Shown: piece after piece, positions 1-64,000 of the stretch
Layout: each line of letters begins with the position of its first letter
Position numbering within the stretch: the first letter of the stretch is position 1
DNA from: an uncultured Acidobacteriota bacterium
GTDB lineage: Bacteria; Acidobacteriota; Thermoanaerobaculia; Multivoradales; JAHEKO01
Length of the DNA: 64,000 nucleotides
Direction: 5' to 3'
Assembly: GCA_963713825.1 (NCBI GenBank)
Contig: CAVQNG010000001.1
Coordinates: 128,001 to 192,000, forward strand
Translations under genes and position numbers: made by a program
Notes under the pieces: model-generated
What the model saw: the letters and a program-made list of their open reading frames with translations, nothing else
Told to the model about the DNA's origin: nothing
The model's database searches: none

Positions 1-109
1 CCTCACCCTTCATGCCGAGTTTCCAGTCTCCAGTCAGAGGTAAAGAGCAGTTGGTGCTACTCTCATTCGCGATGAGTCGTCAGGATTTCGTTGTCGAATA
101 GGGGGCGTC

Positions 110-2239
110 GTGAGAACTGAAATCACTACCTTCGTGCTCTTGTCGTGTTGCTCATTGATTCTGCAGACCACTCCTTCGAGGGCGGAGGAGGGCGAAGCGC
201 CAAAGGAGAGCTCGGTGTCCTTTGTCGGACCCGACTTCAAAGATGTGATCAGCCTCCGAACCGCCGGTTCTCCCAGGGTCTCTCCGGATGGAACTGCGGT
301 TCTGTACACAGTCAGGGAGGCAGATTGGGAAGGCAATCGATTCGACACGGAAATCTGGCTTGCCAGGGAGGGTGAGGAGCCGTTCCCACTGACGCGTACC
401 AAGGACAACAGCAGCTCGGACGCGCGGTGGTCTCCCGACGGCAAGAAGGTGGCATTTCTCGCCGACAGAGGCGACGGCTCACAGATCTGGCTGATCTCAC
501 CATGGGGAGGGGAGGCCCGGGCGCTGACAGCGGTCGAGGACGGAGTCGCGGGGTTCGAGTGGTCCCCGCACGGGACCCGATTGGCTGTTGCGGTCACCGA
601 TCCACAAGACTCCGACCGCAAGAAGCTGGAAGAAGCTCTTGGCAGTTTCTCGTTGGAGGACCAGGATTTCCAGAACACGCACTTGTGGCTGCTGGACGTG
701 GAGGGTGCGCTTGCCACTGCGGCCGGTGCCGAGCTCCCCGATGAAGAGGACGCGAGCGACGAGGTGGCCGCAGGAGAAGAACAGGAGGACCCCGAAGAAG
801 ACATCCCCTCGCCATTTTCGCGGCTGACCGGTGGCAGCGAGTTCACGGTGGACACCTATCGGTGGTCTCCTGATGGCAATTGGATTGCGTTCGACCACAT
901 GCCGGATCCCCGCATCGAGTCCTCCAGTCGTGCCGATATCTCGATCCTCGAGGTCGAGACGGGGGAGATTCGACCTCTGGTGACGCAGCCAGGGCCCGAT
1001 AGTGACCCATGGTGGTCACCTGACGGTGAGTGGGTTGTATTTTCTACCGGTGACGGTGATCCTGCGTACTATCTGAATACGGAGGTCGCCAAGGTACCTG
1101 CGGCCGGGGGCGATATCGATGTACTGACGGAGGCTTTCGATGAGAATGCGAGAGCCGTGGCCTGGCTGGACGACGGTATCCGTTTTCTCGCTCTCGATAG
1201 GACGACCCGGAACCTGTACAGGCTCGATCCGGGTACTGGAGCTGTCGAGAAGGTGAGCATCGAAGGCGCCCCACTCATCCTGTGGTCGGTGGACTTTTCG
1301 AAGAACGGACAGACGATGGCTTTTCAGGCCGAAGGCGTGGACACCCTCGATGAGGTGTACCGTGTCGAGGCCGGCAGCACCAGAGCGCTGCGGGTCAGCA
1401 GCACCACCGAGCAGACGAACGGCTGGTCGGTCGGCAACCGTGATGTGATCGAGTGGGAGAGCCAGGACGGAGCCATGGTCGAAGGCGTCTTGCTGACACC
1501 CGACGACTTCGATTCGGGCGTCGAGCACCCTCTACTGGTCATCATTCATGGGGGCCCTGCGTGGCTCTCGTTCCCGGCCCTCGCCTACACCTACGTTTAC
1601 CCTGTCCAGCAGTGGCTCGAAAAGGGAGCGGTGATCCTGATGCCCAACTATCGCGGTTCGGCGGGCTACGGTGAGACCTTTCGTTCGCTGAACGTTCGCA
1701 ATCTGGGTGTCGGGGACGCATGGGACGTGTTGTCCGGAGTCGATCACCTTGTGGCCCAGGGATTCGTGGATACCGATCGCATGGCTGCGATGGGTTGGAG
1801 CCAGGGGGGATACATCTCGGCTTTCCTGACCACCTCCAGCGACCGCTTTGCGGCGATCTCGGTCGGGGCCGGTATCTCGAACTGGATGACCTACTACGTC
1901 AACACCGACATCCACCCCTTCACCCGCCATTACCTCGAAAGCACGCCCTGGAGCGACCCCGAGATCTACGCCAAGACCTCGCCCATGACGTATATCAACT
2001 CCGCCTCGACACCGACCCTGATCCAACACGGTGAGCTCGACCGCCGTGTGCCCACGCCCAACGCCTACGAGCTCTATCAGGGGCTCCAGGATGTCGGCGT
2101 GCCGGTGGACCTGGTGATCTACAAGGGCTTCGGACACGGCATCCGCAAGCCCAAAGAGCTGCTCGCGGCCGTGTGGCACAACTGGCAGTTCTTCGCCAGA
2201 TGGATCTGGGACGAGGACGTGGTCATCCCAACGGAGTAG
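110..2239 (+). CDS. Secreted S9 family (prolyl oligopeptidase/acylaminoacyl peptidase-like) serine peptidase
   Basis: N-terminal signal peptide; repeated WSPDG beta-propeller (PD40-like) motifs; IHGGP, NYRGS, GWSQGG nucleophile elbow, HGELDRRVP (Asp) and GFGHGI (His). Confidence 0.93.
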   Translation: MRTEITTFVLLSCCSLILQTTPSRAEEGEAPKESSVSFVGPDFKDVISLRTAGSPRVSPDGTAVLYTVREADWEGNRFDTEIWLAREGEEPFPLTRTKDNSSSDARWSPDGKKVAFLADRGDGSQIWLISPWGGEARALTAVEDGVAGFEWSPHGTRLAVAVTDPQDSDRKKLEEALGSFSLEDQDFQNTHLWLLDVEGALATAAGAELPDEEDASDEVAAGEEQEDPEEDIPSPFSRLTGGSEFTVDTYRWSPDGNWIAFDHMPDPRIESSSRADISILEVETGEIRPLVTQPGPDSDPWWSPDGEWVVFSTGDGDPAYYLNTEVAKVPAAGGDIDVLTEAFDENARAVAWLDDGIRFLALDRTTRNLYRLDPGTGAVEKVSIEGAPLILWSVDFSKNGQTMAFQAEGVDTLDEVYRVEAGSTRALRVSSTTEQTNGWSVGNRDVIEWESQDGAMVEGVLLTPDDFDSGVEHPLLVIIHGGPAWLSFPALAYTYVYPVQQWLEKGAVILMPNYRGSAGYGETFRSLNVRNLGVGDAWDVLSGVDHLVAQGFVDTDRMAAMGWSQGGYISAFLTTSSDRFAAISVGAGISNWMTYYVNTDIHPFTRHYLESTPWSDPEIYAKTSPMTYINSASTPTLIQHGELDRRVPTPNAYELYQGLQDVGVPVDLVIYKGFGHGIRKPKELLAAVWHNWQFFARWIWDEDVVIPTE

Positions 2240-2367
2240 GTCTTCGAACGGCGCCCTACATCGCTTCCAGGCGGTCTCCTCGAGTCGATGTGAGCCCTTG
2301 CTTGATCAGCTTCTCGTCGTCGTGTTCGCTAGTGGGTACCTGGACCTGGGTCCCTCGTGGCACGGCA

Positions 2368-3096
2368 TCAGACCAAGCTCCGGATGACAAGTGCGGCGTA
2401 ACTGTGAGTTCCCTCGATCAGGTGGGCGCTGAACCGCTGCGGTCCGCCATGGTCAGGGGGCGCATCCACGACACGCAGAGTCGGGTCCAACGCGAATTCG
2501 AAGGCGTCGAGGCCATAGGGTAATCCCTCCCCGATGGATTTCAACGCCGCTTCCTTCAGGCTCCAGAATTGGAGGAAGGTCCGCCGGCTCGCCAGGCCGC
2601 CTGGTCCTTCAACGACCTTGGCCTCGGCCACCGAAAAGAACTGCTGAGCGAGCTCTGTAGCCTCCAGGTTTCTCGATCGATCTTCGATGTCGACACCGAC
2701 CCCATGCGTCGACGACCATGCCCCGAGAAGACCGAAGCGGCAAGAGGAAAAACTAAACCAACATCTCGGCAAGTCGGACAGGTGCGGACGGCCGTTTTCT
2801 GTCTCGTCGAAAGCGATCTGCGACAGGGGCTGTGACGATTCGAGCGCACGAGCGCCGCAGAAACGGCGAAACGCCCGGCGTTGTTGGAACCGGGCCTTGT
2901 CACCTTGTGTGACGAAGCGATCGGCCCTGTGCGACTCGGAATCTGACAGGACTGATGCGCAACGCCTCGTTACCTCTGGATCGCGCGACACCGGCGCATA
3001 CAACACGTGAGCGGCGTGACGCGCCGGCGCCGGTGTCAGATCGCGAGAACAAGCGGCGAAATAGTCCTTGATCGGATCGCTACCGTTTCTGGTCAT
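2368..3096 (-). CDS. 4'-phosphopantetheinyl transferase, Sfp type
   Basis: NGRP, GVGVDIE, FFSVAE and FWSLKEAALKSIGEGL motifs; 242 aa; 49 bp downstream of the NRPS on the same strand. Confidence 0.9.
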   Translation of the reverse strand: MTRNGSDPIKDYFAACSRDLTPAPARHAAHVLYAPVSRDPEVTRRCASVLSDSESHRADRFVTQGDKARFQQRRAFRRFCGARALESSQPLSQIAFDETENGRPHLSDLPRCWFSFSSCRFGLLGAWSSTHGVGVDIEDRSRNLEATELAQQFFSVAEAKVVEGPGGLASRRTFLQFWSLKEAALKSIGEGLPYGLDAFEFALDPTLRVVDAPPDHGGPQRFSAHLIEGTHSYAALVIRSLV

Positions 3097-3145
3097 CTGA
3101 ATCGAAGAGCCTTTGGACTGGCTGAGAGACTAGGGGAGGCGAGAG

Positions 3146-6100
3146 TCAATCCTCTCCCACCGGCTCCGCGGGGCTGCCTTCGTATGTGGCAGTGGACAGG
3201 TGCATCTCCTTGAGGACCATGCTCAACGGTAAGAGCGTTGTCTCAGGCTCGATGACCGCACCGCCCATTACCGTGGCGCCGAAGCTGATGGTGCTGCCGT
3301 CCTGGATTTCGGTCAGCTTCACTTTCAGCATCATGTTCTCGAAGGTGTGAAACTGCAGCAAACCGTTGACCACGCAATCGTCGCCAAATCTCACCGCGTT
3401 CCAATCGTAGGCCTGCAGAGGCGAGGCAAGGATGGTCCGTTTGCCGATCTGACACCCCATCCATCGCAGAACAATATTCGAGAGTGTTGTCCCGGTGAGA
3501 ATCCGCAAGGGTCTTATACACCAGGCGAAGAAGCAATCCTGGGTGAAAAAGTAGGTGTAGTGCCGCCAGGACCAGAACGGTGTCGAGTGCGCAGAGCCCC
3601 ATTCACTGCCGACAAGGACCTTCTTGATCACGGCGCAGAACGCAATCAGGATGACCTCCGCGAGAATCAAAGCAATGAACGCGCTGAGGATCAGGGGCCC
3701 GCCCAACCGCAGCAGGCTGGTGTACAGAATCACATAGACGAGTATGTCGGCGATGCGCAGAATCCCGATGCTGAGAACATCATTCAGGAAGACCCGCGCC
3801 GCGAAGAGGGACAGACTAGGCAGTTTCTGGGCTCTGTTCTCCGCCTCGAAGTCCGCGCTCGCAAACCTGACAGGCGGGTTCCCCGCCACCGTGATCGGCT
3901 CGCCGAGCCGCGATCGCATCTGGCGCCGGAACTGTATGTCATTGCCCAGGGTAGAGGTGCCCAGTAGGAAGTTGGACGGGAATTGCCCGTACTCCGCGAC
4001 GCAGTTGTTACCGCTGAAGAAATTCTCGGGCATGTCGAGCTGGCGGAGCTTGATGTGCTCGGCACCATAGTCGAGCATGTTCGTGAAACAACCATTGGAC
4101 CAGAACACCTGCGAGTCGGCGCTGGCAAGCTCCGGGACGAGGTTGAACATGACGTCGCACTCCGAGGCGCCCAACCGCGGGAAGCGCATGCCAGCGAGTG
4201 CCCGCAGGTATTGCCCAGTGATGGTCCAGGTCCACTGTCTCTGGATCTGGTTCATCTTCTTCAGTCTGTACAAGAGGAGAGAGCCCTTGAGTCCACGCGA
4301 GGAATACAGGCCGGGGGAGGCGGGCGTGCAGCGAAGAAAGAGGCAAACCAGCACTGAGATGAGAACGATGGCGACCCAGGTGGTGATGAAGGCGTAGAGG
4401 CCCATTTGCCAGACGATCTCGTGCAGCGGCGTCACTTTGAAGTATTTGCTGGCGATTTCTGTTTCTTTGACGGGGATGAAGTTGACGGCAATCCAGCTGA
4501 CCACGGCGGTGGGGACTACCATGAGCCAGAAGTCCAGGAAGACATTCATCAGAATGTTGAGCGTCTCCATGACCCAGAACGGGTGCCTGACTTCGCAAGT
4601 CTCGGCGGTGCGCTGCAGTTGGGTGCAACGGCCGCTGAAGCGCGCCGGGGCACCCTCCCACATCTCCTCCGCACCCACATCGCTGAGGATGGGAGTCAAC
4701 GGAGCGATCCAGGTGCCGCGGCCTACCGTCACGTCGTTGGCGATGGCTGCCCGCATGCCGATCTTGCAGCCGCTCTCGAGGTGAACAGGGCCGATGTGCA
4801 GCTCCTGCCCCAACCACCTCGACATGTGCAGGTAGGCTCCGGTCTGGATCGCGACATCGTCCCCGATGGAGAGTAGGTCCAGCGGCCCATTGAACTCCAC
4901 GTCGTGCGCGCACTGCAGGTTGTCACCCACGGTCGTCCCGAGTCGCCGCAACACGTATGCCATAAGGGGGGCGCTGCGGAACATTGTGCGCAGGGGGAAG
5001 AGCACCGAACGTTCCAGCCGCCCGATACACCAGGTTCTCAAGTGCATCCTGCTCCACTTGGGGTAGACACCCGGCGTCACCTTGTTCTTGTACAGGTGAC
5101 CGCCCATGAAGAGCTTGATCCCCATGACCCAGAGCAGGCTGGCGAAGGGCAGGGCAAGGGCAATCAAGTACATCAAGAAGCCGACGCCAATGAACTCCCA
5201 GGGGCCGGCGGTCATGAAGAACTCGCCGATCTCCGAGAAGGCGATGAGCCCCAGGAAGCCGATCAAGGGGGGGGAGTACAACAAGGACAGGAAGAGGACC
5301 TGCAGAGTCGTGAAATATCCCGTGGAGAGCACCCTTGCCGCAGCTTCATCGCGCTCCGTGCTGTTCCGGTCGGTCTTCACCGCAGCCACGGGGGTCTGGG
5401 AGGCCTCCTGGAGTTGCCGTGGGCGACTGGCCACCTTCCGTGCCGTGTCGCAGTCGCTGAGCAGAGCCCGGACCGGGACCGCCCATCCTGCGGTTTGCAG
5501 GCGTTGCGCCAGTCGCGCAATGACGATCGAGTGCCCGCCATGGTCAGCGAACACATCATCCCATTCCAACGAGGTCTCGAACACGGCTCTGCAAATCGTC
5601 AGTACTTCCTCACAGCCCGGTTCCAAGTCCGGATCGGTGTCGGGAGGCGGGGCTATCCCTGAATCTGTGTCGAGCGCTCCCTCTGCTTCCGGCTTGGCGT
5701 TGGTCAGTAGATGAGACAGGTTGGGTAGGCTCCCCCGGTCGATCTTCCCGGACACCGGCTTCATGACGAATTGCTCCACCAGGAAGATCCTCGTCGGGAC
5801 CGCTGGCTCCGGAAGCTGTCTGGCCAGGGTCGCTGTCACCCGGGCAGCCCACTCCGCTGGCGCAGGAGCGACCACCGAGATATCAGCCTTGGAGATCGAC
5901 GGAGCACTTACGAAGGCAACCAGCTCCTCATTCTGATAGTCCAACACAGCTGCTTCGATTTCCCCGAACTGCGTTTGGAGTATGTCCTCAACCGCTTGCG
6001 TCTCGACTCGGTGCCCGCGCACCTTGAGCTGTGAGTCGACTCGGCCGAGGAAGTGCACTTGTTGCGTGCGGATATCTATCCTGCATTTATCCCCGGTGCG

Positions 6101-7399
6101 GTAGAGGCGGCCGAACCGAGGGTGCGTGATGAATTTCTGGGCCGTTTGCTCCGGCAAGTTGCGGTAACCGCGCGCTATGTGCACTCCACCAATGCAGAGC
6201 TCGCCGACTTGCCCGTGGGGCAGTGGGCGGAGCTCGTTGACCTCGAGGATGACGTAGGTGACGTTGGCGAAGGGCGAGCCTATGGTAACGGGCTCTCCCG
6301 CTCGCAAGCTCTGGCGGCTCGTGTCGGTGCTCGCCTCGGTGGGACCGTAGGTGTTGATGATCTGTCGTCTGCCACGCGTCCACGGCTCCACGAGCGCGGT
6401 GGGGAAGGCTTCGCCCGCCGGGACGATATAGCGGCACAGCGGGTACGGCAGATCCAGCTCCGGGTCTGGTGTGAGGGTGGTCAGCAGCACTGGGGGACAA
6501 AACAGCACAGTGACCTCGGCTTCACGGAGGACGGGGATGAGGTCCGGACCGGACCGGAACTGCTCCTTGGTCAGCATGACCACGGCACAACCCGACACCC
6601 AGGCGCTGTACATCTCGGAGATGCTGCCGTCGTAACCCAGCGACGAAGTGAGCGAGGTCGCATCCATTCCAGGAATGAGATCGAAGTAGTCGGCATAGGT
6701 CAGTGCCAGGTTCACATAGCCTGCGTGTGGGCACTCGACGCCCTTGGGCATCCCGGTCGTTCCACTGGTGTAGAAGATCGTTGCCAGGCGCTGGGCGGGG
6801 TCGTCCAACCATGACGGCGGCTTTCTTCGGGGGATCCTTTCGGGCAACGCCAGCAAGTCGAGCGTCGGCAGGTCGCGGAACTTGTCTTGCCCCCGCGTGA
6901 GAATGACCACCGGCTGTGCGTCGTCGAGCATGTGGGCTATCAGGGCTTCCGGCAAGGTGGTGTCGAGGAACATCACCGCACCGCCAGCCTTGAGAATGCC
7001 GAGGTGAGAGGCGACGATTTGCCAGTTGTCCTGCGACATGGCCACGGCCACGACCTGGTCCGGACCTGTAAGGAAGGGAGAAAGGGCCGCCGCGACGCTC
7101 TCAGCTCGGACGTCGAGCTCAGCGAAGGTCAGGGACTCCCCGGTGTGGGGAATCTGCAAAGCCGTGAGATTTGGGAACTTCCTGGCGGAGCGGCTGAAGA
7201 TCTCTGTAAGCCACCGGACGCCTTTCTGATGCGGAACGTTCAGGAGATGTCGGTCGCCAAAGACATCCGTCAAGCTGTATGGGCAAACGTCCGCCCGCCC
7301 GTCCGGCACTATCTCCGCCGCCCAGAGGTATCGCCTCCAGGCCACATACGTTAGTAAAAGGAAGACCAGGAAGACGGCTGTAAAGATAATTGCTGCCAA
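3146..7399 (-). CDS. Pls/PosA-type single-module NRPS-like synthetase (N-terminal TM helix, A, T, then membrane segments alternating with three hexapeptide-like C-terminal domains)
   Basis: A-domain cores YTSGTTGMPKG, NTYGPTE, LYRTGD, GRVDSQLKVRGHRVE, SGKIDR; T-domain GGHS; TM pairs alternating with domains ending WEGAPA / VAGNPP / YEGSPA; TTG start preceded by GAGGA. Confidence 0.88.
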   Translation of the reverse strand: MAAIIFTAVFLVFLLLTYVAWRRYLWAAEIVPDGRADVCPYSLTDVFGDRHLLNVPHQKGVRWLTEIFSRSARKFPNLTALQIPHTGESLTFAELDVRAESVAAALSPFLTGPDQVVAVAMSQDNWQIVASHLGILKAGGAVMFLDTTLPEALIAHMLDDAQPVVILTRGQDKFRDLPTLDLLALPERIPRRKPPSWLDDPAQRLATIFYTSGTTGMPKGVECPHAGYVNLALTYADYFDLIPGMDATSLTSSLGYDGSISEMYSAWVSGCAVVMLTKEQFRSGPDLIPVLREAEVTVLFCPPVLLTTLTPDPELDLPYPLCRYIVPAGEAFPTALVEPWTRGRRQIINTYGPTEASTDTSRQSLRAGEPVTIGSPFANVTYVILEVNELRPLPHGQVGELCIGGVHIARGYRNLPEQTAQKFITHPRFGRLYRTGDKCRIDIRTQQVHFLGRVDSQLKVRGHRVETQAVEDILQTQFGEIEAAVLDYQNEELVAFVSAPSISKADISVVAPAPAEWAARVTATLARQLPEPAVPTRIFLVEQFVMKPVSGKIDRGSLPNLSHLLTNAKPEAEGALDTDSGIAPPPDTDPDLEPGCEEVLTICRAVFETSLEWDDVFADHGGHSIVIARLAQRLQTAGWAVPVRALLSDCDTARKVASRPRQLQEASQTPVAAVKTDRNSTERDEAAARVLSTGYFTTLQVLFLSLLYSPPLIGFLGLIAFSEIGEFFMTAGPWEFIGVGFLMYLIALALPFASLLWVMGIKLFMGGHLYKNKVTPGVYPKWSRMHLRTWCIGRLERSVLFPLRTMFRSAPLMAYVLRRLGTTVGDNLQCAHDVEFNGPLDLLSIGDDVAIQTGAYLHMSRWLGQELHIGPVHLESGCKIGMRAAIANDVTVGRGTWIAPLTPILSDVGAEEMWEGAPARFSGRCTQLQRTAETCEVRHPFWVMETLNILMNVFLDFWLMVVPTAVVSWIAVNFIPVKETEIASKYFKVTPLHEIVWQMGLYAFITTWVAIVLISVLVCLFLRCTPASPGLYSSRGLKGSLLLYRLKKMNQIQRQWTWTITGQYLRALAGMRFPRLGASECDVMFNLVPELASADSQVFWSNGCFTNMLDYGAEHIKLRQLDMPENFFSGNNCVAEYGQFPSNFLLGTSTLGNDIQFRRQMRSRLGEPITVAGNPPVRFASADFEAENRAQKLPSLSLFAARVFLNDVLSIGILRIADILVYVILYTSLLRLGGPLILSAFIALILAEVILIAFCAVIKKVLVGSEWGSAHSTPFWSWRHYTYFFTQDCFFAWCIRPLRILTGTTLSNIVLRWMGCQIGKRTILASPLQAYDWNAVRFGDDCVVNGLLQFHTFENMMLKVKLTEIQDGSTISFGATVMGGAVIEPETTLLPLSMVLKEMHLSTATYEGSPAEPVGED

Positions 7400-7493
7400 G
7401 TGCTGTCCTCACATGGCCGTGAAGCCAAGACCCTTGGTAGCCTGGCTCCAACCGCTGAATCTGCCCCTCGTTGCTTTTGGCGACGGGGTGTGG

Positions 7494-8543
7494 TCAATCA
7501 AAGTACCGCTGGAGCGTTCCGTTGCGACGAATGTCCAAGGTTATGCAATGAAATCCACCACCCAGCATCTTAGAGTGCCGCAACTTCAGGCGGATTACAT
7601 CCAGACCGTGCTTCTCCAAGAGCTTGATCAGAGCTGTCTGGTCTTCATCGACTACGACCAGTTTCGGATTGATGCTCAAGACATTCATGTCGATCCAGTT
7701 GCTACCGATGCTCTTGGCTAGATAGTCGGCATCATATCTATCGGTGTTTTCCATCGGTGGACTGTAGATGACTTCCCATTGTCGAAAGATCTCAGGCAGG
7801 GTCTCGTCGTTGATCCGCCCCGGATTGCAGAGGACCAAGCCAGGGCGCAAAGCTGCAAAGGTCGAGTCGATATGGCTGCCATAATAGACATCTTTGAAGA
7901 AGTGAACCCGAAAAGCATCGCCCAGAATTGTCTGCAGCCATTGCCCACCCAGTTCATTGCCCGTGCCGCTGACCAGATAGAGCAAATCCTGGCCGAGACG
8001 CAGGACGTTCGCTGCATCGAAAGCTGGTTCATCGTTCCGTGGTGTGGGCTTGTTCAGATCCACCTCGAACAGCGAGTCCAACAGCATGGGTTTGGGGGCG
8101 CTGAACCACTTGGCTCCCGACCTTAGATAGTCGACCATCATCGAGCGATAGCTGAACGACTCCAAGGCGCGGCTGCGGATGACATTGGGCGTCTCGATAA
8201 TCTGATCGCCGATGACCAGAATGATGTCGCGGGGACAATAGTTGTAGTACCCCTCGGACTCCCAATGGATGGTGGAAAACTTGGCCTCGTGTGGCCATGT
8301 CTCTGGGCGTCTGACGGTGATGCCCAAACCCTCCAGGACGGCAGCAAAGGTATTCAGATCCTCTTCCGTCTCCTCGATGATCCGCTCTGGGAAAGGGCCC
8401 TGCGGAATCTCTTCCAGTGGACGGCCGGGAAATTCTGCCAGTTGGGTACTTCGGTCTGCTGTAGGAAATCTCGCACGCAGCGGATTGCCGACAATCACTT
8501 CTTCCAGTGGATCCCACTCGTTGCAACTCCAAACGACTGACAT
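7494..8543 (-). CDS. L-arginine-dependent amidinotransferase (StrB1/glycine amidinotransferase family)
   Basis: NEWDPLEEVIVG, YCPRD, FDAANVLR (Asp), HIDST (His), GGGFHCITLD (Cys); ATG at 8543 with AAGGA upstream; recalled StrB1 sequence looks colinear (not computed). Confidence 0.92.
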   Translation of the reverse strand: MSVVWSCNEWDPLEEVIVGNPLRARFPTADRSTQLAEFPGRPLEEIPQGPFPERIIEETEEDLNTFAAVLEGLGITVRRPETWPHEAKFSTIHWESEGYYNYCPRDIILVIGDQIIETPNVIRSRALESFSYRSMMVDYLRSGAKWFSAPKPMLLDSLFEVDLNKPTPRNDEPAFDAANVLRLGQDLLYLVSGTGNELGGQWLQTILGDAFRVHFFKDVYYGSHIDSTFAALRPGLVLCNPGRINDETLPEIFRQWEVIYSPPMENTDRYDADYLAKSIGSNWIDMNVLSINPKLVVVDEDQTALIKLLEKHGLDVIRLKLRHSKMLGGGFHCITLDIRRNGTLQRYFD

Positions 8544-8724
8544 ATGAATCAAATCCTTTTTTGTCCGGGGCTAATGAACGCGGCTCATCCGCCGAGTCCA
8601 CGAAGTGGATCCCCACCTTTGCCCCTGATTCCCTGCAGATCCGAGACGCGCCGACACAGCCAAGGCTCCTTCTTTGCCCCGAAGGACCTTGGCTGGCCGA
8701 ACGGATTACTTTAGCCCTTGCAGC

Positions 8725-9129
8725 CTATTCGACGGGTATTGATTCCCACAATGCGCTGTTTGGACAGACAACAAGCTCTCGATTCTCTTGGTCAATTTTC
8801 GAGGCCGGAGAACCCTCGTAGTTGTCCCAGAACAAACCCCACTCCTCAAAACTAGGCGCTACCACAATAAACAACAGGTCAGTTTCACCCATATTGGTGA
8901 CGGCGACCGGGTGATAGACCCAGGCCTCCAGGTTTTCTCCACCCTTCATTCCCTTTGCAGCCTCGAGCCACTTGGCAGCACCTGCTTCCACCTGCTTCTC
9001 AGTTGCATCATCGTCCAGCTCACAGTGGAAGACCTGCGAGACTCTGACCGCATAGGCCGGAGCGGCTGCAACCATCACCACGGCAAAGAGCATCGCGGAA
9101 ACAAGCATCAATCGAATAGCTTTGTTCAT
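8725..9129 (-). CDS. Secreted hypothetical protein with two Cys (possible disulfide)
   Basis: Clear signal peptide ending AYA; GAGGAG RBS; 134 aa. Confidence 0.7.
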   Translation of the reverse strand: MNKAIRLMLVSAMLFAVVMVAAAPAYAVRVSQVFHCELDDDATEKQVEAGAAKWLEAAKGMKGGENLEAWVYHPVAVTNMGETDLLFIVVAPSFEEWGLFWDNYEGSPASKIDQENRELVVCPNSALWESIPVE

Positions 9130-9266
9130 AACCTAATCTCCTCTCGAGTTAGTGTTTCGAAGCAGTATTCCGCACAGCGAAGGGGCCTGCCCCCGAACAA
9201 TTGTGCAAGGTCAGTCTGAACAATAACACCTGACCTGATCCACTGAAGGACACATCTACTTCCGAC

Positions 9267-9420
9267 TTACTTCTCCAGTTCCATCTCTCCGAGCCGCCAG
9301 GTCTTGTCGTACCAGAGCTCGAGCGGACCATAGAGGCGGAAGATTGTGTTCCAGCCCTTGCCGGGAACCGTCTGAACCCAGTTGTTACCCTGGCCCTCAG
9401 GCGCTTCGGGTTGAATGAAG
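9267..9420 (-). pseudogene. C-terminal fragment of a DUF1254/DUF1214 protein
   Basis: PEAPEG..NWVQTVPGKGWNTIFRLYGPLE.WYDKTWR.GE.E is the typical DUF1214 C-terminus; the rest of the gene is absent. Confidence 0.75.
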
Positions 9421-9469
9421 CCACACTGCGCTGCCGCATGAAGAAGCTCGGAATCCAACGACCCGGACG

Positions 9470-10705
9470 CTAGGTGGAGCTCGCTTCATGCTGACGGCGC
9501 AGAGGCTGGAACTTCAAATAGGTCAGGCTGCGCCACAACCATTCAGCTGGCCCGAACCTGAATCTGCCCAACCACCAGGTGCAGAACATCAGCAGTGTCA
9601 CAAAGAAAAGAACGGCATAGAAGGTGGTGGCGGCCGGCCCCAACAGGAAAAGCTGACCAAAACCCCATCCGTAGAACAGCGTGGTGAACATCACCGTGCT
9701 GAACAGATAAACCGTCAGGGCCATTCTCCCCAGGTTCTCGAAGGGCCGAAGAGCGGTTTGCCAGCCCGGCCTTTGCGCCAGTAAGACGATCCCCGCGCCA
9801 TAACCCAGCGCCAGCGCCGTCGAGCCATAGGCAAAGAGCATGTCGCCAAGAAACCGGACCCCGCTCGATGCCGTGGTCTCGGTAAAGACTGCGTAGCCAA
9901 ATTTCTGGATCAGCCACCACTCAGCGAGTGCGCTGGCTACCCCGATGCCAATACCCCAGCCAAACACTCTGCGGATCAACGGGAGATGGGGCGCGACGTC
10001 GTAGAGAATCCTGGTCCGGCCCACGAACAGGCCAAGCAGGAACATCGAGAAGATTGCAAGACTCGATTCGGGGTCGTGCAGGTTTGACCAGATCCGTGGC
10101 GGAATGGCGAAAGCATTTTCCCGGAAGACATCCATAGGGGAACCCAGGAAAGGATGATCCACCCTCAGTTCGGCCAACGGAAGCGAATCTTCCCACTGGG
10201 CATCCAGGTCATCGCTGCTTTCTGTGTGAACCAGATTACCCACCGGGAAAGCTGCGAGGAGAAGACAGGCCAGAATCAGGAGCGTACGGGGCCGGACATT
10301 GCGGAACGCCACGAGTATCAGCCCCAGCATGGCGTATTCCATCAAGATGTCGCCGTCGAAAAACAGGGCGTGCACCATCCCAAAGACGAACAGGATGGTC
10401 AGTCGTCTGAAGTAGAACCACAAAGACCCGCCCTCGTGTGACATCGCCTTGGCCAACTGCAGTGCGAAGCCCAAACCAAACAACAGGGAGAACAGGCGCC
10501 AGGATTTGGTTTCGAAGAACGCATGCATCCATGTACTGAAGGCGCGATCGAGAGTGCCAGTCCACTCGGGAGCATCAGCCCCGAAGTTGTACATATTGAC
10601 GAGCAACACCCCGAAAAGAGCAAATCCACGGACTGCGTCAACGGAACGGATGCGAGCCCCCGGATCGGTTGGGCCGACTCGTTCTGAACCTGGCATGCGA
10701 GCCAT
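9470..10705 (-). CDS. DUF418/YeiB family membrane protein
   Basis: RIRSVDAVRGFALFGVLLVN, FSLLFG, GDILMEYA, GRMALTVY, FRFGPAEWLWRSLTY. Confidence 0.88.
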   Translation of the reverse strand: MARMPGSERVGPTDPGARIRSVDAVRGFALFGVLLVNMYNFGADAPEWTGTLDRAFSTWMHAFFETKSWRLFSLLFGLGFALQLAKAMSHEGGSLWFYFRRLTILFVFGMVHALFFDGDILMEYAMLGLILVAFRNVRPRTLLILACLLLAAFPVGNLVHTESSDDLDAQWEDSLPLAELRVDHPFLGSPMDVFRENAFAIPPRIWSNLHDPESSLAIFSMFLLGLFVGRTRILYDVAPHLPLIRRVFGWGIGIGVASALAEWWLIQKFGYAVFTETTASSGVRFLGDMLFAYGSTALALGYGAGIVLLAQRPGWQTALRPFENLGRMALTVYLFSTVMFTTLFYGWGFGQLFLLGPAATTFYAVLFFVTLLMFCTWWLGRFRFGPAEWLWRSLTYLKFQPLRRQHEASST

Positions 10706-10789
10706 TCTCTGCTTCTATGACCGGCAGATCAATCCTGGCAGGCGGGAAGACCAACACTCCAGGTGGATCAGTTTTTGAGGCTCGACCAC

Positions 10790-11156
10790 CGGCCGGGTAG
10801 ACCGCGAATTGATCCAGAGCTCTTGAGACTCATCCGTCGGATGGCCACTACAAACCCACTTTGGGGAGCGCCGCGGATCCACGGCGAGTTGCTCAAGCTT
10901 GGGATCGAAGTCTCTGAGCGCACTGTCTCTCGCTGGATGCCGAAGCGACCGAAGCCACCGTCCCAGACCTGGCGAGCCTTTCTGGAGAACCACCTCAAGG
11001 ACTTGGTCTCGATCGATTTCTTCACCGTTGCCTCGGCGACCTTCCAGATCCTCTTCGTCTTCGTCGTCCTCACCCACGACCGGCGGCGCGTGGCAGGCCT
11101 CCAGATCACCGAAGTGCTCATCGCTCCCCGGTCGCCTTGGCAGAATCCGTACGTCG
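10790..11156 (+). mobile_element. Internally deleted, truncated integrase-core (IS481/IS3-like) transposase remnant
   Basis: PGRPRI..LIRRMA..NPLWGAPRIHGELLKLG..VSERTV, QTWRAFL.NH, DFFTV, APRSPWQNPYV; second Asp region and catalytic Glu missing. Confidence 0.85.
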
Positions 11157-11200
11157 CGCGGCGTCAAATGGAAAACCGTACTCCTTGTTATGATGCCGCC

Positions 11201-11857
11201 ATGAAAAAACTCGTCGTGTTAGTAAGTTTGTTCGGAGCCATTAGTCTTCCTCTCGCGGCCCAGGACTCTGAGCCAACCCAGGTTCCTGAACCGACGCAGA
11301 CTCCTGATGTGATCACGGTCCCTGAGCAGACCGATGCTCCAGAACCTGCCCAAGCTCCTGGGCCCTTGAGCCCCCTGGAGAAGGCTCTCATTCAGAGTGC
11401 CTACGATGGGAAACTGGCTGAGGTCCAGGTACTGGTTGCCAAAGGCGCCTCTGTAGATTTAGCCGATAAGAAGAAACGCACGCCGCTTATTCTGGCTGCA
11501 TATAACGGTCACACATCTGTTGTCGAATTTCTCTACGGCAAGGGCGCGGATATCAACGCGAAAGACAGCGGGGGCCAAACCGCGCTGATGCACACGTGCA
11601 AACGTTCCTTTAACGAGACAGCAGCGTTCCTGCTGAAGAACGGCGCGGAGGTAAATGTCCAGAGTAGGAAAAAGGGTGTCACCGCCTTGATGATCACGGC
11701 GGTGGCGGGCAATGTGGAATTGGTGCGCATGCTGCTTGATCGCGGGGCGGATGCAAATCTCACTGATGTCTTTGGTAACACTGCCAAGATTCTGGCCGAG
11801 AAAAAGGGGAATTCGGCCGTGGTTGATTTGCTGTCTGAGCCGCCAGCAAGTGGTTGA
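11201..11857 (+). CDS. Secreted ankyrin-repeat protein with Pro/Glu/Thr-rich linker
   Basis: MKKLVVLV..LAA signal peptide; EPTQVPEPTQTP linker; about 4-5 ankyrin repeats (TPLILAA.NGH, TALM..A..GNVELVRMLLDRGAD). Confidence 0.9.
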   Translation: MKKLVVLVSLFGAISLPLAAQDSEPTQVPEPTQTPDVITVPEQTDAPEPAQAPGPLSPLEKALIQSAYDGKLAEVQVLVAKGASVDLADKKKRTPLILAAYNGHTSVVEFLYGKGADINAKDSGGQTALMHTCKRSFNETAAFLLKNGAEVNVQSRKKGVTALMITAVAGNVELVRMLLDRGADANLTDVFGNTAKILAEKKGNSAVVDLLSEPPASG

Positions 11858-12058
11858 CCGGGCGCTGGAGAACGTCACGCCCGCGGACGTCTACTACGGT
11901 CGCCACCGAACAGTGCTCCCCGAGAGGGCCAGGATCAAGCGGCTGACAACGCAGCGCAGAAAGAGTGAGTACGGGGCTGCGAAATCAGCCTAGCTCCGAA
12001 CCATGAACCGTCTCTTGGAAATCGACTCCGACTGTCCGAAATATTCGGACGACGTGCA
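11858..12058 (+). mobile_element. 3' remnant and right end of a second IS3/IS481-like element
   Basis: ALENVTPADVYYGR..L.ERARIKRLT..RR transposase C-terminus (stop at 11993), then a terminal-repeat-like tgtccgaaatattcggacgacgtgca ending in CA. Confidence 0.7.
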
Positions 12059-12068
12059 CACTTCGGGG

Positions 12069-12097
12069 TTGGTTTCACATAGCCATCCTTCTATAAA
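12069..12097 (+). promoter_or_regulatory. Candidate sigma70-type promoter for the 708-aa secreted protein
   Basis: TTGGTT-N17-TATAAA in an AT-rich intergenic region. Confidence 0.4.
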
Positions 12098-12327
12098 TGT
12101 GTACTTCTCTCAGCACTGTCGATACGATTGCCGTATCGGTAGTGCCTAGAAGATCGTTGACCGTCGGGATTCATGCCTAAGGCTTGTACCACCGACGAAA
12201 AGTAGCGAGTACTTTCTTGGTTTTAAGAGGATCTATAGACGCAAAGAGATACTTCCTCTCTTCAAGGAATCGAATGAAGGTTTCGTTAAACCCCTCAACT
12301 CAAATTGCGAGGTAACAACCATGTGCG

Positions 12328-14454
12328 ATGACCGTGCGAAACGATGCGTGCTGGCAGTCCCTCCTCTGGAAAATTTCGGGTGCCTTGTTGATCACGCTGC
12401 TTTGCAGCCCCGTCTATGCTCAGCCGGCGAATGACGACTGTGAGAGTGCCGCCGTCCTGCCAGGCTCAGCTCCATTCCCCCCCTATACAGTCCGTGTTGA
12501 CGCTACCAATGCCACACTCGACCCCGCCGATCCCCTGCTCAGCTGCAACGCCGGCGGGGATGATGACGGCAACCAAACCGTTTGGTATGTCTACACACCA
12601 GATGCCAGCGGATGGGTCGACTTCAATACCTTTGGCAGCACGACAGCTGGGGGCGGTGAACTGGACACTGCGCACGGCGCATTTGCCGGAACCTGCGATG
12701 CCCTAACTCAAGTCGCCTGCGTAGACCAGGGTCTCAATGACAGCCTGGATGTCGAAGTGGAAGCAGGGACCACCTACTACATCAAGGTTGGTCAATTTGC
12801 TGGTGGCAACGATGCCGGAACTGTCGTGATGAATGTTGAAGAGGGTGTCCCGCCGATTGAGCCGGCTAGACTGGTTATCGAATCCTCGAACAATGGCACC
12901 TCCGCCCCGGTGAGAGATATTGTTGGTGGGTCTGCACCTATTTCAATTTCCGCGGCTCAAGCGGAGAACATGATCGAAAAACTTGTCGAGATTCCGAATT
13001 ACGTGCTTGCTGACGGCGAGTCTTCGAAACCCGATGCGGGACCTGTCGGGTCACAGGTCGCAGGCAATGGTGAAGTCAGATGGAACGGTCCGGCAGATCT
13101 TCTGCAAGTTTTCGAAGGCGGAGAAAACGATGACAACGCCTTTACCTTTGGTTTTCTCATAGCTCCGCCCGACACGGTAGGCGACGTCGGTAGAGACCAT
13201 TACGTACAGATGTACAATCTGCTGACGGAGATCTTCGACAAGGAGGGCAATAGCGTTCTCGGACCGTTTCCGACCTCCACCTTCTTTACCGGAATGTCTG
13301 GAAATTGCGCAATCAGTGACGATGGAGACCCGATCGTCCTCTATGACGAGGAAACGGACCGTTGGCTGGTGTCACAGTTCCTGGCTTCCTTCCAGGATGG
13401 CCTCTGCATAGCCATTTCGACCAGCGGCGACCCGACCGGCAGTTACAACCAGTATGAGTTTGACTTCACCGGTATCGGGTTTCCCGATTATCCGAAGTTT
13501 GGCTTCGCAACCGGTGCCATCAACGTGATGGTCAACCTGTTCTCCCCCTTCCAGGGCTCTGCGCTGGGCGCGATCGACAAGTCCGAGATGTTGGCTGGAG
13601 AACCGGCAACGATGGTGCTCTTCACCGGAGGCGAAGACGCTAATTATGCATTTGGCTGGGTTCCTGGTGACAACGATGGTCCGGTTTTCGACAACACGCT
13701 GCCGACTTTCTTCACCACTCTCGGAGGTTCCGGCGATACCATCTTCGTCGCGGAAATTACGCCTGACTGGGCCACTCCGGAGAATACTGGGCTCGGCTTT
13801 GACTTTATCCCGGTTACGCCATGGGACAGCACGCTCTGTGGTGCTTCGCGCGGTGCTTGTATTGATCAGCCGGGTTCGGGTACGGAGAACATTCCCTTCC
13901 TGGAAGGTATTACCGACCGCCTGATGCACCGCGGGCAGACCCGTGATTTCGGTAGGCGCAAGAAAGCCATCCTCAGCCATACGGTGGATGTGGACGGCAC
14001 GGGCAAAGCGGGTGTGCGCTGGTATGAGCTCTGGAACCACAAGGACCGAGGCTGGACGCTGAAGAAGGAAAACACCTTCTCACCCGACGGTGACCACCGC
14101 TGGATGGGTAGTATTGCGATGACCGCCTCTGGTAGTACTTGCCTGGGATATAGCATCTCAAGTCAAACTACCTACCCGAGTATTGGCATTACCGGCCGCA
14201 AAGGCACGTCGAACCACATGAATATTTTTGAATTGGTGGCTTTCGATGGCAACGTTGCTGGGAACGTGCAGCGGTCAACGGCGAGATGGGGTGATTACAG
14301 CGCCATGTCCATCGACCCGGTAGACGACAGCTGCTGGTACACCCAGGAACATGCCAAGCCAGGTTCCTTTATTGACGAGATATTCGGCTGGGGTACCCAG
14401 GTGATGCAATTCTCAGTCAGCGGTCGCGGTCGCGGTCAAGGACGCGGACGATGA
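12328..14454 (+). CDS. Large secreted protein: N-terminal PANDDC (PPC-like) module and an uncharacterised C-terminal domain, probably a beta-propeller
   Basis: Signal peptide ending VYA; PANDDC..VWYVYT..GTTYYIKVG; PPDT.GDVG..HYVQ, GDPIVLYD..DRW, FPDYPK, RWMGSIAM, RWGDYSAMSIDP. Confidence 0.75.
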   Translation: MTVRNDACWQSLLWKISGALLITLLCSPVYAQPANDDCESAAVLPGSAPFPPYTVRVDATNATLDPADPLLSCNAGGDDDGNQTVWYVYTPDASGWVDFNTFGSTTAGGGELDTAHGAFAGTCDALTQVACVDQGLNDSLDVEVEAGTTYYIKVGQFAGGNDAGTVVMNVEEGVPPIEPARLVIESSNNGTSAPVRDIVGGSAPISISAAQAENMIEKLVEIPNYVLADGESSKPDAGPVGSQVAGNGEVRWNGPADLLQVFEGGENDDNAFTFGFLIAPPDTVGDVGRDHYVQMYNLLTEIFDKEGNSVLGPFPTSTFFTGMSGNCAISDDGDPIVLYDEETDRWLVSQFLASFQDGLCIAISTSGDPTGSYNQYEFDFTGIGFPDYPKFGFATGAINVMVNLFSPFQGSALGAIDKSEMLAGEPATMVLFTGGEDANYAFGWVPGDNDGPVFDNTLPTFFTTLGGSGDTIFVAEITPDWATPENTGLGFDFIPVTPWDSTLCGASRGACIDQPGSGTENIPFLEGITDRLMHRGQTRDFGRRKKAILSHTVDVDGTGKAGVRWYELWNHKDRGWTLKKENTFSPDGDHRWMGSIAMTASGSTCLGYSISSQTTYPSIGITGRKGTSNHMNIFELVAFDGNVAGNVQRSTARWGDYSAMSIDPVDDSCWYTQEHAKPGSFIDEIFGWGTQVMQFSVSGRGRGQGRGR

Positions 14455-14524
14455 CTAGCGGGACTGTGCCGTGGGTTGCAAGGCCTGAACAGGTCTAGCC
14501 CCATGGGGCAAGAGAAGTACAATG

Positions 14525-14554
14525 GGAGGGTCTCGTTGAGGCCCTCCTTTTTTT
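14525..14554 (+). terminator. Rho-independent terminator
   Basis: GGAGGGTCTC-gtt-GAGGCCCTCC stem followed by T7. Confidence 0.85.
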
Positions 14555-14569
14555 GAGACGAGGTAAGCA

Positions 14570-14995
14570 GTGCATGGTTCAAGGCGGGCCCGTCTGCGTC
14601 AATGCTGTAAGGACTGCAACCCCATTCCGTTCCTGTTGGCGGCGATCTGCCTGGTGGGTTGTCTGCACACCGAGATGCCAGTGAATCCCCCTGATACCGG
14701 TATCAGAGGGACTGTGCTTTGGGGCCCGGTCGAGCCCGGACCGTCCAGGCTTGGACAAAGCGACGAAGCGCCGCTTCGAGCTACCTTTCTGGTACAGAGT
14801 GCCGGCCGCGAGGTGGCGCGATTCAAGTCCGACGCCAAGGGTAGCTTCGAGGTCTTGCTGCCTGCAGGCGACTACGTGATCGTCCCGGACCAATCAACGC
14901 CCATGCCCGCCCCACAGAACCAGAAGAAGTCAGTAACCGTGCCGGCGGACGGCTTTGCCGTCGTCACGCTCAGGTTCGACACCGGCATGAGGTGA
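14570..14995 (+). CDS. Putative lipoprotein with a carboxypeptidase-regulatory-like beta-sandwich domain
   Basis: Lipobox-like LVGC after a hydrophobic stretch; TGIRGTV..GP, SDAKGSFEVLLPAGDYVI, C-terminal FDTGMR. Confidence 0.65.
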   Translation: MHGSRRARLRQCCKDCNPIPFLLAAICLVGCLHTEMPVNPPDTGIRGTVLWGPVEPGPSRLGQSDEAPLRATFLVQSAGREVARFKSDAKGSFEVLLPAGDYVIVPDQSTPMPAPQNQKKSVTVPADGFAVVTLRFDTGMR

Positions 14996-15060
14996 TTGAG
15001 GCATCCCCCGACAGCTGGACCGGGTATCTGCGAGAATTCTCATAATCCGTAAGGAGGCAG

Positions 15061-15088
15061 AGAATGAGGGGCAGCTCACCCCTTTTCT
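15061..15088 (+). terminator. Possible terminator hairpin between convergent genes
   Basis: AGGGG-cagctca-CCCCT followed by TTTCT. Confidence 0.3.
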
Positions 15089-15149
15089 GATCCACCCGAT
15101 GTGCGAGTTTCGGGGGATGCCTCATGTCTGGTCCCATCGACTGCGGACT

Positions 15150-16214
15150 CTATGGTACGAACGACACAGCCGTCGGTGGATACCAGATTCGGCGCTCACG
15201 CTTACGCTGTTCATCGATTGCAGCGACCGAAGTGGAATAGGCTGTGCCCGAGACAAGCTCGGGCAGCCGAGCCTGCGTCCCGTCGATCATCGGGCTCTTC
15301 CAAGCTGCACCGTCTCGAAGTCTGTTGAGAGTGACCTCGTACATGATCTGCACCGACGAGAGACTGCGCGACGGTTGCCACGTCAAGACGTATCTACCGC
15401 GGTCGATCTGCCGAATCTCCAAGCCGGTCGGGCGCGACGGCGGAAACCACTCGGGCTCGCCCAGATAGTACGAGTAGCGACTCTCCGAGCCCCACGTATC
15501 TTCGGCGTCAACGAAAGGCACTGCGAACTGGCCCTTGACGAGGACGTGCGCAGCGTTCGTCAGATACTCCCTTGGAAAGATCCAACCGCCTGGCAAGCAG
15601 TCGGGATACTGCGGGTTTTGCCGCAGCCAGTCGAGGGTTGGTAACGCCCCGTCCGGCGTGCGCAGAATGACGCCACCCTTGAAGTAGTTGGCGTCGGCGA
15701 CTCGCCAAGTGCCGTCGAGCGACACCTCCGTTACGACGTGAACCGATGGACTGTAGGCCGATGGCAAGAAGGTGATTCTGGCATCCCATCCCGCGGCAAG
15801 ACAGAGCTGCCGGACGATCTCAGCTGTATGCCAGCAGCGTGCGTCATGCAGCTCCAGCAACTCGTGCGCTGCCGTGACAATGGTCTGCTGATCGGTTTCG
15901 AAAGGGCACTCCAGGGGATTGTGCCACGTGGCATCTTGCACGAACCGAACGATCGCTTCCAGCATTGCCTGCTTGCTGGAGCGCGTCTGCAACACGTTCG
16001 ACAGCACCTCGCGTAGGTACTCCCTCTTGGAAGTGCCCTCGAGACGGGCACGCACGAATTCAAGCTTCGTCTGGTTGTATCCGTTTGTCTCAGCCGTGAC
16101 CTGAGTAGCCGGCAGAATGAACCACGGTATCCCGTCTCTGACCCAGTCGCGCTTGAACCGCCACCCGAACTCGTACCCGCATTGTCCAGCGCTATCACTT
16201 GGCACTGTGCGCAC
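15150..16214 (-). CDS. Transglutaminase-like (Cys-His-Asp) protein with a C-terminal fibronectin type III domain
   Basis: DARCWHTA (Cys), LCLAAGWDAR, HVVTEVSLDGTWRVAD (His, Asp); PPSRPTGL..LTW..YEV..LVSGTAYSTSVAA FN3 signature; no signal peptide. Confidence 0.75.
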   Translation of the reverse strand: MRTVPSDSAGQCGYEFGWRFKRDWVRDGIPWFILPATQVTAETNGYNQTKLEFVRARLEGTSKREYLREVLSNVLQTRSSKQAMLEAIVRFVQDATWHNPLECPFETDQQTIVTAAHELLELHDARCWHTAEIVRQLCLAAGWDARITFLPSAYSPSVHVVTEVSLDGTWRVADANYFKGGVILRTPDGALPTLDWLRQNPQYPDCLPGGWIFPREYLTNAAHVLVKGQFAVPFVDAEDTWGSESRYSYYLGEPEWFPPSRPTGLEIRQIDRGRYVLTWQPSRSLSSVQIMYEVTLNRLRDGAAWKSPMIDGTQARLPELVSGTAYSTSVAAIDEQRKRERRIWYPPTAVSFVP

Positions 16215-16247
16215 CCTCGAAAGCCAACCGCTCTCGGAGCCGATCTT

Positions 16248-16451
16248 CTAGTCGGCCTTCGCTTTCCCTTCCCCCTGCCCCATGCTGCCCCCCTTCATTT
16301 TCTCCAACTCACCGCGAATCACCGTGATCGCCTGCCTCATCAGCTCGCTGTCATTCGACTGGCCGCTCGCGTTGAGATACTCCGCAAACTCCGACAGATC
16401 AGCGACTGTGCTCTCCATCAGTTCCACTTTCTTTGGATTGAATCCACCCAT
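16248..16451 (-). CDS. 67-aa small protein; candidate RiPP precursor with double-glycine motif
   Basis: Strong AAAGGAG RBS 5 nt before ATG; starts 15 nt after the radical SAM stop codon; ELEKMKGG followed by SMGQGEGKAKAD. Confidence 0.65.
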   Translation of the reverse strand: MGGFNPKKVELMESTVADLSEFAEYLNASGQSNDSELMRQAITVIRGELEKMKGGSMGQGEGKAKAD

Positions 16452-16466
16452 GGCAACTCCTTTCCG

Positions 16467-18053
16467 TTAAGTGATGTTCTCCGCATACCGATAGCTCGGC
16501 ACGAGGTTCCTGATCTCGTTCATGTCCTCCTCGGCGATCGGATTCACTAACTGCTCGAAGCCCATGTTGACGCCCGGTGAGAGCCGGCTGATCGCTTCGT
16601 CCACGCTTGGAAGCTCCGATGCGCTCTTCACGAGGTCGGTCAGCTCCGTGAAGACTTCAAGTGCATATTGGAACATCTTTTGTCTTCGCGCCCTTCTGAA
16701 GGGCGCCGGAAGACTGCCCGCGCCCCACTTGAAGCCGCGAGTCCAATCCGACACAACTCCCATCCATCTCTCCATGAGACCGCTGGACACGGCATGGAGC
16801 CACGCGATCTTCGGATCCGCAAACTCGTAGTCGGGATTGAGGTAGTCGCCCTTGAGCTGTCCCTGAGCTTCAAGTTCTTCGTAGATCGGGGTCCCGGTAT
16901 AGACCGAGAGGCGACTCAGCAACTCGAAGATGAGATAGGACGCGTGGCGCTTGAGGAACGCGATGTTGGCCTCGATATCCTCCAGTGTGGTTTCGGGATC
17001 GAACATGATGAACCCAGCGTTGATCTCGATCCCATGCCGATGAAGCACCTGGATAGCACGTTCGTTGATCTCTGGTGTGGCGCCTTTTTGGAACCGGCGA
17101 AGAACAGCAGCAGAGGCGGACTCGATTCCTATAAGGGCGCTCTTGAGGCCCACCTCACGCAACTGATGGATGACCTCATCATTCACCTGTGCTGCAGTAA
17201 GCAAAGCAATGAGAGTCAGGTCCTGTAGGCCGCTGCCTTTAATCGCGGCGCAGAGTTGACGAATGCGTTCCGATCCCTCCTGTCCAACTGGAATAAAGCT
17301 GTCATCGGCGAAATCGAACCCATCGCATCCTTCTCGTTGGTGGAGCTCGACCATTTCAGCGACGATGTTGTCGGCGCTTCTGGCTCTCCACCCGCAACCA
17401 TAGAACGCTTGGACGCTGCAAAACGAGCAGCGATACTGGCACCCGCGACTGGAGACCATGGTGGCATAGCGAATGCCGCCATACTCCGGGGGCATGAACT
17501 GCCGCTTGGGAAAGGGTAGGGTATCCAGGTCCTGGATGAGATCGGCGCGAGGCCCGACCACGACCTCATCTTGGTGCCGGTACGTGACACCGTGCAGGCC
17601 CGCGAGCTCTTTGCCGCCGAGGACTCGAGTGGCCAGATCATGGAGGGGCTCCTCTCCTTCGCCCCGGGCGACGGAGTCGAAGCAGTCGAAATCTCGCAGC
17701 AACTTGTCGTGAGCGACGGTTGGGAAGTGGCCACCGATACAGATGTGCGTCGATGGGCTGTCGCGCCTGATGGCTCGGGCAACTTCCACGACCTCTGGAA
17801 AGCCGAGTTGGGAGGTGGCGCTGATCCCGACGAGCCGATAGGCGCTTTCTGACACTCGGCGAGCGACGTCGGCCGTCGTCGACTCTGTGCCGAGTACCAT
17901 GTCACTGACGTCGGCGCGGATGCCTCGTGATTCCAAATAGGAAGACAGGTAACCGATACCGAGATGATCGTAAGTCTTGTCCTCGGCGCGAACACCATCG
18001 AATGGCCTTACGAGCAAGACGGCCTGTCCATTGCCAGCCTGGTCGATTGGCAC
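16467..18053 (-). CDS. Cobalamin-dependent (class B) radical SAM enzyme, probable methyltransferase
   Basis: HLGIGYLSSYL, VGISA, IGGHFPT, GEGE (B12-binding domain); SRGCQYRCSFC CxxxCxxC; DDSF, IGIES, GFIMFDP; GTG start at 18053 after GGAGG preferred to the TTG at 18125. Confidence 0.92.
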   Translation of the reverse strand: MPIDQAGNGQAVLLVRPFDGVRAEDKTYDHLGIGYLSSYLESRGIRADVSDMVLGTESTTADVARRVSESAYRLVGISATSQLGFPEVVEVARAIRRDSPSTHICIGGHFPTVAHDKLLRDFDCFDSVARGEGEEPLHDLATRVLGGKELAGLHGVTYRHQDEVVVGPRADLIQDLDTLPFPKRQFMPPEYGGIRYATMVSSRGCQYRCSFCSVQAFYGCGWRARSADNIVAEMVELHQREGCDGFDFADDSFIPVGQEGSERIRQLCAAIKGSGLQDLTLIALLTAAQVNDEVIHQLREVGLKSALIGIESASAAVLRRFQKGATPEINERAIQVLHRHGIEINAGFIMFDPETTLEDIEANIAFLKRHASYLIFELLSRLSVYTGTPIYEELEAQGQLKGDYLNPDYEFADPKIAWLHAVSSGLMERWMGVVSDWTRGFKWGAGSLPAPFRRARRQKMFQYALEVFTELTDLVKSASELPSVDEAISRLSPGVNMGFEQLVNPIAEEDMNEIRNLVPSYRYAENIT

Positions 18054-18095
18054 CGATCCTCCAGGGGTCCTCCGCTGTGACTGCACTGTGGCTCG

Positions 18096-18125
18096 ATTCT
18101 TTAGGAGACATGGCGTCCACGTCAA
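18096..18125 (-). promoter_or_regulatory. Candidate promoter of the radical SAM operon
   Basis: TTGACG-N18-AAGAAT on the minus strand. Confidence 0.35.
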
Positions 18126-18161
18126 GCCCGTCGAGTCGGGCCCTACTCAACTAGGAGAAAG

Positions 18162-18232
18162 TGGCGGAGGGGAAGGGATTCGACCACGGAGGGCTAATGT
18201 GCGTGAACGGTCGCCGGTTTTCAAGACCGGTG
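18162..18232 (-). pseudogene. Decayed 3' portion of tRNA-Ser(TGA); att-site-like remnant
   Basis: Minus strand CACCGGTC-TTGAAA-ACCGG anticodon arm, long variable region, damaged T-loop (GGTCGAATCC), 3' CCCCTCCGCCA; no acceptor 5' strand or D-arm. Confidence 0.8.
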
Positions 18233-18446
18233 TCTGGCTTGGGTCGACCTTTAGTGGAACTGCAGCAATTCTGACCACAGCCCTATCGTGGTCCACTCAG
18301 GGATCACCTGCACCGGTCCAACGTCCTGGCTTGGAAGAGGATGAACTCTGAGTCCGGTGGGGGAGAGAGTCGTCCCTAAAGTCTCTCGGACTACGACAGA
18401 CCACGCTCCAGAGTGTTTGCTCTATGTTTTCTCGGGCCGTTTTGGA

Positions 18447-18467
18447 ACTTAAAGTAATACTTTAAGT
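18447..18467. repeat. Perfect AT-rich inverted repeat next to the tRNA-Thr 3' end
   Basis: ACTTAAAGTA-A-TACTTTAAGT. Confidence 0.8.
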
Positions 18468-18503
18468 GTGGCCTTTAAACTCTTTGTTCCCAGAGGGATA
18501 AAG

Positions 18504-18579
18504 TGGAGCCGACGAGCGGACTCGAACCGCTGACCTGCTCATTACGAGTGAGCTGCTCTACCAGCTGAGCTACGTCGGC
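18504..18579 (-). tRNA. tRNA-Thr(CGT)
   Basis: GCCGACGTAGCTCAGCTGGTAGAGCAGCTCACTCGTAATGAGCAGGTCAGCGGTTCGAGTCCGCTCGTCGGCTCCA; 76 nt cloverleaf with encoded CCA. Confidence 0.97.
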
Positions 18580-18719
18580 TCTGGGTGGGCTTCGATCCAG
18601 CCCGGAGGCACAAGATACTAGGCGATTCGACGGCGCGGAGCAAGATCCGTGTCTGACACTTTCGCTGGTTCGCGTCAGGCGCGGCTGGACCTCGTTCCGG
18701 TATGCTCTGGGACCACGGT

Positions 18720-19595
18720 ATGAGCCAGGACCCCGCCATTACCAAGCGTGACCAGTCTGTGCGCAAGACTCTGGTCTGGGTCCTCGTCCTGAATCTGGTC
18801 GTCGCCACGGCGAAGCTGGCTGTCGGCTGGCTCAGCTCCAGCATCAGCATGGTGGCGGACGGCTTTCATTCCCTGACGGACAGTGCCTCCAACATCGTCG
18901 GACTGATCGGCATATCACTGGCTGGCAGACCCCCAGATGAAGATCATCCCTACGGGCATCGGAAGTTCGAAACCCTGGCGGCCCTGATGATTGGAGCCCT
19001 CCTCGCGTTGACGGCATGGGAGGTGCTCAAGAGCTGTCTGGAACGATTACGAGAGGGCGGAACGCCTGAAGCGACGCCGCTGACGTTCTGGGTCATGGGC
19101 ACGACCCTCCTGATCAATCTCGGTGTATCCACTTGGGAGCGGCGTGAAGGGGCCCGATTGAAGAGCGACCTGCTCAAGGCAGATGCTGCCCACACGCAAA
19201 GCGACGTCTACGCCTCGCTGGCGGTGATTGCGAGCCTGATCGCCGCCCGGATGGGCTTCCCTCAACTGGATCTAGTAGCGGCAGTCGTCATCACACTGGT
19301 GATTGCGCGAGCCGCCTTCCAGATTCTGAAGGAGAACGGCATGCTGTTGGCTGACACGGCCATGCTCCCAGCCGAAGAGGTGGCGTCGGTGGCGACTGAG
19401 GTGCCAGGTGTGCGTTCTGTCCACAAGATTCGCACCAGGGCGACGTCACGGGGAGGGAATGCGGATTTACACGTCCAGGTCGACGGTGGTCTGCCGCTCG
19501 AAGAGGCACACCGAATCGGTCACGCTGTCGCGGACAGACTCAAGGAGACGCTTCATTTCGAAGACGTACTCGTTCACGTCGAGCCCCCCGACTAG
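18720..19595 (+). CDS. Cation diffusion facilitator family transporter (FieF-like)
   Basis: ADGFHSLTD, HPYGHRKFE, ADAAHTQSD, HKIRTR, EEAHRIG, VHVEP. Confidence 0.92.
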   Translation: MSQDPAITKRDQSVRKTLVWVLVLNLVVATAKLAVGWLSSSISMVADGFHSLTDSASNIVGLIGISLAGRPPDEDHPYGHRKFETLAALMIGALLALTAWEVLKSCLERLREGGTPEATPLTFWVMGTTLLINLGVSTWERREGARLKSDLLKADAAHTQSDVYASLAVIASLIAARMGFPQLDLVAAVVITLVIARAAFQILKENGMLLADTAMLPAEEVASVATEVPGVRSVHKIRTRATSRGGNADLHVQVDGGLPLEEAHRIGHAVADRLKETLHFEDVLVHVEPPD

Positions 19596-19621
19596 GGACT
19601 CCGGATTAGAGCTCGAGGAAT

Positions 19622-20248
19622 CTACTTTTTGCGACGGGTGACCGAGCCTTCGAGGGACTTGAATTGGCGACCCTCTTCATTCGTGGTGTAGCCGACGACG
19701 ACAATCCGGCCATCCTGCGATAGATCCATCTCGACACGGCGGTCGATAACGAAGCCCGTAGCGGGGTCGCGGAAGGAGCCAAGGATTACGAGCTTCTTGC
19801 TATCCGGGTCGAACTTGCCGGTTTCGAGCAACATCGCCGTCGAGGCGGAATCGATATTGAGCAGCTCGTACTGGGCGGCCTCGTTGTTGTAACCGATAAA
19901 GCCGAGGGCCTCTAATACCACACCATCATCCGAGCGCACGTAGATCTCCTCACGCAGGTAGCGACCTCCGAGAACCCAACGTCTTTCGACGCTGGCGGTG
20001 ATCGAAACAGGGGCGGAGTCAGGAGCGTCCCAGATCGTTCCCTTGCCTTCCCAGGTGCCCACGATGGCTTCGAGGACCTGGTGGCCGTCGCCCGGCTCTC
20101 CGAGGCTGGCGATCCAGGAGTCCAGATCTTCGTCGGGTTGAATCTCCGTCGGCGTCGCCGGCTGTGCCTCGGCGACTCCACCCAAGGTCAGCACAGCGAT
20201 AATCAGAGTGGAGAGGAGAATCGACAGCGGTCGAGGTCGGTAGGTCAT
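19622..20248 (-). CDS. Secreted DUF1579 family protein
   Basis: Signal peptide; PG.GH..L..VGTWEG, LGGRYL.E, GFIGYNN motifs; AAGGAG RBS. Confidence 0.75.
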   Translation of the reverse strand: MTYRPRPLSILLSTLIIAVLTLGGVAEAQPATPTEIQPDEDLDSWIASLGEPGDGHQVLEAIVGTWEGKGTIWDAPDSAPVSITASVERRWVLGGRYLREEIYVRSDDGVVLEALGFIGYNNEAAQYELLNIDSASTAMLLETGKFDPDSKKLVILGSFRDPATGFVIDRRVEMDLSQDGRIVVVGYTTNEEGRQFKSLEGSVTRRKK

Positions 20249-20281
20249 GACGGTCTCCTTGCCCGGTCGAGCAGGGGGTGA

Positions 20282-20494
20282 TTAGCGATAGGAACGCCTT
20301 TTCGGGCGAGCGGCCTTCTTGCGGGACTTTTGGCGGTGCTGACTCCTCGGCACGCTGCGCTGCGAACCGTGCTTTCGATGTCTGGTCGATTGTCGTTGTG
20401 CCCAAAGTGCAGCTGGTAGGCCGAAGAGGACCAGGGTGCCTGTCGCTTCGAGGAGAGAGAGGAGATACTGCCGGCGTGTCACTTGCTCGGTCAT
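20282..20494 (-). CDS. Small protein with Tat-like signal and polycationic tail
   Basis: TRRQYLL twin-arginine motif, hydrophobic core, ALWA cleavage site, Arg/Lys-rich remainder; TACAAT box 9 nt upstream. Confidence 0.55.
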   Translation of the reverse strand: MTEQVTRRQYLLSLLEATGTLVLFGLPAALWAQRQSTRHRKHGSQRSVPRSQHRQKSRKKAARPKRRSYR

Positions 20495-20586
20495 CGGGAG
20501 TCGATTGTACTGCAGGCAATCTCGCTGGAGGGGTTGTCAGGCACACGCCCTCGAGCGGCGGGACAGGCTGAGTCGGATTGGCTTGA

Positions 20587-23500
20587 TCAGCCGGCCGCCG
20601 CAGCGGGCTCGACTTCGACCTCGGGCTCGGGCTGCACCGCATCGAGCTCGACAGAAACCAGGTTCGAGACCCCGCGCTCTTGCATGGTCACTCCATAAAG
20701 CAAGCTGGCTGCTTCCATGGTGAGCTTGTTGTGGGTGATGACCACGAACTGCGTGTCGCCCGACATCGTCCTGAGAAGCTCCACGAAGCGCAGTGTATTG
20801 ATGTCGTCCAGTGGAGCGTCGACCTCGTCGAGGATACAAAACGGCGATGGCTTCGCTTTGAAAAGGGAGAAGAGCAGAGCGATCGCCGTCAGCGCCTTCT
20901 CACCACCGGAAAGCAACATCAGATTCTGCAGTCGCTTGCCTGGGGGCCGGGCGACGATCTCGATGACCGTTTCCAGCACATCGTCCGGGTCGAGCAGTCG
21001 CATCTCTGCTTCGCCGCCGCGAAACAGCTCGACAAACGTCTTGCGGAAGTGCTCATTGACCGTTTCGAAGGTCTCTTTGAAGCGCTGGCTCGAAGTCTCG
21101 TTGATCTCTCGAATGGTCTCTGTGAGGCGCTTGACGGAGGCGCGGACGTCTGCCCGCTGCTCGGTGAGGAAGATGTGTCTCTCCGACTGCTCCTCGTACT
21201 CCTTGGCGGCCAGGAGATTGACCGGTCCGAGCCGTTCCATTGCCTGCCGGCGGCGGTCCAGGTCGACCTCGAGCTCGTCGAGGTTCTCCGGTGGGGCGCC
21301 GACTTCCGCGGGCGGCGCTTCGTTGAACTCCTCCTGGAAGAGGCCCACCAGGTGTTCTGATTCCTGTTTGAGACCCGCTTCCTTTACCCTGACTTCACTG
21401 GTCTCAGAGCGTAGCTCGTCCCTCTGATTTCGCGTCACCTCGATCTGTTCTTCCAGCTCCCGGACCTTGGCCCGGTGCTCGTCGAGTCGTTCCTGGACCG
21501 CCAGAACCTCTTTTTGCGAGATGTCGCGATTCTCGAGTGCCTGCTGCAGCTCCTGCTCCGAGCTCTTCATGGCCTCTCGGATCTCTCGGTCGCGGTTCTC
21601 GAGGTTCGATTCCAGCTCCGTCCACTGCTCGATCTGGTGTCGGTGCTGTTCGATCTCGCCCAGATAGCGAGTGATCTCGTCTTCGCTCGCCTCGAAGCGT
21701 TGCGCCAGCAATTCGAGGTGGCCCCGCCGGCTGACTCCAGAAGTGCGGGTCGCCTCGCGTTCCTGACGAACTTGATCGACCTCCTTCTGGGCGGCATCGA
21801 ATGCGGTCTCCAGCTCCCCGTGACTGACTTCGCTGCGGTGCAGCCTCTCGGCCAGGAAGGCGGCATCGTCGGCAACCTTGCCGATCTCCTTGTCGATGTC
21901 CTCGACTTCCTGCTGCAGCGTCCTGTGCTCTTCCTCCAAACGGTGCTTTCTCGCCGCAGCATCTCTCAGGCGTGCCTCGGCAACTGCGAGGGTCTGTCGA
22001 GCTTCGGAGATCTCGGCGTCGAGGCGGGCGATCGAACCCTCTTGTTCTCTGTGCTCGGCGGCCAGGGTCTCGATCTCCTGCGTCACCGCGGCGAGTTCCT
22101 TTTCGAGGGGCGGCAAGCGGTCCGCGATCGCGGCCAGCTCGTTCTCGCGCTCGAGCTGTCCCGGCCGAGCGCCGTGCCCCTGGACGTGGAGGACTCCGGC
22201 CTGAGCCCAGAGTCGGTCGCGGCTGATAAAGGCGATACCCGGATGCGAGCTGGCTAGGCGCCGAGCATCCCCAGCGCTTTCGACAAGGTAGGCCGGCGGT
22301 AGAGCATTGACCACGTCCTCTGGCAAGGAGAGCGCATCGCCCAAAGATGACCGGATCGCCGGGTCGTCTGGAGTTGCGGCGTCGGAAGGGAGCCCTCTCG
22401 GCTGCAGCAGGCTGCCGGTGGTTTGGCTGTCCTCCAGTGCCCGAGCCAGATCCAGAGCATTCACTCCGGCCTGCAAGACGACGGCATTCTCGAGCTCACC
22501 AAGATAGAGGTCGAGACTTGCCGTCCATTCCTCGGGCACCTTCAGGCTGTCACCGAGGAACGCAGCGTTCTCCAGGCCGGCTTTGGAGAGAGACTCTCGA
22601 ATCGCAGCGCGACGCCTTTCTTGCTCTTCGGAGAGCTGGGAGAGCAGACGCTGCCGCTGGCTGAGGTCGGTGAGCTCTTGTTCGAGCTCGTCCTGCGTGC
22701 CGGCCAACTCGGACTGCCGCCCCTTGAGCGCATCCAGCCGAGTCCTGTGCTCGGTGATGAGAGCCTCCTGTTCACCGACCATCGAGTGCAGCTCGCTCGT
22801 CGTCCCGTCAGTCTCATGGAGGTGTTTGTCGGCGAGAGCTACCTCGCGAGACTTCTTCTCCAGTTCTTGCTCGACGTGCCGACTCCTCAACTTGCCCTTC
22901 TCCCGCTCGACCTGCTCCTGATGGAGTCGATTGCGCAGCCCTGAGAGTTCGTTGATGGAGGAGAGAAGCCGCTCGCGGAGTGAAACCAGGCGCTCTTCCG
23001 CTTCGTTGGTCAAGGCCTCGACCTGCGCGATCCGGGCTTCGTCCTCGTTGACCTCGTTCTGAGCGCGGTCCCGATCCTCGCGGAGCCGGGTCACACGTTC
23101 CTGGCGTTCTGCGAGACCGCTCTCCAGCTGTACCAGACGGGCCTGGCGCTCTTCTGCGGTAGCGCGGCCGCCGGACACTCTCTCCGAGAGCTCCTGCAAC
23201 CGCTCTCTGGAGCCTTTCAGGAACTCCTGCTTGCCTTCGATGCTCGCGGCGAGATCGGCGACCTGGCTGTGCCGGTCGGCCAACTCGCGGGAGAGTCTGT
23301 CGAGCTCCTCCCGACTTTCGGCGTGGGTCGCCTCATGCCGATGCAGGCTGGCGGTTTGTTCGCTGTCGCGATTGACCAGCTCCTCGACCTGAGTGCGAAA
23401 ATCACCCAGTCTGATCTGAAGGTTGGTCCATCGGCCCTCCAACACTTGCCGTAGCAGGCTGTTGTAAGCCTCCTGCCGCTCGCCGAATCGCCGTGCCGCA

Positions 23501-24132
23501 TTGGATTGGCGCTTGAGGGACCGTAGCGATCGTTCTACCTCGGAGACAATGTCGTCGAGCCGGGCGAGGTTGGCCTTGGCTTCTTCCAGCTTCATTTCCG
23601 CCAGGCGTCGGCGCTCCCGGTAGCGAGTGATGCCAGCGGCCTCCTCGAGCAACCGGCGGCGCTCTTGGGGCTTGCCGGACAGGATCATGCCAATCTTGCC
23701 CTGCTCGATCATCGAGTAGGCCCGGATCCCCAGGCCGGTATCCATCAGGAGATCCCGAACGTCTTTGAGTCGGACGACCTTGCCATTGAGCAGATACTGG
23801 CTCTCGCCGGTTCTGAAGATTCGACGCCCGATGCGGATCCGCCCATCCTCGGCCTGGGCGAAGCCATTGTCGGTGAGCAGCTCGAGATTGACCTCGGCCA
23901 TGCCGAGGGGGCGGCGCGTCTTGGCGCCGGCGAAGATCACATCTTCCATCTTCTCGCCCCGCAGGCTCTTCGCACTGCGCTCTCCCAGCACCCAGACGAA
24001 GGCGTCGGCGATGTTGCTCTTGCCGCATCCGTTGGGTCCGACAATCGCGGTCAGGCGACCGGAGACTTCCAGGTTGACCGGATCGACGAACGATTTGAAG
24101 CCCGAGAGCTCGAGGCGGTTGAGCTTGAACAT
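20587..24132 (-). CDS. smc: Chromosome segregation protein SMC
   Basis: GFKSF, GPNGCGKSN Walker A, long coiled coils, LSGGEK signature, LDEVDAPLD, ITHN. Confidence 0.97.
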   Translation of the reverse strand: MFKLNRLELSGFKSFVDPVNLEVSGRLTAIVGPNGCGKSNIADAFVWVLGERSAKSLRGEKMEDVIFAGAKTRRPLGMAEVNLELLTDNGFAQAEDGRIRIGRRIFRTGESQYLLNGKVVRLKDVRDLLMDTGLGIRAYSMIEQGKIGMILSGKPQERRRLLEEAAGITRYRERRRLAEMKLEEAKANLARLDDIVSEVERSLRSLKRQSNAARRFGERQEAYNSLLRQVLEGRWTNLQIRLGDFRTQVEELVNRDSEQTASLHRHEATHAESREELDRLSRELADRHSQVADLAASIEGKQEFLKGSRERLQELSERVSGGRATAEERQARLVQLESGLAERQERVTRLREDRDRAQNEVNEDEARIAQVEALTNEAEERLVSLRERLLSSINELSGLRNRLHQEQVEREKGKLRSRHVEQELEKKSREVALADKHLHETDGTTSELHSMVGEQEALITEHRTRLDALKGRQSELAGTQDELEQELTDLSQRQRLLSQLSEEQERRRAAIRESLSKAGLENAAFLGDSLKVPEEWTASLDLYLGELENAVVLQAGVNALDLARALEDSQTTGSLLQPRGLPSDAATPDDPAIRSSLGDALSLPEDVVNALPPAYLVESAGDARRLASSHPGIAFISRDRLWAQAGVLHVQGHGARPGQLERENELAAIADRLPPLEKELAAVTQEIETLAAEHREQEGSIARLDAEISEARQTLAVAEARLRDAAARKHRLEEEHRTLQQEVEDIDKEIGKVADDAAFLAERLHRSEVSHGELETAFDAAQKEVDQVRQEREATRTSGVSRRGHLELLAQRFEASEDEITRYLGEIEQHRHQIEQWTELESNLENRDREIREAMKSSEQELQQALENRDISQKEVLAVQERLDEHRAKVRELEEQIEVTRNQRDELRSETSEVRVKEAGLKQESEHLVGLFQEEFNEAPPAEVGAPPENLDELEVDLDRRRQAMERLGPVNLLAAKEYEEQSERHIFLTEQRADVRASVKRLTETIREINETSSQRFKETFETVNEHFRKTFVELFRGGEAEMRLLDPDDVLETVIEIVARPPGKRLQNLMLLSGGEKALTAIALLFSLFKAKPSPFCILDEVDAPLDDINTLRFVELLRTMSGDTQFVVITHNKLTMEAASLLYGVTMQERGVSNLVSVELDAVQPEPEVEVEPAAAAG

Positions 24133-24182
24133 GGCGTACAGATTCCCTTGGCGGCGGAGGATACCAGAGCCGATTGGCCCAC

Positions 24183-24228
24183 CACAAGACCTTGTGGTGC
24201 TTGCAACGGCAGGGCGCGAGATCTAGTA
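24183..24228. promoter_or_regulatory. Tandem NrdR-box-like palindromes overlapping the predicted smc -35 element
   Basis: CACAAGACCTTGTG (24183-24196) and CGCGAGATCTAGTA (24215-24228), starts 32 bp apart. Confidence 0.5.
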
Positions 24229-24299
24229 GTGGTCGATCCGGCTCCTCTTGCGGCGGCGCACCTCTGGCACTTCGACTGGTCAGGGGGGCGAGAGAGTTG

Positions 24300-24329
24300 T
24301 TGACACTCGAGACGTGGGCGGCATACCAT
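24300..24329 (+). promoter_or_regulatory. Candidate sigma70 promoter of pyrRBC
   Basis: TTGACA-N18-TACCAT. Confidence 0.55.
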
Positions 24330-24364
24330 GCCAGCGATCTGGAGGGCTCGCCTTGTCAGGCGAA

Positions 24365-24904
24365 TTGAAGCTCAAAAAGAACGTTCTCAGCGAACAGCAG
24401 ATGTCGCGAATTCTTCGCCGCATGGCGGGGGAGATTCTCGAGCACAATGGGGGCGTCGAAGGCCTCACGCTGGTCGGCATCCGAACCCGGGGAGTTCCCC
24501 TGGCCGAGGCGCTGGCCGCCGAGATCGAACGATCCGAGGGGCAGAAAGTGCCTATCGGCGTGCTCGATATCACCCTCTATCGCGACGATCTGTCGGTCAT
24601 CGCACCTCAGCCGGTGGTGAAAGAGACGCGGCTCCCGGGTCCAGTGGAGGGTCAGACGCTGGTGCTGTGTGACGATGTGCTCTACACCGGCCGAACGATT
24701 CGGGCGGCCTTGGACGCTCTGACAGACTACGGACGTCCGAATGCAGTGCAACTGGCGGTCCTGATCGACCGTGGACACCGCGAATTGCCGATTCAGGCCG
24801 ACTTTGTAGGCCGCAAGATCGCCTCCGATAGGGACGAGCTCGTCGAGGTCCGCTTCGTCGCCACCGACGGAGAGGACAAAGTCATGATCATGGAACCCGA
24901 GTAG
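24365..24904 (+). CDS. pyrR: Bifunctional pyr operon regulator/uracil phosphoribosyltransferase
   Basis: GIRTRGVPLA, LDITLYRDDL, DDVLYTGRTIRAAL, DRGHRELPIQADFVG; TTG start inferred. Confidence 0.95.
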   Translation: MKLKKNVLSEQQMSRILRRMAGEILEHNGGVEGLTLVGIRTRGVPLAEALAAEIERSEGQKVPIGVLDITLYRDDLSVIAPQPVVKETRLPGPVEGQTLVLCDDVLYTGRTIRAALDALTDYGRPNAVQLAVLIDRGHRELPIQADFVGRKIASDRDELVEVRFVATDGEDKVMIMEPE

Positions 24905-24910
24905 ACATCG

Positions 24911-25848
<938 letters not shown>

Positions 25849-25852
<4 letters not shown>

Positions 25853-27138
25853 AGCTGGTCGTACGAGGCGGAAGGGTAGTCGATCCCAGTCAGGATCTGG
25901 ATGGCGTCTTCGAGATTCTCATCGAGGATGGGCTTGTCGCCCAGGTCGACGAAAAGGTCAAGGGCATCCGTGGTGCCGAGGTCTACGAGGCCAACGGCAT
26001 GGTGGTGTCGCCGGGGCTCATCGACATGCACGTGCATCTGCGGGAGCCCGGCCAGGAGTACAAGGAAACGGTTCGGACGGGCACCCTCGCTGCTGCTGCG
26101 GCGGGCTTCACATCGGTTGCCTGTATGCCCAACACGGCGCCTGTGATCGACAATCGGTCGGTGACGGAGCATGTGATGAAAGAGGCCAGGGAGGCGGGTT
26201 TCGCCAGGGTCTTTCCCATCGGGGCGGTCAGCAAGGGACAGCAGGGTGAGGAGCTGGCGGAGATCGGAGAGATGGTGACAGCCGGAGCCGTGGCCATCTC
26301 GGATGACGGATTCCCGGTCTCGAATGCCGAGCTGATGCGCCGCGCCCTGCTCTACGCCCAGCACTACGACATACCGGTCATCCAGCACGCCCAGGACCTC
26401 GATCTGAGTGCCGGTGGAGTCATGAACGAAGGGGAATGGTCGACGCGCCTTGGACTGCCGGGCGTGCCTGGCAGTGCCGAAGATGTGATGGTGGCGCGCG
26501 ATGTGTTGCTGTCTGAAGACACGGGCGGCCGCTACCACGTAGCCCACCTGTCGACAGCTCGCAGCCTGGATATGATTCGTCGGGCCAAGGGGCAAGGCCT
26601 GGCTGTGACGTGCGAAGTCACCCCTCACCACCTTGTGCTGACGGACGAAGCTGTCAGCGAAACAGGGTTCTCCACCAACACCAAGATGAACCCGCCACTG
26701 CGCTCCGAGCGGGATCGAGAGGCGCTGCTCAACGGCCTGGCGGACGGAACGATCGATGCGATCGCCAGCGACCATGCTCCGCACCATGCCGATGAGAAGG
26801 ACGTCGAATTCAGTGCAGCACCTTTCGGCGTCATCGGGTTGGAGACGAATCTCAGTATCTGTCTCGATCGCCTAGTCAGGCCCGGGATCATCTCCCTGAA
26901 CCGACTCGTAGAGCTCTTCACGGTTGGCCCTGCCCGGGTTTTGAACCTCCCTGTTGGCACCCTGAGGCCGGGAGCTCCGGGAGACCTGACGGTCTTCCAC
27001 CCCAAACGGCCCGTCACAGTCAGGGCGAAGCGATTTCGTAGCAAGGCTCGCAACACCCCGTTCGAAGGTTGGCGGCTCCGAGGTCGGCCGATCGCCACGA
27101 TCCTCGGCGGACGGGTTCTCAGTCGTCCCAAGCAGTAA
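25849..27138 (+). CDS. pyrC: Dihydroorotase
   Basis: [30 protein letters not shown]. Confidence 0.95.
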
Positions 27139-27194
27139 CACGAATCCCGCTCGGGACTCCGCTCGAGCTGCAGCGCCTCTGCGATAATGCGGCC

Positions 27195-28025
27195 ATGAAC
27201 GATGAGCTACTTGCAGGCGCCGTGGCGGCGGCCCAGGCTGGCGGCGAGGTGCTTCGTCGCCGGTTTGGAGACAGCTCGCTCGACGTCCAGACCAAGTCCG
27301 AGAACGACTTCGTGACGATCGCTGATCGCGAGAGCGAAGAGGCCGTACTGAAGTGTCTCGAGGATCGGTTCCCTGGGCACCGTGTGCTGAGCGAAGAGGC
27401 GGGCTATCGAGGCGGTGACGCCAGCGAATTCGAGTGGATCGTAGATCCTCTGGACGGGACAACCAACTTTTTGCAGGGGCTGCCGACCTATGCGGTTTCG
27501 GTTGCGTGCCGCAAGGGAGACGAGATGCTCGCCGCCGCCGTTCTGGCCCCGGACCGTGGTGACCTGTTCACGGCCTGTCTCGGCGGTGGCGCCTTCTGGA
27601 ATGATCGTCCGATCTCGGTGTCCAGCCGCGAGGGCCTGAAGGGGGCTTTCCTGGCCACGGGATACCCGTTCAAGGCCAAAGCGGCTCTCGGCCTCTATCT
27701 CGATGTGTTTCGAGACGTCTTCCTCGAAGCGCGGGCCATTCGGCGCTGCGGTGCGGCGGCTCTGGACCTGGCCTATACGGCTGCCGGAATCTTCGACGGG
27801 TTCTTCGAGTTTCGGCTGTCTGCCTGGGATGTGGCTGCCGGCGGGCTGTTGATCGAGGAGGCTGGAGGAGCCGTCAGCGACCTGAATGGGGGGCGGGATT
27901 TCTTGAGGACCGGAAATCTGCTTGCCGGCTCGCAAGCAGTGCAGGCGGACTTGCTCGAAGTCCTCGGTCGGCACGCTGGCGAAGCTGAGCTGGACGGGCT
28001 TGTGGAAAGGCCCTCAGTCGGTTGA
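27195..28025 (+). CDS. suhB: Inositol monophosphatase family protein
   Basis: DFVT.AD, SEE, WIVDPLDGTTNF, RRCGAAALDL, WDVAAG. Confidence 0.9.
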   Translation: MNDELLAGAVAAAQAGGEVLRRRFGDSSLDVQTKSENDFVTIADRESEEAVLKCLEDRFPGHRVLSEEAGYRGGDASEFEWIVDPLDGTTNFLQGLPTYAVSVACRKGDEMLAAAVLAPDRGDLFTACLGGGAFWNDRPISVSSREGLKGAFLATGYPFKAKAALGLYLDVFRDVFLEARAIRRCGAAALDLAYTAAGIFDGFFEFRLSAWDVAAGGLLIEEAGGAVSDLNGGRDFLRTGNLLAGSQAVQADLLEVLGRHAGEAELDGLVERPSVG

Positions 28026-28058
28026 GACGACTCGTGCTAGGGTCTTTTCGGAGCCCTT

Positions 28059-29117
28059 ATGGCTGACGAAATTCCCGATCGGGAACCTGTTCTCGAGATC
28101 CAATTCCATCCCGCAGGAATCCGGCGGGGCGTCGGCTATCTCTTCTTGAGGCGGCGTCACCTACGACTCCTGGCGGTCTCTGGAGTCGGGCTGGCGCTCT
28201 TGGTCTTGTTTGGTTTGATCGTCACTCCGAGCGTCGTGGCGAATCGATTCCGACTTGCCCGGTATCGTCAGTTAGCAGAGGAGCGCAGCCAGCAAGGCCG
28301 TCGTCTCGACCAACTCACCTCCGAGCTCGAAGAACTGGCCACTCGTAGCGAGGAGATGCACCTCAGGACGGGGCGCATTCTCTTGACCTACGGGTTGGAC
28401 AGCGAGGATTCGATCGGTCAAGGCGGGTTCCCCTACAGCTCTCCGGAGCCGATCACCACGATCTACTCGGACGCCGTTCAGCATGGGCAGGACATGAAGG
28501 CGCAGGTGAGCGAGCAGGTCGCCGTTCTGGATACATTTCTCGAGGAACTGGAGACCTTCGAGTCGGCACACAATGAGCAGGTGCGAGTGACACCTTCGGT
28601 CTGCCCCCTGCCCGAGCGGCAGTTTGTGCTCACCAGCCCGTTCGGTCGGCGGCGGAGCCCATTCACCAAGCAGATCGACAACCACCCCGGGTTGGATCTG
28701 GCGGCGACGTCCGGCACCGAGATTCGTGCACCAGCCGATGCCGTGGTGGTCTTTGCTGGGCGCTATCCGAGTCGGCAGAGCGTCTCGTGGTGGAGATATG
28801 GGAACCTCGTGGCGCTGGCTCACGGCGACCGCTTCATTACGCTGTTCGGACATTGCGACGAGATCGGTGTGAAAAGCGGACAGCAGGTGGAACAGGGTGA
28901 GGTCATCGCCACGGTGGGCAACAGCGGATGGAGCACCAGTCCACACCTACATTACGAGGTGCGGCGAAGAGAGGAAGACGGTAGATTCGCGCCGGTCGAT
29001 CCGAGAATCTACATTCTGGATCACCAATGGCGCGACGAAGAACAGATCCTGATACGGGCCCGGCAGGCGCCCGACCTGTCCGACTTCGAGCCCTTGCCGC
29101 GCCTGATCGCGCGGTAG
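28059..29117 (+). CDS. M23 family metallopeptidase with N-terminal TM helix and coiled coil
   Basis: TSPFG.RRSPF, HPGLD, YGNLV, GNSGWSTSPHLHYEV, PVDP. Confidence 0.92.
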   Translation: MADEIPDREPVLEIQFHPAGIRRGVGYLFLRRRHLRLLAVSGVGLALLVLFGLIVTPSVVANRFRLARYRQLAEERSQQGRRLDQLTSELEELATRSEEMHLRTGRILLTYGLDSEDSIGQGGFPYSSPEPITTIYSDAVQHGQDMKAQVSEQVAVLDTFLEELETFESAHNEQVRVTPSVCPLPERQFVLTSPFGRRRSPFTKQIDNHPGLDLAATSGTEIRAPADAVVVFAGRYPSRQSVSWWRYGNLVALAHGDRFITLFGHCDEIGVKSGQQVEQGEVIATVGNSGWSTSPHLHYEVRRREEDGRFAPVDPRIYILDHQWRDEEQILIRARQAPDLSDFEPLPRLIAR

Positions 29118-29155
29118 TCGGAGCGTTGGCGCGATCGAACTGGGAGCTCACAGCG

Positions 29156-29950
29156 ATGTCCAAGCAAATCATCAGCAGCAAGACACCGACCATGATCATC
29201 CCGCAAGGTACCGAGATTCACTCGGATGCCCACGGTCAGCTCAATATCAGGACCCCGGGGAATCTGGTGATCGAGACCTCGGGACATTACGGGATTCTCG
29301 AATCGCTGCATGGCTCGATTCGTATCGAACCCGAGGCTGACGTGGAAGCCGTCCAGGTCCGCTGCTCGGAAGCCTGCTACGTGCAGGGAAATTTGACGGC
29401 CTGGAAGGTGTCTGCGCACTCCTTGCAGCTGGAGAGTCAGGCCAGGGCAAGTATCGTCTTGCAGGACACCAAGGAGCTCTCGATCGGCAAGGGAGCGCAA
29501 TTGGTCGGTAACTTCTCCTCTGAGAAAGAGCTCTTCGTCCTTTTCTCCCGATTTGCCGAGCAACTGAAGACACTACCCCTATTCGCCAGACGGAGCTCCG
29601 AAACCCAGGAGCTGAGCGAAGGCGACGATTCCGGGACCCTGGTCATACCCATGACCCGAGAGCCCGAGGAGATCGCGGCCGAACCCGATCACTCTGTCAG
29701 CTTGCATTCCGAGCTTCCTGATCCGCTCTTTTTCGCCCTCATACTCCTCGAGCGCGAGTTTGCTCGCTCGGCCTACGGACCGACATCCCAACGAGTTATC
29801 GAGGAGCTCATCAAGCTGCTCCAGGAAAAGGACCTGGAGGCTCTCAGTCTGACCTACAGGACGTTGTGCGGCAGGATCGTCGAGCCCGGTGGTGATATTC
29901 GCCGCGCCTTCGACCTGATGGAAACGTACTTCAGCGCGCTGTCGCCATGA
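29156..29950 (+). CDS. Hypothetical protein with a bactofilin-like beta-helix N-terminus and helical C-terminal domain
   Basis: IIPQGTEI..GNLVIE..GSIRIE..VQGNL..LSIGKGAQLVGNF pattern; directly follows the M23 gene. Confidence 0.5.
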   Translation: MSKQIISSKTPTMIIPQGTEIHSDAHGQLNIRTPGNLVIETSGHYGILESLHGSIRIEPEADVEAVQVRCSEACYVQGNLTAWKVSAHSLQLESQARASIVLQDTKELSIGKGAQLVGNFSSEKELFVLFSRFAEQLKTLPLFARRSSETQELSEGDDSGTLVIPMTREPEEIAAEPDHSVSLHSELPDPLFFALILLEREFARSAYGPTSQRVIEELIKLLQEKDLEALSLTYRTLCGRIVEPGGDIRRAFDLMETYFSALSP

Positions 29951-30411
29951 GCACACTCGAGCGGGCGCAGAAGGTGGCCTTCTGGATTGCCGCGGTCTGC
30001 GCTGCGCTTGGATTCGTCACCAGTGCAGGGTGTGGACCGATCTCCGATCTGCCAGGTGGGCTGGCTGGATGGCTTCATCCAGTGCTCCTGATCGGTGGGA
30101 TCGCGGCAGGGTTGACGGCCGCAGCCCGCAACGACGAGATCGATCGCATTCGCTGGAGAGTCGTCGAAGACTCGATGCTGACGAGCGATGAGCGCGACTA
30201 TGCTCACCGCAATGCCGAACGGGAGAGGCGGTGGGCCTCCACGGCTTTCCTCTCGGCTCCCCTGATGCTGGGATACTGGATGGCCTACCAGATCGAGGGC
30301 GGTGGCCGTCGCCTCGATGCCCAGCTGCTGCCGCTGACTGCTGTAGTGGGCTCTGTAATCGGCTATCTGCTGGCCAGGATGCGAGCGCGGCGCCGCGAAC
30401 CCCGAGCCTGA
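29947..30411 (+). CDS. Hypothetical membrane protein (about 4 TM)
   Basis: Four hydrophobic segments; ATGA overlap with the upstream gene. Confidence 0.65.
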   Translation: MSTLERAQKVAFWIAAVCAALGFVTSAGCGPISDLPGGLAGWLHPVLLIGGIAAGLTAAARNDEIDRIRWRVVEDSMLTSDERDYAHRNAERERRWASTAFLSAPLMLGYWMAYQIEGGGRRLDAQLLPLTAVVGSVIGYLLARMRARRREPRA

Positions 30412-30415
30412 AGTC

Positions 30416-32179
30416 TCAGAGCGATGTGGCTCGCATGACCTCTTCGTAGGTGGTGACGCCTTCCGCCAGCTTGCGCAGTGCCGACTGACGCAGGGTCCTC
30501 ATGCCGTGGGTGACGGCCTCCCGCTTGATCTTCGGTGCATCGGCGCCTTCGAGGATGAGCTGCTTGACGAGATCGTTGATCGCCAGGACTTCGAAGATCC
30601 CGGTGCGCCCGAAGTAGCCGGTGCCACGGCACTCGAAGCAGCCGGCGCCGCTCTTGACCTTGATCCGCTTGCCAGGTGCCACCGACAGCATCAAGGTCTT
30701 GATCTCATCGCCGCTCAGGTAGCGGTCTTCAGCGCAGTGTGGACAGACCTTTCGCACGAGACGCTGAGCCATGGCCCCAGCCAGCGTCGAGGTGACCAGG
30801 TAGCGCTCCAGGCCGAGGTCGATCAGGCGAGTGATCGAAGAGGCTGCATCGTTGGTGTGCAAGGTGGAGAACACGAGGTGGCCGGTCAGAGCGGCTTGAA
30901 TGGAGTACTGGGCCGTCTCGGGATCGCGGATCTCACCGACCATGATGATGTCCGGATCCTGCCGCAAGATGTGCCGCAAGGCAGCAGCGAAAGTGACGCC
31001 CGCCTTGATATTCACCGCCGTTTGGTTGAAGGCGGGAGACACCATCTCGATCGGATCTTCGATGGTCGTGATGTTGAGCTCCGGAGTGGAGATGGCGGTG
31101 AGTGCAGAGTAGAGGGTCGTCGTCTTACCTGATCCAGTTGGGCCGGTGACAAGAATGATGCCGTGTGGCCGGGTGATGAAGTTGTTGAACAGATCGAGCT
31201 CGTCGGGGTAGAAGCCGAGCGAGGGGAGATCCTGGATGAGAACCTCTGGATCGAAGATGCGTAGCACGAGCTTCTCGCCGAATGCCACTGGCAGCGTCGA
31301 GACCCGAAGCTCGATTTCCTTGCCGCCACGTTGGGTCTTGACCCTGCCGTCCTGGGGACGACGTTTCTCGGCGATATCCAATCGAGACATGGTCTTGATG
31401 CGACTGACCACTGCCTTGTGGACGATCTTCGGCACCGTCTGGATATCGTGTAGCACCCCATCGATGCGAAAGCGAATCAGGCAATCCTCGCGCTTGGGCT
31501 CGATGTGGATGTCGCTCGCCCTGGTGTCGTATCCGTGCTGCAGCATGAACTCGACGGCATTGACGATGTGCTGGTCGCTGGACTCGATCTCCGCCTCGTC
31601 CTTCATCCGCACCAGGGCTTCGAGGTTGCCGAGATCGATGCCCTGAGAGAGGTCCTTCTCGGCTCTCTTCACCGAGTGGCGCAGACCGTAGAACTCATTG
31701 ATGCCTTTGAGGATGTCGGGCTCGGAAGCCACCAGCAGATCGATGTCCCTCTCGACGATGCGGCGAAACGAGTCGATGCTCTCCAGGTCATAGGGATTGG
31801 CGCAGGCCACCTGCAGTCGGCCATCCCGCATTCCCAGAGGCAGCATGCGGTGCCGCTTGGCGAAGGGCCTCGACATCCTGCTCTCGATGAGGTCCGCATC
31901 GAGGTCGAGAGGATCGATGCGGACGAACTCGAGATCGGCGTCCGCTGCGACCGCCTTTGCAATCTCGACTTCCCCCAGGACGCCGGATGGATCGCCAGGA
32001 CTGGGGAACTGCAGACGCTGGATGACTTCGTAGCCCAGAGCGTGCTGTTCGTAGGCTCGATAACCGTTGTCGTCACCGCCCACCTGCTTGGATTCCTTGA
32101 GGACCTGCGACACCTGACCGGCGGTCAGGAAACCCTGGCGCTCGAGGATCTGTGCAAGCAGCTTGGGGCTGAGGCTCAT
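30416..32179 (-). CDS. GspE/PilB family secretion or pilus assembly ATPase
   Basis: ASDIHIEP, RRPQDGR, GPTGSGKTTT, TIEDPIE, RQDPDIIMVGEIRD, TGHLVFSTLHTN, CPHC..CFEC Zn motif. Confidence 0.93.
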   Translation of the reverse strand: MSLSPKLLAQILERQGFLTAGQVSQVLKESKQVGGDDNGYRAYEQHALGYEVIQRLQFPSPGDPSGVLGEVEIAKAVAADADLEFVRIDPLDLDADLIESRMSRPFAKRHRMLPLGMRDGRLQVACANPYDLESIDSFRRIVERDIDLLVASEPDILKGINEFYGLRHSVKRAEKDLSQGIDLGNLEALVRMKDEAEIESSDQHIVNAVEFMLQHGYDTRASDIHIEPKREDCLIRFRIDGVLHDIQTVPKIVHKAVVSRIKTMSRLDIAEKRRPQDGRVKTQRGGKEIELRVSTLPVAFGEKLVLRIFDPEVLIQDLPSLGFYPDELDLFNNFITRPHGIILVTGPTGSGKTTTLYSALTAISTPELNITTIEDPIEMVSPAFNQTAVNIKAGVTFAAALRHILRQDPDIIMVGEIRDPETAQYSIQAALTGHLVFSTLHTNDAASSITRLIDLGLERYLVTSTLAGAMAQRLVRKVCPHCAEDRYLSGDEIKTLMLSVAPGKRIKVKSGAGCFECRGTGYFGRTGIFEVLAINDLVKQLILEGADAPKIKREAVTHGMRTLRQSALRKLAEGVTTYEEVMRATSL

Positions 32180-32327
32180 GGTTGCGGCCGTGGACTTCCG
32201 CTGAACTAAGGACAATGCTTCTCGAAGCGTAGGTGAGTTTAGCAGTAGCTTCTGCCGGCGGCTGTGCCAGGTTCCACCTCCTTCGAGGGCCGAAGGTACA
32301 ATCGTTCCCTGAGCGCAAGTACCTGTC

Positions 32328-33209
32328 ATGTCAGTATCCGTAATCTCTTTGCTCCTGGTCCTGGGCTGCGCAATCGGTTTCGCCGGCGCTGATCTGCTGC
32401 GCAAAGTGCTGGCGCACCGGCTTCACCCGGTGCCACTGCTCTTCATTCTGGCGGCCGGAATGAGCCCGGCATTTGTCGGCTGGTGGGTTTGGTCAGGAGC
32501 AGCCGCTCCGACGGCTGGCTACTGGGTTCCAGGCTTGGGGTCGGTGCTCCTCAATGTCATCGCCAATCTGGTCTTCTTCGAGGCGGTTCGGATTTCTCCC
32601 TTGAGTCTGACGATACCAATGCTCTCCCTGACGCCGGTCTTCACTTCGCTGCTGGCGGTCCCGCTTCTGGGTGAGCGGCCTGGAAGTCTCGAGTGGGTCG
32701 GCATCGTGGCCGTGTTTCTCGGCGCCTTCTGGCTGAATGTGGATCGTCGGGGGACACAGCCAGAGCTGCCGATCTGGAGACGACTGGGCAAGGAGCGGGG
32801 AAGCCTTCTGATGATTCTGGTCGCAGCCCTCTGGTCGCTGGCGTTGCCTCTCGACAAGCTGGCGCTCCGAAGTGCGAGCGTTCCAGTCCATGGGACCCTG
32901 CTCAACCTCGGGGTCGCTCTGATCCTGGCCGCGGTTCTCGTCAGTCGCCCTGGGGGGGGACGTCTGGGCGAGGTTCGTCGGTGGTCCGGTCTCGTCACCG
33001 CTCTGGTGGCGGTGAGCGTCATCGCTCTCGGACTTCAGCTCGTGGCGATTACACGAGTCTGGGTTGGACTGGTCGAGACCCTGAAACGAGCCATTGGTTC
33101 TCTGCTGGCTCTTGTGTCGGGTTGGGCCTTCTTCGGTGAGCAGGTGGATGTTCAGCAAGTGTTGGCAGTCCTGCTGATGGGGGCAGGAGTAGGTCTCGTC
33201 CTGCTCTGA
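32328..33209 (+). CDS. EamA/DMT family transporter
   Basis: About 10 TM segments; PLS..IP..SLTPVF..LLGE and FFGE repeats. Confidence 0.85.
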   Translation: MSVSVISLLLVLGCAIGFAGADLLRKVLAHRLHPVPLLFILAAGMSPAFVGWWVWSGAAAPTAGYWVPGLGSVLLNVIANLVFFEAVRISPLSLTIPMLSLTPVFTSLLAVPLLGERPGSLEWVGIVAVFLGAFWLNVDRRGTQPELPIWRRLGKERGSLLMILVAALWSLALPLDKLALRSASVPVHGTLLNLGVALILAAVLVSRPGGGRLGEVRRWSGLVTALVAVSVIALGLQLVAITRVWVGLVETLKRAIGSLLALVSGWAFFGEQVDVQQVLAVLLMGAGVGLVLL

Positions 33210-33238
33210 GATCGAAGCTCCGACGCGGCGCCGGGAGA

Positions 33239-34420
33239 CTAGGAGCTGGGCCAGTCCTGCTGAAGACGTGCTGTGGAGGTCCAGTGGGCCATCATTTCGG
33301 AGAGTGAGTCGCCGCCCAGCTTCTCCAGAAGAGCGTCGGCAAGGACGAGTGCCAACATGGCCTCGGCGATGACGCCGGCCGCTGGCAGTGCGGTGACGTC
33401 ACTACGCTCGTACTGAGAGATCCGCTCCTCCATGGTGTCGATGTCAACGGAGGGCAGTCCAACGGCCAACGTCGAAATGGGCTTCATGTAGGCGGTAACG
33501 ATGACATCTTGTCCGTTGGTGATGCCGCCCTCGGTGCCTCCAGCGCGGTTGCTGGAGCGCTGCCATCCGGCCTCCTCGGCGAAGAGGATCGGGTCGTGGG
33601 CCTCACTGCCGAATCCGCTGCTGGCCGCAATGGCGCTGCCGATCTCGACGGCCTTGACTGCGGGCACGGACATGATGGCCTGGGCGATGCGGCCGTCGAG
33701 CTTCTCGTTCCACTGAACGTGGGAACCTAGACCGGTGGGGACCCTGTGAGCGATCACGGTGATGCTGCCCCCCAGCGTGTCGCCGATCTGCTTGGCCTGA
33801 TCGACCATCTGCACCATCTCCGGCTCGAGCTCGGTATGGACGGCTCGCAGGGGTGAGCCGTCGTCCATGGCGCTGAGGTCGGCCCAAGAGGGTGTCGTTC
33901 GATCGAGTCCAACGGGTCCAAGTGAGCGCACGCCGCTCTTGATCTCCACCTCGAAATGGGCCAGGAGCTGCTTGGCGATGGCACCTGCAGCCACTCGGGC
34001 TGCGGTCTCACGCGCCGAGGCGCGCTCGAGGACATCCCGGAGGTCTCGACGGTCGTACTTGAGGCCGCCAGCCAGATCGGCGTGGCCAGGTCGGGGTGAC
34101 CGGAGTCTGCGCTGCTCTGCTTTGGCGACATCGAGCTCGAGAGGATCCATGACCTCTCGCCAGTTCTCGAAGTCTCGATTGGCAATCCAGATGCAGATGG
34201 GCGAGCCGAGTGTCGCTCCACCCCGCAGCCCGCCCTTGAACTGGATGTCGTCCTGTTCGATTTGCATGCGCCGGCCTCTGCCGTAGCCATGCTGCCGACG
34301 ACGCAGCTCGCGCTTGATCTGGTCGCGGTCGATGCTGAGGCCGGCCGGCATGCCGCAGAGTATTGCTGTCAGGCCGGGGCCGTGACTCTCTCCCGCTGTC
34401 GTGACTTGGAGTCGCCGCAT
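33239..34420 (-). CDS. aroC: Chorismate synthase
   Basis: TAGESHG, PRPGHADL, ERASARETA, GGTEGGITNG, MKPIST, ERSD. Confidence 0.97.
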   Translation of the reverse strand: MRRLQVTTAGESHGPGLTAILCGMPAGLSIDRDQIKRELRRRQHGYGRGRRMQIEQDDIQFKGGLRGGATLGSPICIWIANRDFENWREVMDPLELDVAKAEQRRLRSPRPGHADLAGGLKYDRRDLRDVLERASARETAARVAAGAIAKQLLAHFEVEIKSGVRSLGPVGLDRTTPSWADLSAMDDGSPLRAVHTELEPEMVQMVDQAKQIGDTLGGSITVIAHRVPTGLGSHVQWNEKLDGRIAQAIMSVPAVKAVEIGSAIAASSGFGSEAHDPILFAEEAGWQRSSNRAGGTEGGITNGQDVIVTAYMKPISTLAVGLPSVDIDTMEERISQYERSDVTALPAAGVIAEAMLALVLADALLEKLGGDSLSEMMAHWTSTARLQQDWPSS

Positions 34421-34435
34421 TTGGCAGTCAGCCTA

Positions 34436-34873
34436 TCAAGAGTCCGTGCTGGGGAGTGGGGTCGCCAGTCGGTCGAACGGTGCTCTGAGGGGCTCTGGGG
34501 TTCGGCAGAGACGGCCGGTCTCGGCGTTCACCCAGACATGCTCGGTCAGGCCGGTCGCCAGTAGATCGTCCTGCCGTCTCACCTCGTAGGCGAATCGGAG
34601 CCGGCGGCTGGCGAGCTCGGCCAGCCAGGCATCGACCTCCAAGGTATCGCCGTACCGCGCTCCGAGTCGATACTCGACCTGACAAGCAGTGACCATCAGG
34701 TGGTAGCCGAGCTCCTCGATCTGCTGGTAATGGAAGCCGGACAAGGTGCAAAGGCGCGTCCGCGCGAGCTCGAACCAGACCAGATAGTTGGCGTGGTGAA
34801 CGACACCCATCTGATCGGTCTCGGCGTAGCGGACCTCGACCTTGGTCGTCGAGCGGACAGGATGGTCTGACAT
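34436..34873 (-). CDS. YbgC/FadM family acyl-CoA thioesterase
   Basis: VRYAETDQMGVVHHANYLVWFE.AR. Confidence 0.9.
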   Translation of the reverse strand: MSDHPVRSTTKVEVRYAETDQMGVVHHANYLVWFELARTRLCTLSGFHYQQIEELGYHLMVTACQVEYRLGARYGDTLEVDAWLAELASRRLRFAYEVRRQDDLLATGLTEHVWVNAETGRLCRTPEPLRAPFDRLATPLPSTDS

Positions 34874-35574
34874 CAGCCGATACTGTAGCGCAGCACGGTC
34901 CAGAGAATCTTGTACCCAGCCAGAATCGTGCCGCGAAGGGTACCCGTGATCTTCGAGACCCCGACCCGTTTCCGATAGCTGACCGGCACCTCGGTGACCC
35001 GGAGATCGTGCCGGAGGGCCTTGACCTGCATCTCAGCCGTCCAGCCGAAATCTGGATCGGACATGTCGAGGTCTTCGAGAGCCGTCCAAGTAATGGCTCG
35101 AAATGGGCCGAGGTCCGTGAACCGGTGGCCATACAGGACCCGGATCATCGAGCAAGCGATCAGATTGCCGGCCCTGGCTTGCGGTAGCAAAGCCCCGGCC
35201 TCCCTTTCGCCCAGGACGCGAGAGCCGATGACGAGATCTACCTCACCGCTTTGGATTGGTGCTACCAGCGACGGCAGCTCCTCGGGATGGTCGGAGAAGT
35301 CTGCATCGAGGAAGACGACGACATCGGCCGGCTGATGTTGGCGTAGATAGGCGAGTCCGCACAGGCAGGCACTGCCGTAGCCGGGCCGTGGCTCGCTGAC
35401 AACCTGCGCTCCGCCAGCGGCCGCGACTTTTGCGGTGGCGTCGGTCGAGTTGTTGTCGACGACAACGATCCGGGAGACCGGAGGCCGAGGGATGGCGGCC
35501 AGGACAAGGGGAAGAGAAGCCTCCTCGTTGTAGGCCGGAATGACCACGTCGATTGAGGGAGTCTTGAGCGGCAT
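34873..35574 (-). CDS. Glycosyltransferase family 2 (DPM1-like)
   Basis: VIPAYNEE, VVDNNSTD, FLDAD, GSR, TDLGPFRAI, EMQ. Confidence 0.9.
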   Translation of the reverse strand: MPLKTPSIDVVIPAYNEEASLPLVLAAIPRPPVSRIVVVDNNSTDATAKVAAAGGAQVVSEPRPGYGSACLCGLAYLRQHQPADVVVFLDADFSDHPEELPSLVAPIQSGEVDLVIGSRVLGEREAGALLPQARAGNLIACSMIRVLYGHRFTDLGPFRAITWTALEDLDMSDPDFGWTAEMQVKALRHDLRVTEVPVSYRKRVGVSKITGTLRGTILAGYKILWTVLRYSIG

Positions 35575-35707
35575 CGGGAAGGCCAGAAGACGGGGCCTTC
35601 AAGGCCTGCGGTACGTTATCATTGCTGCGGTCGTCGCGGGGGCGCTTGACGCCCCCGCGATGGCATCTAGCCAGGCCAGTCGACGACGAGACGGAGAGGT
35701 CAAAGGA

Positions 35708-36970
35708 ATGGGACGCAAGATCCAGGCGGTCAAGGGAACCCGGGACCTGTTGCCACCTGATACGGCGGTATGGGCTGCGGTGGAGCGAGCCGCACGAGAG
35801 ACCTTCGGGGCCTATGGCTACTCCGAGATCCGAACTCCCATTCTCGAAGATACGGAGCTCTTCGTGCGCTCGGTCGGTGAGAGTACGGACATCGTCGGCA
35901 AGGAGATGTATACCTTCGCTGATCGCAAAGGGAGGAGCCTCTCCTTGCGGCCCGAGAGCACGGCCTCGGTGGCGCGAGCTTTCGTTCAGCATGGAATGCA
36001 AAGCTCCCCATTGCCCCTCAAGGTGTACTACATCGGTCCGCACTTCCGCTACGAAAGGCCGCAGAAAGGGCGCTATCGGCAGTTCTTCCAGATTGGAGCG
36101 GAGCTCTTGGGCGATGCCGGGCCTCAGAGTGACGGCGAAGTCATTCTGATGCTGGTGCGATTTCTCTCCGTCCTGGGCTTCGAGGGACTTGTCGTCCAGC
36201 TCAACACTGTGGGAGATGAAGAGTCGCGACAGGCCTACAAAGAGGGCCTGCTGGAGTTCTTGAATCCCCAGCGTGAGGCCCTGAGCCCTGATAGCCAGCG
36301 CCGTCTCGACAGCAACCCGCTGAGGATTCTGGACTCCAAGGATCCGGCGGATCATGCAGTGCTCGAAGGGGCGCCACGGCTCGAGAGTTTCCTGAATGAC
36401 GAGAGTGCAAGACACTTCGAGGCCGTTCGTTCGATGCTGGATCGCCACGATGTCGCCTATTCCGTCGAACCGCGGTTGGTGAGGGGACTCGACTACTACA
36501 CCCGAACCGTGTTCGAGATCATCGCCGAGGGACTCGGCGCCCAGGACGCCATTGTTGGCGGCGGACGCTACGACGGACTGGTCGAAGAGCTGGGCGGTCA
36601 GCCGTTGCCGGGGATCGGATTCGCCATCGGTGAAGACCGGTTGATCGAGGTGCTGCCGGAGAGTTTCCGAAGCAGGGCCCTGCAGAAGTCTCTTCTGACT
36701 GTGGCTGCGGTGCCGCCGGTCTCAGCCGCCGAGGCAGTGGTTCTGGGGGAGGAGCTTCGCAGCGCGGGCTTCGCTGTACTCGCGGAGCTGGCCGATCGCT
36801 CTGTTCGGTCCGCCCTGAAGCGGGCCGATCGAGCCGCAGTCCGATGGGTCGTGCTGATTGGCGAGCAAGAACAGGCTGCAGGGACCGTGACAGTGCGAGA
36901 TCTCGACAAGGGTAGTCAGGAGACGATGCCTCGTGAGGCTCTCGCGAACTACTTGAGGAGAGCGGAATGA
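35708..36970 (+). CDS. hisS: Histidine--tRNA ligase
   Basis: KGTRD, LRPESTAS, RYERPQKGRYRQF, LVRGLDYY, GGGRYD. Confidence 0.97.
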   Translation: MGRKIQAVKGTRDLLPPDTAVWAAVERAARETFGAYGYSEIRTPILEDTELFVRSVGESTDIVGKEMYTFADRKGRSLSLRPESTASVARAFVQHGMQSSPLPLKVYYIGPHFRYERPQKGRYRQFFQIGAELLGDAGPQSDGEVILMLVRFLSVLGFEGLVVQLNTVGDEESRQAYKEGLLEFLNPQREALSPDSQRRLDSNPLRILDSKDPADHAVLEGAPRLESFLNDESARHFEAVRSMLDRHDVAYSVEPRLVRGLDYYTRTVFEIIAEGLGAQDAIVGGGRYDGLVEELGGQPLPGIGFAIGEDRLIEVLPESFRSRALQKSLLTVAAVPPVSAAEAVVLGEELRSAGFAVLAELADRSVRSALKRADRAAVRWVVLIGEQEQAAGTVTVRDLDKGSQETMPREALANYLRRAE

Positions 36971-38766
36971 AGCGCCGTGGAGCGGGAACGATATCGGCCG
37001 CAGATGTGGGTGACCGGGTCAGGCTGCAGGCTTGGGTTCGCCGCCGGCGAGACCTGGGCGGCCTTATCTTTCTGCAGCTCAGAGACTACTCCGGAGTTGT
37101 TCAGGTGGTGGTCCGGCCCGACGAGCAGCCTGAAGTCGCCAAGAACCTCGATGCCGTGCGGCTCGAATGGGTGGTGGATGTCGAAGGGGTGGTCGAGAAT
37201 CGCACGCCGGAGAACATCAACCCGGAAATGGCGACCGGCGAGATCGAGGTGATCCTGGAGCGGGCGGAGATTCTCTCCCGGTCGGAACCTCTTCCCTTCG
37301 CAGTCGATGGGGAAGTCGACGCCACCGAAGAGACACGACTTCGATATCGCTTTCTCGATCTGCGCCGACAGGAGTTGCAGAGCAATCTGAGGCTGCGGCA
37401 CAAGGTCACCCTGGAGGTCTTGGAGCATTTCGACGAGCGGGGGTTCATCAACGTCGAGACGCCGATTCTGACTCGTTCGACTCCCGAAGGGGCGAGAGAC
37501 TATCTGGTTCCGAGCCGGGTTCATCCCCGGTCGTTCTACGCCCTGCCGCAGTCCCCGCAGCTTTTCAAGCAGATTCTCATGGTGTCCGGCCTGGACCGGT
37601 ATGTTCAGATCGCCCGCTGCTTCCGGGACGAAGATCTGCGCGCCGACCGTCAGCCCGAATTCACCCAGGTCGATGTCGAAATGTCGTTTCCGACAGAGGA
37701 CGAGATCTTCGAGCTCATCGAGAGTCTGTTTGCCAGGATCTTTCCCATCGCCGGCATCGAGCCCGAGGTACCGTTCCCAAGGATGACCTATGAAGAGGCC
37801 ATGCGGCGATTTGGGACGGATCGCCCGGATCTGCGATTCGGGCTGGAGATCGGCGATCTCACCGGCCTTTTGGCGGCAAGCGAATTCCGCGGCTTCCGTC
37901 AGACCGCGGCCGATGGCGGAGTCATCCGGGGGATCAGGGTACCCGCGGCTGCGGGTAGCAGCCGGCGGCTGATCGAGGGGTGGGCCCAGCTGGCTCGAGA
38001 TCATGGTGCCGCCGGGGTGTTGACGCTCAAGAAGACCGACGGCGAGCTACAGTTTCAGGTCAAGGGCGTGCTGAGCCAGGAGGAGATGGGTGCCGTCGCC
38101 GAGCGTCTGGGAATCGCTGATGGCGACTTGGGACTGATTGTGGCCGGGCCCAGTTCGGTAGCGTCTGCAGCCCTGGGCGCCGTTCGTTTGAGCGCTGCTC
38201 GAGAGCTCGATCTGGTGCCGGCCGATCAGCACGCCTTCGTCTGGGTTACTGAGTTTCCCCTGCTCGACTGGGACGAGGATTCGCAACGCTGGTACGCCTG
38301 CCACCATCCGTTCACGAGCCCCGATCCGAGAGATATCGATCGTCTCGAGACCGACCCAGGTAGTGTTCGCTCTAGAGCTTACGATGTCGTCATGAACGGT
38401 CTGGAGCTCGGGGGGGGATCCATCAGAATTCACGACAGCGATGTGCAGCAACGGGCCTTCGCCGCTTTGGGGATTGGGGCGGAGGAGGCTCGAGAGCGCT
38501 TCGGCTTCTTATTGGATGCGCTGCGCTATGGTGCGCCGCCTCACGGTGGTCTGGCCTTGGGCCTGGACAGGATCATCATGGTGATGGCCGGTGCCTCCTC
38601 GATCAGGGATGTCATCGCTTTTCCGAAGACGACCTCGGCTACCTGCCTGATGACCGAGGCCCCTTCACCGGTCGATGCCGCGCAACTCGCGGAGCTGGGA
38701 ATCGCCCCGGCCGATGCCGGGGAATCGAAAGAGCCTGAAGAGCAACCGGAAGACCCGGAATCTTGA
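36967..38766 (+). CDS. aspS: Aspartate--tRNA ligase
   Basis: RDLGGLIF, RLRYRFLDLR, TPEGARDY, LPQSPQLFKQ, FRDEDLRADRQPEFTQ, GAPPHGG. Confidence 0.97.
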   Translation: MKRRGAGTISAADVGDRVRLQAWVRRRRDLGGLIFLQLRDYSGVVQVVVRPDEQPEVAKNLDAVRLEWVVDVEGVVENRTPENINPEMATGEIEVILERAEILSRSEPLPFAVDGEVDATEETRLRYRFLDLRRQELQSNLRLRHKVTLEVLEHFDERGFINVETPILTRSTPEGARDYLVPSRVHPRSFYALPQSPQLFKQILMVSGLDRYVQIARCFRDEDLRADRQPEFTQVDVEMSFPTEDEIFELIESLFARIFPIAGIEPEVPFPRMTYEEAMRRFGTDRPDLRFGLEIGDLTGLLAASEFRGFRQTAADGGVIRGIRVPAAAGSSRRLIEGWAQLARDHGAAGVLTLKKTDGELQFQVKGVLSQEEMGAVAERLGIADGDLGLIVAGPSSVASAALGAVRLSAARELDLVPADQHAFVWVTEFPLLDWDEDSQRWYACHHPFTSPDPRDIDRLETDPGSVRSRAYDVVMNGLELGGGSIRIHDSDVQQRAFAALGIGAEEARERFGFLLDALRYGAPPHGGLALGLDRIIMVMAGASSIRDVIAFPKTTSATCLMTEAPSPVDAAQLAELGIAPADAGESKEPEEQPEDPES

Positions 38767-39863
38767 CCCGTTACGACCTGCGGCTGCGACATCCTTCGGG
38801 CGAGACTCCGATCTCGGTCGGGGATGGAGTCCTTGCTGACGGGTCAGGTGACCTCCAGGAATGGGTGCGGCAACGCCGTGTTTTCGTGATCAGCTCGCCG
38901 AGCGTTCTGGAGCTTCACTCTGCGGCGCTGGTGTCCCTTTCCGAACAAGCAGGTGGCTGGCACATTCTCGAGGTTCCGGATGGTGAGGACGCCAAGAGCG
39001 TCGATGTTGCGGCCGACCTGTGGGCCAGGATGCTCGAGGCGGGGGGAAAGCGAGATAGTGGAGTCATCGCTTTCGGTGGAGGGAGTGTTGGAGATCTCGG
39101 CGGATTCGTCGCTGGGTGCTTCATGCGGGGCCTCGAATACGTTCAGCTGCCGACGACCCTCCTGGCGCAGGTCGATGCAGCCGTTGGTGGCAAGACCGCT
39201 GTCAATCTGCCGCAGGCCAAGAACAGCGTTGGCTCGTTTCATCACCCCGCGCTCGTGTTAGCAGAGACGCGTTTTCTGAAGACACTTCCGCACGCAGAGT
39301 TGCGCTCGGGCTTGATGGAAGTCCTCAAGATGGCAGTCATTTGCGATGCGGAGCTCTTTTCGGTGCTAGAGCGAGATCTGGATCGTCTGCTGGAGGGCGA
39401 TGCTGCCCTGTTGGCCCCGGTCGTGGCTGCTGCTGTCCGCGGGAAGATCGACATTGTCGAACGGGATCCGCTAGAAGCTGGCGAGCGGATGCTGTTGAAC
39501 CTGGGACATACCCTGGGGCACGCGCTCGAGGCCAGCCTCGACTACCAGTCACTTCGGCACGGTGAGGCGGTTGGGTACGGCATCCTCTTCGCCGTTCGAT
39601 TGGCAGCGCAACGAGGGTTCTCGGAGGAGACAGCCGGGCGTATCCGCGAGTTGGTGGAGCGATTCGATCTGCCGCGGATTCAAGCCCCCGACGCCGATAC
39701 GTTGCTGCGGCTGATCGGACGAGACAAGAAGGTCGGCGAGGGGGGGTGGCGCTGGGTTCTGCCAGTCGAGCTAGGCAACTGTGAAGTCGTTTCCGGCCTT
39801 GCCGAATCAGCAGTCAGGCACGAGCTCGAGGTCTTTCTAGCCGAGCTCGAGACTACTTCGTAA
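38763..39863 (+). CDS. aroB: 3-dehydroquinate synthase
   Basis: GGGSVGDLGGF, PTTLLAQVDAAVGGKT, KN.VG, LNLGHTLGHALE, HGEAV. Confidence 0.96.
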   Translation: MTRYDLRLRHPSGETPISVGDGVLADGSGDLQEWVRQRRVFVISSPSVLELHSAALVSLSEQAGGWHILEVPDGEDAKSVDVAADLWARMLEAGGKRDSGVIAFGGGSVGDLGGFVAGCFMRGLEYVQLPTTLLAQVDAAVGGKTAVNLPQAKNSVGSFHHPALVLAETRFLKTLPHAELRSGLMEVLKMAVICDAELFSVLERDLDRLLEGDAALLAPVVAAAVRGKIDIVERDPLEAGERMLLNLGHTLGHALEASLDYQSLRHGEAVGYGILFAVRLAAQRGFSEETAGRIRELVERFDLPRIQAPDADTLLRLIGRDKKVGEGGWRWVLPVELGNCEVVSGLAESAVRHELEVFLAELETTS

Positions 39864-40017
39864 CAGCCCAGATCCGAACCATCGGAGAAGCTGGCTACTG
39901 TGAAATGTGGCACGGGAGGGACCCTTGCCCCGGGGCTATAATCGGCTCGGCGATGCGGCTCGAAGCCCGTTCGATGGTTCGGGTCGGCCCTGGCACGTGG
40001 TGAAAGGTAACCGGGAA

Positions 40018-41781
40018 ATGGCATCTTTTCTCAGCATATTCAAGCGCTTGAAGCTGCGCCATTTCCTGTTCGCTCTGCTCCTTTTGGCCGGCATCATTCC
40101 GCTCGCCTTCAGCAGCTTTCTCGTCATTCGCCAGAATCGGGAGATCCTCGAGACTCAGGAGAAGGGCTACCTGACGCGATCGACGCAGTTCCTCTCAGTG
40201 GAGCTGGACAATCACCTCGCCTCGACGCGGCGCCAGTTGATGCAATTGGGCCAAGGTCTGGTCGCGATCCCTTCGAAGTCGGGTATGTCCGACAAGCTCC
40301 GTCAACCCTGGGTCCAGGAGTACCTCCGTGAGTTTCTCTCCACGGATCCGAATCTGGTGGGGCTTCGTGTTCTGGGAACCGACGGTGTAGGGCCCTATAT
40401 CGCCGCGATCCGACAATCACCGGGTTTGAGAGCGCAGCTCGACGGAGCTTTCGCGGAAGCGGAACAAGTAAACCTTGTCGTCTATCGCTTCCTGACACTC
40501 GAAGAGACCGCGGACCCGGTCGCAGTTCTGGCGGTGCCCATTGTCGACTCGAGCGGGCAGCTGCAGCTCTTCGTCGAGGGAGTGACCCGCCTTCGAAGGA
40601 TGGAAACGCTCTTTCAGCAAGAGGCTCGGGGCGAGGTGTCGGTCTTTCTGATCGACAACCAGGGCAGCATTCTGTGGGGTGGGGAGGCGACCGAGGAAAT
40701 GCGCCGTGCGGTGCGCCGATCTCGCCTCGTTCGCGACTTCGTTCAGACCCCATTGAACATGACCCAGGAGTACTCGGTGGTCTCTGATGGGCATGAGGAG
40801 AGGATGCTGGGTAGGGTCGGCCCTGTCGAGGAAGCGGGTTGGGGCGTCGTGATGCAGCGGCCAGCAGCCATCGCATTGGCCGCTGTACAGGAAATGGTCT
40901 TCAACACCGCGGTCTCCACGGCAGTGCTGATCGCGTTTGCACTGGGTATCGCCGTCGCCGCGGCTCGAGGAGTGAGTCGACCGATTCAGGAGCTGGCCGA
41001 TACCACGCATCAGATCGCGGCTGGAAACTTCGGTCAGCGCGTCGAGTTGGGAGTAGCCAGTCAGGAGATCAGGGAGCTGGCCGACGACTTCAATCGCATG
41101 AGCGATCATGTGCGCAGTCATGTCGAGCAGCTCAAGCGGGCGGCGCAGATCAACCGGGACCTGTTCGTCGGCTCGATGCGGTCCTTCGTGGCGGCGATCG
41201 ATGCCAAGGATCCCTATACTCGGGGTCACTCCGAGCGGGTCGCAGCTTACAGTCGAACCATCTCGAAGTTCCTGGGTCTGTCGGAGGAAGATCGTCATCA
41301 GATCTGGGTTGGAGCCCTGCTCCACGATGTCGGCAAGATCGGTATCGAGGACCAGATTCTGACCAAGGTCGATAGACTGACGGATGCAGAGTACGACGTG
41401 ATGAAACAGCATACGGTCATCGGTGCACAGATCATGAGTCGAATCGAGCAGCTCAAGGAGATGATCCCGGCGATTCGTTGGCATCACGAAGCCTGGAACG
41501 GTGAGGGTTACCCGGATGGCCTGCAAGGCGATCAGATTCCCCTGTCGGCACGCATCGTCGCGGTGGCCGATACCTTCGATGCCATCACCACCAACCGCCC
41601 GTATCAGACGGCTTACGATACGGCCTTTGCAGTCGAGACCATTACCAAGCTGGCGGGGAAACGCTTCGATGTCGATGTGGTCTCGGCTTTCCACCGTGCG
41701 TTCGAAGCCGGTCAGATCAAGAAGCGGGAAGTGCCGTTGCCAGTTGCTCCTGCTGATGACAAAGCAGCCGTCGCCAACTGA
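40018..41781 (+). CDS. Membrane sensor (Cache-like) + HAMP + HD-GYP cyclic dinucleotide phosphodiesterase
   Basis: Two TM helices, HAMP (PIQEL..EIRELA.DFNRM), DAKDPYTRGHSERV, LHDVGKIG, HHEAWNGEGYPDGL. Confidence 0.92.
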   Translation: MASFLSIFKRLKLRHFLFALLLLAGIIPLAFSSFLVIRQNREILETQEKGYLTRSTQFLSVELDNHLASTRRQLMQLGQGLVAIPSKSGMSDKLRQPWVQEYLREFLSTDPNLVGLRVLGTDGVGPYIAAIRQSPGLRAQLDGAFAEAEQVNLVVYRFLTLEETADPVAVLAVPIVDSSGQLQLFVEGVTRLRRMETLFQQEARGEVSVFLIDNQGSILWGGEATEEMRRAVRRSRLVRDFVQTPLNMTQEYSVVSDGHEERMLGRVGPVEEAGWGVVMQRPAAIALAAVQEMVFNTAVSTAVLIAFALGIAVAAARGVSRPIQELADTTHQIAAGNFGQRVELGVASQEIRELADDFNRMSDHVRSHVEQLKRAAQINRDLFVGSMRSFVAAIDAKDPYTRGHSERVAAYSRTISKFLGLSEEDRHQIWVGALLHDVGKIGIEDQILTKVDRLTDAEYDVMKQHTVIGAQIMSRIEQLKEMIPAIRWHHEAWNGEGYPDGLQGDQIPLSARIVAVADTFDAITTNRPYQTAYDTAFAVETITKLAGKRFDVDVVSAFHRAFEAGQIKKREVPLPVAPADDKAAVAN

Positions 41782-41805
41782 TCGTCCTCCCCGCAAGTCT
41801 CCGCC

Positions 41806-42168
41806 ATGCCCTTCCAGTACGTTCTGGCGAATCTGCTGGCTGATAATCCCGATGCCGAGGCGGCCCTGTTTCTGGACGACGCCGGCGAGACCGTGGATTT
41901 TGCCTGCGCCGATCAAAGTCCTTTCGAGATGCGTCTTCTCGGGGCCTACCTGGGTATCTACCTCAGATTGATCGGCGAGATGATCTCCGGGGCCGAGCTA
42001 GGGGCCACCCGGCTCTTCCATATCGAGAGAGCGCGCCATCATCTACACCTCATCGCCCTGCCTGACGGTTACTACTTGGTCTTGGTGCAGAGTCGGCCTG
42101 CCATGGTGGGGAAGGCTCGCTGGAGCCTGCAGGCCGCCGCTGAGCAGCTGAAGTCAGAGATCTTCTGA
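41806..42168 (+). CDS. Roadblock/LC7 (MglB-like) domain protein
   Basis: 120 aa; MPFQ..L..L....AALFLD..GETVD..DGYYLVLV...G.A...L..AA pattern. Confidence 0.65.
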   Translation: MPFQYVLANLLADNPDAEAALFLDDAGETVDFACADQSPFEMRLLGAYLGIYLRLIGEMISGAELGATRLFHIERARHHLHLIALPDGYYLVLVQSRPAMVGKARWSLQAAAEQLKSEIF

Positions 42169-42217
42169 GCTCTCCTTGCATCCCCCGTGAGGTCGGGATC
42201 GGATAGCATTCGTTCCC

Positions 42218-43186
42218 ATGAATGACGAGGACACTCTCGATCTAGCGCCCGAGACGGCTCCTGCCGAGACTGAGAAATCGGGCTTCTGGGGCAAGCTGAA
42301 GAAGGGTCTGTTCATGACCCACACAGAGTTTCTGGATCGGTTGGACGCGGCCGTGGAAGGCCGCGGAATCATGGATGAAGAGACCTTGGAGCATCTGGAG
42401 GAGACTCTCATCGGCACCGACTTGGGAGTCGAGACGGCCCTCGAGTTGATCGACTCGGTCAAGGATCGGGTCAAGGGCTTCGAATCAAAGGACGTTCTCA
42501 AGCTTCGGCAGATGCTCGTCGATGAGATGGCTATCCTCCTTCTGGATGCGCCCCAGCCGACCGCCAGAGACGATCGGCCGACGGTCACGCTCGTGGTCGG
42601 CGTCAATGGCGTTGGCAAGACGACATCGGTAGCCAAGTTGGCGCGGTGGTCGCAGGAGCGGGGTCAGCGAGTCGTGATGGCGGCAGCGGACACGTATCGC
42701 GCCGCGGCTGTCGAGCAGCTTTCTTTGTGGGGTGAGCGGCTCGGGGTGGACGTCATCAGACAGGCTGCTGGAGCCGACCCGGCAGCCGTGGTCTTCGACG
42801 CCTTGCAGGCAGCGAAGGCTCGTCAGGCCAATCATGTGATCGTCGACACGGCGGGCCGTCTGCACAACAAAGAGCATCTGATGGAGGAGCTCGCCAAGAT
42901 CAAGCGGGTCGTCGATCGCGAGGCGGCCGATTGGGACCGCCGGACGCTCCTCGTGCTCGATGCGACGACCGGACAGAACGCCATCAGCCAGGCTCGGGAG
43001 TTCACCCGCGTCGTGGATGTGGATGGGGTGCTGCTGGCCAAGATCGATGGCACGGCCAAGGGAGGCATGGCAGTGGCAGTGGCGCGTGATCTCCGCCTGC
43101 CGGTGGTCTATCTCGGAGTCGGCGAGACGGCCGACGACCTCATTGAATTCAGGCCTCGAGACTTCGCCAAGGCACTATTGGGCTGA
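42218..43186 (+). CDS. ftsY: Signal recognition particle receptor
   Basis: GVNGVGKTTS, DTYRAAA, DTAGRLH, DATTGQNA, KIDGTAKGG. Confidence 0.97.
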   Translation: MNDEDTLDLAPETAPAETEKSGFWGKLKKGLFMTHTEFLDRLDAAVEGRGIMDEETLEHLEETLIGTDLGVETALELIDSVKDRVKGFESKDVLKLRQMLVDEMAILLLDAPQPTARDDRPTVTLVVGVNGVGKTTSVAKLARWSQERGQRVVMAAADTYRAAAVEQLSLWGERLGVDVIRQAAGADPAAVVFDALQAAKARQANHVIVDTAGRLHNKEHLMEELAKIKRVVDREAADWDRRTLLVLDATTGQNAISQAREFTRVVDVDGVLLAKIDGTAKGGMAVAVARDLRLPVVYLGVGETADDLIEFRPRDFAKALLG

Positions 43187-43187
43187 A

Positions 43188-44123
43188 ATGCGGTGGACGT
43201 CGCAACCTCCCGATCCGTTGCATTGCTGGGTCGGTCTCACCCCCCGATCGTGGCCTGGAGATCCAGGTTTGTGGGTCGATCTGGCCCGTGGAGCGCTCGG
43301 GACTGCTTCTGGGACTCGCCGCGAAGTACCCGTGCAATGGGATGCCGAGTTTCCGGATGAAGTTGTGTATCTGCCACCTGTTTGCGAGGCGCAGGAGGGT
43401 CAGCGAACACGACTTGCCACCTCTCTAACGGAACATGGTGTTCCTGTTCTCCTGCAGCGACCCGTGGGTCCCGCCGCGGGAGGTGCCGCAGATTCGGTTG
43501 TCTTCGACCCTCTCGAGGTTCTCCTGGCTGGTAATTTGGACTTGCTGGGCGGACTTCCACCCGCCTCGAAGGTTGTATGGCCATTGATCTCTGGTCTAAC
43601 CGACGACCGAACCCGCTGGGTGGAAGGGCTCGCCGCACTCGAAGCGGCCGGGGTGGGGCACGTACAACCGTTAGCCTTGGACCTGCAACCGGCGGACAAG
43701 CGCCGGCTTGTCGAGAAAGCTGGTGAAAAGGTCTTCCACGCCCTGTTTCACAGCGAGCAGCCTTCGGAACGGGCGTTTTCGAGACTGGCTGCGGAGCGAG
43801 GCTTCGGGCCCTTTCTGCCGCGGTCATTGCCGGCAGCCGGTGCGAAGCGCCAGAATCAACGCCTCTCCGAACAGCTGGCCACGGCCGGAGAGCTCTGGCT
43901 GAGGGTCGGCCGCTCGGAATCGGGAGGACAGGATCTGTATCGATCGGCCCGGTTGATCGATCGCGAGGGACACGATCTCTCAACTCTCTGTCGAGAGGGC
44001 AACCTGGGAGTATTCCCTTGGCTCGACCCACTGAGCTCCCAGGTGATCACCGAGTTCGTGACCACGGGTACAGCAACTCTCGTTCGGGAGCTGGAAGCAG
44101 AGTACCTGGAGTATTCGACCTAG
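43188..44123 (+). CDS. Hypothetical protein: degenerate radical-SAM-like segment plus PolX N-terminal HhH-like C-terminus
   Basis: PLISGLTDD..L.AAGV segment; C-terminal NQRLSEQL..LYRSARLID...L..L..EGNL...VITEFVTTG; no CxxxCxxC. Confidence 0.5.
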   Translation: MRWTSQPPDPLHCWVGLTPRSWPGDPGLWVDLARGALGTASGTRREVPVQWDAEFPDEVVYLPPVCEAQEGQRTRLATSLTEHGVPVLLQRPVGPAAGGAADSVVFDPLEVLLAGNLDLLGGLPPASKVVWPLISGLTDDRTRWVEGLAALEAAGVGHVQPLALDLQPADKRRLVEKAGEKVFHALFHSEQPSERAFSRLAAERGFGPFLPRSLPAAGAKRQNQRLSEQLATAGELWLRVGRSESGGQDLYRSARLIDREGHDLSTLCREGNLGVFPWLDPLSSQVITEFVTTGTATLVRELEAEYLEYST

Positions 44124-44500
44124 CCCGGGATCCTCGCCACCAGATCGATCTCTACGAGCCCACCCATCGGCAGGGCCGCGACCTGCACCGTCGAGCGCGC
44201 CGGCCGGTGCTCGCCCAGTGTTTCGCCATAGAGGGCGTTGAGCGTCGGGAAGTCGCCCATGTCGACGATGTAGATGGTCGCCTTGAGAACATCGGAGAAA
44301 GTGCAGCCGGCACTCGAAAGAACCTCGGTCAAGTTGGCCAGAACCTGTTTGGCCTGGGCTTCGAAGCCTCCTTCGACGATCGTGCCGGTCGAGGGATCGA
44401 GGGCGATCTGTCCGGAGGTGAAAAGCCAATCGCCCTGGCTTACGGCCTGAGCGTAGGGTCCAATAGCAGCCGGCGCGTCATCGGTGTGGTGGAATTGCAT
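44120..44500 (-). CDS. RidA/YjgF family enamine deaminase
   Basis: APAAIGPYAQA, SGQIALDP, PARSTVQVAALP, VEID. Confidence 0.93.
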   Translation of the reverse strand: MQFHHTDDAPAAIGPYAQAVSQGDWLFTSGQIALDPSTGTIVEGGFEAQAKQVLANLTEVLSSAGCTFSDVLKATIYIVDMGDFPTLNALYGETLGEHRPARSTVQVAALPMGGLVEIDLVARIPG

Positions 44501-44550
44501 GGGGTTGCCCTCCTGTCGAGTGGGTCGGATCGGCGCCGCAGATCAGGCGC

Positions 44551-45126
44551 TCATGATTGAGTGTCGCTGGGCTCGGGATCCTGGTTAGCGTCGTCGGCGA
44601 GAGCGCCGATAAAGGGCAGGTTCCGATAGCGCTCATCGAAGTCGAGACCATAGCCCACGACGAAGACGTTACCGATCTGGAAGCCCGAATAGTCGATGGG
44701 AACTTCGACTTCGCGGGCCTCGATCTTGTCCAAGAGAGCGCAGAGCTTGACGCTCTTGGCGCCACGAAACCGCAGCAGGTCCAGGATCGTCCGCAAGGTA
44801 TAGCCGGTGTCGACGATGTCTTCGATCAGAAGCACGTCACGGTCGCGAATGAATAGATCCAGATCCTTGCGGATTCTCACCTCACCCCTGGCGCTGGTGC
44901 CAACGTAGCTGGAGGTTTGGAAGAAGTCGACGGCGACAGGAACCTCGACCTGTTTCAGTAGATCGACCATGAAAAAGACGGAGCCCTTGAGCACGCCTAT
45001 GCAGACCAGAAGCTCGGTGTCGGCGTAGTCACGGTTGATCTCCTTGGCCAGTTCGGCGACCCGCGCTTCCAGGCTATCGCGGGAAATCAGGACTGTGGGA
45101 GACGTCGCAGTGTTTTGAATGCTCAT
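44551..45126 (-). CDS. hpt: Hypoxanthine phosphoribosyltransferase
   Basis: VLKGSVFF..DL, VLLIEDIVDTGYTL, FVVGYGLD..ERYRNLPFI. Confidence 0.95.
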   Translation of the reverse strand: MSIQNTATSPTVLISRDSLEARVAELAKEINRDYADTELLVCIGVLKGSVFFMVDLLKQVEVPVAVDFFQTSSYVGTSARGEVRIRKDLDLFIRDRDVLLIEDIVDTGYTLRTILDLLRFRGAKSVKLCALLDKIEAREVEVPIDYSGFQIGNVFVVGYGLDFDERYRNLPFIGALADDANQDPEPSDTQS

Positions 45127-45158
45127 GACGTAGAATCAGCCGGAACCCGGAGGGTAAC

Positions 45159-46808
45159 ATGGTCGAGCGCGACGTCAATCCCCTCGCAGGCCGTCATAGG
45201 GCCTTGTCCGTGCGGTTCAAGGCCGCATGGGCGTTTCACCAGCTCCTGGTCGGAATGCACCGGACGCAGATTCTGGAGCAATTCGACGACAGGTCCGGGG
45301 CGTTCAAGAGTGCCTTCGAGACCTTGAAGAAGGCCTCGGAAGAGCTCGAAGGAGCGGCCACCTCGGACTCCTCGGTCGTGCCGGCCCTGCTGGACACCCT
45401 GGAAACGCAGGTGAGCGATCTGGAGGCGAGCCTGGCCCGGACCGAAGGGTCGATCTCGCCGTCTCATGTGCGCCAGTTCTTCCAGCAGGTGCGCTCGTTC
45501 GACGAGCGGATCCTGATCGACATCATTCGCTTCTATCAGTGCATCGAAGGACTTGGGGAGTGGGACAAGGACCGGTTGGACAAGGCCGATCTCGTAGTCA
45601 GTCGGCTCGCGGAGTCCATCGCCGGTACGGAGCTGCAAGGAGATCGGACCCGCCTGAGGAAGGTCCTACAGGCCCTGGCGGTGGCGGATGGTGATCCCGA
45701 CACCGAGGAAGTCGCCGAAATTACGAGCCTCAGTGCGACTTTGCAGGATCTCCGCTCGGAGGTGAGGTGGGTCAAGACCTTTGATGAGCTGCATGAGAGC
45801 AAGCTGGTGCAGCTGTATCGGGCCCTGAAGCACGACATGGGACACAAGCTCTTCCACCCCAATCTTCTGCCTCTGGTAGCGGATGTCAACAATGCCTTCA
45901 AGCACAAGGTCGACGAGCTACGCGAACTGGAAGAGGACAAGATCGTCAGCGGATACCGGACCTTCCTGCAGGGCCCCGAGAAGCCAGCCGCAGGTGGCCC
46001 CGAGTTGGACGTGGCCTTGGCTGGCTTGCAGCGCCAGCTCGATGATTTTGAAACCCGGGCGAGAACCGAGAATGTTCGATTGGACGAGCTCGCAACCCTG
46101 GGAAAGAGTCTCAAGGATGTGAGTCGGAGGTTTCAGGACCGCTTCACCTCAGCTGAGGTCGAGGTCGGTTCGAGCCCGGCAGTCAAGAGTGCAGCAAGCG
46201 CCCGTCCGCGTGCGGCAGCGGCCGAAGCGCTGATGCCAAATCTCGATGCGGTGCAGCCGTTCTGGGATGAGCTGATGGCGGCGTTTGCAGGCTTGGGTTC
46301 CGATCTCGACCCTAGGAGTGCGAGCACCCAGGGAGCCGTCTTGAAATATCGGCTGGAGCCTCGGGAGGTCGCTGCGTTTCAATCTCTCGGAGGGGAGGTG
46401 CGGACCGGGTCTGGTCTGGAGCAGTTCGTCTTGGCTGCCGTGGCCCTTCGGCGCTGTATCAGCAGTGTGGTGGATGACATTCAGGGTGCCTTGAGCGAGG
46501 CTCCTGGCACAACACCCGATACAGTGCTCGAAGAAGCGAAGCGCGTCTCCAAGGTGGGGGATGCCTATCTCAAGCACTTCTCCCATCTCGTGGATTCAGC
46601 GGTGTTCGACGGAGATTTGGAGGCCGCCAGGACATTCCAGGTACTCAAGATGCGCTTCATGCGTGAATACTCCGGCTTGTTGAACCTGATCCCGCGCCTC
46701 TCGACGCAGGCCTCCCTCGATGCGGCGGGCTTGCCGATCGAAACAGAGAATGTGGACGGTCTGTCTGCCGGCTCTTTTCAGAATCAGCCACCCAGCAAAG
46801 GCGACTAG
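45159..46808 (+). CDS. Hypothetical helical/coiled-coil protein
   Basis: 549-aa ORF with GGAGG RBS and host-like codon usage; no recognised motif. Confidence 0.7.
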   Translation: MVERDVNPLAGRHRALSVRFKAAWAFHQLLVGMHRTQILEQFDDRSGAFKSAFETLKKASEELEGAATSDSSVVPALLDTLETQVSDLEASLARTEGSISPSHVRQFFQQVRSFDERILIDIIRFYQCIEGLGEWDKDRLDKADLVVSRLAESIAGTELQGDRTRLRKVLQALAVADGDPDTEEVAEITSLSATLQDLRSEVRWVKTFDELHESKLVQLYRALKHDMGHKLFHPNLLPLVADVNNAFKHKVDELRELEEDKIVSGYRTFLQGPEKPAAGGPELDVALAGLQRQLDDFETRARTENVRLDELATLGKSLKDVSRRFQDRFTSAEVEVGSSPAVKSAASARPRAAAAEALMPNLDAVQPFWDELMAAFAGLGSDLDPRSASTQGAVLKYRLEPREVAAFQSLGGEVRTGSGLEQFVLAAVALRRCISSVVDDIQGALSEAPGTTPDTVLEEAKRVSKVGDAYLKHFSHLVDSAVFDGDLEAARTFQVLKMRFMREYSGLLNLIPRLSTQASLDAAGLPIETENVDGLSAGSFQNQPPSKGD

Positions 46809-46810
46809 GA

Positions 46811-47659
46811 TCAGGGCCGTCGATTCGTGGCGGCCAGGCGGGGGTTGGAAAGGAGGGCTGTCAGCAGGCTCCGAAGTCGACCGGAAGCCTCTTTTCCTTC
46901 CTGCAGAACCTCTTCATGAGAGACACCGCCGCTTCCCACTCCGGGAGCGAGATTGGTGATGACCGACAGGGCGAGACACTCGACACCCATGTGGCGTGCC
47001 GCGATGATCTCGAGCGCGGTGGACATTCCCACCATGTCGGCTCCACTGCGGCGCAGCATGGCTACCTCGGCCGGCGTCTCATAGCTCGGGCCCGCCACTG
47101 CGGCATAGGTTCCCTGCCCAAGAGTCAAGCCGAGATCCCTCGCCGATCCAAGGGCCAGAGCGCGGAGTCTCTCGCTGTAGGGCTCGGTCATGTCGGGGAA
47201 CCTCGGACCCCACTCACTCGGCAGCTCTCCACGCAGGGGATTGAGGCCGGTGAGATTGATCTGATCTCGAATCAGGACCAGGTCACCCGGACGTTGATCA
47301 CCACGCAGGCCGCCAGCGGCGTTGGTCATGATGAGCGTCCGGGCTCCCAAACTCGCTGCCAGGCGAATTGTGAAAACCGTTTGATGGGCGTCGTAACCCT
47401 GATACGAATGCAGTCGACCCTTCAGATAGAGAACCTGTCGGCTTGGGCCTGTCGCCAGGAGCTGCACCTTCAACGGGTGTCCCTCGATCTGGTGGGTCTC
47501 GAACGGCAGCCAGTCGGCCAGAGCATTCTCTCGGCCCTCTGGATCTCCAAGTTCGACGGCGAGGCCAGAACCCGAAACCAGCACGACATCGGGGCGAGGC
47601 CAGCCCAGACCGTCCCACCGCTCGACGGCTCGATTCAACTCTCGACGCATCGTATTCAC
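46811..47659 (-). CDS. Purine-nucleoside phosphorylase (trimeric type)
   Basis: SGSGL, GRLHSYQG, TNAAGG, GPRFPDM, GPSYETPAE, VGMST, SHEEV; GTG at 47659 or ATG at 47650. Confidence 0.92.
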   Translation of the reverse strand: MNTMRRELNRAVERWDGLGWPRPDVVLVSGSGLAVELGDPEGRENALADWLPFETHQIEGHPLKVQLLATGPSRQVLYLKGRLHSYQGYDAHQTVFTIRLAASLGARTLIMTNAAGGLRGDQRPGDLVLIRDQINLTGLNPLRGELPSEWGPRFPDMTEPYSERLRALALGSARDLGLTLGQGTYAAVAGPSYETPAEVAMLRRSGADMVGMSTALEIIAARHMGVECLALSVITNLAPGVGSGGVSHEEVLQEGKEASGRLRSLLTALLSNPRLAATNRRP

Positions 47660-47861
47660 AGAACAGATGGTACCAGGGTGGTGTCGGATGTCCGATACCA
47701 TTCCCTTGGCGTGGGCTTTTCGCCAGAGACTGGATCGATGCCTCCGATCCATCAAGGGCAGGCAGAGCCCCTGGAAATCCGATATCGTTCCCCGCAGTCA
47801 TCGGTGGTGGCGTCGGCGTCCCGGAGGGAACTGCCGCCACGCAAAAGGGGGAGATGAGGAC

Positions 47862-49436
47862 ATGTCGGAGCTCGAAGCGCAGATTTCCAATCGACGCCAG
47901 AAGCTGCACGCCTTGGCCGAGGGAGGTATTGCTCCCTATCCCAGACGAGCCGAGTTGGACGCGGAACCTGCCGAGGTGCACGGTAGGTACGGCGAGCTCG
48001 ATACCGAATCTCTGGAGACCGAGGCCATTGCGTTGACGGTGGCAGGACGGGTCAGGGCGCTGCGCAAACACGGCAAGACAGCCTTCGTGGATCTGCATGA
48101 TGGTGCTGCGAAGCTGCAGCTGATGGTCCGCCGGACAGAGCTCGATGAAACGAGCGCCACGGTTCTCGAGAATCTCGATGTCGGCGACTATGCCGTAGCG
48201 ACAGGGACACTGATTCGGACTCGCACCGGTGAGCTGACCCTGGCGACCAAAGCTCTGACGATACTGGCCAAGGCGGTGCGGCCGCTGCCCGAGAAATGGC
48301 ACGGCCTGACGGACGTGGAAGCCCGCTATCGCCGCCGATATCTCGACCTGCTTTTCAACGAAGACTCTCGTCGGCGCTTCGAGATTCGGGCCGCCCTGGT
48401 TCATGGCCTCCGCACGTTCTTGAACGAGAGAGGCTTCCTCGAGGTCGAAACACCGATGATGCAAGCCATGGCGGGGGGGGCGGCTGCGCGTCCCTTTGTG
48501 ACCCATCACAACGCCCTGGATATCGACCTCTATCTTCGAATCGCTCCGGAGCTCTATTTGAAGCGGCTCCTCGTCGGCGGTTTTCACCGTGTCTACGAGA
48601 TCAACCGGAGCTTTCGCAATGAAGGCATCTCAACGCAGCACAATCCAGAGTTCACGATGCTGGAGTTCTACTGCGCCTACTCGGACTATGAGCAGTTGAT
48701 GTCTCTCACAGAGGAGATGGTGTCGACCCTCGCTACCGAAATCCTCGGTGAGCCGACCCTGGATTGGAACGAAACCCGGCTCGACTTCGGGTCACCCTGG
48801 CATCGATTCACGATGCGAGAGGCCATTACCAGGTTCGCAGATGTCTCCGGACAGAGATTGAACCACCTGGCGGATCTGCTGGCGATCTTCAGCGAAAAGG
48901 AGTTGCCCCTGCCAGCGGTGGTCAAGAGCTCCAAGCACCCGGTCCTGCAGTGCTCGTCCAGGCAGGACTTTGAGGACCGCTATCCGGATGTCGATCTGCC
49001 TGAAGGTTGGTACGGGCGCGCTCTGGTGGCCCTCTTCGAGGAAACTGTGGAGGATCAATTGATCCAACCCACTTTCATTACGGAGATTCCGGTGGAGGTC
49101 TCGCCGTTTGCGAAGGTCTGCCCAGATGACCCACGTTTTACAGAGCGGTTCGAGCTGTTCATCGGTGGCATGGAGATCGCGAATGCCTACTCGGAGCTCA
49201 ATGATCCGGAGCTGCAGGCGCAGCGATTCCAAGAGCAGGTCCAGGCCAGGCAAGAAGGCGACGACGAAGCGCATCGTTTCGACGAGGACTATATTCGGGC
49301 CCTCGAGCACGGCATGCCGCCAGCCGGGGGGGAAGGAATCGGTATCGACAGGCTGGCGATGCTGTTCACCAACGCTGCTTCGATACGGGATGTCATCCTG
49401 TTCCCTCTGCTGCGCCCAGAGACGATCGATGAGTAG
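47862..49436 (-). CDS. Placeholder strand check: see plus-strand lysS entry
   Basis: No supported minus-strand gene here; antisense ORFs shadow lysS. Confidence 0.01.
47862..49436 (+). CDS. lysS: Lysine--tRNA ligase (class II)
   Basis: PLPEKWHGL, RYRRRYLDL, LRIAPELYLKRL, FRNEG, HNPEFTMLE, ANAYSELNDP, GIGIDRL. Confidence 0.97.
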   Translation: MSELEAQISNRRQKLHALAEGGIAPYPRRAELDAEPAEVHGRYGELDTESLETEAIALTVAGRVRALRKHGKTAFVDLHDGAAKLQLMVRRTELDETSATVLENLDVGDYAVATGTLIRTRTGELTLATKALTILAKAVRPLPEKWHGLTDVEARYRRRYLDLLFNEDSRRRFEIRAALVHGLRTFLNERGFLEVETPMMQAMAGGAAARPFVTHHNALDIDLYLRIAPELYLKRLLVGGFHRVYEINRSFRNEGISTQHNPEFTMLEFYCAYSDYEQLMSLTEEMVSTLATEILGEPTLDWNETRLDFGSPWHRFTMREAITRFADVSGQRLNHLADLLAIFSEKELPLPAVVKSSKHPVLQCSSRQDFEDRYPDVDLPEGWYGRALVALFEETVEDQLIQPTFITEIPVEVSPFAKVCPDDPRFTERFELFIGGMEIANAYSELNDPELQAQRFQEQVQARQEGDDEAHRFDEDYIRALEHGMPPAGGEGIGIDRLAMLFTNAASIRDVILFPLLRPETIDE

Positions 49437-49486
49437 GTCGAGTCCAGCGTCGCGGACGGCTTTCAGTGCCCCGGGGAGTCGAATGG

Positions 49487-50662
49487 ATGAGTAGGCTCCC
49501 GCTGCCGCTGTGGGTCGCCATCCGGTACCTCAAGAGCACCCGTCGGGATGCCTTTATCACCTTCCTTTCCATGACCGCGGCTGGAGGGATCGCGCTGGGA
49601 GTCGCAGCCCTGATTCTGGCCCTGGCTGCACTCTCCGGGTTCCAGGCTGCCCTCAAGGGGGAGGTGTTGGCACGAACACCACAAATCGAAGTCGAGTTGC
49701 CGAGTGGCGCCAATCCGGAGGAGGCCAGACTCGCTGTCCAGGACACCAGTGGGGTACAGACAGCCCAAGTCGTCGTTCGAGGAAGAGGTTGGCTTCTGGC
49801 ACGCGGCCGGTCGAGATCCGTCGAGATCGTCGGCTTTGCGGGCGACCTGCCAGAGCTGTTCCCCGGGGCTACTTCGCGGTCCCCAGGGTTGTACCTCGGG
49901 GATGGTCTGGTCAGTCTCTGGGGCTTGGAACCAGGTGATGTAGTGGAGGTCGTTTCCCCGGTTCCGACGCTGACCCCCGTGGGGCCACAGCCTCGTGTTC
50001 GTCGTCTCGCCGTCCTGGGTAGCTTTGCCGCCGGTCGAGCGGAGCAGGAAGACCGCCTGGCCTTGCCAGTGGCCGAGGCGCGGTTGCTCCTCGGGCGTTC
50101 CGCTGTCCATCGCCTGCTGGTGGATTGCGGGGATTTGAGCACCGCTTTGAGAGTCGCAGAGGATCTTCCTGCCATGCTGCCGGCCGGCAGCACCGTTCGA
50201 ACATGGCGTGATCTGAACCGGGTGTTGTTCTTCGCGCTGCGGCTGGAAAAGACCCTCATGTTCGTGGCGGTCTTCCTGATTGTGGTCGTCGCGGGGATGT
50301 CCCTCGTTTCCGATCTGACTCTGATCCTGGCCAGCAAGCGACCCGAGGTCGGTATGCTCGGGGCAATGGGCGCACCTCCCACCTCGCTGCGGCGCATCTT
50401 CCTTTGGTTGGGAGGTCTCCTGGTCGGCCTGGGGGCCCTGAGCGGCCTGATTCTCGGTGTTGGTGGCTCGTGGCTACTGGATAGGTACGAGCTACTGACC
50501 CTGCCAAGTCAGGTCTATTTCCTCGACCATGTGCCGTTTTTGGTGCGGGCGCGGGATGTCCTTGCCATCGTTGGTACGACGGTTGTGCTGACCTTCGCGT
50601 GCTCTTTCTACGCTGCCCATCGAGCCGCCTCGCTGTGGCCTGTGGAGGCGCTGCGACGATGA
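49487..50662 (+). CDS. lolC: Lipoprotein-releasing ABC transporter permease (LolC/E family)
   Basis: AIRYL, GIALGVAAL, ALRLEK, EVGML.AMGA, P.EALR; lysS-lolC-lolD context. Confidence 0.85.
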   Translation: MSRLPLPLWVAIRYLKSTRRDAFITFLSMTAAGGIALGVAALILALAALSGFQAALKGEVLARTPQIEVELPSGANPEEARLAVQDTSGVQTAQVVVRGRGWLLARGRSRSVEIVGFAGDLPELFPGATSRSPGLYLGDGLVSLWGLEPGDVVEVVSPVPTLTPVGPQPRVRRLAVLGSFAAGRAEQEDRLALPVAEARLLLGRSAVHRLLVDCGDLSTALRVAEDLPAMLPAGSTVRTWRDLNRVLFFALRLEKTLMFVAVFLIVVVAGMSLVSDLTLILASKRPEVGMLGAMGAPPTSLRRIFLWLGGLLVGLGALSGLILGVGGSWLLDRYELLTLPSQVYFLDHVPFLVRARDVLAIVGTTVVLTFACSFYAAHRAASLWPVEALRR

Positions 50663-51342
50663 GTGTCTCCATTCGGGCGAGCGGGGTCGAAAAATCCTAT
50701 CGAGATGGAGAGCGGCTGGTTCAGGTGCTCAACGGCGTCGATCTGGAAGTGCAGCCTGGGGAGTTCGTCGCGATTGTCGGTCCGTCTGGGTGCGGCAAGT
50801 CGACCTTGCTCCATCTGCTGGGGGCTCTTGACCTGCCGGATGCCGGCGTCGTGGAGATCGACGGCCAGGGCCTCTCCGACCTGGGCCCGCGCCGACTGGC
50901 AGCCTTCCGGAATCGGACGATTGGATTCGTCTTCCAGTTCCAGGAGCTGCTGGGGGACTTTTCAGCCCTCGAGAACGTCATGCTGCCTGGTCGCATCGCC
51001 GGTCAGAGCTCGGCTGTGGCTGAAAAGCGAGCCCGCGGCCTGTTGGAAGAAGTCGGACTGGAGGCACGCCTGGACCATTTTCCCAACCAGCTGTCCGGCG
51101 GGGAACGTCAACGAGTGGCTTTGTGTCGGGCGCTGTTCATGGAGCCCCCACTGTTGTTGGCCGACGAGCCGACGGGCAACCTCGATCCGGAGAGCGGGGC
51201 ACAGGTATTCGAACTGATGTTGGACCTCCAAGAGCGGCACGGAACCACGGCTTTGGTGGTCACGCACAACCCGGAGCTCGCCCGCCGTTGTGGTAGACTC
51301 CTCGCACTCGAAGGCGGCAAATTACACGCTGAGCGCCGCTAG
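50659..51342 (+). CDS. lolD: Lipoprotein-releasing ABC transporter ATP-binding protein
   Basis: GPSGCGKSTLLH, FRN..IGFVFQF, LSGGERQRVA, ADEPTGNLD. Confidence 0.88.
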   Translation: MSVSIRASGVEKSYRDGERLVQVLNGVDLEVQPGEFVAIVGPSGCGKSTLLHLLGALDLPDAGVVEIDGQGLSDLGPRRLAAFRNRTIGFVFQFQELLGDFSALENVMLPGRIAGQSSAVAEKRARGLLEEVGLEARLDHFPNQLSGGERQRVALCRALFMEPPLLLADEPTGNLDPESGAQVFELMLDLQERHGTTALVVTHNPELARRCGRLLALEGGKLHAERR

Positions 51343-51392
51343 TTCCGCCTCTCGAAGTCCATTCCGCTGCGGCGTTTGGGAGTCCATGACGA

Positions 51393-53819
51393 GTGTTCGA
51401 GAAGTACAACGAGAAGGCTCGGAGAGCCCTCTTCTTCGCGCGCTACGAAGCCAGCAAACTCGGTAGTCGGGTTATCGAATCCGAGCATATTCTGCTTGGA
51501 ATTCTCCGTGAGGGTGAAGAGAGCGTTACCGAGCTCTTCCAACGTCTGAAGGTCAAGCCTGAGGAGCTGCGCAAGCAGATCGAAGGAGAGAAGGTCTTCG
51601 TCGAGAGAATCTCATCGACGGCCGAGCTGCCTTTGTCGGAGGAGTCGAAGAAGGTCCTGGCCTATGGCTCCCACGAGGCCGAGAGCATGCTGCACGCGTC
51701 GGTCGGCTCCGAGCACCTGTTGATTGGTCTGTTACGGGTCGATGGCTGTCTGGCGATGCGTACTCTGACCCAACATGGGCTGGATCTCTACACCGTCAGA
51801 GAAGAAGTCCTGGCAATAGCCAAGGAAAGAGAGGCTTCGCAGCAGAAAAGGGAACAGCCCTTTCTGGCGGAATATGCCCGCGATCTGACTTTTCTGGCGG
51901 CGCAGGGGACCTTCGACCCTCTCATTGGACGCGACAGCGAGGTCGAGCGGATCGTTCAGATCCTCTCTCGGCGGACCAAGAACAATCCGATTCTCCTTGG
52001 CGAGCCAGGCGTGGGCAAGACGGCGATCGTCGAGGGCCTGGCACAACGTATCGTCGAGGGACAGGTGCCAATGTCCCTGGCCCAGAAGAAGATCCTGGCC
52101 CTGGATCTCTCCCTGATCGTGGCGGGAACGAAATACCGAGGACAGTTCGAGGAGCGACTCAAGGGGATCCTCGGCGAGCTCAAGGACACCCAGGACGTGG
52201 TCGTCTTCATCGATGAGATTCACTCGTTGATTGGCGCTGGTTCGGCCGAAGGCTCCCTGGATGCAGCCAACATCCTCAAGCCAGCCCTGTCTCGCGGTGA
52301 GGTCTCTTGCATCGGTGCGACAACCCTGAAGGAGTACCGAAAGTACATCGAGAAGGACCGCTCCCTACTGCGGCGGTTTCAATCGATTCAGATCGAGCCT
52401 CCCACCCAGGATCAGACCTTGGAGATTTTGCAGGGCGTCAAGGAGCGGTACGAGGCTTTTCACAAGGTGCACTACACCGACGGAGCCCTGCAGGCTGCCA
52501 TCTATCAGTCCACTCGCTACATCGCCGATCGGCATCAGCCGGACAAGGCGATCGACGTGATCGACGAGGCCGGGGCCAAGGTGAAGCTGCGTCGGGTGCG
52601 CGATACCCAGAACGTGCGGCGTCTGGAGCGGGACATCGGCGACATCGTCAAGGAGATGAAGTCGGCGATTTCCGACAAGGAGTTCGAGAGGGCGGTGTAT
52701 CTGCGGGAAAAGGAGATCGAGCTGCGGGAAGATCTCGAAAGGCTCCGAACCCACACCGAAGAGGATTCTGTCCTCCAGGTGACGAAGAAGGACATCGAGG
52801 AAGTGATCGCTTCGTGGACGGGAATCCCGGTCTCGAGCCTGCAGAGCGAAGAAGCCGAGAAGCTGATGCAGATGGAGCAGACCCTGCGAAAGCGGATCGT
52901 CGGTCAGGACTACGCGATCAGCGCCATCAGCCGGGCAATTCGCCGGTCCAGGCTCGGCGTCAGTAATCCAGAGCGTCCCGTCGGGTCGTTCATCTTTCTC
53001 GGCCCCTCGGGGGTTGGCAAAACCGAGGTCGCTCGCCGGCTGGGCGAGTTTCTGTTCGGCAGCCAGGCTTCTCTGATTCGCTTCGACATGAGCGAATACA
53101 TGGAAAAGCACGCCGTTTCCAAGATGATCGGTTCGCCGCCCGGCTACGTCGGGCACGATGAAGGGGGGCAACTGACAGAGCGCATTCGCCGACAGCCCTA
53201 TTCGGTGATTCTCTTCGACGAGATCGAAAAGGCTCACCCAGACGTGGCGAATCTGCTGCTGCAGATTCTGGAAGATGGCCTGCTGACCGATGCCTACGGG
53301 AACCAGGTCGACTTCAAAAATGCGATCGTCCTCATGACTTCGAACATCGGTAGCCAGTTGGTCCTGCGCGGTGGTCGAATGGGATTTGGAGAATCGGATA
53401 GCGGCAAGGAGTTCGAGAAGCTCGAGCAGGAGATTCTGGCTTCGTTACGCCAGTCCTTCAGCCCGGAGTTCATCAACCGGGTCGACGAAGTGATCGTATT
53501 CAATCCTCTCGGGCAGGCCGAGCTCAGGGCCATCGTGGATATCTTGCTGGAAGATGTCAATTTGACACTCGGGGAGCGGCGGTTGAAGGTCGATGTGTCG
53601 GATGACGCGAAGCAATGGTTGTTGGAAAAGGCCGGGATCGACCCGTCTACTGGGGCCCGTCCCCTGCGACGGACGATTCAGCGCCACGTTCAGGATGCTG
53701 TTTCAGAAGTTCTGATTGCCAGACATGGGGAGGTCATCGGGCTCATCGGAATCACGGTCGAGAATGATGAGCTGAAACTCCATCCGAAGATCGGAGAATC
53801 ACTGGTCAGCCAGGACTGA
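51393..53819 (+). CDS. clpC: ATP-dependent Clp protease ATP-binding subunit
   Basis: Clp N domain, [18 protein letters not shown]-like middle domain, [23 protein letters not shown]. Confidence 0.93.
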
Positions 53820-53956
53820 GGTGCCGGGGATCGGCGCCAACCGACGGCGGCAAGCGGCTTGCATGGAACCTGCTGCAAGTCGGTGATCCAAGCCGGTCTT
53901 CGTTGCGTGACCTGTATCCAAGTGTATTCGTCGGCATCCGCGAGATCGTTCTGCCC

Positions 53957-56329
53957 ATGAAGATTCGAACCAGTCATGCCCTGTTGATAGGTCTCCTGAT
54001 AGCGGGAGCCCTGGTGATTCCGGCGCGAGCCCAGAACCTCGAGGGGCAGCCGATCCAGGAAATCGTCTACCAGGGACTCGCGTCGCTGACGGAAGATACC
54101 CTCAACTACTACCTCGGCCTTGCGGTCGGGGATCCCTACGACTCCGGGACACTGAACGAGAAGATGCATGCTCTTTGGACGCGCAACCTGGTCGATGACA
54201 TCAAGATCGAGACGGCGCAGGCAGAAGGTGGCGTCCGGCTGGTGGTCACGATCCAAGAGAGGCCGGTTCTGCGTTCGATCGAGTACGAAGGGCTGAAGCG
54301 GATCAGTCGGTCGGACATCAACGAGAAGGTCCTTTCCGACTCGATTCGGGTGCGCGAGGGGGATTCCATGAGTCTGGGTGAGCTCCACAGACTCAAGGCC
54401 GCAATCGAAGAGCTGTACGCCGAAAAGGGCTTTCGGCTGGCCGAGGCCAACTACACCATTGAAGAGGCCAATCGATCCGATCGCCGGGTGGTCTATACGA
54501 TCGATGAAGGCGACAAGGTCAGGGTCGGTGAGATCGACTTCGAAGGCAACACCGTCTTCAAGGACATGCGATTGCGCTGGTCGATGGGCGACACGAAGGA
54601 GTCCAACGTCATCACCAAGGTCATGAAGAAGGACATCTACAGCCCCGCGGCTCTGAGTGAGGACCTCGACGCCGTTCGGGAGCTCTACTTGAAGGCGGGC
54701 TACAAGAACGTGGTTCTGGGCGAGCCGAAGATCGAGGTAAGGCCCGTCAAGGGTGGAGAGGCTGCAGGCCCCGACGTCAAGCGCCGGCTCTTCATCACGA
54801 TCCCCGTCGAGGAGGGAGATCGGTGGAAGCTCGGCGAGATCACGATCGAGGGCACGGATCGGTTCCCGGCAGAGGTGTTGCTGCGGCAGTTCGAACGCCC
54901 CAAGGGAGGTTGGCTGCGGTCCAAGGTGATCGACGAGGGCCTGGAGACAATCCGGGAGCTCTATTCGAATACGGGCCACTTGTTCGCACAGGTCGAGCCC
55001 GAGATCGTCGAGAGACCCGATCAGGTCGCCGATGTGATCATCCATGTTGATGAAGGCGAGCAGTTCCGTATTGGTCGGATCGAGTTCTCGGGCAACACCA
55101 AGACCAAGGACAAGGTGATCCGACGTGACATGAGCATTCAGGAGGGCCTGGTCATGAACACCGGGGCCCTGAAGAACAGCCTGCTGCGTGTCGGGCAGTC
55201 CGAGGTCTTCAAGATCGATCAAGAAGATCCGGTGGACTTCGACATCAACCAGGAGGAAAAGCTCGTCGACCTCACCATTCAGGGCGAGGAGGGTGAGCGG
55301 ACCGAGATGCTCTTCGGCGGTGGCTTCAGCGAAGTCGATGGATTTTTCGGTCAGTTCTCCTTCAGGACGAGGAATTTTCTGGGTCGAGGAGAGACCCTTG
55401 GCGTTTCCGCGCAACTGGGGTCCCGACAGGACATCTTCGACTTGTCCTATTTCATTCCCTGGTTTCTGAACAAGCCCCAGAGTTTTGGTGCGTCGATCTT
55501 CAAACGCCGCATCGACTACAATTTGCTCACTGGACAAACGGTATTTCAGGACAACATAGGTGGCACGCTCACCTATGGCCGCAACCTCGGGATTTTCGGC
55601 CAGTTCACCACGACCTTCTCCCGCTTCGACTCTGATGAAGCGCGGACCGAGTATGACCTGGAAGGGAACCCGATCACCCAGCAGCTCAACCGCAAGGTCG
55701 CGATGCTTCGCTGGGCCGTAGTGAGAGATCGAAGGGACAGTCGCCTACAGCCGACCTTCGGTAGTCGTGCCAGTATTTCGCTCGACCTGGCAGGCGGTCC
55801 GCTGGGCGGCAACACGGATTTCTGGCGACCGCAAGGCTCGTACCAGAAATTCCTGCCCATGACCAAGGGCCGCTTGCGTACGGTTCTGGGCATGAATGTC
55901 AGGGCGGGCTACATCGAGCCGATCGACGACACGCCGCTGTACTTCAACGACCGGTTCTATCTTGGCGGCGAGAGCAGTGTGCGGGGCTTCAAGTATCGGT
56001 CGATCTGGGTCAGGGACTCCGAAGGCAACACGGTGACCGACCAGTCGGGATTTCCTCTCGGGGGCAATCGGTCGATCCAGCTCAATATCGAAGCGATCTT
56101 CGTCCTGAAGGGGCCGTTCCGCTTCCTGTTCTATACCGATGGCGGCAAAGTCTACGGCGATGACCAGGACTTCGACTTCCAGAATTTCCGCATCTCCTCG
56201 GGAGCCGAGCTGCAGGTGACTGTCCCCATGTTGGGCGCTCCCCTCCGCTTCATCTACGCCTACAACATCAATCCATTACCTGACGATCGATTCGAGACCT
56301 TCCAGTTCAGCATCGGTCCGGGTTTCTAG
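53957..56329 (+). CDS. bamA: Outer membrane protein assembly factor
   Basis: Signal peptide, POTRA repeats (GNTKTKDKVIRR), NFLGRG, VRGF motif, C-terminal Phe. Confidence 0.93.
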   Translation: MKIRTSHALLIGLLIAGALVIPARAQNLEGQPIQEIVYQGLASLTEDTLNYYLGLAVGDPYDSGTLNEKMHALWTRNLVDDIKIETAQAEGGVRLVVTIQERPVLRSIEYEGLKRISRSDINEKVLSDSIRVREGDSMSLGELHRLKAAIEELYAEKGFRLAEANYTIEEANRSDRRVVYTIDEGDKVRVGEIDFEGNTVFKDMRLRWSMGDTKESNVITKVMKKDIYSPAALSEDLDAVRELYLKAGYKNVVLGEPKIEVRPVKGGEAAGPDVKRRLFITIPVEEGDRWKLGEITIEGTDRFPAEVLLRQFERPKGGWLRSKVIDEGLETIRELYSNTGHLFAQVEPEIVERPDQVADVIIHVDEGEQFRIGRIEFSGNTKTKDKVIRRDMSIQEGLVMNTGALKNSLLRVGQSEVFKIDQEDPVDFDINQEEKLVDLTIQGEEGERTEMLFGGGFSEVDGFFGQFSFRTRNFLGRGETLGVSAQLGSRQDIFDLSYFIPWFLNKPQSFGASIFKRRIDYNLLTGQTVFQDNIGGTLTYGRNLGIFGQFTTTFSRFDSDEARTEYDLEGNPITQQLNRKVAMLRWAVVRDRRDSRLQPTFGSRASISLDLAGGPLGGNTDFWRPQGSYQKFLPMTKGRLRTVLGMNVRAGYIEPIDDTPLYFNDRFYLGGESSVRGFKYRSIWVRDSEGNTVTDQSGFPLGGNRSIQLNIEAIFVLKGPFRFLFYTDGGKVYGDDQDFDFQNFRISSGAELQVTVPMLGAPLRFIYAYNINPLPDDRFETFQFSIGPGF

Positions 56330-56352
56330 AGTCAGCCAGGAGTGTGAGCTTC

Positions 56353-56922
56353 ATGAGAACCGGTAGGAAGACGACTGTTCGCTCGTTGGCGAGCCTGTTG
56401 GTCGGAGCGTGGATCGCAATGTCAGCGGGTTCGATTGCGGCCCAGCCAAGTGGAGCCTCGACCTCCACCACTGTAGGGGTCATCGATGTTCAACGACTGG
56501 TGCTCGAGTCCGCGAAGGGCCAAGCGGTCTTGGAGAGGCTGCGAAATCTGACGGAGCAGAAACAGGCCGAAGCTGATGCCATTCAGCAGGAGGTGCGGGA
56601 CCTCCAGGCCAAGGTGCAGGCAGGACGTGCGGCGTTGTCCGAGGAACGGTTGGCGGAGGTCGAGAAAGAGCTCGAAGACAAGATCATCGAGTACCAACGG
56701 TTCGAGGACGATGCCGAGCGCCAGATGCAAGAGGAGCAGGCTGGTGCGTTCGCGGAGATCGAAGACGAGATGATGCCGATCATCTCCCAGGCCGGTGCGG
56801 AGTTGCAGTACACTTTGATCTTCAACAAGTTCAGTAGCGGACTGCTCTACGCTAAGGAAGAGGTCGATATCACCGACGAGATTTTGGAGCGCTACAACGC
56901 GGCGACGGCGGGAGACGACTAG
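56353..56922 (+). CDS. skp: OmpH/Skp periplasmic chaperone
   Basis: VGVIDVQR, coiled coil, DITDEIL; located between bamA and lpxD. Confidence 0.9.
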   Translation: MRTGRKTTVRSLASLLVGAWIAMSAGSIAAQPSGASTSTTVGVIDVQRLVLESAKGQAVLERLRNLTEQKQAEADAIQQEVRDLQAKVQAGRAALSEERLAEVEKELEDKIIEYQRFEDDAERQMQEEQAGAFAEIEDEMMPIISQAGAELQYTLIFNKFSSGLLYAKEEVDITDEILERYNAATAGDD

Positions 56923-56925
56923 ATC

Positions 56926-57957
56926 TTGAGCTATCGATTGGCCGAGTTGGCTGAGCAAGTCGGCGGCGAGGTGGAGGGCGACCCCGATCGCCTGATCGAA
57001 GGAATTCGCGGTCTCGAGTCGGCCGGTCCTGGTGATCTCTCTTTCCTCGCCAATCCGCGCTACCGAAAGAGCGCCATCGAGAGTCGGGCCGGTGCTCTGT
57101 TGGTGTCAGCTCCGTCCTCGGAACTGGGCCATGACTTGCTGATCGTGGCGGACCCCTACTTTGCTCTGGCCGAACTGCTCGATCTCCTCTATCCGCCACC
57201 GTCCCGTTGCCCTGGCGTTCACTCGACCGCTACGGTCGGTGAAGGAGCGGCTATTGATGCCAGTGCCAGACTCGGACCCTACGCGGTCGTCGGAGAGGGC
57301 TCGAAGGTCGCCGCGAATGTCGAGCTCCACGCCCATGTGGTGATAGGGAGGGACTGTCAGATTGGTGCCGGATCCGAGCTCTTTCCAGGAGTGGTGATTT
57401 ACGATGGCGTCAGGATCGGGGAGCGTTGCCGACTCCATTCTGGTGTCGTTGTCGGTAGCGATGGGTTCGGCTATGCGCAGCATGCAGGGACTCACGTGAA
57501 GCTGAATCACGTCGGCTCTGTCGTGGTGGAAGACGACGTGGAGATCGGCGCCAATACAACAATCGATCGCGCCCTCCTGGATGAGACCCGTATCGGAGCC
57601 GGAAGCAAGGTGGACAACCTCGTTCAAATTGGGCACAACGTGGTGTTGGGGCGCGGCTGCCTGCTCATTTCACAGGCCGGCATCTCTGGTAGCACGCGTC
57701 TTGGAGATGGAGTGATCGTCGCTGGACAGAGTGGCCTCAGCGGTCATTTGAAGCTGGGCGACGGGGTGCAGGTGGCTGCCAAGTCGGCTGTATTCAAATC
57801 AGTCGAGGCCGGCAAGAAGGTCGCCGGAATTCCGGCGACCGACGCATCGAGCTGGCTCCGCCAGCAGGCCATGGTGGGGCGCCTCGTCGAGTTGGGGAGA
57901 CGGATTGCCGTCCTGGAGCGCCCTGCAGATGAGGGAGAAGAGGAGAAGAAGCCTTGA
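56926..57957 (+). CDS. lpxD: UDP-3-O-acyl-glucosamine N-acyltransferase
   Basis: LSFLANPRY, hexapeptide repeats, [26 protein letters not shown]. Confidence 0.96.
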
Positions 57958-58403
57958 ACGGCCCGGATGATATTCGAGATTTCAGTTGGATCACCTCGAT
58001 CCTGCCGCATCGCTATCCGATGCTCTTGGTGGATCGCGTCTTGGAGATCGAGCCCAAACAGAAGATCGTCGCGATCAAGAACGTGACGGCCAACGAGGAG
58101 TTCTTCAATGGGCATTTTCCCGGTAGCCCCGTGATGCCTGGGGTGTTGCTGGTGGAGGGGATGGCGCAGGCCGCCGGGATTCTGGTTCTGCATGATGATC
58201 CTCGCCGGGCTGACAAGCTTCTCTTCTTCATGTCCATCGAGCGAGCACGGTTCCGGCGGCCCGTCGTACCCGGGGATCAGATTCGGTACGAGGTCGAAAT
58301 GCTGCGGTTGCGCCCGAGACACTGCAAGCTCAGTGGTAGAGCTCTTGTCGACGGTCAAGTTGCCGCCGAAGCCATCTGCAGCTCGGCCCTGGTGGATCGC
58401 TGA
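57954..58403 (+). CDS. fabZ: 3-hydroxyacyl-ACP dehydratase
   Basis: [37 protein letters not shown]. Confidence 0.96.
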
Positions 58404-58548
58404 GCACCACGGAGATTTTCCTGATTCAAAGAAGCGCCGGAGGGCACTCTTCTTCCTGCCATCGAAAGCAATGTGATGCAACAACCAGTCGTCTTGGGCG
58501 ATGGCCGTCGGGCCGGGCCAGCAAGGCGATTCAGGAGTATCGGACACC

Positions 58549-59367
58549 ATGGGGAACCTGATTCACTCGACTGCCATCATCGATCCGGAAGCGGATCTAG
58601 CAGACTCCGTGCGGGTGGGCGCTCATGCGGTCATCGGGCCCCAGGTCTCGGTCGGAGAGGATACGGAGATCGGTGCCGGGGCCCAAATTGGCGGCTACTC
58701 GAGGATAGGCAAGGGCAATCGCATTTTTCCGCAGGCCTGCGTGGGGTTCGAACCACAAGATCTCAAATTCGGCGGCGGTGAGACCTGGCTCGAGATCGGC
58801 GATCGAAATGTATTCCGCGAGTTCGTGACGATCCATCGCGGGACGGAGAACGGCGGTGCCGTGACAACCATCGGCGATGACAACTTGTTCATGGCCTATT
58901 CTCATGTCGCCCACGACTGTCACGTCGGTTGCCGAACGATCTTCAGCAATGCCGGTACTCTGGCCGGGCACGTCGAGATTCAGGACGATGCAACCTTGGG
59001 CGCTTTCAGCGCCGTCCACCAGTTCTGTCGCGTCGGTCGCTATGCCTATATCGGTGGTTTCTCGGTCATTACGAGAGATGCCTTGCCATGGGTCAAGACC
59101 GTAGGGCAGAAGCCGCTGTGCTACGGGGTCAACACGATTGGGCTGGAGCGCAAGGGGTTTGACAAGGCGACCATCGAGCGGCTGCAGTCCGCCATGCGGA
59201 TCCTGTTGAGGTCCGGTCTCAATACGACCAACGCGGTGAAGAAGCTGCGTGAAGAGTTGGGCGGTGATGCGGAAGTCGACTTTTTGATCGACTTCGTCGA
59301 AAGCTCGAAAAGGGGCGTAGTTACAGCCATCCCCGGCAGGCGGGGTGGAAGGGGAGGCGTCTCCTGA
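58549..59367 (+). CDS. lpxA: Acyl-ACP--UDP-N-acetylglucosamine O-acyltransferase
   Basis: IHSTAII, PQDLKF, REFVTIHRGT, HVAHDC, LAGHV, VHQF. Confidence 0.96.
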   Translation: MGNLIHSTAIIDPEADLADSVRVGAHAVIGPQVSVGEDTEIGAGAQIGGYSRIGKGNRIFPQACVGFEPQDLKFGGGETWLEIGDRNVFREFVTIHRGTENGGAVTTIGDDNLFMAYSHVAHDCHVGCRTIFSNAGTLAGHVEIQDDATLGAFSAVHQFCRVGRYAYIGGFSVITRDALPWVKTVGQKPLCYGVNTIGLERKGFDKATIERLQSAMRILLRSGLNTTNAVKKLREELGGDAEVDFLIDFVESSKRGVVTAIPGRRGGRGGVS

Positions 59368-59384
59368 ACCAATCTCGGGATGCG

Positions 59385-60299
59385 GTGAGGATCGGCGTCG
59401 TTGGCACCGGCGCCTTGGGGCGGCATCACGTTCGAATTCTGGCGGCAGATCCGGCCGCCGAGTTGGTGGGAATCTTCGATACGGATCGCAAGGTCGCAGA
59501 ACGAGTCGGCAACGAGTTCGGGGCTGAGGTCTTCGATGACCTCGACAGCCTTGCTGAGGGCTTGGAGGCTGCCGTGGTGGCTGTGCCGACTGTCGACCAC
59601 TGTGAGGTCGGCTGCAATTTGCTCGAGCGTGGAATCCACGTATTGGTCGAGAAGCCAATTGCCTCGACCTTGGAGGAGGCTGACCGTCTGGTAGCAGCCG
59701 CGGGCGATCGGGTTCTGGCCGTAGGCCACGTCGAGTACTTCAATCCGGCTGTTCAGCGGCTCATGGGGGTCGAAGGGCAGGCGGGCTTTGTGGAGATACA
59801 CAGGCTGGCAGTCTTTACGCCTCGAAGCCTGGACATCGATGTCGTGCTCGACCTGATGATCCACGACTTGCAGATTCTTCATGCACTGGACGACAGCCCG
59901 GTCTCCGAAGTGCGGGCGACGGGTATCAGTGTGCTCTCATCGAGAATCGACATCGCCAATGCCCGAGTGGCTCTGGAGTCCGGTTGCGTCGCCAACATCA
60001 CCGCATCGCGAGTCTCTTCGCAGAAAGTGCGGAAGTTGCGGGTCTTCTTTCCGGATCAGGGGTACTACTCAGTGGACTATCAGTGGCAGGAAGTGCAGGG
60101 ATTTCGACTGCAAGTGGGTGACGAGAGTCGAAATATCATTCCAGACCCGTTATTGGTGGAAAAGAGAGAGCCTCTCAAAGAGGAACTTGGAGCCTTTCTG
60201 GCGCGGTGCCGAGGTGAGGACTCGGCGCTGGTGGATGGCCGGCAAGGTCGACGGGCTCTGAAGACAGCCTTTCGAGTCCTGGAGGCCATTTCGGCCTGA
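59385..60299 (+). CDS. Gfo/Idh/MocA oxidoreductase, probably GnnA-like UDP-GlcNAc 3-dehydrogenase
   Basis: [38 protein letters not shown]; immediately after lpxA. Confidence 0.8.
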
Positions 60300-60408
60300 C
60301 CTCGAACCAGATTCGGACCCGACTCGCTCTGGTGCTGCCAAGGCCCAGGGTATCCAGACAGTTGCTCTCGATAGGGAGTCTGACTTGGGAGCAGCGAAGG
60401 GAGACAAG

Positions 60409-61281
60409 ATGAGCGACATACGCATTGGAGTCATAGGAGGAAGCGGCCTTTATTCCATGGAGGGCCTGACGGTGGAGGAGGAGCGAGTGGTGGAGACGCC
60501 CTTCGGTGAGCCCTCCGATGCCTTCATTCTCGGAGATCTCGATGGTACGGGGGTCGCCTTTTTGGCCCGACACGGCAGGGGACACCGCTTGTTGCCTTCC
60601 GAGCTCAACTACAGAGCGAACATCTATGGATTCAAACTGCTCGGTGTAGAGCGTCTACTCTCGGTGAGTGCTGTCGGATCGATGAAGACCGAGTATCGTC
60701 CAACTGATATCGTCGTGCCCGATCAGTTCTTCGATCGCACGCGCCATCGAGCCGACACCTTTTTTGGGGACGGTCTCGTGGCCCATGTCTCCTTGGCGAA
60801 TCCAGTGTGCCCGGAATTGGCCGAGCTCTACTTCGAGTGCGCCAAGGAAGCTGGAGCGCGAAGCCATGGCGGGGGAACATATCTCTGCATGGAGGGACCT
60901 CAGTTCTCGACTCGTGCCGAGTCCGAGATCTACCGGCAATGGGGCGTGGACGTCATCGGGATGACCAATCTGCAGGAAGCCAAGCTGTCGCGAGAGGCGG
61001 AGATCTGCTATTCGACACTGGCGATGGTGACGGACTACGACTGCTGGCACGAGGAGGAGGAGGACGTCAACGGCCAGGCGGTCATGGAGGTCGTTCAGCA
61101 GAACGCCGCTACCGCGCAAGATGTGGTCCGGAGGGTCATTCGCAGGGTGCCGAGCGAGCGCACTTGCGGGTGCGCCGTGGCCCTGCAAAATGCGCTGATC
61201 ACCGAGTCGAGTCTGATCCCCCTCGAAACCAGGCAGCGGCTGGACCCAATCGTCGGCAAATACCTGGCCTCGAAAGACTGA
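60409..61281 (+). CDS. mtnP: S-methyl-5'-thioadenosine phosphorylase
   Basis: [49 protein letters not shown]. Confidence 0.93.
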
Positions 61282-61286
61282 TATCG

Positions 61287-62054
61287 ATGGCCAGAATCCT
61301 GATCACCAACGACGATGGCGTCTTTTCGGAAGGCCTCAAGCTGCTGGCTGAGGCCCTCGGCGAGATCGCTGAGATTACCGTGGTGGCGCCCGACCGGGAG
61401 CAGAGTGCTACGGGGCACTCCTTGACCCTTCACCGTCCACTGCGGATGCAACAATTGCAGGAGAATTTCTTCTCGGTCGATGGAACGCCGACCGATTGCG
61501 TCAATCTCGGCGTGCTTTGGTTGATGAAGGACTCACCGCCGGATCTGGTGGCATCGGGGATCAACTTCGGCTGCAACATGGGAGACGACGTGACCTACTC
61601 GGGGACTGTCAGCGCGACCTTCGAGGGTACCTTGCTGGGCATTCCCTCGGTCGCTTTCAGTCAGGAGGTGGGCGAAGAATTCTCCTTCGAGAGGGCAGCC
61701 AAGTTCGCCCAACGCTTCACGGAGGTACTCCTGAAGGAGACCCTGCCGGAGGACCTGTTGCTGAATGTCAACATTCCGGCCGAGGCACCCTGTGGCGTGG
61801 AGCTCACTCGACTCGGGAAACGGAAGTACAAGCAGGTTGTCGTCGAGAAGGAAGACCCGCGAGGAAGGAAGTACTTCTGGATTGCCGGTACCCCCGAGTG
61901 GCAGAGAGAGGACGGCACCGACCATGCGGCGTTGTCGGCCGGCCAGGTGTCGGTGACGCCGCTCCACCTGGACCTGACGGATTATCGCGGCCTCGAATCC
62001 TACAACGAGCTGCGTCATCATTTCGACGGTTTGACCGAGGACCTCGACCGTTGA
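61287..62054 (+). CDS. surE: 5'/3'-nucleotidase
   Basis: ILITNDDG, VAPDREQS, GTPTDCV, SGIN.G.N.G.DV.YSGTV, VSVTPL. Confidence 0.95.
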   Translation: MARILITNDDGVFSEGLKLLAEALGEIAEITVVAPDREQSATGHSLTLHRPLRMQQLQENFFSVDGTPTDCVNLGVLWLMKDSPPDLVASGINFGCNMGDDVTYSGTVSATFEGTLLGIPSVAFSQEVGEEFSFERAAKFAQRFTEVLLKETLPEDLLLNVNIPAEAPCGVELTRLGKRKYKQVVVEKEDPRGRKYFWIAGTPEWQREDGTDHAALSAGQVSVTPLHLDLTDYRGLESYNELRHHFDGLTEDLDR

Positions 62055-62701
62055 AGCACGAGCTCACCTATCAGAGAGACCGGATGGTGCGGCTGGTTGA
62101 GGCGCGAGGTGTGCGCGACGCCCGGGTGCTGGGCGCCATGCGTGAGATTCCCCGGCACATGTTCGTGCCGGAGCACATGAAAACGCAGGCCTATGGCGAC
62201 CACGCACTGCCGATCGGCGCCAAACAGACGATCTCACAGCCGTACGTAGTTGCTCGTATGACCGAGCTTCTCAAAGTCGAGTCGGGTCATTCGGTACTCG
62301 AGGTTGGGACCGGGTCCGGGTATCAAACGGCCATTCTCTCGAAGTTGGCAAGACGCGTCTTCAGTCTCGAGCGCATCTCGGACCTGGCGCATCATGCCAT
62401 CGATCGAATGCGACAATTGGGCCTCGAGAATGTCAAAATCCAGACTTTCGATGGCACGGTGGGGTGGAGCGACATGGCCCCGTTCGATCGCATTCTCGTC
62501 ACCGCTGGAGCGCCGAAAGCCCCGCAGCCATTGCTCGAGCAACTGCGCCCAGGTGGACTCCTGCTCATTCCGGAGGGAGGGCGCGATGAACAAAGGCTGG
62601 TTGTGTATCGCAAGCTGCGGCAGGGCGTGCGCCGATCGGAAGGTGAGAGCGTGATGTTCGTGCCCTTGTTGGGACGCCACGGATGGGAAAAGGAGGAATA
62701 G
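62051..62701 (+). CDS. pcm: Protein-L-isoaspartate O-methyltransferase
   Basis: PRHMFVP, QTISQPYVVA, LEVGTGSGYQTA, APFDRI, FVPL. Confidence 0.95.
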   Translation: MKHELTYQRDRMVRLVEARGVRDARVLGAMREIPRHMFVPEHMKTQAYGDHALPIGAKQTISQPYVVARMTELLKVESGHSVLEVGTGSGYQTAILSKLARRVFSLERISDLAHHAIDRMRQLGLENVKIQTFDGTVGWSDMAPFDRILVTAGAPKAPQPLLEQLRPGGLLLIPEGGRDEQRLVVYRKLRQGVRRSEGESVMFVPLLGRHGWEKEE

Positions 62702-63346
62702 GTGAGTCTTCTCAGGGACCTTTGGCACGATCTGCATGGCCTGCTGAGTCAGCTCCTGCATTGGGTGGAGGCCTTCGCCGCCACCTCCTATGGAGGCTGG
62801 GCGCTTTTCGGACTGGCTTTTCTGGAGAGCAGCATTTTTCCTGTGCCGCCCGATGTCCTGTTGATCGCATTGTGCCTCGGCAGACCCGATCTGTCTTTCT
62901 GGTTCGCGGCGATCTGCGCCCTCGGCTCGGTGCTGGGTGGGATTGCGGGCTATGCGCTGGGGTACTACGGGGGTCGTCCCCTGTTGCTCAAGATGTTCGA
63001 TGTGGACAAGGTGCGGGCCGTGGAGCGCTACTACGACAAGTACAACGCCTGGGCTACCGGAATTGCTGGCCTGACACCACTGCCTTACAAGCTCTTTACG
63101 ATTTCGGGAGGAGCGTTCGCGATCAACTTCAAGGTCTTCCTTGTAGCGTCTGCCATCTCCCGTACGGCTCGTTTCATGATGGTCGCCGGTTTGATCTACG
63201 TACTGGGAGAGACCGCCAAGACCTTCATCGAGAAGTACCTCAATGTTCTGACCATCGCCTTTGTGGTGCTGCTGGTCTTGGGATTCTGGTTGATCGGTCG
63301 ATCGGCGACCAAGGCCGGCAACAGCACCGAGAGCAACGCAGGTTGA
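62702..63346 (+). CDS. YqaA family (DedA-like) membrane protein
   Basis: AFLESSIFPVPPDVLL, GSVLGG..GY, AGLTPLPYKLFTI. Confidence 0.9.
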   Translation: MSLLRDLWHDLHGLLSQLLHWVEAFAATSYGGWALFGLAFLESSIFPVPPDVLLIALCLGRPDLSFWFAAICALGSVLGGIAGYALGYYGGRPLLLKMFDVDKVRAVERYYDKYNAWATGIAGLTPLPYKLFTISGGAFAINFKVFLVASAISRTARFMMVAGLIYVLGETAKTFIEKYLNVLTIAFVVLLVLGFWLIGRSATKAGNSTESNAG

Positions 63347-63403
63347 AGCCTCGAATGGCACCGAGCGGCGCCAACTGAAGACAGGAATCGGAGAACAGGT
63401 ACC

Positions 63404-63919
63404 ATGGATCAGCTCAAGTCATACATCCGAGAAGTACCGGATTTCCCGAAGCCAGGGATTCTCTACTACGACATCACAACGCTGCTCGAAAACGCCCATG
63501 CCTTGCGCATGACGATCGATCAGTTTGTCTGGCTGTTTGCTGACTTGCACGTCGACAAGGTCGTCGGCATTGAATCTCGCGGTTTCATGTTCGGCTCGAT
63601 CGTGGCCTACAATCTCAACGCCGGCTTCGTGCCAATGCGCAAGCCGGGAAAGCTACCGGCGCACACTGTCGAGCAGACCTATGAGCTGGAGTATGGCGAA
63701 GACCGGCTCGAGATGCACAGCGATGGGATCGCTCCCGGAGAGCGGGTACTCATCGTCGACGACCTGATCGCGATCGGCGGCACAGCGGCGGCAGCCGCCC
63801 AACTCGTGGAGACAGTCGGTGGCGAAGTCGTGGGTTTGGGCTTTGTCGTCGAGTTGGGATTTCTCGAGGGGCGCAAAAAATTGGAGGGATATTCGGTTGA
63901 GTCCCTCATCAAGTACTAG
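63404..63919 (+). CDS. apt: Adenine phosphoribosyltransferase
   Basis: PDFPKPGI, GIESRGF, RKPGKLP, YELEYG, VDDLIA.GGT. Confidence 0.96.
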   Translation: MDQLKSYIREVPDFPKPGILYYDITTLLENAHALRMTIDQFVWLFADLHVDKVVGIESRGFMFGSIVAYNLNAGFVPMRKPGKLPAHTVEQTYELEYGEDRLEMHSDGIAPGERVLIVDDLIAIGGTAAAAAQLVETVGGEVVGLGFVVELGFLEGRKKLEGYSVESLIKY

Positions 63920-63981
63920 ACGGATCGCCGCTTCCAGTGTGGCCAGCGAGTAGAAGAGTGCGTATAATCTGGCGTTCGTCG

Positions 63982-64000
63982 GCGGCTGTAGCTCAGCTGG
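63982..64000 (+). tRNA. 5' end of a tRNA cut by the window edge; isotype undetermined
   Basis: GCGGCTGTAGCTCAGCTGG matches tRNA positions 1-19; TATAAT box at 63963-63968. Confidence 0.8.

Follow-up and report, generated by a model that had tools for sequence, protein, structure and literature searches.

A conserved amidinotransferase and Pls-type synthetase cassette in bacteria of many phyla, probably for a guanidino-bearing cationic product

Gene layout and domain anatomy of the locus

The window (the whole stretch of 64,000 nucleotides analysed, from an uncultured Acidobacteriota bacterium) carries on its minus strand a PPTase gene (2368..3096, 242 aa), a synthetase gene (3146..7399, 1417 aa) and an amidinotransferase gene (7494..8543, 349 aa from ATG 8543, within an open frame of 7494-8552). 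The initial annotation had described three co-oriented genes with gaps of 94 and 49 bp, and the minus-strand ORFs have exactly these spacings. The amidinotransferase, A-T-membrane synthetase and Sfp-type PPTase that it had named are all present, with the correction that the synthetase has an additional N-terminal membrane helix. Its segment 2368..8543 contains the core, but the conserved system reaches to 10705 and takes in two further minus-strand genes, encoding a small secreted protein, o134 (8725..9129), and a YeiB-like membrane protein (9470..10705, 411 aa).

ATG 8543 is the most likely start of the amidinotransferase, with AAGGA 11 nt upstream, and the amidinotransferases of relatives are 349 aa long, matching this start. 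A phmmer search against the PDB gave StrB1 (1bwd) as the best match (2.4e-114, 385 bits, residues 6-350 against 3-346), followed by HsvA, AGAT and SxtG at 1e-61 to 1e-66. This full-length similarity to solved amidinotransferases places the protein in the guanidino-group-modifying superfamily, with the StrB1/AGAT-type enzymes. Pairwise alignment showed that it keeps the residues opposite Asp108, Asp179, His227 and Cys332 of StrB1, which we take to be the catalytic residues; the corresponding D106, D176, H224 and C333 (numbered on the 349-aa protein) do not vary among 13 amidinotransferase sequences from both clades described below, so that the intact Asp/His/Cys triad noted at the outset was borne out. 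No signal peptide was found in the protein sequence. Judged from its sequence, the enzyme is a StrB1-type, putatively L-arginine-dependent amidinotransferase.

The synthetase starts at TTG 7399 behind GAGGA, and relatives align from residue 1. It consists of an adenylation (A) domain (5726..7198, minus strand, approximately residues 68-558; Pfam AMP-binding on 68-412, 9.9e-61), a carrier (T) domain with the GGHS serine motif (5429..5605, minus strand, residues 599-657; Pfam PP-binding, 1.3e-06) and a Pls-type C-terminal region (3149..5305, minus strand, residues 699-1417), in which helix pairs alternate with the domains C1, C2 and C3. Hydropathy placed the membrane-helix pairs at about 699-766, 949-1031 and 1203-1267, in addition to one N-terminal helix. 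Pfam matches at E up to 0.01 were limited to AMP-binding, PP-binding, Hexapep and LbH_EIF2B, with no condensation (C) or thioesterase (TE) domain at that threshold. The plan of Pls/PosA-type homopoly(amino acid) synthetases likewise combines one A-T module lacking C and TE with a C-terminal region in which approximately six membrane helices surround three homologous soluble domains in tandem. C1, C2 and C3 are homologous to each other with hhalign probabilities of 99.5, 97.1 and 95.2%. The AlphaFold model of residues 680-1417 (pLDDT 82.5, pTM 0.86) consists of three units, each a helix pair plus a beta-helix predicted to be left-handed. Foldseek matched the modelled soluble domains to the hexapeptide maltose and galactoside O-acetyltransferases (E 1e-5, TM(target) up to 0.62). 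Q1349, H1351 and E1354 are invariant in 39/39 aligned rows, outgroups among them.

The initial annotation had assigned the Pls architecture to this protein. The A-T plan and the three repeated C-terminal units agree with that assignment, but the TIGR02353 alignment, which covers residues 742-1411, scored 163.7 bits against a cut-off of 423.1, so that we class the synthetase as a divergent relative outside the curated family. With the same model, a family member (P0126) scored 168.5 bits, a sister protein (P0132) 135.4 bits and uncharacterised outgroup Pls-like proteins 328-380 bits; in an alignment with eight such outgroup proteins, the C-terminal region of the window synthetase was 21-24% identical. 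Because of this distance from characterised members, iterative polymerisation cannot be assumed. The A domain matches the solved A domain of Pls (7wew) at 7.8e-37. Within the Pls superfamily, the synthetase constitutes a deep, tight clade.

The PPTase contains a Pfam ACPS match (6.9e-15, residues 132-209), a weak AASDHPPT_N match (46-108) and the stretches GVDIE and FWSLKEAALK, presumably the motifs of the PPTase family. Its best NCBIfam match, HetI-type at 63.8 bits, is under the cut-off for that model. At 242 aa it is comparable to the two-lobed ACPS-superfamily proteins of about 230-240 aa that constitute the Sfp type.

Conservation of the cassette across relatives

The initial annotation had placed the amidinotransferase and the Pls-type synthetase in one pathway differing from known Pls chemistry, a proposal that depends on the two genes staying together beside homologous synthetases. 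The amidinotransferase adjoins the synthetase in 102/107 loci with enough flanking sequence, in two clades and under eight phylum-level labels, which supports the proposal. Of the genome loci extending 1200 bp or more upstream, 60/65 show this adjacency (55 of them within 600 bp and on the same strand), as do all 31 sister-clade loci and all 11 main-family metagenome loci. The amidinotransferase is missing at 5/65 genome loci; one of these, L039, shares its contig with L066 and has an amidinotransferase about 12 kb away. Sister-clade synthetases are 42-45% identical to that of the window and the amidinotransferases 66-69%. The identities of the two proteins to the window co-vary, with a Spearman coefficient of 0.86 over both clades (n=89) and 0.66 in the main family (n=63).

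The cassette proteins are 64-88% identical across phyla, an unusually high value for a secondary-metabolite gene. All labelled hosts belong to diderm phyla, and the cassette is patchy within the window organism's own family. We conclude that the genes are one horizontally mobile biosynthetic cassette. Full-text literature searches found no description of an amidinotransferase/Pls-type cassette in print, nor any coupling of a characterised Pls-family enzyme to an amidinotransferase, in line with what had been stated beforehand; this compact cassette, present in bacteria of many phyla, has apparently never been studied before.

The accessory genes vary between the clades. A PPTase homologue lies downstream of the synthetase in 32 of the 54 main-family loci whose flank extends over 2300 bp or more, and none was seen near the sister-clade cassettes (47 loci). 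The o134 protein, which gave no Pfam or NCBIfam match, consists of a signal peptide and a dimeric alpha/beta-barrel (DABB) domain of approximately 105 aa with two conserved cysteines, C36 being invariant and C122 present in at least 90% of the aligned rows; its model (pLDDT 91.4) matches DABB-fold proteins at E ~1e-4 in Foldseek. Homologues occur in 16/76 genome loci and directly upstream of the amidinotransferase in 26 of the 27 sister-clade loci with enough flank. The polytopic YeiB-like protein (Pfam DUF418, 1.6e-36; NCBIfam YeiB, 100 bits, under its cut-off) has homologues in 9/76 genome loci and in 33/33 sister-clade loci with enough flank, and these also adjoin the cassette in the relatives G009 and G029. 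Both proteins belong to the cassette system. In addition, a TraX-like membrane protein is encoded at 41/76 genome loci; in locus L007 it is fused to the C-terminus of the synthetase, and six more loci have the same reading frame of approximately 1700 aa. A cytoplasmic S41 peptidase is conserved in 34/76 genome loci, which suggests a peptide product.

Substrate pocket, diaminopropionate supply and related systems

Both motif search and alignment read the nine pocket residues of the window A domain as DGSVVATTD, at positions numbered after GrsA. The same code was found in 54 of the 65 complete motif readings; the other 11 have one to three differences, and none of the 65 has lost D235 or D331. 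By alignment, 26/28 family proteins and both sister proteins share it, while the outgroup Pls-like proteins read DSETYGGVT (8/8). The near-invariance of the code suggests one substrate. The code stays unchanged even where the SbnA and SbnB genes described next are missing.

Homologues of SbnA and SbnB are present in 44 of the 57 main-family loci whose upstream flank reaches 3600 bp or more and absent from 13/57. They fall into two sequence types, and one example of each exceeds the NCBIfam equivalog cut-offs (349.95 bits for SbnA, 326.9 for SbnB), with 377.9 and 383.5 bits for type 1 and 389.9 and 375.6 bits for type 2. A third type is found in the sister clade on the opposite side and strand (SbnB-like in 14/24 loci, SbnA-like in 12/20), and 10/24 sister loci are without the SbnB-like gene. 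SbnA and SbnB are a pair for the synthesis of L-2,3-diaminopropionate (Dap), and their presence at most relatives' loci points to this compound. No SbnA or SbnB over the cut-offs was found in the genome of the window (96.4% complete), where the best match to the SbnA model (261 bits) is closer to cystathionine beta-synthase and the best match to the SbnB model reaches 165.9 bits. SbnA over the cut-off was likewise not found in four cassette-keeping relatives (completeness 87, 100, 70 and 98%), nor in 4/5 other genomes whose loci lack adjacent SbnAB. Thus either SbnAB-made Dap is not obligatory or Dap comes from another source.

Among characterised systems, PDAPs, the poly-Dap synthetase of Streptomyces albulus PD-1, has the A-T-membrane-helix/C1-C3 plan and obtains Dap from a cysteine-synthase homologue and an ornithine-cyclodeaminase homologue, NjxA/NjxB (PMC4668381). 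Compared by description, the two synthetases share the single A-T module without C/TE and the membrane helices around three soluble domains, and the SbnA/SbnB homologues of the relatives parallel the two Dap-making homologues of PDAPs. The PDAPs system has no amidinotransferase, and its Dap genes do not lie close to pdaps (PMC4668381), whereas no other partner is as constant here as the amidinotransferase. Our synthetase is also deeply divergent in its C-terminal domain, and the window genome has no SbnAB over the cut-offs. Pls itself (TIGR02353 family) is alike in architecture, in the full-length TIGR02353 alignment and in the match of the A domain to 7wew; the window synthetase differs from it in its pocket code, its extra N-terminal membrane helix and its obligate amidinotransferase partner.

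StrB1, the L-arginine:inosamine-phosphate amidinotransferase, matches the cassette enzyme over its whole length, falls in the same length class and shares the Asp/His/Cys residues, and NCBI labels the family proteins 'inosamine-phosphate amidinotransferase 1'. However, the cassette is without cyclitol genes, and its combination of a synthetase that activates amino acids with Dap genes makes an amino acid the most likely acceptor. There are partial precedents in AmtA of phaseolotoxin, a homoarginine-forming enzyme whose guanidino amino acid is made for a peptide-assembly enzyme (PMC4887976), and in a StrB1-type enzyme ('McyK') that is said to provide an NRPS with homoarginine (PMC12283262). In both, the amidinotransferase product is then used by a peptide-assembly enzyme, but the users described there are multimodular NRPSs or ligases and not a Pls-type partner. 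The predicted fold of each soluble domain resembles the maltose and galactoside O-acetyltransferases. These hexapeptide acetyltransferases assemble as homotrimers from separate chains and use CoA thioesters, whereas here three diverged copies are fused and membrane-embedded, and the putative donor is the carrier-domain thioester.

Candidate pathway and alternative explanations

The product of the cassette is probably an undescribed guanidino-bearing cationic peptide or polymer. In our preferred reading, to which we give somewhat less than an even chance, a guanidino amino acid, probably amidino-Dap, is formed by the amidinotransferase and then activated and joined into oligomers by the synthetase. 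We infer the acceptor amine, the monomer, iteration and the accessory roles as follows. The amidinotransferase would take the amidino group of L-arginine onto its active-site cysteine and pass it to the amine of a small diamino acid, most likely the beta-amine of Dap, yielding 2-amino-3-guanidinopropionate. The A domain with Asp235 and Asp331 would activate this amino acid and load it onto the carrier domain, primed beforehand by the PPTase. The three tandem beta-helix domains may correspond to the trimer of a hexapeptide acyltransferase, as a built-in pseudo-trimer in which the phosphopantetheine arm replaces CoA, and hand the aminoacyl group repeatedly, as in Pls, to the free amine of a diffusible acceptor; the hexapeptide acyltransferase match, the threefold repeat and the confident single-chain model suggest such a mechanism. 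A short guanidino-bearing polycation would then leave by way of the six-helix membrane part or next to it. The YeiB-like and secreted DABB proteins may handle it by capping, trimming, export or self-protection, and in soil relatives the TraX-like protein and the S41 peptidase could take this role.

Amidination of the beta-amine would leave only the alpha-amine for chain growth, and we know of no characterised Pls-type enzyme that grows chains in this manner. It is conceivable, although we consider it rather unlikely, that the cassette product is a poly(guanidino amino acid), the first natural one, namely an arginine-like polycation of 2-amino-3-guanidinopropionate whose units a Pls-type enzyme joins through their alpha-amines because the side-chain amine is blocked. 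Such joining would give this enzyme class a new reaction mode, and the polymer could be an antimicrobial, an adhesin, a cell-penetrating agent or a nitrogen-rich polymer. As the cassette has spread horizontally among bacteria of soil and sediment under at least eight phylum-level labels, this polycation would be widespread among microbes yet unnoticed.

Guanidinylation could instead follow assembly, with L-Dap polymerised via its beta-amine and the alpha-amines or the chain end modified by the amidinotransferase, which we consider improbable. In its favour, StrB1 acts on a bulky aminocyclitol phosphate, and the cassette enzyme aligns with StrB1 end to end with short indels only; D235 and D331 could, moreover, bind a diamino acid by its two amines. 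Yet Pls-type products occur outside the cell and the amidinotransferase has no signal peptide, and, to judge from ornithine and arginine codes, D331 at the pocket bottom would suit a side chain longer than that of Dap. The gene content does equal a poly-Dap system plus one enzyme (PMC4668381; SbnAB in 44/57 loci), but the cassette-keeping genomes without SbnAB are a problem here too. The guanidino monomer of our preferred reading might, on the other hand, not derive from Dap: a common diamino acid could be amidinated, for instance lysine to homoarginine, with Dap as starter, acceptor or side branch. The always-present core is the amidinotransferase and the synthetase, SbnAB being optional in both clades, and five related cassette-keeping genomes, that of the window included, are without SbnA over the cut-off; small residues (G, S, V, V, A, T, T) line the pocket, at whose end lies Asp, and a StrB1-type enzyme is reported to make homoarginine (PMC12283262). 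We give this version a low probability, since three divergent SbnAB pairs, kept or recruited in differing arrangements, are hard to explain if Dap is peripheral, and neither another A domain nor a ligase for a hetero-unit is conserved.

The cassette might also serve a Dlt-like surface decoration, in which one cationic (guanidino) amino acid is transferred once to an envelope lipid, glycan or protein with the help of a membrane partner and a small periplasmic protein. The accessory proteins recall DltB, DltD and DltX: the YeiB-like protein and the secreted small protein are nearly constant in the sister clade (33/33 and 26/27 loci), and the TraX-like protein (41/76 genome loci) is fused to the synthetase in L007. 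The exclusively diderm labelled hosts and the high identity across phyla would fit as well. Nevertheless, we regard a single transfer as unlikely, as the dedicated cytoplasmic S41 peptidase (34/76 loci) better fits a peptide product, the patchy presence in the window organism's own family is unlike a core envelope function, and the threefold C1-C3 plan is so far known from polymerases only (PMC4668381). Very improbable, finally, is that the three genes are chance neighbours from unrelated pathways. The five genome loci without an adjoining amidinotransferase would agree with this, but the pairing elsewhere across two clades and eight phylum-level labels argues against it, as does the short distance of L039 from an amidinotransferase, and the explanation is refuted as far as synteny can refute it.

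Conservation of the amidinotransferase-synthetase pair

Based on ORF and family analyses, the initial annotation's description of the cassette as an amidinotransferase (AMT), a Pls-type synthetase and a PPTase was correct, since ORFs, gaps and family matches all agreed with it. The three co-oriented minus-strand ORFs are spaced by 49 and 94 bp. The PPTase gene (2368-3096) encodes a HetI/Sfp-like member of the ACPS superfamily (Pfam, NCBIfam), the synthetase gene (3146-7399) starts with a TTG at 7399 with GAGGA upstream of it, and the AMT ORF spans 7494-8552, where the ATG at 8543, with AAGGA upstream, is probably the start and gives a protein of 349 aa, the same length as in relatives. StrB1 (1bwd) was the best match of the AMT over its whole length (2.4e-114), followed by HsvA, AGAT and SxtG at 1e-61 to 1e-66. 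Residues opposite StrB1 Asp108, Asp179, His227 and Cys332, which we take to be catalytic, are kept in the window AMT and are invariant across 13 family sequences. Pfam analysis of the synthetase revealed AMP-binding, PP-binding and hexapeptide matches, and neither a condensation nor a thioesterase domain. TIGR02353 (Pls/PosA) spans residues 742-1411, but its score, 163.7 bits, lies below the cut-off of 423.1.

To characterize related loci, one genome per species was scanned; 157 of 188 matched stretches encode a synthetase relative, and the 76 loci matching over most of the synthetase length (64-88% identity) were retained. All are labelled MAGs (75) except for one isolate, the delta proteobacterium NaphS2. 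By record titles, the hosts include Alpha- and Gammaproteobacteria, Desulfobacterota, Verrucomicrobiota, Acidobacteriota, Gemmatimonadales, Methylomirabilis, Nitrospira and Flavobacteriaceae. Several of these loci lie on contigs of 0.7-5.5 Mb; therefore, mis-binning cannot account for the host spread.

The AMT was detected by tblastn in 64 of the 76 genome loci and in 60 of the 65 that have at least 1200 bp upstream, on the same strand and no more than 600 bp away in 55. In the five non-adjacent cases the distance was 1.2-2.7 kb, with an S41 peptidase gene between AMT and synthetase in locus L007 and a sulfatase gene in L041. No AMT was found at five of the 65 loci (L035, L039, L047, L055 and L074); L039 is on the same contig as L066, whose AMT sits ~12 kb off. 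This alphaproteobacterial contig carries two paralogous synthetases ~13 kb apart, with a single AMT beside one of them. A PPTase gene lies 3' of the synthetase in 32 of 54 genome loci where the downstream flank is long enough.

A metagenome scan with the sister-clade protein P0132 added 60 loci, 13 of the main, window-type family and 47 of the sister clade, whose synthetases are 42-45% identical to the window's. The AMT was present in 11/11 main-family metagenome loci with enough flank. Among sister-clade loci with enough flank, the AMT is directly upstream of the synthetase (31/31), a small secreted protein is encoded upstream of the AMT (26/27) and a YeiB-like DUF418 protein downstream (33/33); a PPTase gene was found in none of the 47. 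The initial annotation had proposed a search for AMTs beside homologous synthetases; in this search, 102 of the 107 loci with enough flank (genome and metagenome), from two clades, retained the pair. Identities of AMT and synthetase to the window's co-vary, with Spearman coefficients, inflated by relatedness, of 0.86 overall (n=89) and 0.66 in the main family (n=63). AMT and synthetase evidently move together, and the cassette as a whole is genuine, conserved and widely transferred.

When the C-terminal 738 residues of the synthetase were searched exhaustively with HMMER, 994 proteins had E-values of 0.001 or less; they ranked as a tight family set with identities of at least 50%, then one sister group (P0132, 34%) and then full-length Pls-like proteins at 25-28%. 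Eight aligned Pls-like proteins of this outgroup had 21-24% identity to the window's C-terminal region. TIGR02353 scores were 164-169 bits in the main family, 135 in the sister and 328-380 in the outgroup (six of the eight proteins scanned). Judged by these sequence comparisons, the main-family synthetases constitute a deep, discrete clade among the Pls-like proteins compared, of which ten outgroup representatives bore only generic names in a cluster look-up. In the PDB, the C-terminal region had no sequence relative other than a weak hexapeptide-transferase match. One outgroup protein, the Pls-like P0221 (1309 aa), is from the transcriptome of the dinoflagellate Yihiella yeosuensis; thus, Pls-like synthetases may occur in, or with, eukaryotic plankton.

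Accessory genes and the supply of diaminopropionate

Conserved neighbors were sought by de novo clustering of the ORFs in the loci, which revealed two further conserved upstream genes, homologs of SbnA and SbnB, which together make L-2,3-diaminopropionate (Dap). Of the 57 loci whose upstream flank reaches 3600 bp or more, 44 carry both, 36 with type 1 and 8 with type 2, and for SbnA and SbnB of both types one example of each scored above the NCBIfam equivalog cut-offs. The best PDB matches of the type 1 pair were SbnA, CmnB, SbnB and CmnK. A third type occurs in the sister clade, downstream on the opposite strand (SbnB-like in 14/24 loci, SbnA-like in 12/20); at L119, a locus of this type, the SbnB score was just above its cut-off (330.4 vs 326.9) and the SbnA-like score below (268.9 vs 349.95).

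Two window genes 5' of the AMT are part of the system. One (8725-9129) encodes a small secreted protein of 134 aa with a signal peptide and a conserved pair of cysteines; it has no family match in Pfam or NCBIfam, and its confident model (pLDDT 91.4) adopts a dimeric alpha/beta-barrel like that of muconolactone isomerases and olivetolic acid cyclase. The other (9470-10705) encodes a YeiB-like protein. In the soil clade, a cytoplasmic S41 peptidase is encoded in 34 of the 76 genome loci and a TraX-like membrane protein of ~286 aa in 41; among 16 TraX-like members, all match Pfam TraX and seven match Acyl_transf_3. At L007 (5767-10872), the synthetase C-terminus continues into a fused TraX/acyltransferase-3-like membrane domain, while elsewhere the ~286-aa gene is separate. 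The same ~1700-aa synthetase reading frame holding the TraX-like domain was found at L019, L023, L043, L049, L061 and L075; six of these seven loci are labelled Acidobacteriota and L061 Xanthobacteraceae. With the queries used, no TraX-like gene was found in the window or its genome. Homology between the YeiB-like (DUF418) and TraX-like proteins was unsupported (hhalign probability 0.3%); each matches HGSNAT_cat weakly. A POT-family peptide:H+ symporter is encoded directly 5' of SbnA at one Methylococcaceae locus (L042:3052-4392), and because it was seen in only 1 of 136 loci, we place it outside the system.

The initial annotation had assigned the cassette to an accessory region, which was borne out: the trait is patchy and accessory, since synthetase orthologs occur in 3/5 genomes of the same genus, 1/19 others of the taxonomic family and 0/16 of the order. 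These four relatives retain the synthetase, PPTase and YeiB-like genes, and three of them have the AMT on the same contig. No gene of the window's genome, which comprises 5.42 Mb in 38 contigs (96.4% complete), scores above the cut-offs for SbnA or SbnB, and the best SbnA-like gene there scores higher as cystathionine beta-synthase. SbnA above the cut-off is also missing from the four cassette-bearing relatives, and from 4/5 other genomes whose loci are without adjacent SbnAB. The intact cassette is thus kept without the known Dap route, since such an SbnA is missing from the window's genome and its four relatives. There are two explanations: Dap has some other source, or a different amidinated amino acid serves as the monomer. 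A CBS-like protein (G000:C3:626289) and an ornithine-cyclodeaminase-like protein (C3:877106) are candidates for such a source. PMC4668381, on the poly-Dap system, reports Dap genes unlinked to the synthetase and a serine/ornithine route.

Monomer, C-terminal domains and product

Nine pocket residues, at positions that we assume to form the A-domain specificity code, read DGSVVATTD in the window synthetase. By motif reading, which left out 12 truncated sequences, this code was found in 54 of 65 complete readings, the other 11 deviating at one to three positions. By alignment, it was found in 26/28 family and both sister proteins, while all eight outgroup proteins read DSETYGGVT. Going by what is known of A domains, the conserved Asp235 suggests a free alpha-amine, and the conserved Asp331 a side chain that is cationic and of some length. 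TAN-1057 contains a cyclised guanidino-Dap unit; no description of its biosynthesis was found in our literature search. The available text of PMC12283262 and PMC4668381 does not give the pocket residues of Dap-activating domains.

In the synthetase, hydropathy analysis placed a single helix at the N-terminus and, further on, three pairs of helices; the three soluble segments between them are homologous to each other (hhalign probability 99.5, 97.1 and 95.2%). Residues 680-1417, modelled with AlphaFold on a 39-row alignment, gave a confident structure (pLDDT 82.5, pTM 0.86), whose beta-helix domains resemble sugar N-acyltransferases as well as the acetyltransferases for maltose, galactoside and serine. 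Hexapeptide acyltransferases work as trimers, with active sites at the subunit interfaces, and take CoA thioesters as donors. The model suggests that the three fused, diverged beta-helix domains would form a pseudo-trimer, in which the phosphopantetheine thioester of the carrier domain would replace acyl-CoA as the donor; Pls-type enzymes may thus be readable structurally as fused pseudo-trimers of hexapeptide acyltransferases. Gln1349, His1351 and Glu1354 of the third domain (C3) are invariant from the main family to the outgroups, and His1351 is a candidate catalytic residue.

The nearest characterized system by gene content is the poly-Dap synthetase with NjxA/NjxB, which, unlike the cassette, is without an amidinotransferase. 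PMC9606270 (2022), with a review-style introduction, names only about eight natural homopoly(amino acid)s, with no guanidino-bearing product of a Pls-type enzyme among them and the stem 'guanid' absent from that text; it describes epsilon-polylysine as a food preservative in industrial use and notes that polycationic isopeptides from bacteria are under study as cell-penetrating carriers. A full-text literature search, with most subscription journals outside it, found no description of AMT coupling with polylysine synthetase, NAPAA or diaminopropionate, or of Pls with guanidino. The cassette is a Pls-type system of a new variant, and a cationic oligomer with guanidino groups is its most likely product. 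A naturally occurring guanidino polycation would be permanently charged and bind membranes and nucleic acids in an arginine-like manner. With three to seven genes and its own PPTase, the cassette is small and thus directly testable by heterologous expression. Given that uncultured bacteria of soil and sediment commonly carry it, and that the protein collection holds 5586 AMT relatives at E up to 1e-30, the product may be an abundant, unseen environmental metabolite.

Genomic setting of the cassette

The cassette region is bounded by housekeeping genes and a tRNA-Thr gene (18504-18579), without flanking direct repeats, and promoter-like and terminator-like sites in the region are no more frequent than in shuffles. 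In three genomes of the window's genus (G008, G009 and G010), synthetase orthologs are 75-82% identical to the window's and the YeiB-like gene is downstream on the other strand, in an order unlike the window's; this divergence and altered gene order suggest separate acquisitions or rearrangement. Contigs in metatranscriptome library X21 are 90-99% alike over parts of the synthetase, AMT and upstream genes; they are from relatives, and DNA carry-over is possible.

Directly beside the cassette, a plus-strand ORF of 364 aa (10763-11857) combines an N-terminal transposase-type HTH_32/HTH_21 with ankyrin repeats, an unusual combination. Three plus-strand ORFs of 708, 141 and 181 aa (12328-14454, 14570-14995 and 15099-15644), located between the cassette and the tRNA-Thr gene, have no Pfam match and no homolog in the 76 related loci. 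The same non-core stretch encodes, on the minus strand, a transglutaminase-core protein with fibronectin-III (15150-16214) and a B12-binding radical SAM enzyme (16467-18125).

Follow-up and report, generated by a model that had tools for sequence, protein, structure and literature searches.

A rare three-gene cassette linking a B12 radical SAM enzyme and a transglutaminase-fold/FN3 enzyme to a small protein with a conserved N-terminus

The window, that is, the whole stretch of 64,000 nucleotides analysed here, comes from an uncultured Acidobacteriota bacterium. It contains a compact cassette of three co-oriented, tightly spaced minus-strand genes, whose open reading frames were confirmed as an earlier note on this DNA had described them. 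The cassette lies between short repeats, with a tRNA gene further upstream:

18504..18579, minus strand: intact tRNA-Thr(CGT) (ARAGORN; Rfam 71 bits)
18146..18266, strand not given: multi-copy short repeat between the radical SAM gene and the tRNA (same-genus matches, contig depth)
16467..18053, minus strand: class B (B12-binding) radical SAM gene, 528 aa if read from GTG 18053, with the frame open to TTG 18125
16457..16463, minus strand: ribosome-binding site AAAGGAG of the small gene, 5 nt ahead of the ATG
16248..16451, minus strand: small-protein gene, 67 aa (ORF call)
16434..16451, minus strand: codons of the hexapeptide M-G-G-F-N-P, the sole conserved sequence motif of the small protein
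16251..16292, minus strand: codons of G54-G55 and the 12-residue tail SMGQGEGKAKAD, not conserved
15150..16214, minus strand: transglutaminase-like/FN3 gene, 354 aa
14997..15124, strand not given: hairpin-forming repeat just downstream of the cassette, with 15-nt perfect inverted arms (14997-15011 / 15110-15124)

For the radical SAM gene, GTG 18053, with GGAGGA ahead of it, is a likelier start than TTG 18125, which gives a 552-aa reading. The transglutaminase-like gene more likely starts at GTG 16205 (351 aa), with GAGGG 8 nt ahead and the same start in a 99% identical relative, P0005. Consequently, of the intergenic gaps of 15 and 33 nt claimed earlier, both of which hold for the ORFs as called, the second becomes 42 nt. 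The strong ribosome-binding site attributed to the middle gene is present (AAAGGAG, 16463..16457), the small protein reads ...RGELEKMKGG SMGQGEGKAKAD as quoted, and Pfam upholds the B12 radical SAM and transglutaminase-like/FN3 domain assignments. The statement that no transporter, C39 peptidase or RRE is present also stood: scans of ORFs in and beside the cassette detected none of the C39 peptidase, ABC transporter and RRE families. In Pfam and NCBIfam searches, the three genes matched neither a lasso cyclase (Asn-synthetase-like) nor an RRE (B1) family, and none of the bottromycin-type enzymes YcaO, M17 aminopeptidase and amidohydrolase. PADLOC gave no defence families of note; its match of the radical SAM enzyme to PDC-M51A (E 2e-8) is a generic radical SAM match, and that of the small protein to PycC (E 8e-4, 40 residues) was taken as coiled-coil noise. 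No riboswitch was found in 14400..18700, where the tRNA was the sole Rfam match. Contigs from RNA libraries cover 208 nt of the cassette in run X20 (16867..17074) and 261 nt in run X19, whose library is probably DNA; the remainder is uncovered in both runs, a pattern that speaks neither for expression nor for silence.

The tRNA had been regarded as an att remnant. It is instead an intact tRNA-Thr gene, located 378 nt upstream of the cassette, and synteny with same-genus genomes ends exactly at its 3' end, running from window position 24500 to 18504 in genome G004 and from 22026 to 18503 in G003. Beyond the tRNA, G004 carries a different gene. No att-like direct repeat of the tRNA 3' end was found in window 1..19000, nor any integrase family in the six ORFs of at least 200 aa scanned to the left of the cassette. 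On the tRNA side, the segment at about 18144..18240 has many short matches on several contigs of same-genus genomes, and contig depth in run X8 is 234.8 over the repeat at 18146..18266 versus about 7 inside the cassette. On the other side, the segment at about 15065..15124 recurs at 92-100% identity on many same-genus contigs, and the depth at the hairpin-forming repeat is 55.7 in X8.

The radical SAM protein combines an N-terminal B12-binding domain (PF02310, E 5.3e-16, residues 54-164 in the 552-aa reading) with a Radical_SAM core (PF04055, E 5.2e-18) carrying CxxxCxxC, the two features by which class B radical SAM enzymes are recognized. All three cysteines of the cluster motif C205-x3-C209-x2-C212 are invariant in the 65 aligned relatives. 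Assignment to a named family is far less clear, as the top NCBIfam scores of 128-95 bits (HpnJ, BchE, ApyD, PhpK, HpnR) compare with cut-offs of 450-750 bits or more; HpnJ reaches 128 bits against a cut-off of 578 and ApyD 119 against 750. HpnJ and BchE act on non-peptide substrates. The nearest solved structure by sequence is OxsB (5ul2, E 2e-16). Most further radical SAM matches end near residue 420, and matches through about residue 500, at 40-48% identity, were obtained only with P0027-P0030 and the fragment P0031. The alignments thereby mark the C-terminal part of about 100 aa as subfamily-specific, being found in only about five representative clusters.

In the third protein, Pfam detects an fn3 domain (E 3e-6, residues 260-336) and, slightly below its cut-off, Transglut_core (E 1e-4, residues 74-175; 22.8 bits vs 23). 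In the ESM Atlas, PF01841 clusters account for 28 of 30 feature matches, with a score of 0.94. Because the FN3 domain swamped fold searches with the full-length model and the PDB sequence profile search, the N-terminal part (residues 12-255) was modelled alone (pLDDT 76, pTM 0.80). With this model, Foldseek returned 3isr (E 1e-4) as well as 4xz7, 9crn, the PNGase 2f4m and LapG. The top VIA ranks were filled by transglutaminase-superfamily entries, namely 3isr (Z 9.6, rmsd 3.1, 123 aligned), 9crn (9.3), 4xz7 (8.5) and factor XIII (8.0). The predicted structure thus has a transglutaminase/papain-like fold with a cysteine at the N-terminus of a helix (residues 127-140, beginning at Cys127). The protein is probably cytoplasmic, since its N-terminus has no hydrophobic stretch.

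The putative catalytic residues are only partly retained. In the clade linked to radical SAM genes, H123, D124, R126, C127, H129, T162, E163 and D174 are invariant, and the motif ELLELHDxRC is common to this clade and a more distant one found in carbohydrate loci. The triad Cys127/His159/Asp174 was assigned from the sequence pattern and the secondary structure of the model, not from a superposition. Its canonical His159 is Gln in 5 of the 12 radical-SAM-linked members and His in every distant-clade row, which places classical Cys-His-Asp hydrolysis in doubt for half of the family. His129, invariant only in the radical-SAM-linked clade, might replace it.

Five lineages could be inspected at the level of gene neighbourhood (the window's own, L003, together with L001, L004, L005 and L006), and the small gene accompanies the transglutaminase-like gene in all of them. 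It lies directly upstream in four; in L005 it is 2.3 kb away on the other strand and keeps a strong ribosome-binding site of its own. A radical SAM orthologue (43-50% identity) is adjacent in all three lineages with enough upstream DNA. The lineages that carry the cassette are far from the window's genome, since they include a Desulfobacca MAG and one protein with the source label Dongiaceae. A set of 5.8 billion proteins contains 10 relatives of the transglutaminase-like protein, and of 401 genomes from its own phylum a single one has a full-length match. The three-gene cassette is real, very rare and patchily distributed. The general idea of the earlier note, an undescribed class B radical SAM and transglutaminase-fold cassette genetically tied to a small protein, survives; a search of the main texts of mostly open-access papers found no account of the gene trio or of an MGGFNP/MGGYNP motif.

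The surroundings of the cassette differ between lineages. Glycosyltransferase genes lie beside it in L001 and L005, but the two GT2 genes do not qualify as orthologues (23% identity over 104 residues, E 0.011) and give no basis for a conserved fourth gene. In L005, an Asp/Asn beta-hydroxylase gene (PF05118, E 1e-39) is divergent from the small gene, a neighbour that hints at Asn5 of the small protein. Pfam detected no C39 peptidase or PCAT transporter family in the scanned ORFs of these two loci either. The distant transglutaminase/FN3 clade (28-32% identity, 13 loci) has neither a radical SAM gene nor an MGG small ORF at any locus, and 8 of its 10 scanned loci lie among sugar transporter, glycoside hydrolase or amidohydrolase genes. 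Given these carbohydrate contexts, the ancestral substrate of the transglutaminase/FN3 family may be a glycan or glycopeptide.

The small ORF is a genuine gene, with 16 distinct full-length relatives and a strong ribosome-binding site at all five loci; sites comparable to that in the window (GAAAGGAG, AAAGGAGG, AAGGAGAGG, GAGAGGAG) precede the ATG in L001, L004, L005 and L006. It is present in one copy in its own genome and matches no known family in Pfam or NCBIfam, where searches with 15 small proteins gave scattered coiled-coil noise only, with at most 4 of the 15 sharing any family. The best ESM Atlas score, 0.77, was not meaningful. All 16 full-length members begin with MGG[F/Y]NP, and in the window, L001 and L004 no other possible start lies between an in-frame stop and the ATG of this hexapeptide. 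Within an alignment of 15 small proteins, the invariant columns are M1, G2, G3, N5 and P6 together with L49. Position 4 is F in eight members and Y in eight, and position 7 is K, R, G or Q. The body that follows has 45-65 residues, is poorly conserved and ranges in net charge from acidic to very basic (from K+R 4 / D+E 11 to K+R 19 / D+E 7). A link between His/Gln159 of the enzyme and Phe/Tyr4 was considered and dropped, as the tree allows either one or two changes for the Gln-bearing rows and Phe4 is found in L004-like (basic) small proteins too.

The earlier note had placed the modified part at the opposite end, reading ELEKMKGG as the end of a double-glycine leader and the last 12 residues as the core, and had proposed to look among homologues for a small ORF between the enzyme genes with GG and tail conserved. 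The association with the enzyme genes was recovered; the conservation of GG and tail was not. GG at residues 54-55 occurs in 3 of the 16 members, close-clade variants have GD (P0001) or EG (P0004), and the tail Gln is missing in P0003. The 11 other members have neither GG nor tail and end at, or a few residues past, the last predicted helix, as in L001 (...LAELQ). Within the close clade, 9 of 14 positions vary in G54-G55 and the tail versus 10 of 53 in residues 1-53. Conservation only outside the tail is the outcome that the note had set in advance as refuting its proposal, and on these alignments the double-glycine leader with C-terminal core fails. It is rejected because only the first six residues are invariant, and the same invariance makes the N-terminus the likelier candidate for the modification site. 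The conservation pattern would fit a bottromycin-like topology, in which the core directly follows Met1 and a C-terminal follower takes the place of a leader.

The reading favoured here, which we hold tentatively and at rather less than even confidence, is a leaderless, follower-type system for peptide or protein modification with the invariant hexapeptide as the site acted on. In this mechanism, a mobile, self-contained three-gene cassette would modify its own small protein. Met1 would be removed and the exposed G-G-[F/Y]-N-P segment would serve as the substrate, while the variable, putatively helical body would be the handle held by the enzymes. Docking might be provided by the C-terminal extension of the radical SAM enzyme and by the FN3 domain. 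The radical SAM enzyme may perform C-methylation or another radical reaction on an invariant residue (C-beta of Phe/Tyr4, Asn5 or Pro6). The transglutaminase-fold enzyme, acting through Cys127, may then cut the modified N-terminal piece off the body or attack the Asn5 carboxamide (deamidation or transamidation). Since the core is invariant, one conserved product is predicted rather than a variable antibiotic family, and the absence of transporter and immunity genes points to a role inside the cell. A bolder version of this mechanism appears unlikely as a whole. It holds that this is a new leaderless pathway in which a transglutaminase-fold enzyme, its canonical His partly lost, cuts off or cyclises the product through the Asn5 side chain, that the product is cofactor- or signal-like (cf. 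PQQ, mycofactocin), and that the tiny mobile unit hops between sediment bacteria of different phyla.

Several observations weigh against modification of the hexapeptide, and most of them speak for its main rival, in which the small protein serves either enzyme as an obligate helical partner (as chaperone, adaptor or regulator), in the way that SVBP serves vasohibin, and the enzymes act elsewhere, possibly on a glycan, glycopeptide or lipid. Little conserved surface is left on the small protein's body for a recognition handle. Among named radical SAM families, the top scores fall on HpnJ and BchE, which do not act on peptides, and no family score comes near its cut-off. The carbohydrate-utilisation contexts of the distant clade, which has neither of the other two genes, the glycosyltransferases adjoining the cassette in L001 and L005, and the loss of His159 in 5 of 12 members are all in keeping with a different substrate. 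Vasohibin, of which SVBP is a small helical partner, is also among the fold matches (6j4s, Z 5.5, rmsd 3.8, 139 aligned; 6wsl, Z 5.2), although Z values of about 5 are within the range of common arrangements. A structural partner would, however, be expected to keep a helical surface and not just six N-terminal residues, whereas the charge of this body swings widely, and the distant clade works without such a gene (0 of 13). A complex prediction for the radical SAM enzyme, the transglutaminase-like enzyme and the small protein as partner gave ipSAE values of 0.31, 0.01 and 0.02 against a mark of 0.32, with an uncertain partner fold and without controls, and so counts neither for nor against such a complex. 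Overall, the partner explanation is regarded as the serious competitor, albeit a rather improbable one.

Two further explanations receive very little credence. In the original proposal, the tail behind a 55-residue leader would be C-methylated and then released, or cross-linked between Gln and Lys, by the transglutaminase-like enzyme. The window protein does have ELEKMKGG, the tail behind it contains one Gln and two Lys, and this tail is the most variable part in the close clade, as is often the case for RiPP cores; a disordered, unconstrained tail would vary fast too, and the scarcity of GG, the 11 tailless members and the lack of a C39 peptidase or PCAT transporter make the proposal highly implausible. 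It is just as hard to believe that the genes are neighbours without shared function, brought together by accident in a variable region, or that the small ORF serves as a leader or regulatory ORF for downstream translation. Variation beside the tRNA between same-genus genomes, the flanking multi-copy repeats and the detachment of the small gene from both enzyme genes in L005 would agree with such an accident, but the trio is found again in lineages whose cassettes otherwise have no surroundings in common, all 16 members conserve the N-terminus as protein sequence, and the small gene keeps its strong ribosome-binding site even when detached.

If the hexapeptide is the substrate, the cassette would join a very small group of follower-type (leaderless) ribosomal peptide systems and would be its first member in which a B12 radical SAM enzyme is combined with a transglutaminase-fold/FN3 enzyme. 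An annotation-free transglutaminase/FN3 family (ELLELHDxRC), whose other branch is found in sugar-utilisation loci, would gain a function as well. With three genes and an invariant six-residue target, the system is small enough for direct reconstitution. The case also cautions against reading a lone 'GG' in a single sequence as a double-glycine leader without comparative data.

Among known systems, vasohibin-SVBP likewise pairs a transglutaminase/papain-like Cys enzyme with a small protein of 50-70 residues, but it is eukaryotic, a weak fold match and free of any radical SAM enzyme, and SVBP is a partner, not a substrate. The RiPP class B radical SAM enzymes (PoyC, TsrM, CysS, TokK, ApyD) have the same domain order, and the cassette enzyme resembles ApyD (119 bits), TokK, CysS and TsrM in sequence; it differs in scoring far below their family cut-offs, in matching HpnJ and BchE equally well or better, and in its rare C-terminal extension. 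A passage in PMC10885120 describes, for lasso peptides, a transglutaminase-like cysteine protease encoded beside a small precursor gene. The lasso B proteins (MEROPS C96) and the cassette enzyme share this arrangement, and the model confirms the fold class of the latter. Unlike them, it comes without a lasso cyclase, RRE or B1 partner and has a C-terminal FN3 domain, the ELLELHDxRC motif and the His-to-Gln change in 5 of 12 members. According to passages in PMC10885120 and PMC5103208, bottromycin has a follower peptide instead of a leader; Met1 is cleaved off, radical SAM methyltransferases place beta-methyl groups on its residues, and the follower is taken away by a hydrolase. The topology proposed here resembles that of BotA/BtmD in being leaderless, with the residues acted on right after Met1 and a longer C-terminal follower, and radical SAM enzymes belong to both systems. 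In contrast to that pathway, the cassette consists of three genes only, without YcaO, P450, M17 aminopeptidase, amidohydrolase or transporter; its candidate hydrolase has a transglutaminase fold with FN3, and GG[F/Y]NP bears no relation to the core of bottromycin. Overall, the cassette is a hitherto undescribed variant within a type of system that is already known.

The earlier note had described a tight, co-oriented set of three genes with AAAGGAG ahead of the middle one, and both the arrangement and the gaps of 15 and 33 nt were confirmed. The features are as follows:

16467..18125, minus strand: radical SAM ORF, with a likelier start at GTG 18053 behind GGAGGA
16248..16451, minus strand: small ORF of 67 aa behind AAAGGAG, 15 nt after the radical SAM gene
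15150..16214, minus strand: transglutaminase-like/FN3 ORF, 33 nt after the small ORF
18504..18579: intact tRNA-Thr(CGT)

The second gap becomes 42 nt if the transglutaminase-like gene starts at GTG 16205, as in the 99% identical relative P0005. The two enzyme assignments also held. In the radical SAM ORF, PF02310 identifies a B12-binding domain (E 5e-16) and PF04055 the radical SAM core (E 5e-18), while the third ORF matches fn3 (E 3e-6) and scores 22.8 bits against Transglut_core, slightly below the curated cut-off of 23. Families of C39 peptidases, ABC transporters or RREs were found neither in the cassette nor in its scanned neighbours, in agreement with the earlier note. The supposed tRNA att remnant is in fact the intact tRNA-Thr; a search for a repeat copy of its 3' end found none, and no integrase family was detected among the six ORFs of at least 200 aa scanned to the left of the cassette.

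Among 5.8 billion proteins, only 10 are relatives of the transglutaminase-like/FN3 protein, and its genomic context was compared at one genome locus (L001, from a Desulfobacca MAG) and 17 metagenome loci. The close clade, with at least 50% identity, comprises L001 and four metagenome loci, L003-L006. The order radical SAM, small, transglutaminase-like gene recurs at L001 and at L003, which is 99% identical to the window. On the short contigs L004 and L006, the small gene lies 6-9 nt ahead of the transglutaminase-like gene. At L005, the radical SAM gene directly adjoins the transglutaminase-like gene, and the small gene is found on the opposite strand, 2.3 kb off, with its own AAGGAGAGG site. 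Consequently, the small gene is linked to the transglutaminase-like gene in all five lineages, and the radical SAM gene in all three with enough upstream DNA, its orthologues sharing 50% and 43% identity with the window's protein. The distant clade comprises 13 metagenome loci (L007-L019) of the same transglutaminase/FN3 family, at 28-32% identity and with the motif ELLELHDxRC. At none of them did phmmer find a relative of the radical SAM enzyme (E < 1), and an MGG[F/Y]NP ORF is likewise missing from all 13.

In the radical SAM protein, C205-x3-C209-x2-C212 is invariant across all 65 aligned relatives. The best scores against named families are those of HpnJ (128 bits), BchE (126), ApyD (119) and PhpK (106), none near its own cut-off, and among solved structures OxsB is the closest in sequence (E 2e-16). 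When 1.84 billion representatives were scanned exhaustively, 42,796 class B relatives were obtained. Matches that extend through residue ~500, at 40-48% identity, are confined to P0027-P0030 and the fragment P0031; the following matches fall to ~270 bits and most end near residue 420. A small subfamily is therefore set apart by its last ~100 residues.

The predicted model of residues 12-255 of the third protein (pLDDT 76, pTM 0.80) matches transglutaminase-like cysteine proteases and transglutaminases. Foldseek placed 3isr first (E 1e-4), followed by 3kd4, 4xz7, 9crn, PNGase 2f4m and LapG, and VIA gave 3isr at Z 9.6 (rmsd 3.1, 123 aligned), 9crn at 9.3, 4xz7 at 8.5 and factor XIII at 8.0. In the model, Cys127 stands at the start of helix 127-140, His159 is part of strand 159-166 and Asp174 comes just after strand 169-173, matching the order expected of the fold's catalytic triad. 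Cys127 and Asp174 are invariant, and His159 is replaced by Gln in 5 of 12 clade members. Both clades keep H123, D124, R126 and C127, within ELLELHDxRC, without exception. Position 129 is always His in the radical-SAM-linked clade, where the distant clade has Gln. The distant-clade proteins keep an intact Cys-His-Asp pattern.

The small protein belongs to no Pfam or NCBIfam family. Used as a single query in a word-indexed search of 5.8 billion proteins, it returned four relatives with 81-99% identity, and an alignment-based search returned 16, one of them a truncated gene call; the family set comprises 16 distinct full-length sequences, the window's own included. All 16 begin with M-G-G-[F/Y]-N-P, position 4 being F in eight and Y in eight; at position 7, K, R, G or Q occurs. 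Six columns of a 15-sequence alignment do not vary at all: M1, G2, G3, N5, P6 and L49. Because a strong ribosome-binding site lies 5-8 nt ahead of the ATG-GGN-GG start in all five loci, and this ATG is the earliest possible in-frame start in the window, L001 and L004, the motif stands at the extreme N-terminus. The small gene is a real gene, and its conserved beginning provides a sharper and directly testable hypothesis.

According to the earlier note, residues 1-55 would form a double-glycine leader and the 12-residue tail the core. The linkage of a small ORF expected among homologues was indeed observed, and the expected conservation of GG and tail was not. GG occupies residues 54-55 in only three of the 16 proteins, with GD (P0001) and EG (P0004) as close variants. 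The tail Gln is gone in P0003, and the other 11 proteins stop at or just past the last conserved Leu-rich stretch, that of L001 ending in ...LAELQ. The earlier note had itself named conservation of the putatively helical part alone as a refutation, and this is the pattern seen; the double-glycine reading, now very improbable, is refuted by the GG count, the GD and EG variants and the 11 tailless proteins. Variation in the close clade is greatest in the tail (9 of 14 positions, versus 10 of 53 before it), a pattern equally compatible with an unconstrained tail and with a variable core.

The surroundings of both clades point away from a plain peptide antibiotic. Amidohydro_2, MFS_2 sugar transporter, GH43/GH38 hydrolase or DUF2961 neighbours occur at 8 of 10 distant-clade loci scanned. 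Such a setting suggests that these proteins are intracellular enzymes, so far without annotation, that serve in the use of glycans or glycopeptides and may be PNGase-like. A GT2 gene lies 66 nt ahead of the radical SAM gene at L001, and GT2, methyltransferase and GT1 genes surround the cassette at L005; the two GT2 genes, considered as one shared gene, are not orthologues. Two stretches of the Dongiaceae-like locus L005 are also of note, 9669..10928 (plus strand) and 7106..9305 (minus strand): in this region the detached small gene and a gene for an Asp/Asn beta-hydroxylase (PF05118, E 1e-39) are transcribed divergently. After the small gene come an ORF without a family match (8337..9305) and a GT1_4 glycosyltransferase gene (7106..8323); FlhA adjoins.

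Such neighbourhoods speak for the main rival explanation, which we consider rather unlikely; in it, the small protein is a helical partner rather than a substrate, and the two enzymes have some other target, glycan-like or otherwise not a peptide. The window's own cassette has no GT2, methyltransferase, GT1 or Asp/Asn hydroxylase genes. Our preferred reading, still short of an even chance, is a follower-type modification system with the invariant N-terminal hexapeptide as substrate. The radical SAM enzyme would act first on this hexapeptide, the transglutaminase-fold enzyme would act on it second, and the variable body of the small protein would serve as a handle.

In 40 relatives drawn from the genus, family and order of the window's genome, the transglutaminase-like gene was never found. 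A full-length match was found in one of 401 sampled phylum genomes, the window's own, the remaining 28 phylum matches being weak FN3 or generic-domain hits (E 1e-7 or worse), and in one of 83 genomes of the Desulfobacca MAG's class. Same-genus alignments with the window run from 24500 or 22026 to 18504/18503, the tRNA-Thr 3' end, and then stop; the same-genus genome G004 has a different gene beyond this tRNA. Contigs assembled from sediments hold near-identical cassette copies in 18 sequencing runs; these belong to 11 studies, which covered marine, estuarine, salt-marsh and freshwater sites. On either side of the cassette, at about 14997..15124 and 18146..18266, lie short repeats present in many copies. 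This distribution fits horizontal spread of a small unit, though no mobility gene was seen. The cassette is real, very rare, horizontally scattered and of an undescribed family.

The downstream repeat, a hairpin whose 15-nt inverted arms (14997-15011 and 15110-15124) pair perfectly, looks like a REP/MITE-like element; ~15065..15124 recurs on many same-genus contigs at 92-100% identity, with raised depth in a sediment metagenome. The other repeat, between the radical SAM gene and tRNA-Thr, has many short matches in same-genus genomes and a depth of 234.8 versus ~7 in the cassette (sediment run X8). Metagenome contigs end at both repeats. Elsewhere in the window, a minus-strand gene (2368..7399) encodes a 1417-aa protein that resembles a single-module NRPS, with AMP-binding and PP-binding domains and hexapeptide transferase repeats; a gene for a 4'-phosphopantetheinyl transferase follows it on that strand. 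On the plus strand, the protein of 10763..11857 has ankyrin repeats as well as HTH domains of transposase type (HTH_32, HTH_21), the 708-aa product of 12328..14454 starts with a hydrophobic, signal-like stretch, and 14570..14995 encodes a 141-aa protein. The latter two match no Pfam, NCBIfam or PADLOC family. The 708-aa gene lies outside the cassette, since 69-77% identical DNA is present on other contigs of same-genus genomes.

A literature search, with most subscription journals outside its scope, found no description of the gene trio or of the MGG[F/Y]NP motif. The cassette belongs to neither the bottromycin nor the lasso family; it has no YcaO, lasso cyclase or RRE. The nearest precedent for the proposed topology is bottromycin, which has no leader, loses Met1, carries a follower peptide and undergoes radical SAM beta-methylation (PMC10885120, PMC5103208). 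For the protease type, the nearest precedent is the lasso B protein (PMC10885120).
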